This document shows positions 1 to 64,000 of a stretch of 64,000 nt of DNA, one piece after another (positions within the stretch are counted from its first letter, which is position 1; each line of letters begins with the position of its first letter). The notes under the pieces were generated by a model that was not told where the DNA came from, searched no databases, and saw nothing but the letters and a program-made list of their open reading frames with translations. The stretch is from Podarcis cretensis (Eukaryota): positions 79,360,001 to 79,424,000 of the forward strand of contig OX638149.1 in assembly GCA_951804945.1 (NCBI GenBank), in the 5' to 3' direction. A program made the position numbers and the translations under genes.

Positions 1-390
1 CACCACTCTCCGGCTTTCTGTCATCTAAACTAGAAGGGTAGTTAGTTCTGGTTCTTGTTTATTTATTTATTAAAATGTCACATTTTAAACCTGAGCTTTC
101 AGGAATCGTAAAATAATGTATGTGGAAATGAAGAATTTATCAACTTGTGATATAAATTAGAGATAAAAATATAGATTCGCAGTCACAGAGTTGGCTAAAC
201 TTTTTTATTTATTTCATCAGCTGGCTGTGATCCAGAAAGCACCATCTTGGCATTGCACAAGGGTATATACACATGTGTGCAAAAAATGCTCTGTGGAATG
301 GAACAATGTTTCTCTCTTGTCTGAAGCAAGGCCATTCCAATCAGTTGAACAAATACTATGAGTGAATAGGAGGGGCTGTTACCTCCACTT

Positions 391-520
391 CAGGAAAGGG
401 GAACTTGCAGCCTTGCAGCTGTTGGACTCCCAACATCAGCCACTACCAGCATGGCCTATAATTACAGGTGATGGAAACTGTAGTCCAGCAACATCTGGAG
501 GCCCACAGGTTCCCCATCCT
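391..520. mobile_element. hAT-like palindromic MITE (degenerate copy; related copies near 11454-11550, 23214-23351, 27300-27392, 34909-35050, 56560-56688)
   Basis: Inverted ends GGGGAACTTG...CAGGTTCCCC and internal inverted GGACT.../...GTAGTCC motif shared with the copy at 9685. Confidence 0.65.
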
Positions 521-571
521 TTTCCTTATTAGATCTTTAACCTGAAAACTCTGGGAAATCCTAATGCTTAT

Positions 572-687
572 GGGTGGTATTCAACTAAATTTTACTCAGA
601 GGAGACCTATTGAAATTAATAGACCTAACTTAGCCATGTTCGTTAATTTCAGTGGGTCGGCTCTGAGTAAAACTTAGTTGAATACCC
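572..687. mobile_element. Short palindromic MITE/hairpin repeat
   Basis: GGTATTCAACTAAATTTTACTCAGAG ... CTCTGAGTAAAACTTAGTTGAATACC near-perfect inverted arms. Confidence 0.7.
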
Positions 688-3339
688 TCTGGTAATTTTC
701 ACGTGGAAACAGATAGGATTTGAATGTGTGTTTTCTGCAAAAAGCGTGTCTAGTGAATACACATTTGTGCAGGGGTGTTTTTTTTAGTGTGCTGAATCTA
801 GCTTCCTTTGTGTGGCTACACTTATGTAAGGCTGTGCATTGCTGAATGTTCTTGTGGATGGAAATGCTTTGAGGTTGTTCTAACACTGATTTTTTTCCCA
901 AAAACAAAAAAAAACATTAAATTGAAAACTGTAATTTTTCTGTGACTTCAGTGAGCTCCTTTGGACCATGCATGACATCAGTCAGAAGGCCAGCAGTGGT
1001 CTTTTTCTTTGAATCTGCTACCTCCTTTCCCAAGAGTATTTTTTAGCCCCGCCTACGCAGCTATTTCCTCAGTGATGTGAATTGATTAGTGCTTGTCGTT
1101 TGATGTTCAAAATGGTGCTGGAGAGTTGGGTGTTAAGGTGGTGAAAAGCTCCCTCATTATTACTCTTATTTATCTGTGCTGACTGTGCTCTTGGTGTTTT
1201 TTTCTGGTTTTGTCATGTGGCACTGGCATGCTTTGAGGGCTTCTAAGGGCGTTCCATTTCAGAAGAATCCCTCTTCTTAGGTTCTGCTTTCTTGGTGTAG
1301 TTCCTCGATCAATTGCAGCTAAGAAAGTGGGGGGGGGGGAGTCCAATAAATCCCTTTATGGGTTATGTGCCCTGATTATATATTCATTTCAGTAATTCAA
1401 ATCTGTTGACAACATGTTCAACCAGATAATCTTCATTTTAGGTTAACTATTTATTTGCTGGTACTAAAAAGGATTCTGTTGCCAGTCATCTTGGCCACCC
1501 ATTTGTTAAGTGGTGCTTCTAGTACAGTAATGTTTCAATTTCCAACAATGGCCATTGTGTGTGCGTGCAATTTTTGTTTGTGAGGCTTACAATCCCTGAA
1601 TGGTGTGTATCAGTTAACACCTTTATGATGCTGTGTATCCTGTTGCTGTAGGAAACCTGGACAATTATTGTACTGTTTTCTGAAACTGCTGCTTAAAAGT
1701 AAAATTAAAAAAGAGCAAACTTTTTCTCTTGGAGAGTTTTAAAAATAACTTTTTTTGTGAACTGTCATGTTAAATAAATATTCTAAATAGAACTTAATCC
1801 ATTTCTCCAGTGCCGTGAGGGTTTTGTTTATGTGTTTAACTTCTATTTCTGCACTTCACAACATTGGCTGGATGTAGAGAGGTACTTGTCTCCATTTTTC
1901 AATTTGAGAATCAAGAGTACACCTATCCTGGTCTACATACTAATTACTCATTGACCTTCAATTGGCTGTTTTAAATGGGCTTGTGAATTCTCCTGCACAA
2001 ATCCAGATTGTGACACATCAATATCCTGGGGAAAAAATATTCTACAAGTTTCCTGGTTAACACTCATGACAGCATGGTAAAAATCTACCTAAAATTTCAC
2101 CTCAAAGAAACACCGAAAAATCCAGCCCTCAAGAGCTAGCATAACATGTGCAGGTTTAATGTAATAACATATGCACTAACCTCCCAGATAGAGAGCCCAC
2201 ATAGGTCCTAGTAACCTTTCAGCACCCTAGAGTCAAGCTGTTTTTGAACTCTGCTCAAAGCCAAGCTGGAGGGTACTTGAATATAATTTGATAAAGCTCC
2301 AGCTTGCTTACCAAGTTTTAAGTCAGGACACCCCCCCACACACACAAACAAATTAGAAGACCAGGCAGATATTGTAGATGTTTTCCATCTGGGATAACTT
2401 CCCTTTAATGTATTGAGTTGGACTAGAAGATCAAGGTTCCTTTTGTGAAATTTAACTGGCTCCTTAGTTTCTCCACAGATGGTCTTAATGTTGAAATGTT
2501 GAATCTTGCTATATCAAGAAGGCTGGTGCCATGCATCACTAATACAGTACCATTTAAAGGCCATTCTGCTTCCATGGAAACACAACTACGCAAGACGAAT
2601 GTGCGTGTGCACATCCCTACAGACTCTGAGCTCATTGTGTGATGCCAAGATAGTGACACAGACACAAGTTAGCCATTTATCACTTTCAGAGCCTCACACC
2701 TTCCCTGTGGGATTTATGCTGGAAAACAGAGCAGCCAATCTACTGCTTAGCACTATGTCTTAAATTCTCCTGAATTGTCTGAACTGGGAATTTTATGTGT
2801 TTCATTTGAGTGACAGCTGAATAAAACAACTGGGTAACCTGGACATGTCCTGCATTTCCCCTTTTCCTAAATTCTTTCTTAAACACTGGGTGGTCTTTTT
2901 CCGAAAGCAATAGTCACATGGTTCATTTTGGAGCTTGCTTCTCTCCATCTCCCCACCCTCAACAGAACAGGCGACTGCCATCTGCTGGCCACTTGTAATT
3001 TTTTTCCTGGTTGGCATAGTTAGCTCTGCCCACCTTATGACATTAAAAAAAAGTGGGTGTGGATTGTGATTTCACTGTGATAGTTGCTGTATCCCCACCA
3101 TAAAGTGCAGAAGGAAGAGGAGGCATATCCCAGACCCAAGGATCCTCTATGAACCTTTGCTGTGATGATGGTGCAATAAATGTAATACATTGAGGGCCTT
3201 CACTTGGAGAGATTTCAAATCACTTAGTTCAGTTACCCATCACTTTCATTCAGTTTACATTGTGCCTTCAGTGCAGAGTCCTAATGCAATTTACTGCATA
3301 AATAAGGGGGGACACGTAAATTAAGATTAAAACAAGAGC

Positions 3340-3770
3340 AACTGAAAAGCAATTCCATCAGAGATTTAAAATCTGGAAAGCCAAAAAGTCTTTTTACTTG
3401 GTCTCAAAAAGACTGCAGTGCAAGAAACAGGCAAGCCTCCCTACAGAGAATGCTTCACAAATGGGTGCCACGACTATGATGCCTGTCTGCATGTGTCCCA
3501 GCTGCCTTGATGCAGATAGCAGGAACACCTGTAGGAAAGCTTTGTGGACTATTTAAGTGTATGGGGAGGCTCATACTGAAGTACACCTGGATAGGTACCC
3601 ATGCCATTTAGGGCTTTTGAAGGTAAGCACTCACAGGTCAAACCGTGCAAGGAAATGGAGCAGAAACCAGTGGAAAGTTTTGAGCACTGGCAAAATACAC
3701 TCCCACCAACGGAGCCCAGCTAGTATCCTAGAGACCATGTTTAGGGCCAATTAATTTACTGTAGTCCATT
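3340..3770 (-). mobile_element. Old LINE (L2-like) fragment
   Basis: Degenerate resemblance to squamate L2 3' region; recognised by eye only. Confidence 0.35.
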
Positions 3771-4842
3771 CTGGAAGGTACCGAAGCATGGAAAACACTT
3801 TCTAAACAACTTGTGTTGAACCCCTGGCACAAGAGATTTTATGAAAGGTACAGTGAAAATGAACCTTGAATTTCAAATGCTGGACTACAAAAGGTAAAAA
3901 GAAGGAAACAATGCAACAGAATGGATGCTGGCATTTATTTATTTTGCAGTGGGGAGTTTTGTTGGCAAACTCAAGAAATAACAGTAAGTTTGAAAGCATT
4001 CCAATACATTTTTCCACTATCCCATACTCCCTTTGGGAACGCCGGAATGGCTTACATGGGAGCTTGCTGTAGACTCCCTTTCAGTACTGATTAGTCGAAA
4101 TACCTTTTTAAAAAATTCCACCAAACTTAAGATATTATTGCGAATGTCTTAGGTGTTTTAATTTTGAATTGCAACCTGCCCTGGGACTGGCTGGGGAAAG
4201 GCAGGTAATAAAATTTAATAATATAAAATAATGGTTGGCTACACAGCGGTCTGGCTGCAATACACAGGAACAATTATACTTAAAGCACCTCCATTGGAGG
4301 TCAATTGATTGAGCATTAAGATGCAGCATTTCTTTCAAAAACACTGTTCTTGTTTATTTAAATGAGGTAAAATTAGAGACTCGAGAACCTTTTGCAACAG
4401 ATTTGTATCTGACTTTTTAAATGCATTTTCAAAATGTAGTTTCAGCTAGGTACGGGAAATCAGACATATGGAAATCAGAGGCCAGATGATGCTCTGCAAT
4501 CTGATTATTCTCTTATGAAGAAGCTCTATGAGTGGCTATCTCAAGACTGAGGAAGGCCCAAGACCTCTCCTCCAGGATTATTTTTCTGTCTAAATGGCTA
4601 CTAGTCATGATGACTATGCTCTGCCTCCACAGTTGGAGGTCACAATGATTCTGAATACCAGCTGCTGAAAAATCACAGGAGAGGAGGGTGTTCTTGTACA
4701 TGAATTCTGCTTGCAGGTTTCCCAGAGGTACCTGTGAGAGCTGAATGCTGGAATAGAAAGGTGACTGCCCTGATCCGGCAGACTTTTCTTATGTTCTTAA
4801 TATTTTTTCTAGGAAGCAGGAGTAGATCCATCTCCTGCAATA

Positions 4843-5254
4843 TTTTTTTTTTTTAAAAAAAATATTTTATTAAAATTTCAAAATACATAATAAAAAAGAA
4901 AAAAGAGAAAAATATAACCAACCGTTCAATAAAGCTTTTCTTATATAACTAACTGGACTTCCTCACATCTCCTTACCCTGCATTATTTATAATCAGAATG
5001 TCAGCAAATTATTACCTTATTTCATACCTTATTTTGTACTTTCCAAATATTATACTTCTAAATTTAAAGTAATTTTTATCAATTACCCATACCTTAAAAT
5101 TAAACAAAATATTGCCTTAAATTATGACCTTTTCTTACTTATAACTTTATTTTCTATTTTACAAAGCCTATTTGCTGGAGCTGGTATTATCTAAATCATA
5201 CAAATACTTAACATTCATACAACTTATAATATTTTTGTAGATAATCCTTAAACT
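4843..5254 (-). mobile_element. 5'-truncated L1 (3' end of ORF2, 3' UTR, polyA)
   Basis: Perfect 18-bp TSD GATCCATCTCCTGCAATA at 4825-4842 and 5255-5272; poly-T/TTTATT on + (tail on -); minus frame ends ...QFKDYLQKYYKLYEC* like lizard L1 ORF2 termini. Confidence 0.85.
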
Positions 5255-5589
5255 GATCCATCTCCTGCAATAGCAACAGAGCTGAGGACCGAAGCTTTAC
5301 TGACTCAGCCAGGTCCAGTTGCCCTGTGTCTATACCGTAGATATGGCGGAGGTGGGTGGGTGGGAGAATGTTTTCAAAGCAAAAGCATCTGGTTTCACAG
5401 ACAACAGCAAAGATCAATTAGCTTAAATCCCAATTTATCTCAGTGGGAGCTTTGTTTGGTAGGGAGAGTGGAGCCTCATGTTGATTCCACCACCCTCAAA
5501 ATGAGAGGCCTAACCCTAACAAACCTTTTACCAGGCAAACTTCTAGCACCATTCGGAACGGCCAAGTAGACAAATGCAAAGGACCTCTT

Positions 5590-5835
5590 CCTCCCACGCC
5601 GCCATCGGCCCCTCCCTTGGTCCCGCCCACCCGGGGTGTCCCCGCCCACTTTCCCCGCCTCTCTCCTCCTCAGCTTCATGCGGGTCTGCAGTGAGGCATT
5701 GTGGGAAACTCCCAGGGTATTTTCCTCCCCCTCCTTTCCCCCTGCTCTTCATCCGTTCCTCCTCTCTGCGGAACAGCCAGCTTCCAAGGTGTGACATCAG
5801 CAAACAGAAGCCCTAAGGTGGAAGTAAAGGTATGG
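5590..5835 (+). promoter_or_regulatory. CEND1: GC-box promoter and candidate non-coding first exon of CEND1 (donor AAG|GTATGG after 5829)
   Basis: Local CpG enrichment with several CCCGCCC/CCCGCCT Sp/KLF boxes followed by a good 5' splice site; nearest downstream + strand gene is CEND1. Confidence 0.55.
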
Positions 5836-6042
5836 GTCGTTTGTTTTACCCTCGGTCTTCTGGAACATTATAGAAGACCCCCCCCCCCCGAGTAAGGGAA
5901 ATAGGTAGGCAGGCAAAGAGGGATGTGCACGGAGGAGGGAGGGGGGATGGTGGAGGAGAATGTTTTTGCATGCAGGTGAATAGAGGTAGAGCTGCTTGTT
6001 TCAAGCTGCCTGGGCATCTCTGAGAGCGGGAGAGGTCACTGG

Positions 6043-6056
6043 GTTGCTATGATAAC
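6043..6056. promoter_or_regulatory. RFX X-box-like palindrome GTTGCTATGATAAC
   Basis: Close match to the GTTGCYATGGYAAC consensus; extra GGCAAC half-sites near 6069 and 6108. Confidence 0.55.
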
Positions 6057-9000
6057 AGCATTTCAGTTGGCAACCCTGGCTTTCCTTGGTGCATTTGTCC
6101 TGATTCTGGCAACTGATGCCACCTGAGCAAAGTAGGGATGGGGCGGGGGCAGGGGGGAAACACCTGTGAAATGCGTTTTGAGTGCTACACCCAGGTCTCC
6201 TGTGCCACGTTTTCTTCCTTGAAGGTCAGATGGTGGGTGTGAGCAGAAGCGGAATACAGACGTCCTACCTAACCTGGGGGTTATATAGCACGGCAGAATG
6301 TCATCTGCGTTTTGATTTGGTCATTGTGCAGCCAGTGCTGCCCAAGCATAACGATTGCAGTGGCTGCCCAGGAGAATTTCTGGCAAGACTTTTTCCGGAG
6401 AAGATTTAACATCCGTCTCTGAGAAATAGATGAGAATTAGAGCATGCTGGCACAATCTAGCAACGCAACTATTTTTTATAATTTAAATTTAGAAAGTCGG
6501 GCTGATGCTATTGTGAAATCAGGTGTGTTTATTTAAGGCATATTTTATAAACTAAAATAGATAGAATTGGGAGAGAAATAGGCACCCCTCTTTGTTTTAA
6601 TCTTGTAACATTAATGGCACACTTTTCCAGCTTGAATAATCTTTTATGCTATATTTTGCATTGGGTGTTTCATTCTCTTTCCTTATTTAGCCATCAGTCC
6701 TGCATGTAAGATGCCAAACCAAACATTGGCTTGCTTGATCAAACCTTTTGAAATTTTAAGCTTAGGGTTGTATGCCCCCCCCTCCACTTTATGCTAGAAA
6801 AGTGTGTATCTGCGCCTGTAAAATTCTATTAAAAGAAAAGGGGTAGTTCAATGATGCATACTGCATCCTAGCTTTCTTCTGATATTTTACATCTATCTAA
6901 AACTAGTTGGGAAATGGGAGGAACCTAGTGGTAAAGTGGTAGTTGCTCTTAGCTCTAAAATAGGCCCTTGTGCATTGTTCCCGGGGGAAGGAGGAGGAGG
7001 AAACACTCAACCTAGTGGGTATTGGAATTCATGCTGAGCTATGGGACATCTGTATGATGCTGGAAGCTCTAATATTTAGTGTATTTCTGCCTTTGTACTG
7101 CCATGTATTCTTCACCTTGTGCCTGGAAAATACCTGTTGGTGTGGCCTTTTCCTTTAAAAAAGAGTGCCAGGTTTTTCCAAGCATTCAGAAGTTGAGGCT
7201 TTAAAGCTCTCAAATGAGGGCTGCCCCTCTCCCCAATACTGAGCAGCCTGCAATTGCTAGAAGGTATTAGCGTACTTCACTAACTGAAAACTGGAGATTT
7301 CTGGAAATCTTCACCCTTCAGCTATAGCAAGTCCCAGTGAAATCAGAGTGGACATGTGTACAACTGCACCGCTGGGGCAGGATTGCTTGAGGTTGTTTAT
7401 TTTGAAGGCCTGACCCTTATTCCATAACTCTGAATTATAGTTTCAGCAGAATACAGTTGATACCTTTATTATGTCTAGAACACCCCTGTTCCATAGCACT
7501 CTATGGAATACCTTCACCAGAGATCCAAAATATAAATTGGGTAACAATTCAGAGCAAGCTATGTGCCCTCAAGTTCCATTTAATTCAGCACACCCTTCCT
7601 CCTGCAGGTTTTCTATTTGTTCTTTAATGGGGATTCAGTACTTTAATGGGGATTCTGCCTAACTTGCACAGGAATTTGCTCTTATTTTTTAATTGAACAG
7701 CTTTTGGGGGCGTGTTTTGGTATATCATAGCTGTTCAGTATTTCCCAAGCTTGGGTTACATGATCATCTCCTTTACATAGGTGCCATAAGAAGGGGAACA
7801 TTCACTCTCTCTTTGCTATTGTGGGTGATGCTGGTGGAGCAATTAAGGGAAACTAGGATGGCCAGAAATCAACTGGCTTCTTTGCAGGCTTTCCTTATTA
7901 TTAGACATGCAGAACATCTGATCTCTTGGGCATGCATTTTCATGCTTTCACCAATGAGTTCTGGATGAAAGCTACTTTGAAAGCTACTTCTACCGCTATC
8001 TTCTAAAGGTGTGGCAAAATAAAACTCAAGACACTCATAGAGTCCTGGCATTCTTGGTCTCCTTTGCCATCACTTGCTCCTCTGGCATTTTTCCACTGCT
8101 GCCTCTTGGCAAGCTTCAGGCCTCCATTTCCTTGTGGTCAGGCCTTTGCTCGCTGCAGCAGAAGGGAGGAAGAATTTACTGGCTTCCTTTCCCTCCTCAA
8201 TAACATTGCAATAAATAATCCCTCATGGAGAGTGTGTGTGGATGATGAGTCAATGATGCTTATATATTTTCCACTAGATAATGTCCTTCTCAGCATTACT
8301 GGGGAATAAGTAAGAGGGGAAGCACTGTTTTTGTTGGTTAGTGAGGTAGAATCTGAGTAGGCCTGAGCTTTCCATGGCCACCCCAGGGAGCTTGTGCTCT
8401 TCTTTGCTAAAGGTCGTTGCCTCAAGCTGGGTCAGGATCTCTGTCTGCAATGGCTTCTTGAATTTCAAGTGCGACACGGCAGCTTTGAGCCAGCGCCTGC
8501 AACGTTCGGGGCCTTGCGAGATTTCCAACCCAGTCATTTGTCTGCCATAGCAGAGCAAACAGGGGAATTGTTGGGTGACACATCCGGGGCATAGCTTTGA
8601 ACTGAGTTACAGGGAAACAGAAGTTACTAGTTATCAGGAACGCTGATAAGATAAATAGAGCCATCATTCTCAATGGAGCCATTGTTCATCATTGTTTTGT
8701 GGCACTGGAGCTTTTTGTTCTTCTTATGGTTTTATCTATCTCTGTATTCAACAAGCAGAGAGAAGGAAAAGTCCATGGGCCCACCATGGCTTGGATACAG
8801 AAAGAAAGAAAAGCAGGTGGCAGGGTGACGGTGTTATGACTCAGTCAGACTGAACTCATGTTTGATGAACCAACTTCTATGCCAACTTTATACCTCTGCA
8901 AGCTTAACAGCCTGTCCAGGGCAACAACTCTGTGTGGCAATTAAGTATCCCTAACTCCATTCAGAGATGGAAAAGATGACATGCCTATATTGGAGGACTG

Positions 9001-9684
9001 AGGGTTGGTTTACATGTTTGTTTATCCTGAGCTAGGAACAGATCTGACAGGATAATGCACACACTTCAGGCCACTCATCAAACCCTGCAGGGTTGACTTC
9101 AGGCCTGAGGACGCCCTGACCCTGAGCTTGAGCCGCTAAGCAGGCTCCATGTTATGCTGATGGCCTCTTCAGGTGGGGAGCAACAGCGACAGCACACTTG
9201 TGAGCTTTGGGTAGATTTGAAACCATTTTGATTTTGCAGTGTCCCCACATAGCATTGCTCTAGGAAACAAAAATGAGGGTTTTTAGACCCCAATGGGAGC
9301 CACTGTGGATTTCATTGAAAGGAGCCTGCACAATGGGTCTTGCCAGGGTCCCGAGGCTTTGGCAGTTGCCCAGTGTTTCTATGTGCTGATGATGGGACTT
9401 CCTCCCAGCTGCCAGTTACTCCAGTCACGAGGTGCCCCATTTTGTTCTTCACAGCTCTGCTGTCTTAATTTGTTAACTCTCAGTGAAGATTCTGGGATGT
9501 CCTACCTGCTTTGAAGGAGCAACTCCTCTCCCAAAAGCGTGTGTGTGTTGTATCTCTATGTGTGGTGGGTATGCACATAAGGGAGTGTGCAGTTGACACA
9601 CCACTACTCTTGGAGGGTTGCCCAAATCTTTTGTGTGGTCCTTAGGCTGAAAAAGGTTAGCCACACGTGCTATAGGCTCTAGTG

Positions 9685-9820
9685 CAGGGTTTCCCAAAAT
9701 TGGGGCTCCAGCTATTTTTGGACTACTGTTCCCCTCATCCCTGACTACTAGTCCTGCTAGCTAGGAACGATGGGATTTGTAGTCCAACAACAGCTGGAGA
9801 CCCAAGTTTGGGAAACCCTT
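9685..9820. mobile_element. hAT-like MITE
   Basis: TIRs AGGGTTTCCCAAA / TTTGGGAAACCCT, palindromic body, imperfect 8-bp TSD ctctagtg/ttgtagtg. Confidence 0.8.
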
Positions 9821-12800
9821 TTGTAGTGGGACGGCTGCAGCCAAAGATTTGGAAACTCACTAAATAATGTATGATCCACCCCAATCCCATCCAGTGGGGG
9901 GGGGGGGAATGCCTGTTTATACAATTGGTAAAATCAAGTGACAAGATACAAGCTTGAGGGAGGGGAGGTGCATGCTTGAATCTGACACATATAGTCCTTG
10001 GCACTTAGTAAGCCAGTATGTCAGGCTGAGTTCTAGGGCAGAGCCCATCTCCCTGACAACCCTTTTTAGGGTCAGGAAATATTTCACAGGTGACTATTCA
10101 AAGATGGAACCACCTACTTGTAGCCTGAAGTTAAGCTTTTTCTCTTTCGGGACAGACTCAATCACTTGATGCTGCTGACTGTACAAACTTGCCCTGACTA
10201 ACCGACTATTTGCTCTGCTAAGGGGTAGAAGTACTGTGGCAGCCATTTTGTCATGACCATGGAACTGGGCTGTACGGGATTCTGGGGTTTTGCTTCTGCA
10301 CCTTGAGAAAGTGTGGCCAATGTTCCAGCGCAGTGTCATGATCAGCATGAAAAGGGAAAGTGAACTCTGAGGGGACAGGCCTGTCTCTTTCCTGCTCTCT
10401 GATATCGCAGTTTGTTAAAGCAATTGCCAGCATTAGACTCTGTGGGCTGTGTCAGAATTCAAAAGGAAAAGACTGGTGGGCTTAGAGTGTGTGTCATAAA
10501 TATATATTTTTAAAAAATGGGTCAGCATTGCTTCCTGGGCCTCCTGAGTGCCAGTCAGCTGACTAAGCGATGATGGTTTTGCAAAAACATTTCACGGTGT
10601 GCTGCAAAACCGCCACGTGGTCCCAAAGGCTGCTTTGTGTGTCACAAAATCCCTATACAGGAAGTATCTCCGGCCTGGTGACAGATGTGCAGCCTCCGCA
10701 GAGATCACACGTGACAACTTGCATACGCAGGCTTCCTTGATGCTGACGGGAATCTGTGGCTAACAAAGAGTACACATGTGCTTTTCCACACAAGGCATTA
10801 TTCTGCAGGTGGATCCAGTCAGAAGAGTCACTTGCCCATATCAGCTGGTGTCTCGACAGAGCCCTGAGATATGGTAACTTGGCTAAAGTGATAATTAAGA
10901 CAGGTTTTGAAAATGACTTTTCCAGGTTCAACTTCAGCTGCTGTAAAGTCTACAAAAGGGCATCGCTTCCAGGGTCAGAACATGGATACCCCTAGTTTTA
11001 TAAACCAAGGTCTTGTTCACAAATACAATTGCTTAGTCCTTCAAACGTCTCTGAGCATAGAATTGCTTGTCAAAATGGGCAGTGCTTGTTAGGTGGGAAG
11101 AAAGTTGGTGGCTGTTCATTTTTGCTTTGCTCCTTGGTGGTGTTTTCCTTTCTGACACAGGAAGTGATCTGAGGCATCGCTCTGTTGAGACACTGAAGAA
11201 GAACAGCTGCTTAAGAAGGCACAGGTCAGAGAGTTTTGATGGGAGAAGAATTAGAATGGAGGAATAACAGTAACAAAAAACAAACAAAACCAGAAGTCAT
11301 GAGCATAGTGGATTGAAACTTCAGTGCCCGGAGCCCCGCAGGAGATGAATAGCCTGACTGTCCGTTTACTTCAGAGTGATGTGTCCACAGTTCAAAGGGT
11401 GAGGGGCGGGGAAGCTTCACTAGGCTGCTGTTGGTTTGGTGGTGGGTTCCCTAACCCGGTGCTTTCTAGACATTGTTGGACTACAACTCCCATCATGACT
11501 GCACATGCAGCATGGTGGCAAGGAGTTGGAAGTCTAATTATGTGGAGTTGACCAGGCTGGTGAAGGCAGTTGTCTGTTTTGCAGTTGATACATTTGTAGA
11601 TGCTGTCTGGATATGAGGGGCCATCACTGACCAAGTGCTAGACCATACATTGCTTGTTGAATCTTTCTGTGCTGTCATCATTTGGGGCTGGTTTTGGAGA
11701 TTGCTCTTAATTTGTTTAGTGGTGGGGAGGGAAGGAAGAGTCCTACTCCTTCTACTGCGGTTGATGACTGCACTTAACTTTCTGTCAAAGCCAACATGAC
11801 ATTCACCTTGTCTTCAGCTATGTCAGATTTTTTAAAAAATAACACTAGGTAACAGGAACACAATCTTCACCAGGACCACAGTGCTTGGGGTGGGAGGAGT
11901 TCAACCCTTTCCTTCCCCTGCTAAGGATACAGCTGTTTTGGTTTTAATTCCTGACTTGGTTGCTGAAGACACAGATCTAGTGGGCTGGAAAATGTGTTTT
12001 GTAAAGCAACCGCTGGCCCTCTTTTACACCCGGAGACAGATGCTGTGTGGTTTCTCTTTAGAGTAGCAGCTCCATGAACTGCTTAGTAGCTGACAAAGGG
12101 AAACAGGGTGCCTGTACCCTTTGAATAGTTGTGTTAGAACTGGGAGTTTTTGCAGTTGCAGTTCAGCTTTGCTCAGCTGGACGTGACAAAGTCATCTACT
12201 CAAATCTCCCCCTGCTCTTTCTTCTTCCACTACTATTTATGTATGCAGGAGCCCCACCCTCCATTTCAAACTAGTTAGCTAGCAATATTATTAAGGCAGG
12301 AATTTTCCCTAAACATTTCAGCAAACTGCCCATTATCTTCTCTTAGCATGTATTGGAGCCACCCTAATTAGTGTGCACGCAATTTTCTACTCTTGACATG
12401 GCACTTTTGTACATTGATTCCAAAGTACTTCCAGGTGCTTCTACCTGTTGCTACAGGAACAGTTGCTGGCAACCAGGAAGCACAACAGGAAATGCTAATT
12501 TAGAGACATTGTATTGCAGGGTTATAGATCTATAGGAGCGGTTTTTTGGTTGGACAATACTTCTGTTATCTGGGCCAATCCTGCTAACCCATGTAATGCT
12601 AGTACTAATCTGAGTGGGCCTCTATAAGGACACAATAGCCCTGCTTGATCAGACCAAAGGCCTTTTTAATCCAGCATTCTGTGATGCTGAGACGAAAATT
12701 TTTCGTTGCAAAATGGTTGTTGCAATGGGCTGCAATATTCTAACTTGAACCTCTTCCAGAATATTGATTTTCCCCTCTGACCAAGAGCCTTGAGGTTCTT

Positions 12801-13975
12801 GTGCCACTGTGCCTGCCTCTGTTTCTAGTCTGACATCTTTCAAGAAGGGGATAATGGGCCCTGGAAAATGAGTGTTGAAGGGGAAGAGAACAGGCTTTTT
12901 GTAATTATGGCTCTTTACAGAAAAACTAGTGTGACTCATCTATTTGGTGTAGGGTGGATATCTTTCAGCAGCACAGATGGGAAAATAAAAGGGACAGATT
13001 AAATTTCTAGGCTTCTGGAGAAAGGAAGAGATGGCAAATGCTGGAAGGGGAGCAGAAATCCAGCAATTGCAGTGGTCAAGTTTATTAGAACCAGTAGGAC
13101 CCCCAACAAAATATGGAAGTACACCCCCCAAAAAATCCCTTTTCTCCACGACTCCAGCCTTTAGCTAGAAGGCATTTAAGCTAGCCAATTGTTTATTTCC
13201 CTCATTGGCAATCAATATTCCGTGGTTCCTGGAAGCCATTAAGCATGCTCAATACTCATTGGTCTGGGTTGTGGGAGTTTTGAGAGAATGGAGTCCCCTT
13301 TGAAACAGCCCCAGGACTCAGCTACTATTAGTAAACAACAACAGCAACAGCTTTGTAAATGCGTTATAAACATGCGACACCAGATGGCACTATAGAGCAC
13401 AAAACTTCTTAATATTCCCCCACATTCTAGCCTTTTGGGGCCTTTTGAAATTGAGTGATTTGAGCTCACTGTTAAAAGGAACAAGTGTGGCCTGCAGCAA
13501 AATGTTGCTGTGTTCTGATACCCTAAGAGATGTGTGCTTGTTGGTGGCTCCAGAGCCTTGCTGGTGCTGCTCAGTGTGAAGGTGGAGTTTCAGGAGTAGG
13601 ATGAAAGAAAGGGGGGGATTCTGTCCCCCCTCACCCTCTTGACTGTAAAAAGCAAACAAAAAACAACCTACTATGCAATTCTATAAATTTCAAATCAAAA
13701 GTAAATTCCATTTTGATTTCAATAGAGCATCCTCCCAAGTAAGTGGATATCAGATTATTCCCTGCCTCTTGAGTCACCACTGCAATAGCAAGATACCTTT
13801 CAGGAGCTAACTCTTTACTGAAACAATATATATATATATAGTGAGGGCAGAGCAATGCTAATCATGTCTACTCATAACTACGTAAATTGTATTTAATTCG
13901 CCAGGGTTTACTCCCAGCTAAAGGAGGTTAAGATTACATCCTAACTCTCCCTTTCCCTGCTGGAAAAGCCAAGTG

Positions 13976-13980
<5 letters not shown>

Positions 13981-14020
<40 letters not shown>
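13981..14020. repeat. (AC)n microsatellite
   Basis: Direct reading. Confidence 0.95.
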
Positions 14021-14026
<6 letters not shown>

Positions 14027-14186
14027 AGAGAGTGGGATGAAGATTTATGCATTCATTCCAATGAATTAATTCCCCCACTCCTCTCTGCCCTGAATTTATC
14101 AGTGTTCTGTTTGTTTGTTGTAATTTTTACAGTAAAGTTGCTTGTTTCTGTTGTACTGCTCCAGAAGAATCCCCCCCTGGGGATTA

Positions 14187-14292
14187 GGGTTAGGGGGCGC
14201 AAATCCACGGGTTAGGGGGCGCAAATCCATGGGTTAGGGGGCGCAAATTACTTGCCTTGCCCCGGGTGCTGACAACCCACGCTATGCCACTG
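14187..14292. repeat. 22-bp tandem repeat (GGGTTAGGGGGCGCAAATCCAY x ~2.8) running into a DNA-transposon-like terminus (GCTATGCCACTG)
   Basis: Units at 14187, 14209 and 14231; terminus resembles the CAGTGGCGTAGC TIR of squamate non-autonomous elements. Confidence 0.75.
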
Positions 14293-14338
14293 GCCCTCTC
14301 AAAGAAGCCCTCCCCCCAAGACAATGTGGCTATGGATC

Positions 14339-14713
14339 TGTTCATGTAGCACCCTGCTTGTGGTTAACGCTTAGCTGGAATGAAATATTCAACGCAGCAA
14401 TAGAGAAATTAAAATAGTAATTTATTTGTCAGACAAATAAATATGAGGCACAGTGGTATATGGTTACCAAGCTCTGGCCTGGCCTCTTGCCATTCTGGCC
14501 AGCACTTATATTTCCTTAATCCAGCCCCCTTGCTCCTCCTGTGGCTGCCTCTGTCCAATCAGCCTGGTTGAAATTCCTATTGGCTGTTTGCTAGAACCAA
14601 TCACAAAAGATACACCCATTTCCTCTTGCCCTTTTATGGAAATCAAAAAGCTATATATTCTTCTATCTATAAATGACGAATAAGTAGTAATATATCTTAC
14701 ATGTGTCTCAACA
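14339..14713 (-). mobile_element. Possible solo LTR
   Basis: TGTT...AACA ends; three CCAAT boxes (about 14555-14602), a TATA-like site (about 14506) and AATAAA (14421-14426) in LTR order on the minus strand; no clean TSD. Confidence 0.45.
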
Positions 14714-15777
14714 AGGAATCTTAATTACCAGCTCACCTCTTGCCCTCCTTGCCCTATTGCCTTCCAAAACAGATGATTAATCTTGAATTTTTATCTTAAG
14801 CATATGTCAAGGATTGAGTTCACATCAACATTGAGAGATCTCCTTCATTTGAAGGTTTCTAAACAAAAGGCCTGACAACCATATATCAGGAGTGCTCGAC
14901 TGGCGTCTTCTGTCTGGCAAGGGGGGCTGGTGGCTGACTTAATTTCAGGATAGTTACAACTCTTACAACTATATGAAATAAGAATCTAGCATTTCTTAAA
15001 GCCTTTGCATAATTATATTTAAACTAATATATTTAATACATAAACAACCTTTTAAAAGGAAAAGAAATCTTAAAAGGATCTTAGTTTAAGAAAGAAACAG
15101 CTTTAGAAAAGACTTCCCAGAAAATGTTCTCTTTCTGCCAGCTAGATGCTTTTTCACTGCTCTTGACCCTTTTAACCTTAGGAAGAAGATATGGCTCATT
15201 TTACTATTTATCAACCCTTAATTTGTAGGGTCAGTGTAACCTTGGCTGTCAGCCTGTAATTCCCTTTTCACGACTTTGAGAATTGTTTTCTGCTATAAAT
15301 CAGGGGGGGCCCTTGTCTAGGAGTAAAAACATCTTGCCAAGGTTTTTAGGCAGCTGGTCTTCTGCCTGGCATAAAACAGAACATTTTTAAGCTCATTCTT
15401 AAAATACAAGCCCTGATTAAACATATAAGCTTTAATAAAAATGCAAGCTTATGATTAGATGCCTCATTCTCTCCCCCCTCCCCCTTTAAAAATTATTGGC
15501 TTTGTTATTCTGCTTCCTCCTTTTCTTTGCTTGCACATACCAAACAGCTTAGTGCAAGCTAGTAATTTGGAAGGGGAGAATGCCACTGCAGCTTGCTAAA
15601 CAAAGTGAAAAGAGGGGGTGGAGGAGTGTGGGGGCTGGCTTTCTCAGCCGTGTTTGCAAGTTCTCTCCTTGGTACAGGATGCTACGCTGGGAGAACTATG
15701 AATAAAAAGGCCACAGATAAATGGCATAGGAAGGGGAAATGGCGAAAACTGAGAGGGCTGCCATTCCGAGTTCACTT

Positions 15778-15943
15778 AGGAACATAGGTAGCTGCCTTAT
15801 GTGGACTCTGACCAACTGCTCCACCTTGCTCTGCGTTGTCTCCTCCGACCGGCAGAAGAGGCTCACCAGGGTTCTTTCTGGAGATTGCAAAGATTGAACT
15901 GGGGTCTGTCTGCATGCAAAGCAGATGCTTCTACCACTGAGCT
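15778..15943 (-). mobile_element. tRNA-derived SINE (Squam3-like); related copy about 17942-18118
   Basis: Minus strand has an A-box AGCTCAGTGGTAGA, a B-box-like GTTCAATC and a CCTATGTTCCT tail. Confidence 0.6.
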
Positions 15944-16890
15944 TTGGCTCTTTCCAATCACTTGAAAATTTGGGGAACATGGCTAAAGTGCTTGCCCTGC
16001 ATTCATCCTATGCTGCCTAATACGTTCTATCCTAAATTTTACAATGATGGTATATGTTATGTAATAAGGGGTTTCACTCCCTTGTCCAGGTGCACAACTC
16101 CAGGAGAAAAGTACAAACCATGTAGCTGGGTGCAGATTAATCAAAATCTCCATTCTATCAACCATCCACCCCCACTCAAGCTGCCAGATCACTGACCCAC
16201 CTACCCCATTGGAGGCTCTTACTTCCTAGTAACCTATTCTTTGAAAAGGAAGCTTTATCCAAGATACAACATTTTAGGATCTGTAATATCAAGCGCCCCT
16301 GCCCCAATCCTGGTATTTGGAGGCAGAATACTTGCTCTGTGATGCTTAATCTGTGGTGGTTCATTTGTTGGTGCTTCAGTGATGACCAAGCTGAGCTTTC
16401 TTTTTTCAAGTCCTGGTTGGCTGAGTCAAAAGTAATTAAAAGGCCTCCTCTAGTCTATTTATGGCTTGGCTTTTAATTTCTAGCTATTTCAAACTAAGTG
16501 CTAGGGAAAGCAGCTCATAGGGGAATAGTTAGCAGTCCCCCTCCCACTCTTTGTCTGCTCAAAATTGCAGCCTCCCAGAGGTGCTTTGGTGCACCAGGGG
16601 ACACTGGTGAGCTGCAGAGCTGCAAATACAATTTAAGACGTGCTGCACTGTTAGAATCTGATGTTTTTCCATGGACTGTGGATTATGGAGCTTTGGTATG
16701 TGCTGGTTGTGGCAGGTCTGTTGCTAGAGTGGTGTGGTGGGTGCAGATCTCTGGAGGTGGGATGGGGAGCAGGGATTGTTAAAGAAAAGCTGTTCGTGCT
16801 TTTTGAGTGTGCACGTGTGAATGGGCCATGTCCTGTTTGATGGGGACCCCGCACTGCCTGCCTTTTCACCTCCCTTTGGGGAAATAATAG

Positions 16891-16892
<2 letters not shown>

Positions 16893-16959
<67 letters not shown>
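16893..16959. repeat. Compound (GT)n(GA)n microsatellite
   Basis: Direct reading. Confidence 0.95.
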
Positions 16960-16964
<5 letters not shown>

Positions 16965-19583
16965 ATCAAAATGCAGAGTTATAAAACTCCCTTGCTCAAA
17001 AAAGGTAATCTAGTTTAAATATTGCATAGAAATGTACTGTCACAACCCTGTTTTGAAAGATAAAAATACATAAACTCTTTCTACTTGTTTCCATCTTGGA
17101 AGAGGATGATGGGAGAGGATTGCCAGGAGATTTTCATTTTCTTTTTTTGCTGGATATATTATAGGTCTATATTTAACTTTGTTGGTGGAAAAACTGTATG
17201 CAGCTGTTCCTGAAACCTCCAGCAGTTTTGCTGTGGTGGCAATGATGGCCTGCCTGTCTCTCCTAGTGCTTTCACCCAACATGTAGTAGACAGCACCATT
17301 AGAAGAGACCCTGACTTAGGCCAATGACCCATCAAGACCAGCACCCTCCTCTCACAGTGGCCAATCAAATGTCTGTGAGAAGCCAGCAAACTGGTTCTGA
17401 GTGCAATAGTATTCAGCCCACCTGCAGTTCTCATGAACTGGTAGTCAGAGGCATAGTGCCTCTGACAATGGAGGGTGCCCCCTGACCTGTCCCCTCTAAG
17501 CTAGCTTTCTGCCCTGGGTGTGTTGGAAGATGCTGCCCTGTCTTGAAGTATGATTGAGCTATTAGCATCATTATATAAAATGGACAAGGGAGGGAATGCA
17601 CCTGCCTTGGGCAGCAAAATGTATTGAGCTGGCTGTGCTAGTTGAAAACTATTCCATCCTAAACGTTATTTGACCTGGGATGGAGACTGGGGAAAAGCTT
17701 ACCTTGCAACATTCTTGAAAGGGCCATGAGCCATCTAAGACCTTGCCAACAAGTTTTGATCAATTCCATCATTCCAATGACCTTTGGATGCTGCATTGCG
17801 CTTTTTCAAGGGCAACGGAAATAATCCAATATTTTCCCATCACACATTGTTTGTGGGACACACACACACACACACCAAGATTTCATTGTGGATTTGTGAA
17901 AGCTTATTATCAAGGACCTCTAAAATGGAGGTTGCAAATTTAAGAACACCTATCAATCAATGCATAGGTAGCCATTGATCCATCTAGCTTCATATCAGCT
18001 ACCACATTACGTAGCAGTGGGTCTCCTGGGTTTCTGACAGGGGCCTTTCAGCCTTTCAGCCTTACCTGAAGATGCCACGAATTGAACCTGGGACCTTCTG
18101 CATGCAAAGCACTACTTTCCTTCCTCCTAATAGGAAGTAAATCCCACTGAGCTCAGTGAAATTTGCATCCCTTGTGTCAACGTGCTTAGGATTGTGCTGC
18201 ATGTCTCCTACAACCTTCCAATAATTCCCAGGGTGTTTGTTCCTTGCCTCTGGGATTTTGATTCTTCCAATATTTACTGCTGGTCTAACACAGCGTGATG
18301 TTGGGAGCCTCTGAGTCTTGGTCTCTGGAGTGTGGTACAGGAGACTAAAGGAGTGGCGGTGTCCCCTTCTGGGTCCAGGCTTGAAAATGATGAGCAAAAA
18401 CAGTCAAAAAAGGGACCATGCCATTGGAGCTACTGACACATTAAACCACTGCCATCAGGTGCCCATGTTTTGTCCCGCCTTGTCTGTTTATTTCTCTTTC
18501 ACAGCGGAGTCTGTTGGAGTAAATGAGGCACTGCTTTTGCCATCTCCAGTCTGCACTCAGCTAGCCCCCACCTACTTACAACCCACCCACAGGGTGCTGC
18601 TGGCTCTCAGCTCCCTCCTCCCTATACTCGGTGCTGCCCTGTAGAAGTCAGCGGGGAGGAGGGTGGGGACAATACTAGAATTTGTGTGCTTCTTCTGTCA
18701 TTGGCTGTGGCTCCCTGCCCTCCGCCCTACCAGCCCCAGGGGCCAGCAGCTGCCACGACCCCTTCTTACATCTTTTGCTGCAGGCTCTTCGGAACAGGAG
18801 ACTGTTTGCCAGCCATACTTGGCAGCACAGTTCAAAGTAAGTAGCCGCCATAAATGAGCACTGCCTTTTCTTAGAAAGTAAAATACAGAGGCCTCCCCCA
18901 AACATTTTTGTTTAGATCTGCCTACCCAGATATTTAGAAAGTTGGTGCGAGTTTTTAATCTGTTTTATCATCTATTGTTATTTTAGCTTGATTTTTTTAA
19001 AATTACAGGTAATGTTTTTCTTTCATTCCTATTTTTTGTAAACTGCTTTGAGGTTTTTTTTAAACAATCAGGCAGTGTTTAAATTTTATGAAATGAAATG
19101 AAATAAAAAATAGGCACCCTAGGTCATGGGGGGGGGGGTGTCTGGTAGGACAGCGCTGATTATTTGGCCTCAATAGGTCTACTGCAACATCAGCACTATA
19201 TTACCATGCAAATACATAGCAAAATGTTAAGAAGTGAGTCCTGAAATACATGTCTGGGCAAAATGTGTGTCTCCAGGTCTGAAAAGATGGGATACTGCTC
19301 TTGATGTCTTTTGTGACCTGACCTTCGTATTTCTAATTTATCTTGCAGGTTCTGTAACATGATCCAGCGGCATATTGTTTGAGCAGGGCGCCCTCCAGGA
19401 ACACGGAATTATAGCTGCACAGGCCAAGCAGTTTTGAGGCGGATCCTTCTTTATTGGGATTTTGGCTCGAGGGCCAAGTGAAGGGAGCCGGGGTCCGTCC
19501 AACCTGTTTTGTGCCTCCCCACCACACCTTTTGGTTTGGTCTGAGAGCAGGAGTGGGCGGCCTCCACTGTGCAGCTGAGCAAG

Positions 19584-20006
19584 ATGGAGTCCAAAGGGAG
19601 CACCCGCGGTGGAAATAAGCCCGATGCCAAGACCGCCAGCTCAGGGAAGCCAGAGAAGCCCAACCCTGGCCCTGCCACAGCTGCTGATAAGAAAGAAGCC
19701 CCTTCAAAGGAGCAGCCGGCTCCTCCCGCCACCACCCCAGCAAAAAAGGCGGCAACAGCGGCAGCCAGTGAGGCAACCATGCTGAACAACCACGGCAACA
19801 TGAAGCCTAGCTCTGCTGGGGGAGCGGCGGAGGGCGCAGAGGCCGCAGGTCATTCCGCTGACTCTGAGCACAAAGGGAACAATGCGGAGGAGTCTCCGGG
19901 CAGCAGCATTTTTGAGAACATGAAGCCTCTGATCATCGTCGGAGGGGCGGCGGTGGCTGCCATTGCTCTGATTGTGGGAGTGGCTCTCCTTGCGCGGAAA
20001 AAATAA
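19584..20006 (+). CDS. CEND1: Cell cycle exit and neuronal differentiation protein 1 (BM88), 140 aa, single coding exon
   Basis: MESKG start in strong Kozak context (aagATGG), Pro/Ala/Lys-rich body with KKEAP and LNNH-N-KP motifs, C-terminal TM helix PLIIVGGAAVAAIALIVGVALLA plus RKK tail; exon acceptor TTGCAG ending 19348; synteny. Confidence 0.96.
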   Translation: MESKGSTRGGNKPDAKTASSGKPEKPNPGPATAADKKEAPSKEQPAPPATTPAKKAATAAASEATMLNNHGNMKPSSAGGAAEGAEAAGHSADSEHKGNNAEESPGSSIFENMKPLIIVGGAAVAAIALIVGVALLARKK

Positions 20007-22167
20007 ATTGGCACCCAAGAAGCACAGGGGAGAGAAATAACCCTGGGCTGAATGTACAGTTCCTTTTGAAACAAAATGCATGTGGTAAACTCTATACATA
20101 CCTATAAATATGCCGTATATAGAGAGAAAGAGCTAAGTAGGTACAAACGGCAATGCTGGCCACTGCCTTGCTCCCAGCAGATGCGCCAGCATTGGCCTAG
20201 CGCGGGCATTTGGTGGGCTTCTGCTCTTTTGTGTAATATAACTCAGCTAGCAGCAATGTGTATAGATTGCTTTTCTTCTCTGGTCCGTATGAGCTCTTGC
20301 GGTGTTTTCCTTTCCTTCCCCACCTTTTGTCCCGAGGTTGGCTCCAGGGTCACTTAGAGTTCTCAGCTTGGTTACGCTGGATTGCAGTAGAGCAGGTGGA
20401 AAGGGAGAGTTTCCCATTGGCAAGGTCACCTGTTGCCATCTCTGTTCCAGCACACACTGTAAAGTGGTATGAGAATGCTCACAAGCTAGAGCTTCTTTCC
20501 TGATCCAAGGAAGATAGGGTGTCCCTAGTACTCGTTTCGTCATAGCATTAATGTGCTCACTCTGTCCCCCCTTGCCTAAGTTTCAAAGTAGCAGCTGGAG
20601 CACGGGGGGCTTTCAAAGGTCAAGAAGCAAGCATGGCCTGCTGAGAGCCATAGGGTAGCCTTGCCATCCCACCGTGCAATATATGGGCATGGTGACATAT
20701 AGCAGCCTGGCTGCGGATTTCAGTGGGCATTGCAACTTAGTAGAGCATTTTCTGTTGAACCTGGTCCTGTGCTGGTAAACTTCTTATGCAGGACTTGATG
20801 TCATTGATACTTAAACAACATGATTCAAAATATGTGGAAGTCAAGGAGGCCTTCTGTGCATATGGATTTGGGACGAATGCTAGTGCTTCGCTGTGGAAGG
20901 TTGACCTGTCATTGTATGCCATGTATGAAAGGGGAAAGTAAGGAGCAATTATGGGCTGGTTGGTTGGTTGGTTTGTTCTTTCTTTTGCTTTCCTCTTTTT
21001 TTTAGCTTGTGACCAATCAACAACTGGGTTATGGTTTAGGAAGTATTTATGTATGGAGCATCCTGCCCAGGTGCACAGATTTGAAATGGATGGATTGTCT
21101 TTTGCTGTCTGACACTTTATAACTCTAATGCTGGAGGAGCCAGACAAATGGGCTAATCCCATTTATTTCACTGGACATTTCAGTGCAGAGAAAAAATGGC
21201 AACCGATTCATTGAGGCAACTGCCCCCCCCCCAAATAAATTAGAACCAATGGGCATTTAAGAGGGGAGGAAATTCCCTGTGTCCTGAGTTAGCCTTGCTA
21301 CATTGGTGGCCTTCCTGAAGAATTAAAATCAGACTTTGAGAGGAGAAAGGATCAGTGGAATGTATGTTGACGTATCCTTGTTAATATATCTACCAGAGAT
21401 AATCCACTAACCATAAGAACATTGGGACATAAATTGTAATGTAGGGATGACCGTTTGAAACAAGAAGCTTACATGTATATTTTTGCTTAGATTGAATCTG
21501 ATGCGAAAGTGGTGATTGACATCAGATTAGTGTTGTTGTTTTTTTAAAAAAAGGAACGGCTAATTAGATTACAACTAGGAGTTGTAAAGCTTTTTTCTGT
21601 TGTTAGGTTGGGATAGATATGAGCAGCCAAGTTTTTGTTGCAGTACAGACTTGCTCATAAATTAATGTGGGTACTAGATTTCTTTTGCATTTTAGTCTCT
21701 GGACCCACAACTTGATCATGAAATAGGATGAGATGGTGACAGTGGCAGGACTACAGTTCATCGTCTTGAAGACCAACTTTCTCTCCCTTTCTTTCGTATT
21801 TATGGTTGTGATGTGATAGGTTAGGTCTATAGGGGAATCATTCACCAACAGTCATTGCTTAGTACTGTGGTGTCCCACTGTCTAGAATAATTCTCCAGAA
21901 CCCACCTCCAGTCTGAAAGCACCTGTATTTTTGTGTGTATGTATGTGTACAAGCTTTCCTATACAAGCTTTCCTACCCTTACCTTATTTGAGAATATCTG
22001 TGTATATAGTACAGTTTACTGAAGTCTTTGTAAAGCTACAAAACCTGTATTCTTTGTACAAAAAGCAAAAGGCAACCATTATTTGCGCACCTGCATTCAC
22101 ACAAAGTGTCCATGTTTTGTGCCACTTGCATTCCACCATGCAGCATCCGAAACCATGGTTTCCTTCC

Positions 22168-22173
22168 AATAAA
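22168..22173 (+). terminator. CEND1: CEND1 poly(A) signal AATAAA (3' UTR about 2.2 kb)
   Basis: AATAAA after a TGTA-rich UTR segment. Confidence 0.65.
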
Positions 22174-23614
22174 TGAATGTATGGTTAGCCAACTGGTGAA
22201 TGTACGATAATCCCTCTTGTGCTGGGAGCTGAAAACTACTGCTTCTAAGCAGACCCTTTTAAAATGATAAATCTAGTCAGTATAATCTTCTGATGCAGTC
22301 AGCAAAAAATAGCCGTGTACCAGCACTGCACATTCTTTATATGTGTGTGTGGCACATTCCTCCCTAAAGTTTCCATGTAAACCAGGAGGTGTTATCATAG
22401 TGACTCCTGCCCATCATTGACCCTTTTGGAAAAAAGAAGGGCATTTGCCTTGCTTACACCTTGCCTGGCTCCTGCTCCTGCTTCTCAGCTGCTCCTGCGT
22501 TGGCATATTGAGGCAGGGCATAGGCATAGCTGTCAACGTTTCCCTTTTTAAAAGGGAAATTCCCTTATTCTGAATAGGATTCCTCGCAAGAAAAGGGGAA
22601 AGTTGACAGCTATGTCCATAGGCTGATGGGTTCCCTGAGTTTCTTAAGTAGCCCTCGGCCATGCATCTCCAGTCAGTTGTACTGCAACAAGGCACCTTGT
22701 TGTGTCTGTGACTGTAAGATCGTTCCTTTGGCCAGGTGGTGGAGAGGGGAGGGAAAGAGGAATATATGTGTGTGTGTGTGTTCTCTGAACTTACTAAATC
22801 TGTGCTTTATGGAAGTGTGAATATAACACTGCTATATTGGTAAGCCTTACGAGTTTCTAAATGCATGTCCCTGACTATGTGCTTAAAGAAGCTGAGCAAA
22901 TCAGAATGTGCTGCAGATTGTGTCTATTCTTTCATAAGCTTTTTCAACTTTACTAAGTTGGTGTCTTTGCCCAAAATAGCTAGTCTCACTCACTCACTCA
23001 CTCATATATATATTGCCTGTTGCTTAAGAGCTGAACTATTAATCTATACCAACTCATTTTTCTTACCTTTGCTCTTAAGGTTTTATATTCTCCCCTTCCT
23101 CCAAGCTGTCACGGTACTGCCTCCTTTTATCCTCACAACAACCCTTCAAGATTGGCTAGGTTGAGAGATAGTGGCTAGGCCAAAGTCACCCAGTGGGCTT
23201 TATGAGTTTAGAACAGGACTAGGGAACCTTTGGTCCTCCAGATATTGCTGGACTACAATTCGCATCATCCATGACCACTTGCCATGCTGGCTGCCAGTGG
23301 TGGAAATTGGAGTCCAACACCACCTGGAAGACTACAAATTGCTTAGCCCTAGCTGAGAACATGGGTCTTCCAACTATGAACCTCTGTGACACACTGGTTC
23401 TGTTAAAGTGCAATCCTATACATGCCTATTGAGAAGTAGGCTCTGTTGAGTCCTTTGTACTGGACTTGCTGCCAGGGAAGTAGGTACTGTATAGGATTGC
23501 AGCTTTATTTGGTTTGTGGCAGCAGGTCTGCCAGTACAAAGGTTTGATCCACTCAGAGGCTGATGTGTGCTTTTAGTTAAATGCATTGCAAGCCCTGCTC
23601 TCTGAGGAGGGCTG

Positions 23615-23642
<28 letters not shown>
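23615..23642. repeat. (GA)n microsatellite
   Basis: Direct reading. Confidence 0.9.
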
Positions 23643-23645
<3 letters not shown>

Positions 23646-26600
23646 GGAGCTGGTGGCAGAAACTGCCTCAGGCAGAGCAGCACACACAGAAGGGGTAGTA
23701 GAGGAAGTGAGTGATGGCTGGATTTTGTGCACCATATTTCTGTCATAATTGCAGGAACCTACTTATCTGAAATTGTTTTCGTATATGCCAGAGATTTGTA
23801 ATCCTTTCCTCGCATTGAATAGCATTTTAATCTGGTGGAATTCGTAGGGGATTATCCTGGGCATAGTATTTAATTAATATTGAACAGGGCATGCTAATTC
23901 ACTTATAACCTGCTTTTGGTAGCTGTAGGTCTATATAACTATTTGACACATTATCAGAAGATGCCAAAAGCTGAAGTATGAGTGTGTCACACTTCCTGTG
24001 TGGATATCATTGTTTGCTGTCGGGGCATGTCCCCTGTTCCCATGGTTTGAGCCCAGGCATCTACCAATGGCAGCAATGTGAAAGTTTTATGCATTAACTT
24101 GGAAGTGCAATTCACTCTCGATTCACTGTTTTTGGTGGATGATGCAGGCCCTAGGTACAAAAAGTGTTGTTGGACTCCACTGAAGTTCAAAGTGACTGTG
24201 AATCTTGAGTCCCTTGTAGTAATGGGGGTCTTGGTTTGTATACCAAGGTTCATCCTGTTCCCCATGTTTACTGGGAATGGCTATTTACTAATATATCAGT
24301 GCAAAATACCGTGGACTGAAGAATATGGATCCAACTGCAGGTCAGAATTAAGGTGTCTAGGCAAACCTATGTGACGGGAGCTAGTTCAGTTCTTTAATGT
24401 GCTCTCCTAATGTAATAAAATGCTCTGTACATACTTAGCCAATCAATATTGTGAGCATGAAACCAGAAAAAAATGAAATATTCATGTTTTGGGGAAAGGA
24501 GTAGCAGTCTTACTTCTGATTTAATAATCTTGGAAAACTACCACCCTCTGATTTCATATTCAGAAACAGAAATGCACATTTGAATCTTTGCTTCACCCCT
24601 AAGCATGCATTAGAAGGGTGGTGAAAATCCGCCTTGAATACAGCAAGGATAATTGATAAGGGTAATTGGGGACCTGCTATTCGGAACATAGAGAGAAGAC
24701 TTGAACATGCACATAAAATCAGTATTTCAAGCTGGCACAGACATAACATTGCTGTTATGTATGCTAAGGATGAAATGCTCTAATTGTATTTGTTAATTGT
24801 GTATGGCTCACCCAGGATTTGGAAGCAGAAGAGTGACGGTGGGGGCGGGGCATGAATTTGGAAGCAGGAAACTGGCAGGAACGGGATAAGATTCCTCTCA
24901 TCTTGGAGACTGTGACCTGCGTGGCTGTATTTAGGAGCAAATGAAATGAAAAGGGAAACACTAAGGTAAAAGCTACATCTGATGTCATGTTAAGTCTGAA
25001 AAACAACAGCTTTCACAGAATTGATATGTGTTTAAAGCAGGCAGGTGGGTTGACAAGAGTTACTTCTACCACTTATCCAACATCTTGGCTCCATCTTTCA
25101 CTGCTTCTGTCTGCCCTGCCACATACCCATCTGTTCCATAAGACCTCTGCCAAGACCTTGGTGGAATTTGATTGGGAAGGGATTCTGCTTACACACTTTG
25201 CTTCTTCCTGAACCCTTGGCTAAGACACACAAATGGCCCCCGCTTCAGCTTCTCCACACAATGGAACTTCCCACACTCTGCTTGACAGTTGTCATGTTTA
25301 ATTTGACTCCTTGGGTCATTTTAAATGTGAGCTTGAGTTCTGCTTCTAATGTGAATGTAAAAACCTGCATTGGCTGCAATATACATTTTTTATTTTTCTT
25401 CTGAATTCTCTCTCATATTGATAGCATTCATATGTACCCCAAGAAGTGTGAGAGAGACCCAAACTGTCTTGAATAAAATAAAATAAAATAAAATCCTGCT
25501 ATAGGGACTAGTATAGTCCCCAAAACTGAAGGGCATGCCTTGATTTGAAGTCAGACGTTGACACTAGATATTAAAGTTCAGTCATTATGGATAGTCATGC
25601 AGGGTTTATTGGTAACAGTTGTAGCAATGCCTAGTTGTGAGAAATACATTTAATTCCCACCCACCCCCATATTATTCTGTCTTATCATTTGCTAGTTTTT
25701 CTACCACTGTAGCTTCAACTAGCCTCCTGAACTATCAAAAGAGCAAGGGGAATACTATTGCCTCAGTAACCCTTTTGTAATTTGTCTGTGTTTTCATAAA
25801 TGTACTTGTGGTGACCTTCTTTGCCCTCTTTTAATTCTTATGCCTTTTCCTAAACCAAAAGTTAGGGAAAGGCATAGAGTAATACTTGCAAATGGGAAAT
25901 GCTAATTTATTCAATCTGAACGTTCGCTATCTGCTTAAGGGGATCACTTGACTAAAACAAATATATACCAGATCAACATAGCAAAGGTCATTACAAAAAA
26001 ACAAGTATTTCTAAAGGGTCTCCCCATTATCTCTAATGGGCCCCAGATATAATTTCTTTTTTGAATTGAATTTGTCAAGCAACATCTTGATTTCCGCCCC
26101 TCCCCTGCAAATGAACAGATCCACTTACCACTTAACACATCAATTGGCCTGTGTGTATAACATGCAGATTTGGGTTTCTTTTTGAGTCCATTGTTGGTGA
26201 CTCCGTTTCCGCAAAGGAAATGAAAGCCTACTGACACACACCAAGCTAGAAAACTAATTTGTACCTTTTTGAATTTATAATCTTGCCTATGCTTCTATGG
26301 ACACTTTGTATGGGCTGCAGCTCAACTCCTTAAAATCAGCAAAGAATTTTTCCTTTCCCATATAGTATTCTCTTTTATTTGACTTTTAAAATGCGTATAA
26401 ATGCAATAATGCAGGTAGACTAGAAATACTAGATTGAAAATTAAAGTAGTTTAGCTTGTCCCATTGTGACCTACAGTGTTGTATGTCACCCAACGCTGTA
26501 TCCTAGCATTCTCGAGGCTTTCCTACGTAGCTGAATCTAGTATTAGCTTTGAAAATCCATTGTGTGAATGGCGGGTGGGTTGATTGGGAAAGTGTACGCT

Positions 26601-28394
26601 TTTACACAACGTATGTTACTTGCATCAGAAGCTATATGGCCACTCCATATACTATGGAACTGTAAATGATTCCCAATATACCTGTAACTCTTATCAAGAT
26701 TGTGTGAAATAAACTATATATATATGTATATTGTACACTTCTTATAGTGACCATCATTTTGTGTGTTATGCTTGAGTGTTGAGTCCTACTGTGTTTTAAT
26801 TCTGGCTACATATTTTAAGATGACATGGAGTTCTGCACACAGAACTGGAATGATTTCCCGTCCTACCAAGGAGGGACGCTGCTACTTAGTGAACTGAAGT
26901 GACAAGAGAACATAGAAACTGCTACTTTCTAGCGACACATTTATCTAAAATATGGAGAAAAAGGAGCCTTAACATGAGGAATTTGGTGAATAATACAAAA
27001 TTTATTGCAGCCTGTTCAGACTAGAACCGTAGGAACGTATTTGTCTATTCTTCGTTAGTTTCTGGAAATCAGAGCAATAAGAAGGGTGGGTTGCGAACTA
27101 CCTAGAGCAATATTCTGAACATCTCTGCTGGTAATACATTTCCAGAGTTTATTTAGAGCACAACTATGCTATTCTAACTCCAAGGCTGCAGGAATTTAAA
27201 TGAAAGCTTTATAATGAGTCTCTTCTGCATGTGCTTTCTCTATTTTCTCATGTTGCCTGCAAGAGGGATTCAAAATGTTTGCTTCAGGATCACACTTGTT
27301 TTCCATTATACCTGACACTGCCCACATTGGCTAGGGCTTATGGGAGCTGTGAATTCACAAACATCTGAAGGGTGCCAGGTTGTCTACCCTCGGCATACAT
27401 GATTCTTTTTCTTTCAATGTGTATCACTTTGCTCTAACACTGAGGTCCCCAACTTGGCAGACATGGGCCCTTTCCCCTCCAAGGCCTCTTGCCCCTGCTA
27501 ATAAAAATGTTGCTCTTCATTTGGTTGGAGGGGGTTGCCAGGTTTCTTTTGCGGGGAGGGATATGGTCTGCTTTTTTCAATCTGTGTTTTTTTTGTTTTG
27601 TTTCGGGTTATATGTAGGTGTTTTCTCTAGTTGCAGGAGGGTGCTGAGCACTACCAATATGTATTCTGTGCCTTGGAGCAAACTCAAAGGGACCTTGGGC
27701 CCACCAATAAAATATTTGAGGGGACTGCCCTCCCCCAAGTTGATGGGCATTGTCATTCAAATGGTGTGTGTGCTCTGCATCTTGTGATCAATTATTTGGG
27801 GAGGGCTTACCTCCCCCTCCATTTTATTCAAGGTGGCATCCCTGCTTCTGTGAAATGAGCCAAACTCTCTGCCTAATGTTCAGATGGTTTCAGCTTCTTC
27901 AAAGAATTCAACCCCCTACAATCGGTGGAGTGTCGGGAGATTATTGACATACATAATATACTTTGTGAGCTAAAATGAATATTCTCTGCAAATGAAAACA
28001 CACAAACTGGTGTTATGTCATTACCTCACATGAAGTTAGTCAGTCTCTAGTTTCTCCCCTTTGTACTTTTTAGGATCAACAGGCAAAATCCTTCCTGAAA
28101 GAATGCTTAGTTCCTGGTTCTCTAAAGAAAAAGTGACAGCATTTATAGACACTATTTTTTTCCTTGCTAGTCCTATTTTCTCTTACTAGGCAACCCATGC
28201 AAGCTAAGCTATAACTTGTTCACTGCAGTAATCTGATGGCTAACTTCATATTGTGTAGAATAGTAATTAATCAATATATAAACAAATAAATATAAAAGCC
28301 AAGCTAATCTTTTGTGATAAAGAGAAATATGTCTGATAGCACCTTGAGACTAATTATTAACAAGCTTTTTATTACAAAATGTGTATTCAATTGA

Positions 28395-28875
28395 TTATTT
28401 ATTTATTGCATTTATGAACCCCCCCTCCTTCAAAAGGAGCTCAGGGTAATGTATGATAAGAGATAAAACAAGATTTATCAACAAATGATAACTAATTAAA
28501 ACACAGATCGATTTCAGCTGTGAGTTATTAAAACCAACAAAATATTATTCTGTAAAGGGAGGGTAAACAAAAATGTCTTCAACTGGTGTCTGAATATAAA
28601 AAAGGAGGAAGCCAAATGTAAGTCCAGGGAGAGGGCATTCCAAAGGCAGAGGAGCACCACAATGGAGACTGTTACACATTCCTGGGCAACAAAGCCTTGT
28701 AAAGATCACAAGCAGAACCTTGTCTTTGCCTCCCAGTCTCAGGTACTGAATCAATTGGTATTGGAGGAGGCGCTCCTGCAGATACTTGGCTCCTGTCTGC
28801 AACTGGTACTTTACTGCACTAATCTTGAATGCATTTGGCACCCCAAACCTATCTTGTGGCTGGGGCAACCCAGTC
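28395..28875 (-). mobile_element. Old L2-like LINE fragment
   Basis: (TTTA)n tail, GAGCTCAGGG motif and GGGAGAGGGCATTCCA segment typical of squamate L2 3' ends; by eye. Confidence 0.4.
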
Positions 28876-29409
28876 AGATGGGTGGGGTACAAATAATACA
28901 ATTCTTGTTGAGCCTATTCTCCATGTAGTTTGGACCAGTTTGATGATGACACAGAATCCCATGTATTCCACCAACGGAGTCTTTGGATGCTAAGAAGACA
29001 GTGCACATGTTTTTGAAAGCTTCTATGAGCAGGCAAGCAGATGATCATTTTTTCTATGCCTTTGAATTTGAGAACAAATCAATAAAAGGAATCAATAGAA
29101 CGTGTTTCCTGCTCCAGAGAAGTTGTCCCATGCGAGTCAGAAAAAGACTTGGTATGAAATTAACCTCATACATAAATTCTGCTTTTAAATGATTAGTTAA
29201 GCAGACAGTAATAGTCAATGTGCTGCTTCTCAATTCTGTTCCTGATCTCTCATTAAAAAGGTAAATAAAGGTCCTGCTGGATCAAGTCAAAGGTCCATAT
29301 AGCTGAACTTTCTGTTTCCAGGTAAGTCTCCCTGGGGGAGCCAATGCAGAAAAGGCCTCTGCAGCTGGTGCTTGTGGCTATTTAGAGGCTGCCTAACCCT
29401 TCCTCCTCC

Positions 29410-30070
29410 CAGCCCTGCGTCTGCTCCGACTCCGCCTGCTTTGTTTCGGGCGCTGGAGGGATCCACCCTTGCTGCTGCTGCCGCCGCCGCCGCCGCCGCC
29501 GCCTTCAAGGCATCGCACCCGCTTCCCCGCTCTGGCGGAGGGAGGAACCGCCCTGCCCCGCAGTGACGCCCCACCTGACTCTGGCCCGTCTCCCTCAGCT
29601 GCGGCCGCCTCACAGGGCCCGCGCGCATCATGGCGCCTGCGCAAGCGCAGCCTGGCGTAGCCGAGCGGGGATAGGCCTCTCTGCTTGCATTCCAGGCGCT
29701 GCTGGGCTTCCCCACCTCCGCCGGCCCGGGAGCGCATGAGAAGGCGACCGCCGCCTGCTTCCTCTTTCCCGCGGGGAGGCTCCGCGGACGCCGCCGCCGC
29801 CGCCGCCGCCATGTCGGAGAGGCTCAGCAAGCCGACGTGCCTCCTCGCGGCCAGCGCGGCCGCAGCAGGTGAGAGGCGGGCAGAGCGAGCTCGGGCGGGC
29901 GCCCCTCCGAGCTTTTGAATCTCCTCGGCTCGCCCTGAGGCGGAGACGGAGCTGCGCGGGGCTTCTGCTCGGAGGACCCGGGGGTGGCGGGATGGAGGCG
30001 CCCGAGGGAGGCTGCGGGGAGCCAACCCACGCCAGCGGCATTCCCATTTCTGCAGGGCGGGGCGAGGTCA
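29410..30070. promoter_or_regulatory. GATD1: CpG island / GATD1 promoter with NRF1-like site TGCGCAAGCGCA (29638-29649) and GCC repeats (29480-29503, 29790-29810)
   Basis: Very high GC and CpG density around the GATD1 start codon. Confidence 0.9.
29811..29868 (+). CDS. GATD1: GATD1 coding exon 1
   Basis: [19 protein letters not shown]; donor G|GTGAGA. Confidence 0.93.
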
Positions 30071-31629
30071 CCTTGTCATTTCTCTATTGTTATCATCATT
30101 GTTCTTGTCCGTCCCGTAAGAGTTGTAGGAGCCCCGGCAAAATAAACAATTTAAAATAAAATAAAACTGCAACCCTAAACAGGAGAGGGGAGGCCGGGCC
30201 TGCCTTCCTGCACAAGCAAACATGACAATCCCTTTTTTTTTTTTTGTATTGTAACAATCCGGAACACCTGCCATACTCTCATTCTGGTACTCATAGTCTC
30301 CGATAGGAGCCTGAAATCCTTACTCATATTGTACGAATTGTGCTTGAAGCTGGCTTGTTGAGATTGCCCCTTACACACCACACCATACATTGAAAATGCT
30401 CTTATGCCACCTTAAACACTCAGGGAGGATCCTGGGAACTGCAGTTTGTTAAAAGATTCTGGGGATTGAAGTTCCTCTGTAAAGTCAGCCACCATAAGAG
30501 ACTGGAGTTCTCTGTGTCTGTTAAAGTGGTTTAGGGATACTTTGAATGTATGGTGTGGATGCAACCTACTTAATAATGCTCCCTGCCTGGAGCTCTGCTT
30601 CCCCTTTTTTTACTTTTATGATGTGGCTTTTTCTTATTGCATAGCTCTCCTGCTGCATGAAATAGTTTGTCACAATTCTTCTCTCCTGGAGTTGTAAAAC
30701 TGATTAGATGTTGATGTAATTGCTTGTCTATTTGGGGCAGCTACCAGCATCCTAAGCTGGTTGTCTTTTTCAATACTATTATGAATGTTGTGTATTATTA
30801 AAATGCTCCTTATAGGAGAAAAATGATCACCAGAAATAGTAGATTAGTACTGTGAAAAATGTTCACTTGAAAACAAATGAAATATGCATTTTTTTTTTTA
30901 TTCCTGTTCTCCAGGGGTATCTGCAGATTCCTTCCTTCACTCTTTTACCCTGGCAAGCTCTGCTTTTAATCTACAGGTTGCTACTCCAGGGGTAGGTAAA
31001 AAATGTTAATACTTAACCGTGGATATTGTTGCAGTAAATTTCAGACAGTAGTGTTAGGCTCATTTAAAACAAACAGAACTTGCAAAAATCCATGAGGTTT
31101 ATTCCTCGACCAGTGAAGATCATTTTTTTGTCTCTGAAACAATTGTTGAGGGAGCTGCATCGCAGAGCAAGCAGCTCATACCTCAAAATCACATGTGTCG
31201 GTGGGAGGATTGGGTGAAGGGATTGGGCTCCAAAGATACATTCCACACAAAAACTTAAAGAATAAAGAGGTGGCCCTGCTTTGTAGACAGAGGGGGGCTG
31301 GGTGGAAGTGCATTAGGTTCCAAAAATGCATGGTGTTCTGCTGCCGGGTATATTGCCTTGTGACATGAGGGAAGAATGCACAAACAGTCCTTGGCTGCTG
31401 ATTCTTTTTTCTTTGTAGCAGGAAGTAATTTTCATCCTCTGCTACAGAAATTGGAGCCTTACTTTCAAGAGCCAAATGTGGCTCCCCAGGAGGCCATTGG
31501 GACTCTCCCCAGGTCATACTCCTTCATAGACTTGCTTTGCGCCCTCTTTGAGTGTCTTGCCTAACTGGAATATGTCCTTCAAATCTGAAAATGTTTCTTG
31601 CTTATCTGGACAGAGGCATGGGCATCCAT

Positions 31630-31677
<48 letters not shown>

Positions 31678-34600
31678 GAGACAAAAAGTACAGGTACTTT
31701 TATCCTCACTTTTTGTACAAAATTAGCCTACCGTACTTCCTGCTTTGAGTGTTTTACTCATGTTCTCCCTAATAAATTCCTGCAGATGCCCATGAATACA
31801 AGAGTGTGTGTAGAAACTAGCCTACTGCACAAAGCTAATATTCTTTTTAGTTGATCTGCCCACTTTTGCCTCTGGCCTTGCACTCCACTGGCATGCAGCC
31901 TCCAGAAGGTAGCTCAGGTAGAAATGTGGCTTTTGCACTGAAGTTCTCCATCCCTGTACTGTTATCTTACCTGAGAGCCCTAGCCTGCTCTCTCCTCTCC
32001 CTACCTGAAAGGGGGGGGGGTGTCTTTCCACCATCAGATTCTACATCAGACTCTGACTTTGGAAAGAGACAGGGCAGTAAATATAGGTCTTTTAAGCGGA
32101 AACTATTAGTTTTAGGCTGTGTTATTTGGGAAAGGGAGAGGCATAGGTTTGAGCTGCAGTGCTGTTCATATGTGTAGCTTTGTGCATGTTTTACAAAATC
32201 AGAACCACTTGTTTGCATATGAATTGTCTATCTTATTTCAGTCAATCACCAATAAATGGTATGTCTTAAAAAAATGGGTGCGCTTATCAAGTCTTGCCAT
32301 GTATAAACTCTTGCATTTAACTAGTCTTTCCTCACATATTTTCATTAATTGAGCTTTGAACAATGATTCTGCTAGGGAAAGTCAATTGATTTCACTGGTG
32401 TTAATGAAGCAAACATGCGTTGGATCCAGGACTTCCGAATGAAATCTTACGCAAATCCTGCCAAGCTGGAATCAACTGATGGTGAGGTATCTTTTAACTT
32501 GCAACTCAGGCAGGGTCTGTTCTCTGTGCACAAACTGTTCTTATCTACACAGTATAGTGTTCCTTGCTGCCAACTCTGTCAAACTTAAGCACTCGTTGAT
32601 TTTAAATGTGATTGTTGAGCATGTGCTGAGAATGATGCTATTACTGTTTCTTTTGCATTTTTAGCAATGATTTAGAAAGAAAGGTTTTTTTTCTGTTTGC
32701 CACAATCTCAAGACCTCTCTTGTATCTGTGACAGAGAGCATTCAGATATGATAGGGAACTATGGTTTCCTTCTAGGGACGCGGGTGGCACTGTGGGTAAA
32801 ACCTCAGCGCCTAGGACTTGCCGATCGTCAGGTTGGCGGTTTGAATCCCCGCGGCGGGGTGCGCTCCCGTTGCTCGGTCCCAGCGCCTGCCAACGTAGCA
32901 GTTCGAAAGCGCCACCGGGTGCAAGTAGATAAATAGGGACCGCTTACTAGCGGGAAGGTAAACGGTGTTTCCTTGTGCTGCGCTGGCTCGCCAGATGCAG
33001 CTTTGTCACGCTGACCACGTGACCCGGAAGTGTCTTCAGACAGCGCTGGCCCCTGGCCTCTTAAACGAGATGGGCGCACAACCCCAGAGTCGGACACTAC
33101 TGGCCCGTACAGGCAGGGGTACCTTTACCTTTACCTTTATGGTTTCCTTCTACGACAGTAAACCATGGCAGATCTTTGGCTCACACATTCCTTCCTCCAC
33201 TCCTTTGCATCCAAGAGGAAATGGAAAGGTAGCACTTTCACTTTTAAACTGACAGCAGTTTCCTGTGATATCTAAGCTTGGCGAACTATGGTTTATTTCA
33301 ACTGTAACTTGTGATAACAAACCAGGATCAAGGAGTGGTTTGGGATCCTGGCTTGTTTTCAAACTATAGCTTGAACAAACATTGTTCAGCTCCCTGAGGG
33401 AACTGTGGTTTAAAATATTTTTGCACCATGGTTGCAAAGGAAATGGTGATGGGAGGGTGCCTTAAACCCAAGGCTCACCATGGTTTCCCATTGCATCTGA
33501 ATTGACATTTTCCTGCCAGTGACCTACCAGATCACTTTGGGGAGGAACAAGACCTGAAATAGGAGCATAAATCCTCGTAAGGCAGCCCCCTCCATAATGT
33601 TGCCTCTCATTTTTATTTGATGGGCAATTGGTTTGTCTGTAGTTTTCAGACGCAAACATGACCATGAGCAGTTTTCAGACATTCTGTCCTGTTTCAGTGT
33701 GAGCTCAAAACAGAAAACATTGGGGCGAAAGGGAATCTAGCCTGCTCTTAATAGTTTCGGAGTGTGGTCAATAGAGCCCATTCCAATGTTTTCTTGAACA
33801 GGCCCCTTCCAATTACCCTATAATGAAGAATCATTCCTGCGTGCACTTAGAGATAGTGTTGCTGTGGGAACAAAGCTGCCTATGGAAGGGACACAGTGGG
33901 GAAGGAGAGCAGCAACTATTCTTCTGAAGTCAGCTGCAGGGTTGTTTCCAAAGCTGTCCCCTTGCACCTTGTTGCACCCTGGAGGCTGTGGTTGGTTTGG
34001 AGTAATGGCTCTACCCCTCATTCCAGGTATGGTAATCCCCTTGATGGGCAGAACAGGGAAAAGGTGGAACAACTCTTCACACCTTCAAAATCACACCTGC
34101 CGTTGGAGCAGGTAAAGTAAGAGCCAGGTCACTGGGGGCAATGAATATGGGAGAGGGGTCATACATGTATTTGTAGAAAGGCACTGTTCCTGTAGTGCCA
34201 ACTCCAGGAATACTAGTTTGGGGGAATGAAGGGGAAGGCAAAGGCCATTATTAGGAGAGCAAGGATTTAATTTGCACATTATAGGACTTTAGTGACTACA
34301 AGCTGGGGGAGTGAATGGGGTTGCATGAAATATTTTGGGGTGTACCCGCTAACACATGGAGTCATCTCTGCCAGCCTGTCAACCTTGATAAACCTTTAGC
34401 TGGTTTTGAAATAAACAGAGCTTGCAAGTGTCATAAGCTTCTTTGCTGCTTCTTCCTCCCTAGGTGCCAGATACCATGCTTTGTTGATTCCAGACTGTCC
34501 TGGTGCCATGGTGGATCTGGCAAACAGTGGTTACTTAGCTAGAATATTGCAGCATTTCAGCTCTGAAAACAGTAAGTAAACCTCCTTGGGGATTTAGCTT

Positions 34601-37330
34601 TATTCTGTACACTTTGTGCATCTTAGACTGGGAAGCATATAAACTGCTAAGACTAATTAAGATCTCTCTTTCTGGTAGGGGTGAACATCCAGGAGGCCTT
34701 AAGGAAAATTTTGATAATGTGGATAAGGTAGCAAACTAGTGCAAACTCAGTTCAGTAACATAAGAACAATTGTAGCCAGTTTAGAACCTAACATTGTGGA
34801 TGTGCATCGCTTAATCTACAAATACCAACACTGAACTTCTTTCCACTTCTTTTTTACACAGCCCCTCCCCCCAGCAATGTTTGCTATCAGTCAAATCTCT
34901 GTCATTCTGAGTGGTTCAGATTTGGAGAACCTGTGGCCCTCGAAATATTGTTGTGATTATAGTTCCAACATCTCTGTTCATTGGTCATGCTGGCTGGGGC
35001 TAATAGGAGTTGGACTGCATCACAGAAATACCTGAAGTCAGTTAGATGGGAAGAATATTTTGTAGCATAACTGAACTTCTGGGGGGGGGGGGGAAGCAGT
35101 TGTAATTTTTCTGAATAGGGATTTTTAGATGAAGCTGTTTTTCTTTGTAGAACCCATATGTGCTGTTGGACATGGAGCTGCCGCCTTATGCTGTGCCACA
35201 AATGAGGACAAATCCTGGGTATTTCAGGAATACAGCTTAACAGGTGTAGGTGCAGTATGTTTAAGCAAATCACGACTTTTCATATATCACTCTTCTAAAA
35301 CTCAAGTTTCTGTTCTGATGAGTCCCGTAAGAAGTAGCCTTTGTCTTCATTTTATATGTGGATTTCCCCTTGGGCTTCCCAGATTACAACCACAGATCTG
35401 CTCCAAGCCTTTTATAGTAGTCTGTTTTAAGTGAAGCTAAGCACATATTTACTGGCGTTTAATTCAGGGTCACTGCAAGGTGAAATGACTGATAAAGTTG
35501 TATTTATTTACTTAAAAAAAAAAATAGCCAAAAGACTCCTCAAAGCAATTTAGAAAAATAATCTCAATAAGATCACAGTATAATCAATACAAACATAGCC
35601 ATATGCATTTTGTAGTTTTAACTACTAACTGTGAGGGAAACCATGTACTTAAATTTTCTGTTGACATGCCAGCAGTGGGATAGAAAGGTGCATGTTTACT
35701 GAAATAACTTTATTTTATGCTCAAGTATAAAAGGAGTGTTATGAATTATTGCAGGGATAGGCTCACTTCAGCCTTGTTTCTTCTCCCCTCCATTTAAAAT
35801 TAAGTCCTGTGACCCACTAATGTGTTTTGTGTGGTTTGATCGTGAGTCTTGGTTAGGAACTGCTTGTCTGGATCAAACCAAGGTCAACCTAGTCCTGTAT
35901 TTTTGCAAGAATCTAGTCAAGATGTTGGGTAGCCCACTGAAAACAGTATCTTCCTCTACGTGTTTTGTGACATATTTCTTTTCTTGTATCTTCCAGCCCT
36001 GTGTGTATGAACTAATAAGACTGCCTAGTTTTGCCAGTTTGCCTATTATCTTTGAGGACTTTGCAAAAGATTCTGGAGCTATCTATAGCGGTATGTCATT
36101 TAAGGCTCTGTTCCCACAGGTTTTTAATCAGTAGTTGATTAAGTAAATGTGATCAAGAAATGCTTGGGCTGTACTGTATTAATGCAAAATCTAATGCAGA
36201 TGTAAGACCTTAAAAGTGGAAGTTAGAAAGTGCTTCTCAAGATTTCTCATTAAAACATTCAGCAACATGGAAGTTATAACAGCCCAGCATTCCACAGTAA
36301 ATCTCCCAACCTTGGAGAGTTCAGTCTTTGCCACTGACCATCTCAGAAATGAAGTCAAGCTTGTTCATGAGTGGAATCTGAATGCCCTGCTGGAGAGCCC
36401 TCTAGTGGTCCTTAATGTTGTTGCAGGCAGAAGTTAAGATCCACTGTGTTCTTATATACCCTCAGCATGCTCTTGCACACAATTGTGCAATATTTTAAAA
36501 GATTAATAGGAAAATTTCATTCTATTTGTTTCAAACACTAAGGAGAGGGGAAGACAAGCACAAGAGTCACTGTGGCTCACATGCAATAATCTAAATCATA
36601 ATCTGAGCCTGGCCAATGTTATAGATATCCCTATAATTGCTTGGGTTTTACAAGTCACAAAGGACAATAAAAATGGTTTGCAAGAGATTGAAAAAACAAC
36701 AACAAATCAACTTATTAGGAAGATGAAATTAAATTGATAAACAGCAGTAAAGACTTGTGTATAGTTTTTCTTAAGTGTCAGAGAAATGGAGGTTGTAGTA
36801 TGTAAATTAAGACATGAATATTTTCTCCCAATATAGCCAGCAAAGCAGATGCAGTGCATGTTGTATTGGACAGACATCTTGTCACTGGACAGAATGAAAA
36901 TTCTACAGTTGCAGCTGTCCAGAACCTTATTTTTCTTTGCAATGGCAGGTAAGAAAAGGTGGGGGGAGTTTCAGTAAAATTTTGTGTCACTGCCGACATA
37001 GTCCTTCAGTTCTGGAGTATTCTAGCTAATGTGTGTATGTCTGAGAGGGGGAGACTAGTTTTATATTAAGAATTAAAATTTTATTTGGTTACAGCTAGCC
37101 AAACTCAATCTTTTTCTTCAAAGAAAAAATGAATCTATATTAAAGGCTAATGGGGTAGCAGTACGTAGTTTCATTTTTTAAAATAACCTGGTCACAATTA
37201 TGGATAAGTAGATGAAGCAGATATCTGATACTTAGCTGCTTGGTTTTTTTCTAGCAAATTATTACTGTAGTTTAGATGTGAGCTGTTTACAGTGATCTAT
37301 TATGTTCTACTTTCATTCAGCAGAAAATGA
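29811..37330 (+). CDS. GATD1: Glutamine amidotransferase-like class 1 domain-containing protein 1 (PDDC1; DJ-1/PfpI fold), 218-219 aa
   Basis: join(29811-29868,30915-30991,32376-32481,34464-34571,35151-35245,35997-36090,36837-36948,37324[or 37321]-37330); all GT-AG with consistent phases; peptides [37 protein letters not shown] match human GATD1. Confidence 0.96.
30365..30566. mobile_element. Palindromic MITE (PIF/Harbinger-like); related element about 62202-62397
   Basis: CACACCATACATT...AATGTATGGTGTG inverted arms with central CCTGGGAACTGCAGTTT core. Confidence 0.6.
30915..30991 (+). CDS. GATD1: GATD1 exon 2
   Basis: [26 protein letters not shown]. Confidence 0.95.
31631..31675. repeat. 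(GT)n microsatellite
   Basis: Direct reading. Confidence 0.95.
32376..32481 (+). CDS. GATD1: GATD1 exon 3
   Basis: [35 protein letters not shown]. Confidence 0.95.
32775..33137 (+). mobile_element. Sauria SINE, full length, GATD1 intron 3
   Basis: tRNA-like head, (ACCTTT)n tail, 15-bp TSD TATGGTTTCCTTCTA (32760-32774, 33138-33152). Confidence 0.93.
34464..34571 (+). CDS. GATD1: GATD1 exon 4
   Basis: [36 protein letters not shown]. Confidence 0.95.
35151..35245 (+). CDS. GATD1: GATD1 exon 5
   Basis: [32 protein letters not shown]. Confidence 0.95.
35997..36090 (+). CDS. GATD1: GATD1 exon 6
   Basis: [31 protein letters not shown]. Confidence 0.95.
36837..36948 (+). CDS. GATD1: GATD1 exon 7
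   Basis: [37 protein letters not shown]. Confidence 0.95.
37324..37330 (+). CDS. GATD1: GATD1 exon 8 coding part (RK*)
   Basis: TTTCATTCAG CAG AAAATGA tandem acceptor; gives C-terminal RK-stop as in human. Confidence 0.85.
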
Positions 37331-37698
37331 TGGTGCTCTTTGTAAATGGGATGAATACAGAAGAAGTCTTCTACTTTGAGAAATGGAAAGGAGAATACTG
37401 CACATTTGTAAGGATGGGGACTGTAAATCATGTGGTAAAAACCTTAATTGAACTATGTTTTCCTGCTTTTTTGAAAAACATTGTTCCATCTTGTGTTAAT
37501 ACAGATTCTTAAAAGCCTGGTTGAAAATTAACATGAAAAACCATGGTTTGCAGCTCTGTCAACAGCTGAACACCTGAATTAGATATTTTTGAAGCTATTA
37601 CTTTGTTAGTTATCCATGTGTCCAAATCCTCATCCTTGTGCAGGACTATATGGTATTATGTTATCGTTAATTGCCACAACTGTAAACTAACAATACAA

Positions 37699-37704
37699 AA
37701 TAAA
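37699..37704 (+). terminator. GATD1: Candidate GATD1 poly(A) signal
   Basis: First AATAAA after the stop codon; alternatives at 38619 and 39205. Confidence 0.55.
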
Positions 37705-38777
37705 GTATTTGTTACACTTTCACCTAGGAGTTTTGAGTTTGATGGCAGGTGCTAAAAAGACTGCTGTATTGAGATTACCTGAAAGTTAAAATAAGCTTCA
37801 GTTCAGTAAGCTACAAAAATTATTCTAGATAATGTCACCTCAACTTTTTTTTTAAAGGCAAAGACCATTAAGATTCTTATAAAGTGGAAATACAACAATT
37901 GAATGGAAAGGCATTTGGTCTTGTGGCTGTGGTATGTGTGCTGGTTGGTTCGCTTAATGCTTTTAAAGATAATTTTATTTAGTTTTTTTGTACCACCCAT
38001 GATTGTACAAGTCCATTTTTTTATGACCACAGAAGTTAGAGAAGCTGTTGAAGTTGGACTCAGTAAATATAATTTCACCCTCTTAAAAGTTTGTAGTGTA
38101 AGGACTTTTGCCTGTAGCTGATCAGAATTGTAATAGGCAACATCTAGAAGGCTTCAAATTGGCAAAGGCTGGTAACACGTAATATAGCTGTTTCACAAAA
38201 TGATTAGACAAATGCTCTTCTTAGCTGCTAGTAGCAGCTTGGCCATGTTTTTTGTGAAATTAATTTTAATTTACCTGTTAAGGCTGGCTTAGGTATTGTA
38301 AACCATGTATAGGACTACAGGGCAGATTTGTAGTCATACAATATTCTGGCACTACACCCAGCCACCATTTGGATTTCCAAACATGAAGTTTACACTACAG
38401 CTACGTACCTAAGTGCTGCATTCCTTAAGAGATCAAATTCTCATCAATTCAGACATCAAATCATGATTACAATTACGGTTTGCAAGTCTCACTTCAAACC
38501 ATAATTGGAGATCCTTAATCATTGCTTATTCAAGTTCATTTGGTACAGCTAGGTTAGTAATCATAATTGTATGTAAGGAAACAAACATCTTGCTTAGTGC
38601 TATGACTCCATCCATAGGAATAAAGTCTTCAGCTATTTTGATGAGACTTCTTCAACACACTTCCTGCATTATGGTAAGTGTTGGCAAGATCAACTTATCC
38701 TTTCTACGAAGTAGGAATGAAACATCATACCTATTACTTAGTACAAATACGTGAAAGCATTGTTGTACCACAATAAT

Positions 38778-38783
38778 TTTATT
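38778..38783 (-). terminator. TALDO1: Candidate TALDO1 poly(A) signal
   Basis: AATAAA on minus about 220 nt after the stop codon. Confidence 0.65.
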
Positions 38784-39004
38784 ATTACCACTACCACCAT
38801 CATTTTGAAGGGAAACCCTTCCAGTCAATTGGTCCTTTAGTCATCTGCAACTCCCCCCACAGCAGTATCAATTTTGATATACAAAAGTGCCAAACACACT
38901 GAGAATATGTTAAGTTTGCAAAATCATATAAAAAGCCTGGAATACAGAAAATCCATTCATATGCAGCTTGTACAGCCATACATCTTCCAAGAAGTTTGGC
39001 ATGC

Positions 39005-39037
39005 CTACTTTCCATTTGCAGCATTGAACATTCGTTC
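39005..39037 (-). CDS. TALDO1: TALDO1 exon 8 coding part
   Basis: [10 protein letters not shown]. Confidence 0.96.
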   Translation of the reverse strand, partial: ERMFNAANGK

Positions 39038-42000
39038 CTAAGAGAAGAAAAAATTCAAGCATTTAACAGAAGACAAAGCATATGAAACGTCCAGAAAATG
39101 TGTCAGTTTTCAACTTGTATAATTGAAAAACAGTATGGATTAGGCTTTAATAGATCTCGTCCATTTAATACTGATTTTATCAACATTTTACACTGCTTTA
39201 TATAAATAAAGCACTGTTTAAATTCAGTATTCTATATGGATATTGACAGTTCTAAACAATAATGCTAATCTCTAATATCCAGTTAGTCTTATGGAATTAT
39301 CATGTTTTAATCTTCTCCATTGGTGAACAGTTAGAAATGAAACTGAAACAGAAGCTGCAAATAAGCCACATTCTTATATGACCTAATGTATAGCAGACTG
39401 TAAGAAGATAAAACCCTTTTAAATAATGTTACCTTTATCATCTGCTCCAATTTAACTGCATCAGCAGCAAACTTTCTGATTCCATCAGACAACTTCTCCA
39501 CAGCCATTTGGTCCTCATTATGGAGCCAACGGAATGTCTTCTCATCCAGATGGATCTTCTTCAGGTCAGATGCTTGAGCTGAAATGAAGAATGCACAAAG
39601 CTACTGAATCTTAGAAATCTAGCAGGCTATTTGGATAGAACAGCTCTTAATGGGTGCGGAGTCCTTTTCACAAAATCACTAAATGCTAAGACAGCAATTG
39701 CTGCTGCTCAACTTTGCACAGCACCCACAGCAATGTTTATTCTGAACTCTTACAGAAATCAACCAGCTGTACAGAGTTCATGGTATGCATTTTTGTGTTT
39801 TTATATTGCAAACTACCCTGTGATCCTCAGATGAAGTACAATATAGAAAAAAATAAAATTAATAATAATAATAATAATAATAGTGTTGTACTTTAAGCTC
39901 CACAGTAGGTTCAGCAACCTAGGTACAAGAGCAAACATGCTGATCTAAAAACTATTTTGGATATTTGATTATCAAAAAGATGAGTTGACAACAGTGCTTC
40001 TCTAATAGTTACACACAAGGCCAGAGCCTTTAGATATATTTACTCCAACTCCCATCTGCTCTTATCCAGAGAATACACTTGTTCAACAGGAGAAAGTTTA
40101 GAATAAAAGATTACAAAAAACCCCACATTCTCCATGTGAGCTCTGGGGTCTATTAGATTAAAGGTAAAGGTAAAGGTACCCCTGCCCGTACGGGCCAGTC
40201 GTGTCCGACTCTGGGGTTGCGCCCCCATTGTGCTTAAGAGGCCGGGGGCCAGTGCTGTCCGAAGACACTTCCGGGTCACGTGGCCAGCGTGACAAGCTGC
40301 ATCTGGCGAGCCAGCACAGCACACGGAACGCCGTTTACCTTCCCACTAGTAAGCGGTCCCTATTTATCTACTTGCACCCGGGGGTGCTTTCAAACTGCTA
40401 GGTTGGCAGGCACTGGGACCGAGCAACAGGAGCGCACCCCGCCGCAGGGATTCGAGACGCCGACCTGACGATCGGCAAGTCCTAGGCGCTGAGGTTTTAC
40501 CCACACCACCACCCGTGTCCCTAAATCTATTAGATTACAATCCCTCTGATGCCGGAGTCTACATGGAGCCACAGCCCCTTAAATGCTTCAAAGAAATATA
40601 CGGTGATAAGGAATACCTTAACTGATTTACCCTAGTTACAGATAGGTAGCCGTGTTTGTCTGCCATAGTCAAAACAAAATAAAAAAATTCCTTCCAGTAG
40701 CACCTTAAAGACCAACTAAGTTAGTTCTTGGTATGAGCTTTTGTGTGCATGCACACTTCTTCAGATACACTTCTTGTTCTGATTTACCCTGTTAAGGTAG
40801 AAGTCAACCCTTAAACACATGAAGGACATTGTAATGAAAAACTGTTGGATTGTCACCCTAGTTAATCATCCTTAGTAAAAATAATTTGCAAGACTATCAC
40901 ACACAATATATAAAAGAAGACAACCTACCATCTTTGACACTGAGCATCGGGGTTAGCTTGCTGGTATCTTTACTGAGCTCTCCCAGAAGCTTTGGTGAAA
41001 TGGTGAGAAAGTCACAACCAGTCAGTGCTTTGATTTCTCCAGTGTTTCGAAATGAAGCTCCCATCACAATAGTTTTATAGCCAAACTTTTTGTAGTAATG
41101 GTAGATTTTAGTGACACTTTTCACACCTATAAAAGAATATGGAGTAGGTTTTGGGTTTTTTTAAAAAAAGAATACTATGCAAAATTACTTAACCTTGAAG
41201 AAGCTCTCAGACCTCAACTCTTTAAAAAAACACCTTTCTTAGTTTTTTAAAACTAAGCATTTGGGCTTGAGTGTGTTAAAATCTTAATATGTTTGTCACA
41301 GTCAATCAATTACCTGGGTCTTCTGATGGCTCGTATGTCTTCTTGTCTGTATTTGCTACATGCCAATCCAGAATACGCCCAACAAAAGGAGAAATGAGGG
41401 TGACTCCTGCTTCTGCACAGGCAACAGCCTGAGCAAAGGAAAACAGCAAGGTCAAGTTGCAGTGGATCCCATGCTGCTCTTCAAGGACCCTGTTAAAAGA
41501 CACAGCCTTAGAAGAGAATTGCTCCCCGCACCAACTATAATTATACTGCTGGAAAAAAAGGAATAAACAATTTACTACATATATACATTTTCAAATTACT
41601 AACTTTTAGAAATTTTTGATTTGTCAGTATTTACCCCACAAAAAACAACCTCCAGCTCTGACAATCTAGTTTCATATCAGAAACTGAATTACAGGTGTTT
41701 CAGTCTGGATAGGAGCAGGCACCTGAAAATAAGAGGTGACTGCTTAGTATTAGATTATATTGCATCTATACTGCATTAACACATAACGTACAAACTTACT
41801 TGGCAGCCTGAATGCCCTCCCATGTTGATGACAGCTTGATGAGGATGCGATCTTTACTAATTCCTGCTTCTTTATAAAGATCTATGAAGTGTCTGGCCTT
41901 CTTCACCATGCCTTCCTTGTCAAAAGACAACCTTTAAACCAAAGAATTTTTTAAAAATGTGCAAGCATTCATCTTTGTTTTTTTGTTTTGTTTTTAGTTT

Positions 42001-45000
42001 ACTGTATAGTATTTCTCCATTAATCATGGGTAGTAGGTAGAAAATCATTTGGCATTAATGTGTTTAAGCTTGAAGTGTTACAAATCTATTGGTTTGTATT
42101 TATGTGGAGAGGAGACCTTAGCGCATAACTGGACTTGTGACCAGGTTCTTGTTAAAAGTTTTGTTATTTTGGAAAAAGAAACAAATGGTGCCTCTTTGAA
42201 TTTTCTGGGATTTCCTCTGTCCAGCTAAACAGAACTTTTAACACAAAAATACTGAGCAGAATAATTTGTCAAGTCAGCACTTACCCTTATGTGGCAATGT
42301 CTATTTCGCTGTTTATACCCATGTTAGGAGCACATCTTTACAATGTGTGTACTCATGGCAATATGGTGTGCAGGCACCTTTCTACTAATTCTAGTATGTA
42401 TGTATGTATGTATGTATTAAATTACACCCCCGCTTTCCTAAAAATAAAAGTGGCTAGCATAATAAAAGCAAAACAAAAAATTAAACACATATTCTATAAA
42501 AGTAATAACATAAATAAGATCACCAACATAAATAACAAACAGCTTAGGACAGGGCTGGCAAGCATCTTATTCACAAAGGCCTTTCTTTAAAAAACACCTC
42601 CAAGAGCTTCACCACACGGCAGAAGATCATGGTGGTGGTGAAGGCATGAGCGAGAACTCCAGAGCTTAGGCATGATTACCGAGACGGCCCTCCTCCCATT
42701 AGTCCCAACAAGGAATTATGCCAAGATTGATTACACAAGAGGGCCTCAGCTGAGGAACTGATGAGCAGCCGGGTTCCTTTATTTTAAGGCAGAGACCTAG
42801 AAGGCAATTCAGGAGACACATACCTTGCATCTACTTCTGTGGACACACGGCCAGGTATCCTCTTCAGTATTTCTGCCCCAAACAATATAAAAAGCTTGTC
42901 ACAAGCATTTTTAACTTGGTCATCTTCTGACCTGGAAATAAACGATCACAAGAGAGAATAATGAATATCCAGGGAAGAGAATGATTATGTGATGATAATG
43001 TCCCCCAAAAAATGGCCACAGCTCAATTGGGAATGGCTAATTGTTTGAACTATGGTTTAGTCTTGGTTTCTGATAGCCATAACCTTTTCTTGGAGGGAGA
43101 TGACATGCCGTTAAATTACAATACAGGAGGGCCACAAGAAAATACACAATGGTACCATCATGAGGGGTCATGGCTGCCAAGTCTGAATATGAATACACTT
43201 AGCCACCATGTTCCCTTTGACAGAATACTAATGGACTTACCCGCCAAGTTTCCTCCCATATGCAATAGCATCTTCCACCAGTTGCTGGTAGGATGGCATC
43301 TGGGCTGCAGCAAGTATCAAAGAAGGGTTGGTGGTGGCATCCAGAGGCTTATACTCCTCAATAGCTATGGGAGACAAAAGCAGTCAGGAAAAAAAACCTG
43401 GTTGGCTAGCATGACAATAATTTGTTTTAAAGATGGGATAGGGTGGAATAAACTTAGCTAATTTGCTATTCCAGAAGCATAATCTTGTTAATAACAATTA
43501 AGCAGATGCCAAGTTTGGGAATCAATTAGTCAGATTGCTGTTCAAAGCGTGACTGAACCCCACAGTGACTAAGAATTGGAAGCTTAGTTCTCAAATGGCA
43601 AACATGAGCTGTACCACTTTTAGACTGCAGGTACGGCATCATAAAAGGGACGCAGGTGGCGCTGTGGGTTAAAGCCTCAGCGCCTAGGGCTTGCCGATCG
43701 AAAGGTCGGCGGTTCGAATCCCTGCGGCGGGGTGCGCTCCCGCTGCTCGGTCCCAGCGCCTGCCAACCTAGCAGTTCGAAAGCACCTCCGGGTGCAAGTA
43801 GATAAATAGGGACCGCTTACCAGCGGGAAGGTAAACGGCGTTTCTGTGTGCGGCTCTGGCTCGCCAGAGCAGCGATGTCACGCTGGCCACGTGACCCGGA
43901 AGTGTCTCCGGACAGCGCTGGCCCCTGGCCTCTTAAGTGAGATGGGCGCACAACCCCAGAGTCTGTCAAGACTGGCCCGTACGGGCAGGGGTTCCTTTAC
44001 CTTTACCTTTAGGGCATCATATGCCAGAATGCTTCTCCATACAAAAAACATAGCATGACTTCAAATTCTATGCCTTGTTCAGGACAGTTTGGTATACCAG
44101 TCTAAAGGCACAACCCTGACTCCCAAATACACCAGCTAGGATAAGTTAGGATGTGGTGTATCTCCCTAGGCCCCAGCTGAGCTGGTGTAAATAATTCACT
44201 TTGGTGTAAATACTTGCACCAGGCAGAGGGAAAGCCCTGCTAGCATAGGTCTTGAAAATATCAAAGACAATAGTGAGGTGTGTGTCAAAGGCACAGGATG
44301 GACAAAGAGGGAAGAGGAATGAACAAAGTTCTGTTGCTCCATCCCTTCAGTGGTCCTGCCCACAGGAAACAGGTGGCGCTGTGGTCTAAACCGCTGAGCT
44401 TCTTGGGCTTGCTGATTGGATTACCTGTGACGGGATGAGCTCCCATTGCTCTGTCCCGGCTCCTGACAGCCTAGCAGTTCAAAAGCACACCAGTGCAAGG
44501 AGATAAATAGGTACCACTGTAACGGGAAGGTGAATGGCATTTCTGTGCACTCTGGCTTCTGTCACGGTCCTCCGTGCACCAGTAGCTGTTTAGTCATGCT
44601 GGCCACATGACCCGGAAAGCTGTCTGTGGACAAACGCTGGCTCTCTTGGCTTGAAAGAGAGGTGAGCTCTGCACCCCATAGTTGCCTTTGACTGGACTTA
44701 ACCATCCTTTTTACCTTACCTGCCCACAGAACTCATGCAATTTACACACAGGTATAACGAACTTCATATTCGCCACATAGGAACCAACGTAAGGACAGAA
44801 AATGAAGGTTTATACTGTTTCCCTACCATCTTGTCTCCCCCTAGCAAGGACCAGTTAACTTACGTAAGAGATACAGCCAGTATATCAGATGTGTGTCATT
44901 CATTACCTAGAGTACTTGGTTAGGTCTATTCTTCCCAACTGGCATCTATGGAATTATTAGTTTTAGCACAATTTTGTTAATGATCACCATTTGTTCAGAA

Positions 45001-48000
45001 CATAGAGAAAGCAGTTGGGCTAGTGCTTAGATATTTTTCTCTTAAGCATTTGGATATGAACATCCTTGAGAATCAAAATTAAGACCAACAATGAAGAAGT
45101 CAAAGTTATGCAAACTACTCAGTTTATGAACTTCCTTATTTTTGAAGAATGAGGAAGTATTACTTCCTTCATCTCCTCTTCCCCTACCTTAATACTGCAT
45201 GCCATTTCCCATTTTCTGTAATATTTTATCACTCACAAATCCAGAATTCTGGCTTATACTGCATATTAGTATGCACTTTATAGTATGTAATCCCTCAGAC
45301 ATGTGAATGTAGAATCTAAATGCTTGATCCAACTCCTTAAATCAAGGAACAAAAATGCTTACTCATTGCAAGCTAAAGTAAACAATGTTCCACCCACTAT
45401 TCATACCTCTTTGTAGCATTTCAGTTTTATTTCAGACAATAGTTATGCAGCACAACACCCAAGATTAACAAAGCAAAGTTGAACTTCGATTTTTGAAGAG
45501 CTAATCCATTTTAAAGCAGAAGGGTCTTATAATTTAGATATGGAACAACTTCAGTCTTGTGCAGTTAATGATCTGATTTCCATCACACTAAGTCAGAGGT
45601 CACCCACATTTTTTGGACTAGTGGGCACACTGTGAATTTGGAGAATGTGCTGGGAGCACCAGTCACAAAATGAGCCACTGCACTAAGACAACCTTTGGAC
45701 AGCTTGACCCAGCAGCAAAAAGGACCAGAGGAGTGAAGTGGCTGTAAGTTCCTCTCCAGGATCCAACACACTCATGTACTTGGCCTGAGCCATGATGTGA
45801 CACAGCACAACATGTAAACCAAGCCAGTGAAGCCACTACATAGTAATTGAATCCCTGTGGGCTACCACAATATTTTGAATGTATAAAGCAGGAGTGTATT
45901 CTTACAACCCGTTTACAAAAGAAAGTTCTATACAGTACAAGAAACCCAGCTAAAACTTTGCCACTGGTCCATTACTGGATCACAGTTTACCTTCTACCCA
46001 ACCCTCTTATTGTTGTTCATCTATGTGAAAGGAACGGTATACAGAAAAATGGTCTATAGATTTCCTAAATACTAGCTCAAGTGTTTACTTTTAATGAATA
46101 AAGTAGAGAACTATGTGAAGTTTGATGGGTCTCCTAGAGTATGTAAAGCACAACTTCGAAGACACCCCCTTCCTCTCCCAAGTCAGGTAAGAATGTACAA
46201 GTCCTGAACCGATACCTGGCTAGATGGGGGCCAGTAACTAGAAGCTGAATCCTTACAAGACAAAGATTCCATGGCTGGGTGGCTTCCAGGTGCAGGAAAC
46301 AGGCAGACTGGATGGGGTTGCACTCCGCTAAAAAAGTAGATGCATAGTCTCACGGTGCTTGTAGAACCATCATTGATGGAGACCCAAGTGCCCCCCAAAG
46401 CCAGCAACCTTTTACCAACTTTTGACTGATGCACCAGCTATGGCCACATGCTGGTAAGCTCAAGGATGGATAACTGTAACATGCTCTGTATGCAGCTGTT
46501 CCTTAAACTGGTGAAACCATTTTGAAAATCTGAAGGCAACAACACACTTACTAGAAGGATGTTGTTTCACATGTGAAACTACAGCTGGGTGTAACTGAAG
46601 GAGAGTCATTGTAATCTGAAATGCCTTTGCACTGATAATCATCTCCAAATTACCCTAAGGACATGCCAGTTTTCTCGCCAAAGTTGCACAAGAGGCATCA
46701 CAATAATGCAATATGTCCATCAACCTTTGTGACATTCTTAGCTATGTTATGCAACATTTACTGGATGAACACAGCAGCCCTCAAGCACAAAATTAGTTTT
46801 CTGTGATTGACAAATAAGTTACGGTACCCTCACCAGAAAGAGGCTATACACAATTCTGCCCATTTTGGAAGTGAGTTATTTGACAAGGCTAATTTCAATA
46901 TCCCTGACACTATTACATATTCAGTAGCAATGCAGGTCTAGTTTTGTTTCTGCACCTTAAGCCACTTCCTTCCCTTTCCATAATGCTTCAAATTTGAAAA
47001 TATATTGTGAAACGTTTCTTATTCGTTATAATGAAACTTTAACAAATTACAACACAGGGAATCTCCTGTCCCAAAATTTCTTATTCATAATTTTCAGGAT
47101 TTTCTCCCTTCTGCATTTGCCAACTCAGTAATCATTAGAAGGATGCAGTAACCTGTTCAGTAGCAGAATATTTCAATGTCTTTCATAAGACTATTTACAA
47201 AATACACCTTGTCTGTTTAGCAGAGCTTTTATTTTGGGCTGTGCTTACTTGCTATAAAAAAGGCAAGGCTGCATTTAAGCAATTTAAATTCTGAATCAAG
47301 AAATGTTGCATTTGGCAAACAGTTCTAATTTCTATACAGCCAAGTGGTGGAATGCATACAACTCTGCCTTCAGTTATAGGATGCATTCAGATTAACTTCA
47401 TTAAAAAACTTATTTCATTACTGAAGCAATTTTTATCAGAAACTATATTTTCTGTTAATGAACAGCATACTTCATTACAACAGGCAAGAACTGAGTTGGG
47501 ATTTCCAGAAGGTCATAGTGAGTTCTGGACCAAGAACCTGCATCACAGCATCCTAGTACTACCTACAATTCATTGACTTCATGATTCAATTCAAGCAACA
47601 GGCTTTAACTTTTAGACTTGGAGCTGGTGCCCAGTGTACCTTGGCTATGAGTGTTCCCCGAAAAAGGGAAGTAATTATTAAACTGTGGCCCAGCGTGTCG
47701 CCACTAGAGAAGAAAGGATTATATCCAAGCAAGTTGTTCTTAACAGTAGTCCTACTGAAATCATTGGCTCTTTTACTATGTTGCTAGCTTTGGCTACTTT
47801 TAAAAATATTTTAGTTATACTGCATTGCTCTTCGACATAATTCAGTTTAGCAGAAATTAAATGAAGATCTTGGCTCAACAACTGCTTCCTCCACGCTCAA
47901 GAGCTAAACTGGGTCTATGGATTGCCTGCTTCCAACAATCTGAAAGCTGCAACAGCACCTACTAAACGCATGTACAAGCCTTCTGTAAGCGAGTCCATTT

Positions 48001-48661
48001 CTGATGTGCATGAAGTTTGCAAGAACCGAAATAAATCCAAGCACGCGCGCACCACCTCTAACTTTGACTCTGCCGTCTCGGGTTGGGCAGCTATGGCAGC
48101 AACCACCGAACAACTAATATGCTCCTAAACAAATGATCGAAGGCACGCGGCAGACTATGGGAGGCAGGGAGCAAACCCGAAAGGGAAGCAGCAGCTGAAC
48201 CTATGCCCTTTCCACGACCCTTTGAGAAGCAGCGGCCCGGCGTTGTTGCCTCCTCCCCACGGAAGCAGCGCCGCCGGCTTGGCCAAGAAAGCCTCGTTAA
48301 TCCAATTTGCTTCAGCTGCGTCTCCCCTTCCCGCCCGACGCCATTAGCCGGTTTCCCAGCACCCGAGGCGGAACTCTTGCACCCAGCTGCCAAAGAAGCA
48401 GAGCGAGACCCGGCGCGTCTGCGCGGGACCGACGGCCATCGCCGCGCACGCGGCTCCTCGGAGGCATGGAAGCTGCTGAAGCAGCCGGGAGCGCGGCGCT
48501 TGGAGCCTCAGAGACCCCGCTGGCTCAGCCGGCGCCGCCCCCTCCTCCCTCTCGCCGCCCTCACCGTGGAAGTCCCCTGTGTCAGCCACCACGGTGGTGT
48601 GCTGCTTGAGCTGCTCCAAGGCCGACTCCATCTTCTGCCTCTTCACTGGGGAAACCGACAT
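39005..48661 (-). CDS. TALDO1: Transaldolase, 337 aa
   Basis: complement(join(39005-39037,39433-39578,40929-41126,41314-41489,41800-41931,42824-42931,43241-43364,48565-48661)) = 1014 nt; motifs [41 protein letters not shown] (Schiff-base Lys), [15 protein letters not shown]. Confidence 0.98.
39433..39578 (-). CDS. TALDO1: TALDO1 exon 7
   Basis: [49 protein letters not shown]. Confidence 0.97.
40161..40521 (-). mobile_element. Sauria SINE, full length, TALDO1 intron 6
   Basis: Reverse-complement homologue of the 32775 copy; TSD TCTATTAGATTA at 40149-40160 and 40526-40537. Confidence 0.93.
40634..40778 (-). mobile_element. Penelope-like pseudo-LTR fragment with a minimal hammerhead remnant
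   Basis: 12-bp flanking duplication CTGATTTACCCT (40622-40633, 40779-40790); near-identical 80-nt copy at 54505-54586; CTGAAGA-palindrome-(G>A)AAA-GCTC on minus. Confidence 0.75.
40929..41126 (-). CDS. TALDO1: TALDO1 exon 6
   Basis: [48 protein letters not shown]...SVKD. Confidence 0.97.
41314..41489 (-). CDS. TALDO1: TALDO1 exon 5
   Basis: [43 protein letters not shown]...EDP. Confidence 0.97.
41800..41931 (-). CDS. TALDO1: TALDO1 exon 4
   Basis: [43 protein letters not shown]. Confidence 0.97.
42395..42770 (-). mobile_element. Old L2-like fragment with (ATGT)n tail
   Basis: Tetranucleotide tail plus ACCCCCGCTTTCC; by eye. Confidence 0.4.
42824..42931 (-). CDS. TALDO1: TALDO1 exon 3
   Basis: [35 protein letters not shown]. 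Confidence 0.97.
43241..43364 (-). CDS. TALDO1: TALDO1 exon 2
   Basis: [41 protein letters not shown]. Confidence 0.97.
43647..44010 (+). mobile_element. Young Sauria SINE, TALDO1 intron 1
   Basis: Intact A box and B box GGTTCGAATCCC, CpG-rich, ACCTTT tail, TSD GGCATCATA. Confidence 0.94.
44366..44718 (+). mobile_element. Older Sauria SINE subfamily copy
   Basis: Diverged homologue; TSD CCTGCCCACAG (44355-44365, 44719-44729). Confidence 0.88.
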
Positions 48662-49300
48662 GGTCCACCTGCGCCTCGCGAGACCCTTTATATATTGTGC
48701 GCCCTTCGACGGAAGCGTTGGCAAGGGGCGCGCGCACTTCTTCCGCCCTTCCTCTCTCGCGGCACTCGAGGGCTGCGCGTGACAGGCGGCGCCCGAGGCG
48801 GCTTCTGCGTGCGGGGGCTACAGGCAGGGGCGGGGTCAAGAAGAGGCGCCTGCGCCTGCGCCGCGGCCGAACGGGTTTCTCCCATTCTCTTCAGCCCGCC
48901 TCCTCGAGAAGAGAGAACCAACTAACTCGGGAAGAAGTTGCGCAGAAGGGCTCGAGTGGGAAGCGCGGGCGGGAGAGCGAGAGACCGGGCGGCATTGCTT
49001 CAAGGTCTGCAGCCAATCGCGGGCAGCGGCTGACCGTAGGACGAGCGAATGGAGGCCGCGTGAGGAGAGGGAAGCAACCAATCGCAGGAGGGGGAGGCGG
49101 CGGCGGCGGAGAATGGAAAAAGCGGCTGCTCTCTCTCTCTCTGTGGTTTCGTCTGGGACACGTGAAGGCTCACAGCGTTCAAAAGTAGTTAAAGGTGGTG
49201 GAAGGTGGTGGATGATCTGACAGCGTAGCTCGTGGAGTGCTCGCCTTCTTTTTCTCCTGCGACGGCCTGATCGCGGCTCACTTGTAGCATGCGCCACACC
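48040..49300. promoter_or_regulatory. TALDO1: CpG island / TALDO1 promoter: TATA (48686-48694, minus), CTCGCGAGA motif (48675-48683), GC box, NRF1-like GCGCCTGCGC repeats (about 48846-48862), CCAAT boxes (about 49013, 49078)
   Basis: High CpG density around exon 1; motifs read directly. Confidence 0.9.
48565..48661 (-). CDS. TALDO1: TALDO1 coding exon 1
   Basis: [32 protein letters not shown]; donor G|GTGAG. Confidence 0.97.
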
Positions 49301-49375
49301 CACCCACACCTAGAATACTGTATCATGAATTATTTAGGGTAACTTCGGAATTAAAATAAATAATACGAAGCCTGT

Positions 49376-49738
49376 GGGACGCAGGTGGCGCTGTGGGTTA
49401 AAGCCTCAGCGCCTAGGGCTTGCCGATCGAAAGGTCGGCGGTTCGAATCCCTGCGGCGGGGTGCGCTCCCGCTGCTCGGTCCCAGCGCCTGCCAACCTAG
49501 CAGTTCGAAAGCACCTCCGGGTGCAAGTAGATAAATAGGGACCGCTTACCAGCGGGAAGGTAAACGGCGTTTCCGTGTGCGGCTCTGGCTTGCCAGAGCA
49601 GCTTCGTCACGCTGGCCACGTGACCCGGAAGTGTCTCCGGACAGCGCTGGCCCCTGGCCTCTTAAGTGAGATGGGCGCACAACCCCAGAGTCTGTCAAGA
49701 CTGGCCCGTACGGGCAGGGGTACCTTTACCTTTACCTT
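49376..49738 (+). mobile_element. Young Sauria SINE upstream of TALDO1
   Basis: About 6 mismatches to the 43647 copy; 14-bp TSD TAATACGAAGCCTG (49361-49374, 49739-49752). Confidence 0.94.
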
Positions 49739-49877
49739 TAATACGAAGCCTGAGAGAGAGTCTTATGAAGCTTGCTAATAGTCCTAGGCATTTAAAAAAA
49801 TAAACATACATTAAAACTTAATTTTCAAGCCCTTTTCACTGCAAAATCATGAATTATCTTCTAAAGCCAATTTCTCT

Positions 49878-50547
49878 TGTTGTAAACAAAAATTGCCCTT
49901 TTCCCTTATGGGGTATCCAAGAGCCCATATAGAGTCCTTACATAGGTTCCCTATTGGTAGGAGAAAATAACAGAGGCCAACCAGAGAATATTGAGAAGCG
50001 AAGCAGCTAGTAAGCTTGATCTTTATTGATCTGTTGCAACAGGGTGCTCCCCTCACACACAGGAGAGGAGGAGGACCCAGAAAAATGGTGTGCAAGGCCT
50101 TATAAAGACTTTTGAAATTGCCACCCTGTAGATCAAGACCACCCCCAGAAACATACATACATACATCACAGAAGAAGTGTAACCTAAGACCACCCCTCAG
50201 ATATATCATACCTACATCACAGAAATTTAAAAGTTGTTTTTCTCTTGTCCTTGATTATCTCCTGTCTGGCAGGTTACTTGATTGGATTTCCTGGGTAGCC
50301 TGGCCAGTCTTTTGTAATGATAAATACTTAGTTCCTGGGCCAGGTCACAGGCTCACACCCTATTCAAACACAGACAGGATTTGTGAAAGAAAAGACAATG
50401 GGGAGGCTTTTCCATTTTGACCTTGCAGAGAAAAGATTTGGTCAGTTTAGGAATCAAAATGGTTCCAGGTTGGCCTTCCTGTGCTGATCTATGTATGTGC
50501 TTGGTTGGCACACCCACGAACACCACCATATTTCCAAGACCACAACA
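49878..50547 (-). mobile_element. Solo LTR (ERV-like), about 670 bp
   Basis: TGTTGT...ACAACA termini; U3-type direct repeats at 50135-50173 and 50186-50224; TATA-like site about 50100-50106 then AATAAA 50022-50027 on minus; TSD imperfect. Confidence 0.7.
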
Positions 50548-51728
50548 TTCCTATTACACTCTTTCAAAAACACACTCAGTAGACGAACTACCTAGGCATC
50601 TGAGCTGTGTGTGTGTGTGTGAACTATACGTTAAACTCACATATGAATGCAGACGTTTACTCTGTATTCAAGGGCCTGCAAGGGAGAAGTTATGTGCTTT
50701 AAATGAATGGCTTGGATCTGCCTTACATCACTGGAATCAATGTCCCTGATTATTATGGTGCCTTCTCCCTCCCACTGACTTCACCCCTCCTGCCTAAGTA
50801 CAAGGAACTGGTAGTTCTTGAAAGGACATGTCGTGTAAAGAATTACAAATCTCTGTAGGCTCGTTCTGGCATTTGCCTGAACATGCAGGCACTGAAAGTG
50901 AAAAATAAGTGGCAAGCTTTGCCACTAACATCCTTGTGTACACCCCCCCCCCCACACACAGTGTCTACTCAAATTGCATAGAATGCAAATAGACTTCTCT
51001 GCACCATCTACGACTTCCCTGCAGACTTCCTTGTGCAACACAAGGTGAAGGCTGAGAACTGAGAAGGGGTAGAATGAGCATGCTGCAGATAGGGCTTGCT
51101 TGTGCGCCCCACCCATCTACACCTTTTGAGTGTTCACCTGAACACACCATTGACCTGTGAGACTGCATGTCTTAGTTTACTGCACAAGCATCTAACTCCT
51201 TCAATTCTGCAATTCACTGTACATAATATTGCTTGAGGTCTTGCCTGCTTGCATTGGAACTTCTCTACCCCCAAGAAGCTACTAGATCAGAAGCAAGCAA
51301 ACTATAGTAGCATTGAAACTGGTTAACTGCAGTAAGTTCTTATAGGCAATAGTGTACATCACCAGATGATCACCTGATAAAGTCAGCTGTTGTGTACAGA
51401 TGATCTGATGAAATAAGTGGTGGCTTACAAGAGCCCATGGAATAAGAAATCAGCTTGCTTGAACTGTCCTGTAACTACATGTGTAAAATCTACACCAGCT
51501 ACAGTGTACATTCCCTTTCAACTTTCTTATTTACATTAACCTGGTACAAATGTGCAGGGAAAGCTCAAAGCTGCATTTTGTACAGTGTTCTGGATTACCC
51601 AATCTTGTGCTTCTGGTTTGTGCAATACATGAATCGCAAATGGCCATTTAGTCAGATTTTCCCTTTCAGGAAAATCCAGTAAGTTAAACAAAAATACAAA
51701 AACCATTGCCAATGTCCCATTGGCAATA

Positions 51729-52059
51729 CAGTGGTGCCTCGCGAGACGAAAAGAATCCGTTCCGCGAGTCTCTTCGTCTAGCGTTTTTTTCGTCTTGCGA
51801 AGCAAGCCCATTGACGGCTTAGCGGATTAGCGCTATTGCCGGCTAAGCGGCTTTTAGTGGCTTTTAGCGGATAAGCGGCTTAGCGGCTTAGAAAAAGGGG
51901 GGGGGAGGGGAAAAAAGTTGGAAAAACTCGCAAGACATTTTCGTCTTGCCAAGCAAGCCCATAGGGAAATTCGTCTTGCGAAGCACCTCCAAAATGGAAA
52001 ACCCTTTCGTCTAGCGGGTTTTTCGTCTTGCGAGGCATTCGTCTTGCGGGGCACCACTG
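51729..52059. mobile_element. Tc1/mariner-pogo (Tigger-like) MITE
   Basis: TA TSD; 22-bp TIR CAGTGGTGCCTCGCGAGACGAA (20/22 match); multiple internal TTCGTCTTGC repeats; CpG-rich, so young. Confidence 0.9.
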
Positions 52060-53434
52060 TATCTCAATGACATGTTTACAGTATTTAGTCCCAGCCCAGA
52101 AGCACCTTCTTAGTAAGCTGTTGCCCCCAATTATAAGCAGCACTCTCAGAAACTCTCAGTAATGCAGGTGCCTCCTAGACAACTAAGACAATTAGACACT
52201 AAGACTAATGGCTAATTCCATCCAAGTGGGAAACATGCACATGGATTAGCTTATAAGTACAACTAAACATTTTTGTAGGTTCAAATATTGTGCAGCATTA
52301 ATCTAGCAACTGGAATAAAGGGTGCAATTTTAAATTACAAATTTGACACATGTTTAGAAATAAACACAAACCATGGGTAAATTGTCTTTTAATTTTTCAG
52401 CCATCTTGCCATCCCCGTTTACAGTACATACATACAGTTCAGCATCATTAATCAAGTCATGTTTGGTTGAACAAATACGTCTAATCCCGCAAAGATAGAT
52501 TTCCATTAGATATGCAGCAAATACTCCGTTAAGTCAACATGGTTTATCAAATGCAGTCACCAAGTCAATGGTTGGTCCACTGACTTGTCTGAGATAGGAC
52601 TATTCTATGGCTCTATCTGTGGCCACAGTAGTGTTACCAAATGCGTCTACCAGCAGTATACCCAATAATATGTTCACCACAGATTTAACAGAATTAGAAT
52701 GTCCACTTCTATTAATGTTAGCCATTGTTAACACACGTTAAAATATTAGAACAGAGCAATTTATTAATTTCTTATATTTGTATCTCACCCTTCAGGGAGC
52801 TCAGACGTGGTTTTGTTTTACTTTGCTAGACTTTCATTACTGCCACTCTCTATAACAAGCAGTTTGCTTGCTTGATCAGCTCTGTAAGTCTGTTAAACAA
52901 AAAATAAGTGCATATTCTGCTAAGGATATACTTGCCAGCTTCCATACATAATATAAACTTTATACTAGCTCTGATTTGTAACATGTTAAATTATCTATGC
53001 GCAGCTACTATTAAAATATATAATGTGAACATAATTTTCATCTAGTTATACCTTCATGAGTTTTTGTTCTTAAGAACCTTGACTACATTTTATGTACAGA
53101 TAATCTAAATCCACTGTGGCTAATGTACAAATAATAGTAATAGATGAAGGAACATAAAGCAGTTATGTGTGTATTTCCTAAAGGCTTGGTCCTGCAAAAT
53201 TCTCCAGGCATGCAAAGGAATCGAGCTTCTTTAATGACAGTATAATGGGGCTGTTCATACCATGTACAGGCTACATGTTGCAAGTTTTTGTAGGAATCAG
53301 CTCTAGGTTAAATATATTTGCATTTTCAGACTTCAAAAGTCTAATTAAAAGAGTATGTAGCAGTCATTTTTGTTCATACAAGTTTGTCAGGCTATTTCCA
53401 GATGTACTACTAGACATTAAAGCTTAAATAAAGT

Positions 53435-53440
53435 TTTATT
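53435..53440 (-). terminator. EPS8L2: Candidate EPS8L2 poly(A) signal
   Basis: AATAAA on minus about 2.4 kb after the stop codon; other hexamers exist. Confidence 0.4.
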
Positions 53441-54504
53441 GACCCCCACCATCACCAGCTATTGTTACAGATTGTGGTTGCATGTCAACTGCACGCTTTA
53501 CAATGCTGGAGTAAGTAGTTTCCCAGCAAGTGTGGGAGAAAGGTATAGTCGATCATCTCCTATAATATGTACAGAACAAGGACAAAGCATCTGAGAGCCA
53601 CTGCTGCTGTGGGGTTTGGCTTATATCTAATTGTCCAAAGGTGATAATTGGCTATAAAAGGGAGCAGTGTGGCATCTGCATCTTAGCATGATGAACTGAC
53701 TGCAAACTCTGTTACTATCAAACTGCAGCATGAAACTGACTAAGAATTATAAAAATATAATTTGGGGTGCCTTTATATTGTCTTAGGGGTTCCAGGCAAG
53801 TACAGCATGTACTGCATGAACTTTCTCACCTTTTTCTTCTTCATCATATGGACTGAAAACTTTTTATTTAATGGACGTTTCAATTCATTACAATATTTCC
53901 TAGACATGAATGGGTGGTATTCAGCTAAATGCACAAGTGGAATGATTATTAGTTGCATGGCAGGACTTCCCATCTCCCTTGCAGCCCTAACCCTTTGTGC
54001 CATTCCCCCAATCTGTTCTGGAAGGTTGGGGAAAACCCAGAGCAGATTTAGGGGGTGCATGGGAAGGGAGAGGAGGGAAAGTACCACTGTGCAAGTGGAA
54101 GTTGTTCTGCTCACGGAAAGCGCTGCTAAGTGCTACATTGAATACAACCCAATTTGTCTAATAGGCCATATAATCTGCAAATTGGATAGCTGGATGCTTT
54201 GACGATGGTGATTGCACATCAGGTTGAAATTAAATCTCATATTTTCAATCGTCTTTTGATTGGTTATGATCAACTGGGTAATGCTGTAGCTCATAAGGAT
54301 GAGTGCAAAGACTTTTAACCTATTAACTATTACACAGTTAATAGGTTGCCACAAAGGTAATTCAAATATGCATCCATTTTCCATTCTTTTCAGCTCCACT
54401 TCTTTCTTGAAAACAATAGTCTTGTATAGTACAGGGAGGGAGAGAAAGTTGTCCCAAATCTTGTATTTAGTAACTAGCTATTACAATTCATCTAAAGTTG
54501 CAAA

Positions 54505-54586
54505 AGTTACAGATAGGTAGCCGTGTTGGTCTGCCATAGTCAAAACAAAATAAAAAAATTCCTTCCAGTAGCACCTTAAAGACCAA
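54505..54586 (-). mobile_element. Penelope-like fragment (truncated copy of the 40634 element)
   Basis: Near-identical to 40634-40714. Confidence 0.75.
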
Positions 54587-55870
54587 GGTCATTCTTCACT
54601 GTAAAGCCTGTTCTAGGCACTGCTTAGTAATGGGTGAAATAATGGGAAGCACAAAATGTAAAGACTCCAGGTTTCTTCTAATGTCAGTCAGTGAGAAAAG
54701 GCATCTGATGAATATATATATGTATACAGTGCTAAAGACCAATTCCAATGTGATCCACACTGCTGACATTCCTTTTTTCATGATAGTTTGAATATTTAAT
54801 TACCTAAACATCATGGATACTCCATGCCTTAAGGGTCACAATAGCACTGTGTGGGGTCTTTGCAAGAATGGAGGCATTGAGAGTTAGCCCCAAATATGAT
54901 GATGGAGACTTAAAGGTATGATGACTAGAGGGGTGCTGGGTGGGGAGGCAGGGACACCAATGCAACTGCTAGGCCTAAAGTTTATCAAAGGACTTCAGAA
55001 TATGCATTTAGCTCATATTACAACTTTCCCTGGAGATACAGCAGTTAATGGTTAGGACATTAAAACTGCCCTCAGATAAACCGTGGCTATGTTTGGTACA
55101 TGATGGCTTCCTTGAACCCTTTTGATGGCATATAAAAGCAGTGAATGCAGTTTAGAGCTAGGGAGGGAGAAAAGACGAGTTGGTTGCCAACTTCATTCTA
55201 GAAAAATCCAAAACCAACTTTAAATCACTTGCCTGCTAGTTGATCATCATCTGGTCTTGTGTTGGTTTTTTTTTAAAAAAACATGTCACACAAGTGGCCG
55301 CAGCAGTAATCTCTCCCCTCCCCTTCCCACGTTAGGCTAATCCAGGCTTTCTTGTGTTGTGTACAAAAACACAACTGAATGGTCAGCCGGCCTGTAGTTT
55401 TCAAAATACAGGGCCTTGTATCATTTCTGCCCCCAGCCCATTCTATGAGGCTTTTTAAAAGTAGTGAAGGGCCACACAGGAAGCTGACTGCCATAGATCA
55501 TTTTGAGGCCATTTTGCTTCAATCCAGCCTTTGCTCAGAACGTCAGTTCCTATCCTTACCATGCTCTGAACTTCACGCACATAACATTTATGTATAAAAT
55601 ATAGAGATATAAAAATAATACTTCATACAATACTAGAACCTCTCTCCCAATGCATGCCACGTTAGTGAGGGAGCATGGCCTCACTAACAGTGCTTGAAGG
55701 AACAGTCAATCTGGATGGCAATTTACATTGCTTAGGTGCTGATTCCAGCAGTCTTTTTTCCCCATTTTTCTTTGTTTTGCTCTCTTTCCCTTTTTGTTTT
55801 TTGTTGTTGCTTTTTTGCAAATGTGTGGGGGGACAGTGTTGGGGCGGGGGTGGGGATAAGAAGATAAAAC

Positions 55871-55942
55871 TTAAATAGCAGAATCAATCCTTTCTTGGCG
55901 TCGTTTCATGATTTCTTGAAGCTCCGACTCCCCTCTGCTTTT
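55871..55942 (-). CDS. EPS8L2: EPS8L2 last exon coding part
   Basis: [23 protein letters not shown]. Confidence 0.93.
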   Translation of the reverse strand, partial: KSRGESELQEIMKRRQERIDSAI

Positions 55943-58900
55943 CTGGAATAAAAGCAAAAGATAAAGAATGCAAACTTTTCAGTGACCTTTGAGTTACTAT
56001 ACATTTCTAATTTCTAATTTGAGTGACTTTGGTGAAAGATGAAAGGAAGGAACAGAGGTGAAAGCTCAGAGCTGTGACCTACAGAAACTATTGTGCCTTA
56101 AACACTGAAGTTGTGGGTTTCGTATCTGTTTCTCAATAAAAACACTTGATAGATGTGACTGCAACATTTTGCACTAAAACTAAGTCTTCTACACTTTGCT
56201 TAACTGTAAAACTCCTGCACAACCAGCCAATTCTCCACTACTTCCCCACTTATTTCATCACTATTTTAGGGTCAATATTATGGTTGTCATTCCTCCAGCT
56301 TTGGTTGCTGATTGTCAAAGGAATAACTGCACAGATAAATTCATCAGTACATTTTGAATAAAATCTCAGGAATACTGCACACAAGTATATTCATCACTCA
56401 TTGACAGTAGCATCAATAACTTTTATACTATATCATGTTAGCTCAACACAGAATTCCTTTCAGAGATGGGATATACATCAATACATAGAGACTGCAATAT
56501 ATCACGAATCAGGATAGCTTATGGAACTATTGAAGATCACAACAGCTAAAGAAGACTAAGGCAAGTGTGGGCCTCCAGATGTTATGGGACTCAAACTCAC
56601 ATTATCCCAGATCACTGGCCATAGTGGCTGGGAGTAATGGGAGGTGGAGTCCAATAATATCCAAAGGACCACAGGTTCTCCAACCCGATACAATGGGCAA
56701 TTTTTAGGCCCTAAAATGTACCATGGTCATGAGAGCATGTTTACCCATGATAGTCACTTATCTGTCAAACAGTCAAACATGTATATTTAAGTGGTGTCTA
56801 AAGTTTCAAATGCTGGCAACTAGTTTTTGAGTTATTGTTTTTTGAAACTACCATTGCATTTCAGTCACTTCTTTTCCCGAAATGTTTTTGGGTTGCTTGA
56901 AACTTGGCAACCCTGCACAGTCCAATGAAACATCACAGTAAAGCGCAGGCCATGTCAAATAGCCTAGTATTGTCAATGAAGTTTAAAAATGTTGGTGAAC
57001 AAACTTCATCAGCTCCTTGAAAAATGTATCTTGCTTTGAAAATTCACATTCTGCTTTGAATGTGGAAAATTAATGAATGCCTGCTTCTGCCCTGAGCTTA
57101 TTTACAATAGCAAATTGGTTTGAATTCTTGTACCAGAGAAACAGAGTCTGTTAGTCTAAGCACTACAATTTCTCCTTCTGTAGGAGGAACTAGCTTCAAT
57201 AACAATGTTCTTATTACCCACTTTTTACAATCTTGATGCAGCCTTCAAATGTTCACCATTTTGAAACCATCTAATATTTTTGTCCTAATAAATAATGTGC
57301 CATCTTACCTCTAGGAGAGACTTTTGCACTGTGATTTTACTATACACTCTGGCACCCTCTTCTCCACATACTTTTTTCAACTCTTCTTTGTTCAGAGAGA
57401 AAAGTTGTGCCCCTGTTAGTATGCCAAGATGGTCCACAGTTCTGGGAAAACATAAGCAAGTAGCTTTATTTAAATTCTTATTAGGTTTGAGAGGTTAAAT
57501 AAAAAGACAGGAGACCATCAATGACATCTTGTCCCTCAAAGTCCAATAGCTACCAAGTAGGTTTCTGAATGTACAGGTAATTTGGTTATGTTTCATAACT
57601 TTGGCCTCTATTCTTAAATTTCATTAAACAGGACCTCAAAGCTCAGTTGAGAAGGTCCCTTAGCCAGCTTCTCAGTGCTTGAGGTGTAAGAAATTTGAGA
57701 AGAGGCTTAGCTCCATGGCTATGGAACCTTCAGAGCACATGATGGTAAATACTTTTAGACCCCTTTCTTCAGCCCCTTTAGCAGTGTGGGTGCTGCCACC
57801 TCTGTATGCTATTCTAGGTAAATATAATGCTCCCATCTGTATGGTTCAACCTGACACTGTATTGACACCCCTATACAGTGGTACTTCAGGTTACATACGC
57901 TTCGGGTTACATGCGCTTTAGGTTACAGACTCCGCTAACCCAGAAATAGTACCTCGGGTTAAGAACTTTGCTTCAGGATGAGAACAGAAATCGTGCTCTG
58001 GCGGTGCGGCGGCAGCAGGAGGCCCCATTAGCTAAAGTGGTGCTTCAGGTTAAGAACAGTTTCAGGTTAAGAACAGACCTCCGGAACAAATTAAGTACTT
58101 AACCCGGGGTACCACTGCATAATGAACAGACTGCCCAAGGGCCCATTCATCACTTTCATGGCATATTAACTTCTGACTATTGCAAGATTAACTGTGGAGG
58201 TAACACAACCCATTCCCTTGCTACTAGAGTAAAACTGAGCACACACATCCCAGTGATCTGCAAACAAGTTTTACATTGTGTTCCTCTGAAATAGTCCAGC
58301 TGGTTCCTCCAACCAGCTGGACTATTCCAGAAGAAAGAAGATTGAAGAAGCTCTCAAAACAACAGAGACCTGAGAAAACATATGGTTTGGAGTGCAGGAC
58401 TCCCTTCTGAATTTCTTCTCTCCCTGCACCCCTGCTGTGCAAGTAACTTAGTTATTAAGAAAACTTTTTATTCTGCTGTTCCAAGTTCACCTTGCATGAT
58501 ACAAGAGGAGAATGAAAGAAGAGTAGAAAAAGGAACACACCCATGGACTACACAGAATTAGATAAATTAACAGGAAGGGTCTGGAACCGACGAGATCACA
58601 AGTTTACCAAGGACTGGAGTAAATTTGTGGACTATATGAAAAGCATATGTGATACACAAATAATGTTTGTGGGTTTACAGGAAGCTTTGTGAAGAAATAA
58701 TATTAGAAGCACTGTAAAAAAGGGAACAAGGGAATAGGATTATTTGAAACAAAAGGCAATGTTAAATTTAGAATTGCGGATAGAAGATTAGAAAACGGAA
58801 GATTCGCGGATGAGCTGAAGGAAGTCAAAATTATGTATCTGTGATAATATTGAAAATGTATGTTTAAATCTTGTATTGGAAATTGAATAAAAATAATTTA

Positions 58901-61900
58901 AAAAGAAAAAGAAAAAAGAAAAAGGAACACACCCTTTGCTGAAAGAATTTGCTTCCAGCCATGCTTTGACCTCCTCAGCATTGGATTCAAAGGTCAGGGG
59001 CACATGAACCTGTTGAGTCTTCTCTACTTTAAAGTTTCTCTGGGGTGGTTGTACTTTGATATTGGTGATCTTTTTCAGCAGTTCATCATTGACCTCATCC
59101 ATATGATGAATCAATTCTAAAAACAACACATAAATTTGGAGAGAAGGGGAGGGAGAGTACAAGGGTTGTCAAAGTGATTAATGAACAATTCTTCAATGAA
59201 CAATTATTTAATCATCTATCTCTGTCAATTAATTGGTTAAAATTTAAATGTATTTGCGAATTACCAAATCTTCATAGGCTTCTACATACTGAAGAATGAA
59301 CAAGAACTTGGAATTTAACAAACAAAAGCAACCATTTGTTATTAGAAAGAAAGCCAACTTTATTAGTTTCCTTACCATCAATTTTAACAAACACACCAGA
59401 ACCAATATTGCTTCCAAAAATAACAAGTTCTCTCTCATCTGCATTGCTAAATTTTTTTTACCTCACTAATTAAAATCATCCCCCAACCATTACTTCAGCT
59501 AAAGCTTTAGGTGGTTGGTCTGAAATTTGCAGCCTCACAAAGCACAAATGAAAACCAATTTGTTCAAATTGAAGAGTTACCCTTTTATATCAGTTTAGCC
59601 AATTTAGGTAAATAGAGGTGAGTATTCAGGTTAGGATAAGCAAGCAGTATTACTTCTGCAGCTATCCTGTGGAGTTAAGTACACATGAAAAACAAATGCC
59701 TAATTCTTTCCCCACCCACATTTTTTCTGCTCCAAGTTCACCTCCAGGTGTTTGTATGGCTAAACGCACATGGTAATCCCCACGTGGAGAAAAGTAGCTA
59801 GGAGTCATGGTATGGAATAGGGAGAGCAATATGCACCCCGCTCCCACACCTTTACCACTCCAAATTCCTTCCCCTGAAAGTTCTTCTCTTTAAAAAATGA
59901 ATAGGGCTAAGGTTATTCTGTGAGTATTTGCATGTCATTTGCAGTTAGTCTACAGTTATGATGACTGATTTTAACAACTCCCACCAGAATTTATGTTTAA
60001 AGTGATGGCACACACTGAACATTTTAACTGAGAGGAAGAGAACATCAAATATCCAGGGGCCATTTCTTATGTAACATTTTGATCTAAGGTTTTGACACTT
60101 ATATGTGCACAGTATGTGTTCTCAGATTAGTTAAAAATATCATGATGTACAAATCACATGTGTTTCATTCCAGCAACTGGGCAAGGATCGAGGCTGCATT
60201 AAATAATGTAAATTTTCAAGTTGCCCTTTATACATATGTGTGATGCTATACGTGGTATTCCCCCCACCCTTTGTATTTTGGAAGTTGAAACCAAAGTACA
60301 AATTTTCGCACATGATGTGGTTTTTAGCTGAAGTGTTCAGACTAAAGATCAGGGGTTTTGGCCTTTATAATATCAGTTGCATACCATGTCAGAAAATATA
60401 AAATGCTGCTTGTTCAGAGTGCTAGGCATTCCGACAATTGTATACTTACGTTCTTTGGCATCAGGAGAATTTCGGGCGAGCATTTCCCCAGCATAGCTGG
60501 CAGGTAACTTATGTGAGGGGCTAGATGGTCCAGTTCCCCTTGGACTCAAGTCTCCTTTGTATTTCTAAAAAATTAAAAAGGTGTCTCATTGTGCAATGCT
60601 TTCCTTTTAAACACATTCCTACTGTCTTCCATTCCCAATTGCTGGGATGAAGATCTATAAGAGCTGAACTATCACAGCACTGCCACTTCTTCTCCTCCTC
60701 CTCCTCCTCTTTCTAGCTGCTGCTGCATGATCTATGGAGTCTCCACTTTCATTCTGTGTTGACCCCAGATATTCCTAATTGCCAGCTGATGAGCATCCTG
60801 GTAACTCCAACATACTAGACTGCTGTTGGGCACTTGGTACAGCTGACAGTGGAGATGGGCCTTTGGCTATTTATGCGAAGGCATTAGGTCACATATCATT
60901 CTTTACAGAGGACAGTCCTGTGAGAGGACAGTGGTCTATCTGAAAGGCTGCCAGCCCCAACTCAAAAGAACCATAAGAACGTTGTACACAGGGTTGCCAT
61001 GAGGATAAAATTGGGGAAGAGAACTATATATGCCCCTCTGATCTCCCTATAATAAAAATAATCAAATGTATGGCTATATTGCAGGTTCATGTGGCATTCA
61101 AGACTGAACACATGGACAAATTTATTTATTCACATTCATTTATATTTAAGACAAATTTGTAGCTAGGACAAACACTATCAGAGTGAGTTGGTGATTATTT
61201 AAAGTAACTGCTTTAGAGTCTGATTGCAATGAATCGATGGCTAAATCTCACCTGTTCAATTAGCCCATAATCCTCCAGTTTCACCAGATCCAAGATGTTA
61301 AATGGGACGTAACCAGCCTGCCCACTTCTATTTCGCAGCTTCCACCACTGTTTATTATCTTCCAACACCTGCAAATGTTAAAAAAATACTCATCAGCTGG
61401 GAAAAAGTAATTAATGGTTCAAGCACCACATTGGGCAAAATATTCCTGCACTGCGGGGGGTTGGACTACTAGATGACCCTTGTGGTGCCTTCCAACTCCA
61501 CAATTCTGTGTTTCTATGATGACTTTTATGTAACTCCTTTGCCATTTTTATTTCTTTCCTTTCACCAATATACTGGAAAGCATCAAGCTTATGTTATGCA
61601 GCACTTACTCTTCCTGTTCCTATCCTAAACAACCTGTAAAGACTTTTGCTCCAAAATACCTGCATAGCCTATAGGAAGGTCTTGCTAATAAGGAACAGGT
61701 AAATTTACATCCACTTCTTCCCTCCGCTTTTTGGTCTCCCTCTCCCAAACCACATTGCCTTCAGTTCTCTGCTGATTCATCCCTTTAAAAATAGAGAATG
61801 TGAGCCATATGTGCAGTCTCTCCAACACTTTAGTTTAACATAGTGTATTGTTGTGAATTCTGCACACACAGTGTATGCTCTCTCCTTCTGTAGAGTTGGA

Positions 61901-62528
61901 AGGGACCCTGAAGGGTCATCTAGTCCAACCCCTTGCAATGCAGGAATCTCAACTAGATCATACATGACAAATGGCCACCCAACCTCTGCTTAAAAACCTC
62001 CAAGGAAGGAGAGCCCACCTCCTCTTGCTGGCGTCTGCTGAAGTGTCAAACAGCTCTTACTGCCAGAAAGTTCCCGCTGATGTTTAGTTGGAATCTTCTT
62101 TCTTGTAACAATATATTCTATATAGCATTATTGTCATGGAGGGCAGAAGGATTGGTGCATGGCAAGGGTGATCAACTGACCCTTTCCAATAATAGTGTCT
62201 TGGGGCAGATCCACATCATAGATTTAAAGTATATTTAATGCACATGACTTCCCTCAAAGAATCATGGGAACTGTAGTTTAAGGGTGCTGGAAATTGTGGC
62301 GCTGTGAGGGGAATACTATGGTTCCCAGGATTCTTTGGGGAAGTCATGTGCTTTAAACTTGTGTCGGGTGTGCTTTAAATCTATGGTGTGTTTCTGCACT
62401 TGTTCCATTATTTTACCTCCAGAATTTCCTCCTTCAGCACTGAAAGTTCATTGGCATTTCGAGCAGTGAAATCATAGCGGATTTTGGCATATCTCTTTGA
62501 CGGGGCCATACCCTGTGCCTCAAAATTC
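55871..62528 (-). CDS. EPS8L2: EPS8-like protein 2, C-terminal part (SH3 plus effector/SAM region); gene continues beyond window end
   Basis: complement(join(55871-55942,57309-57441,58933-59116,60450-60564,61252-61368,62417-62528)); [65 protein letters not shown] match EPS8L2; synteny with TALDO1. Confidence 0.95.
57309..57441 (-). CDS. EPS8L2: EPS8L2 penultimate exon
   Basis: [44 protein letters not shown]. Confidence 0.95.
57876..58117. mobile_element. Tigger/mariner-like MITE
   Basis: TA-CAGTGGTAC...GTACCACTG termini; internal CAGGTTAAGAAC repeats. Confidence 0.85.
58543..58916 (+). mobile_element. 5'-truncated L1, antisense in EPS8L2 intron
   Basis: 18-bp TSD AGAAAAAGGAACACACCC (58525-58542, 58917-58934); ORF2-like tail [12 protein letters not shown]...[11 protein letters not shown]...* (58543-58692); AATAAA and A-rich tail. 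Confidence 0.88.
58933..59116 (-). CDS. EPS8L2: EPS8L2 exon (effector region start)
   Basis: [20 protein letters not shown]...[14 protein letters not shown]. Confidence 0.95.
60450..60564 (-). CDS. EPS8L2: EPS8L2 exon (linker)
   Basis: [38 protein letters not shown]. Confidence 0.92.
61252..61368 (-). CDS. EPS8L2: EPS8L2 exon (SH3 second half)
   Basis: [39 protein letters not shown]. Confidence 0.95.
61430..61520 (+). mobile_element. CR1 LINE 3' end
   Basis: GGGTTGGACT..AGATGACCCTT...CCTTCCAACTC...ATTCTGTG/TTCTATGAT tail. Confidence 0.75.
61888..62110 (-). mobile_element. CR1 LINE 3' end
   Basis: GAGTTGGAAGGGACC...GGTCATCTAGTCCAACCCC on + strand, the reverse of the CR1 terminus. Confidence 0.8.
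62417..62528 (-). CDS. EPS8L2: EPS8L2 exon (SH3 first half)
   Basis: [37 protein letters not shown]. Confidence 0.95.
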
Positions 62529-63516
62529 CTGCAATAAAGACATAATGGGATTATGATTGGCCTCCTCTACCTGTTGAAATAAAAACCATCTAATCTAAAA
62601 CAACGTATTGAAATCAAAAGATATATCAGTGAACTTTTCCATTTTAGTCTAGTATATAGACCACTTTACCTAATAATAATAACAACAACACATGGTTCTA
62701 TGCAACCAGAGCAAACCGTAATACTAAAACAAACAGTAAACAAAGTTGAATAAAAATATAACCCATTAGAATAAAATTCTAATTCAAATCACAATAGCTC
62801 TCTTAATTTATTTCATGCTAACCCAGGAATTTGGAAGGATATTGGCACTGGAAAGTGTGTCACACTTTTTAAAGACCACTTTGTACTAGCTAAAAGAGAA
62901 AGTGTACGATGGCAGAAGGGACTGCATCTTTTGTGATGGATGTGGATGTACTTTCTCAGTCAGGACCATCTGTTCCTCTAGCATATACCTTCTTTTAGTA
63001 CCTTAAAGATTCATTGTGCCATAAGCTTTAAATGCAAGTCTTTCAGATGCCACTTTTGTGGGTGTGCTTCCTGGCAGAGACTAATACCGTGACTCTAGCA
63101 TTTGTATGCCATATATTGGAGCTGGATCAGAGTCACTGAGACTTGAAAGTTCTTACCTGGCTGATATTTAAAAAACAACAACACAATACAGTATTATTTG
63201 AGGACAGGTTTACAGGCTGAGATAAAACATAGTTTCAGAACACTTAATAATAATACTTTTCTCAAGCACCCATTATTCCCTTCTATTAATCAAAAGCTTT
63301 CTTGGGCTTATATCAACATCTTTCACGGGAAACATACCTCATTACTCTACTACTTTTTATTAGTATTTTTAGTATTATTAGTATTAGTATTTATTAGTAT
63401 TTGAATGTAAGAATTTTCCTGCATAGCCACTAAAGATCCCTCTAATACATTCACTTTTAAAAACCCTCCTCAAAGCCTTTATCAGATGGTAATGTGGTTC
63501 ATTGGTAATTGATAAA

Positions 63517-63766
63517 CAGTCGTACCTTGGTTTTTGAACAGCTTAGTTCTTGAACGTTTTGGCTCCTGAACGCCACAAACCCGGAAGTGACTGTTCTGGT
63601 TTGTGAACTATTTTTGGAAGCTGAATGTACGACGGGACTTCCACAGCTTCTGATTGGCTGCAGGAGCTTCCCGAAGCCAATCAGAAGCCACACTTTGGTT
63701 TTCAAACAATTTGGAAGTCGAACGGACTTCCAGAACGGATTCAGTTTGACTTCCAAGGTACGACTG
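63517..63766. mobile_element. Tigger/mariner-like MITE
   Basis: Perfect 14-bp TIR CAGTCGTACCTTGG / CCAAGGTACGACTG, TA at the right flank. Confidence 0.85.
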
Positions 63767-64000
63767 TATACACTTTGCATTAATATCTGAGCTTGCTATG
63801 AGAATTCTTCTTGTGTTCTTTGTTCAGTCTTGCTGACTTGGGACAACGTTTGGCATTCCCACCAATAAACCCTCACAAAACCTCATAACTGGTTAAAGGA
63901 TGAAGTCATCTTTGTGCACCAGAACTTGGAATCAAGACACAGGGAGGCCTAACATACTAGACAGGAAGGGAGGTAGTAATCTTTTCCAGCAGGTCTCCCA

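Follow-up and report, generated by a model that had tools for sequence, protein, structure and literature searches.

A young SINE, probably still segregating, forms an inverted pair with an older copy around TALDO1 exons 2–6 in Podarcis cretensis

Exon skipping by loop-out of the transcript has reportedly been caused at TBXT by one Alu. A survey of such inverted Alu arrangements in human genes counts 232,493 Alu pairs, in either orientation, that flank constitutive exons (PMC13019027). Inverted SINEs are also associated with circular RNAs; a study of five mammals finds that circles follow young elements specific to each species and regards most of them as noise of splicing (PMC8516420). Some circular RNAs have a length divisible by three, keep the frame of the host gene without a stop codon and contain internal ATGs, a property ascribed to 14% of human circles (bioRxiv 10.1101/473207). 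In lacertid lizards, Sauria SINEs are polymorphic elements of about 360 nt with an (ACCTTT)n tail, a target-site duplication starting with T and a very high copy number (PMC10670947, PMC13295347). Differences in SINE presence are ordinary in these animals: two Podarcis species differ at 19,914 + 31,580 SINE loci (PMC10670947).

The TALDO1 locus of Podarcis cretensis resembles each of these systems and differs from each. As in the mammalian circle-forming loci (PMC8516420), full-length, near-identical copies in opposite orientation flank constitutive exons, and one of the arms is young and lineage-restricted; here, however, the element is a lizard Sauria/Squam1-type SINE, the circle is predicted and one arm is likely segregating. 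As in loop-out skipping (TBXT and the Alu survey), a young copy faces an older one across exons and the skip would be in frame, but five exons (2.4 kb) rather than one exon would have to be looped out, the skip is predicted and the young copy is probably not fixed. The ring of exons has all the properties of a rolling-circle reading frame listed above, whereas it is itself a prediction and five other exon blocks of TALDO1 share the property. The elements have the length, tail, duplication and abundance of lacertid Sauria SINEs, while the two reports on those, as far as these sources go, deal with insertion and phylogeny rather than with splicing.

The window analysed is a stretch of 64,000 nt (contig OX638149.1, positions 79,360,001 to 79,424,000). 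TALDO1 lies on its minus strand in eight exons, with GT..AG at every intron and a product of 337 aa. Human transaldolase 1f05 is matched in register by exon 1 (coding part 48565..48661, 97 nt; 1f05 residues 1–32, E 4e-12) and by exon 4 (41800..41931, 132 nt; E 7e-17). Two of the four pieces given to Pfam, from exon 4 and exon 6 (40929..41126, 198 nt), matched the profile PF00923; Pfam gave no name to exon 1 or to the exon of the neighbouring gene. Exon 6 has a single match in the genome. Exons 2 (43241..43364, 124 nt), 3 (42824..42931, 108 nt), 5 (41314..41489, 176 nt) and 7 (39433..39578, 146 nt) have joints in the contigs described below, and the coding part of exon 8 with the stop codon (39005..39037) comes from the gene model. 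All seven donors are close to consensus. Exon 4 holds Lys142, which we take to be the Schiff-base lysine of transaldolase. Exon 1, which lies outside the predicted circle, holds Asp27; transaldolase presumably requires this residue along with the first strand of the barrel. Back-splicing would join the donor of exon 6 to the acceptor of exon 2, and the acceptor of exon 7 would serve a hypothetical exon 1–7 skip.

SINE A (40161..40521, minus strand) lies in intron 6, reads sense in the pre-mRNA and has a 12-nt target-site duplication (40149–40160 and 40526–40537). SINE B (43647..44010, plus strand) lies in intron 1, reads antisense in the pre-mRNA and has a 12-nt duplication with one mismatch (43632–43643 and 44010–44021). 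An older copy, SINE C (44366..44718, plus strand), is also in intron 1, with an 11-nt duplication. A 3′ (ACCTTT)n tail is present on A and B and on two further copies, SINE G (32775–33138) and SINE D (49376–49739), and has decayed in C; the same four of the five copies, the old C being the exception, have a duplication of 12–15 nt that starts with T on the element's strand. Tail and duplication are both described as marks of Sauria SINEs (PMC13295347), and by these marks A, B, D and G are classed as Sauria/Squam1-type. SINEs G and D had no place in the initial annotation of the window. Because both map beyond the limits of the TALDO1 transcript, we rejected them as competing partners for the arms.

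Aligned with the reverse complement of SINE B, SINE A shows 325 identities, 35 mismatches and 5 gaps, or 89.0% identity, so that the inverted pair reported at these positions at about 90% by eye is real. SINE A is 407 nt beyond the exon 6 donor and SINE B 282 nt ahead of the exon 2 acceptor, in agreement with the earlier figures of about 400 and 280 nt. The longest perfect run of pairing between the arms is 33 bp, or 73 if G–U pairs are allowed. The predicted B:A duplex has −719.5 kcal/mol vs −154 and −157 kcal/mol for the arms folded singly, a gain of about 410 kcal/mol over the separate folds. The initial annotation also had SINE C backing up SINE B; the older copy is present, but it is a poor partner of A (64% identity globally, 76% over 140 nt locally), with a predicted −381 kcal/mol and a gain of about 115 kcal/mol, and we rejected it as a backup arm. 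Introns 1 and 6 hold no close competing copy beside it. Back-splicing is promoted by geometries like the one modelled here, and a circle in carriers of SINE B is possible; since both arms are full length and near the splice sites, with only the weak C competing, its yield could exceed a trace.

Our preferred reading, to which we give a probability of roughly 60%, is that A and B became paired by chance, that in carriers they form a duplex of roughly 360 bp which is likely edited, and that at most a trace of back-spliced or skipped RNA results, with no function; 'trace' and 'edited' are here assumptions on the RNA of carriers. SINE B would have landed in intron 1 opposite the older SINE A of intron 6 during a recent burst of insertion. 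In a carrier, the polymerase would reach SINE B first and SINE A about 3.1 kb further on; were intron 1 still in place at that time, pairing of the arms could draw the donor of exon 6 close to the acceptor of exon 2. The A/B duplex would be a substrate for editing, and the outcome would be edited pre-mRNA plus trace circles. This outcome fits both the view of circles as splicing noise of young elements (PMC8516420) and the many constitutive exons flanked by Alu pairs (PMC13019027).

Splicing proceeds co-transcriptionally, and if intron 1 were removed before intron 6 is transcribed, the arms would rarely meet and editing and circles would stay at background. We consider such a silent pair rather unlikely. 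It is favoured by the distance between the arms (3,125 nt, with five exons between them), by the stability with which each arm folds on itself and by the near-consensus donors; against it, 3 kb are transcribed within a minute or two, and the predicted duplex exceeds the separate folds by about 400 kcal/mol. In the Alu survey, predicted stability is only a weak separator of skippable from constitutive human exons (PMC13019027), a further point for a silent pair. A further point against it is the editing of SINEs on record in a lizard, with 8,663 editing sites in SINEs of brain RNA (PMC5625713).

The two arms differ in age. All 40 scored relatives of SINE B (among 1,764 candidates) are 99–100% identical to it, and a 41-mer present in SINEs B and D, and in neither A nor G, has 10,853 exact matches in the genome. 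The nearest scored relatives of SINE A reach 93–95% (39 other copies scored). By these identities SINE B is a member of a very young subfamily and SINE A is older. Judged by eye against a consensus, the polymerase III A and B boxes of the tRNA-derived head look intact in B and D, and the B box of A looks changed.

Presence and absence of the SINEs was read from the assembled contigs of X3, X20, X21 and X23 over 39400–44900. Neither X3 (organism A) nor X23 (organism F) has SINE B at its site: in each, a single contig passes directly from 43631 to 44010. Contigs of organism E are nearly identical to the window. In one set from this organism, X21, a contig of 1,350 nt departs from the window at the same base as the X3/X23 joint, with 112 letters remaining; in the other, X20, one contig ends at 43633 and another begins at 44010 after 28 unaligned letters. 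The X20 ends show the 30-letter overlap expected of an empty allele, and the break suggests a second allele. From the contig ends of these two runs we infer that organism E likely carries an allele without SINE B. Contigs of X20, X21 and X23 extend across the 5′ junction of SINE A, and those of X3 and X23 across the left edge of SINE C. With the junction of A crossed and the site of B empty, A is the earlier insertion and B a recent one that has likely not reached fixation. On both arms, contigs from other copies of the SINE pile up. To call the predicted circTALDO1 lizard-specific, as had been proposed, is therefore an overstatement, SINE B being absent in two related organisms and likely segregating in a near-identical one.

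We estimated how often such pairs are to be expected. The genome contains 32,020 exact matches of a 27-mer common to SINEs A, B, D and G; sixty evenly spaced 10-kb samples (600 kb) gave 78 hits and 14 comparable copies, which corresponds to about 35,000 copies genome-wide. Among the first 100 matches of the 27-mer listed, a non-random sample from the first 4.9 Mb of one contig in which all pairs count, exon-bracketing or not, 7 pairs at a spacing of up to 3.5 kb are inverted and 5 are direct; 14 of the 100 have an inverted partner at this distance, with no deficit of inverted pairs. Extrapolated from this sample, the genome would hold about 2,240 inverted pairs at this spacing, and with the copies placed at random about 1,190; the expected density is one such pair in every 10–20 windows of 64 kb. 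The chance of a pair in introns 1 and 6 of TALDO1 alone is 0.001–0.002; with some 1,200–2,200 inverted pairs genome-wide, any scan of windows meets one often. The TALDO1 pair is, in this respect, a real but ordinary arrangement.

Exon joints were compared over 40800–43600 in four contig sets of related organisms, out of 18 that we guess to be RNA among 23 assembled sets (exon 1 lies outside both of the stretches compared). X3 is one of these four, and X20, X21 and X23 are three of the five other sets. Introns 2–5 are bridged at the same places in all four sets, including X3, which has no SINE B, and a contig of X3 also bridges intron 6, giving the exon 6–7 joint. Loose contig ends lead from exon 6 to exon 7 in three of the four sets and from exon 2 to exon 1 in two. 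Among the joints listed for the four sets, none leads from exon 6 back to exon 2; because assembled contigs drop rare forms and X3 is without B, the lack of this joint carries no weight against a circle.

A stronger effect of the insertion would be a B allele that modifies splicing, so that a considerable part of the TALDO1 pre-mRNA ends up as the exon 2–6 circle and an exon 1-7-8 message, with transaldolase lowered in carriers. The geometry is near-ideal for it, and the TBXT case would be its precedent. The skip product, taken from the sequence, is in frame with the normal stop, has 91 aa and is without Lys142, as the initial annotation had it (an in-frame product lacking the catalytic lysine); being in frame with a normal stop, the message would presumably escape nonsense-mediated decay. 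Five exons would, however, have to loop out together, and most inverted pairs leave exons constitutive (PMC13019027). Selection would likely act against a big drop in a housekeeping enzyme, yet the assembly carries the B allele. We regard a modifier of this strength as improbable, and prefer the chance pair with at most trace products.

The coding properties of the ring were also examined. Exons 2–6 sum to 124+108+132+176+198 = 738 nt and start and end in phase 1; one of the three frames of the ring is free of stops (0 stops), reads Asp-Ala-Ile across the back-splice junction and contains four in-frame ATGs, two of them with G at −3 and +4. The sum, the phases and the stop-free junction had all been given before and are borne out, the last for one of three ring frames. 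A stop-free ring is found in all 6 blocks divisible by 3 among the 21 contiguous internal exon blocks of the gene (exons 2–5, for example). The stop-free frame is no more than chance would give, a by-product of exon phase that is independent of the SINEs; as the same exon joints occur in X3 without B, it is older than the A/B pair.

It is highly improbable, in our view, that the circle both arises and undergoes rolling-circle translation to a functional product in which a transaldolase fragment repeats, and such translation of the predicted circTALDO1 finds no support here. The open frame and its ATGs would permit it, and three human circles with such a frame yielded concatemers when over-expressed (bioRxiv 10.1101/473207). 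Against it, the frame comes automatically with exon phase (6 of 21 blocks) and is present where SINE B is absent. The predicted unit comprises residues 34–279 and is without residues 1–33, including Asp27, and 280–337, the last 58; a translated concatemer would likely fold wrongly and be broken down. Of the three human concatemers, two were degraded rapidly (bioRxiv 10.1101/473207), and another study reports that no circle showed signs of being translated (bioRxiv 10.1101/328104). The absence of arm B from close relatives also argues against an evolved role.

In a search of the literature at the level of papers, we found none that joins a Sauria SINE with circular RNA or names circTALDO1, and among the papers listed no title on lizard circles; circRNA databases or supplementary tables may list a human TALDO1 circle. 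As SINE B likely segregates, a comparison with and without the insertion is possible in nature. Should the circle occur in carriers alone, this would be a within-species test of circRNAs born as by-products of young insertions, extended to squamates; otherwise the pair has no special meaning among the more than one thousand close inverted pairs of the genome. A bolder proposal, tentative and on balance doubtful, is that a Sauria SINE still segregating in wild lizards switches a TALDO1 circular RNA and the exon 1–7 skip on and off, which would be the first SINE-driven back-splicing of a squamate caught before fixation and maybe one of hundreds of switches from the same burst.

A short high-copy insertion (40634..40778, minus strand; 12-nt target-site duplication) also lies in intron 6, after the donor of exon 6 and before SINE A. 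It has a hammerhead-like core with AAAA in place of GAAA, and is likely a Penelope-like relic (PMC4209133). A search of Rfam over 38000–55000 returned no hammerhead family, only two matches at chance level. The intron 6 contig of X1 (organism A) is 867 nt long, where about 820 + 60 would be expected without SINE A and the relic, a length that is no more than suggestive of the absence of both. In contig set X15 the site of the insertion is empty.

A very recent burst of SINE amplification is evident in the Podarcis cretensis genome. A 41-mer has 10,853 exact copies in the whole genome, and eight copies at least 97% like SINE B (the plus-strand SINE of TALDO1 intron 1) were found in 600 kb sampled. 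Among the first 100 places listed, close inverted SINE pairs were no rarer than direct ones. Another copy, SINE D (49376–49739), which is 98.4% alike to SINE B, precedes the TALDO1 start codon by ∼700 nt. It adjoins the GC-rich promoter region of the gene and is a young insertion close to the promoter.

The tails of SINE B and of SINE C (an older intron 1 copy), read antisense, carry donor-like 9-mers on the minus strand (∼44000–44006 and 44714–44719), matching the consensus at 5–6 of 7 positions. These 9-mers could give rise to a cryptic exon, which would offer SINE B another possible route to altering splicing.

A short high-copy insertion resides in TALDO1 intron 6 (40634–40778, minus strand, sense to TALDO1); an 82-nt piece of it recurs at 54505–54586, and the contig set of a related organism lacks the insertion. 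It is likely to be a Penelope-like relic. Its minimal hammerhead-like core has AAAA in place of GAAA, which is kept in two of three such cores in the 864 kb examined; minimal hammerheads, according to PMC4209133, require a dimer. The core is likely inactive; if active, it would sever from the TALDO1 pre-mRNA the SINE A side of the predicted A:B duplex.

Convergent with TALDO1 is a neighbouring plus-strand gene, running from ∼29811, which is putatively GATD1. The one exon searched gave no Pfam family; SINE G (32775–33138) sits inside an intron of this gene.

Five self-complementary elements of the window (576–686, 9686–9819 and 62205–62397, with ∼51730–52060 and ∼57875–58120 recognised by eye) look like relics of miniature inverted-repeat DNA transposons.
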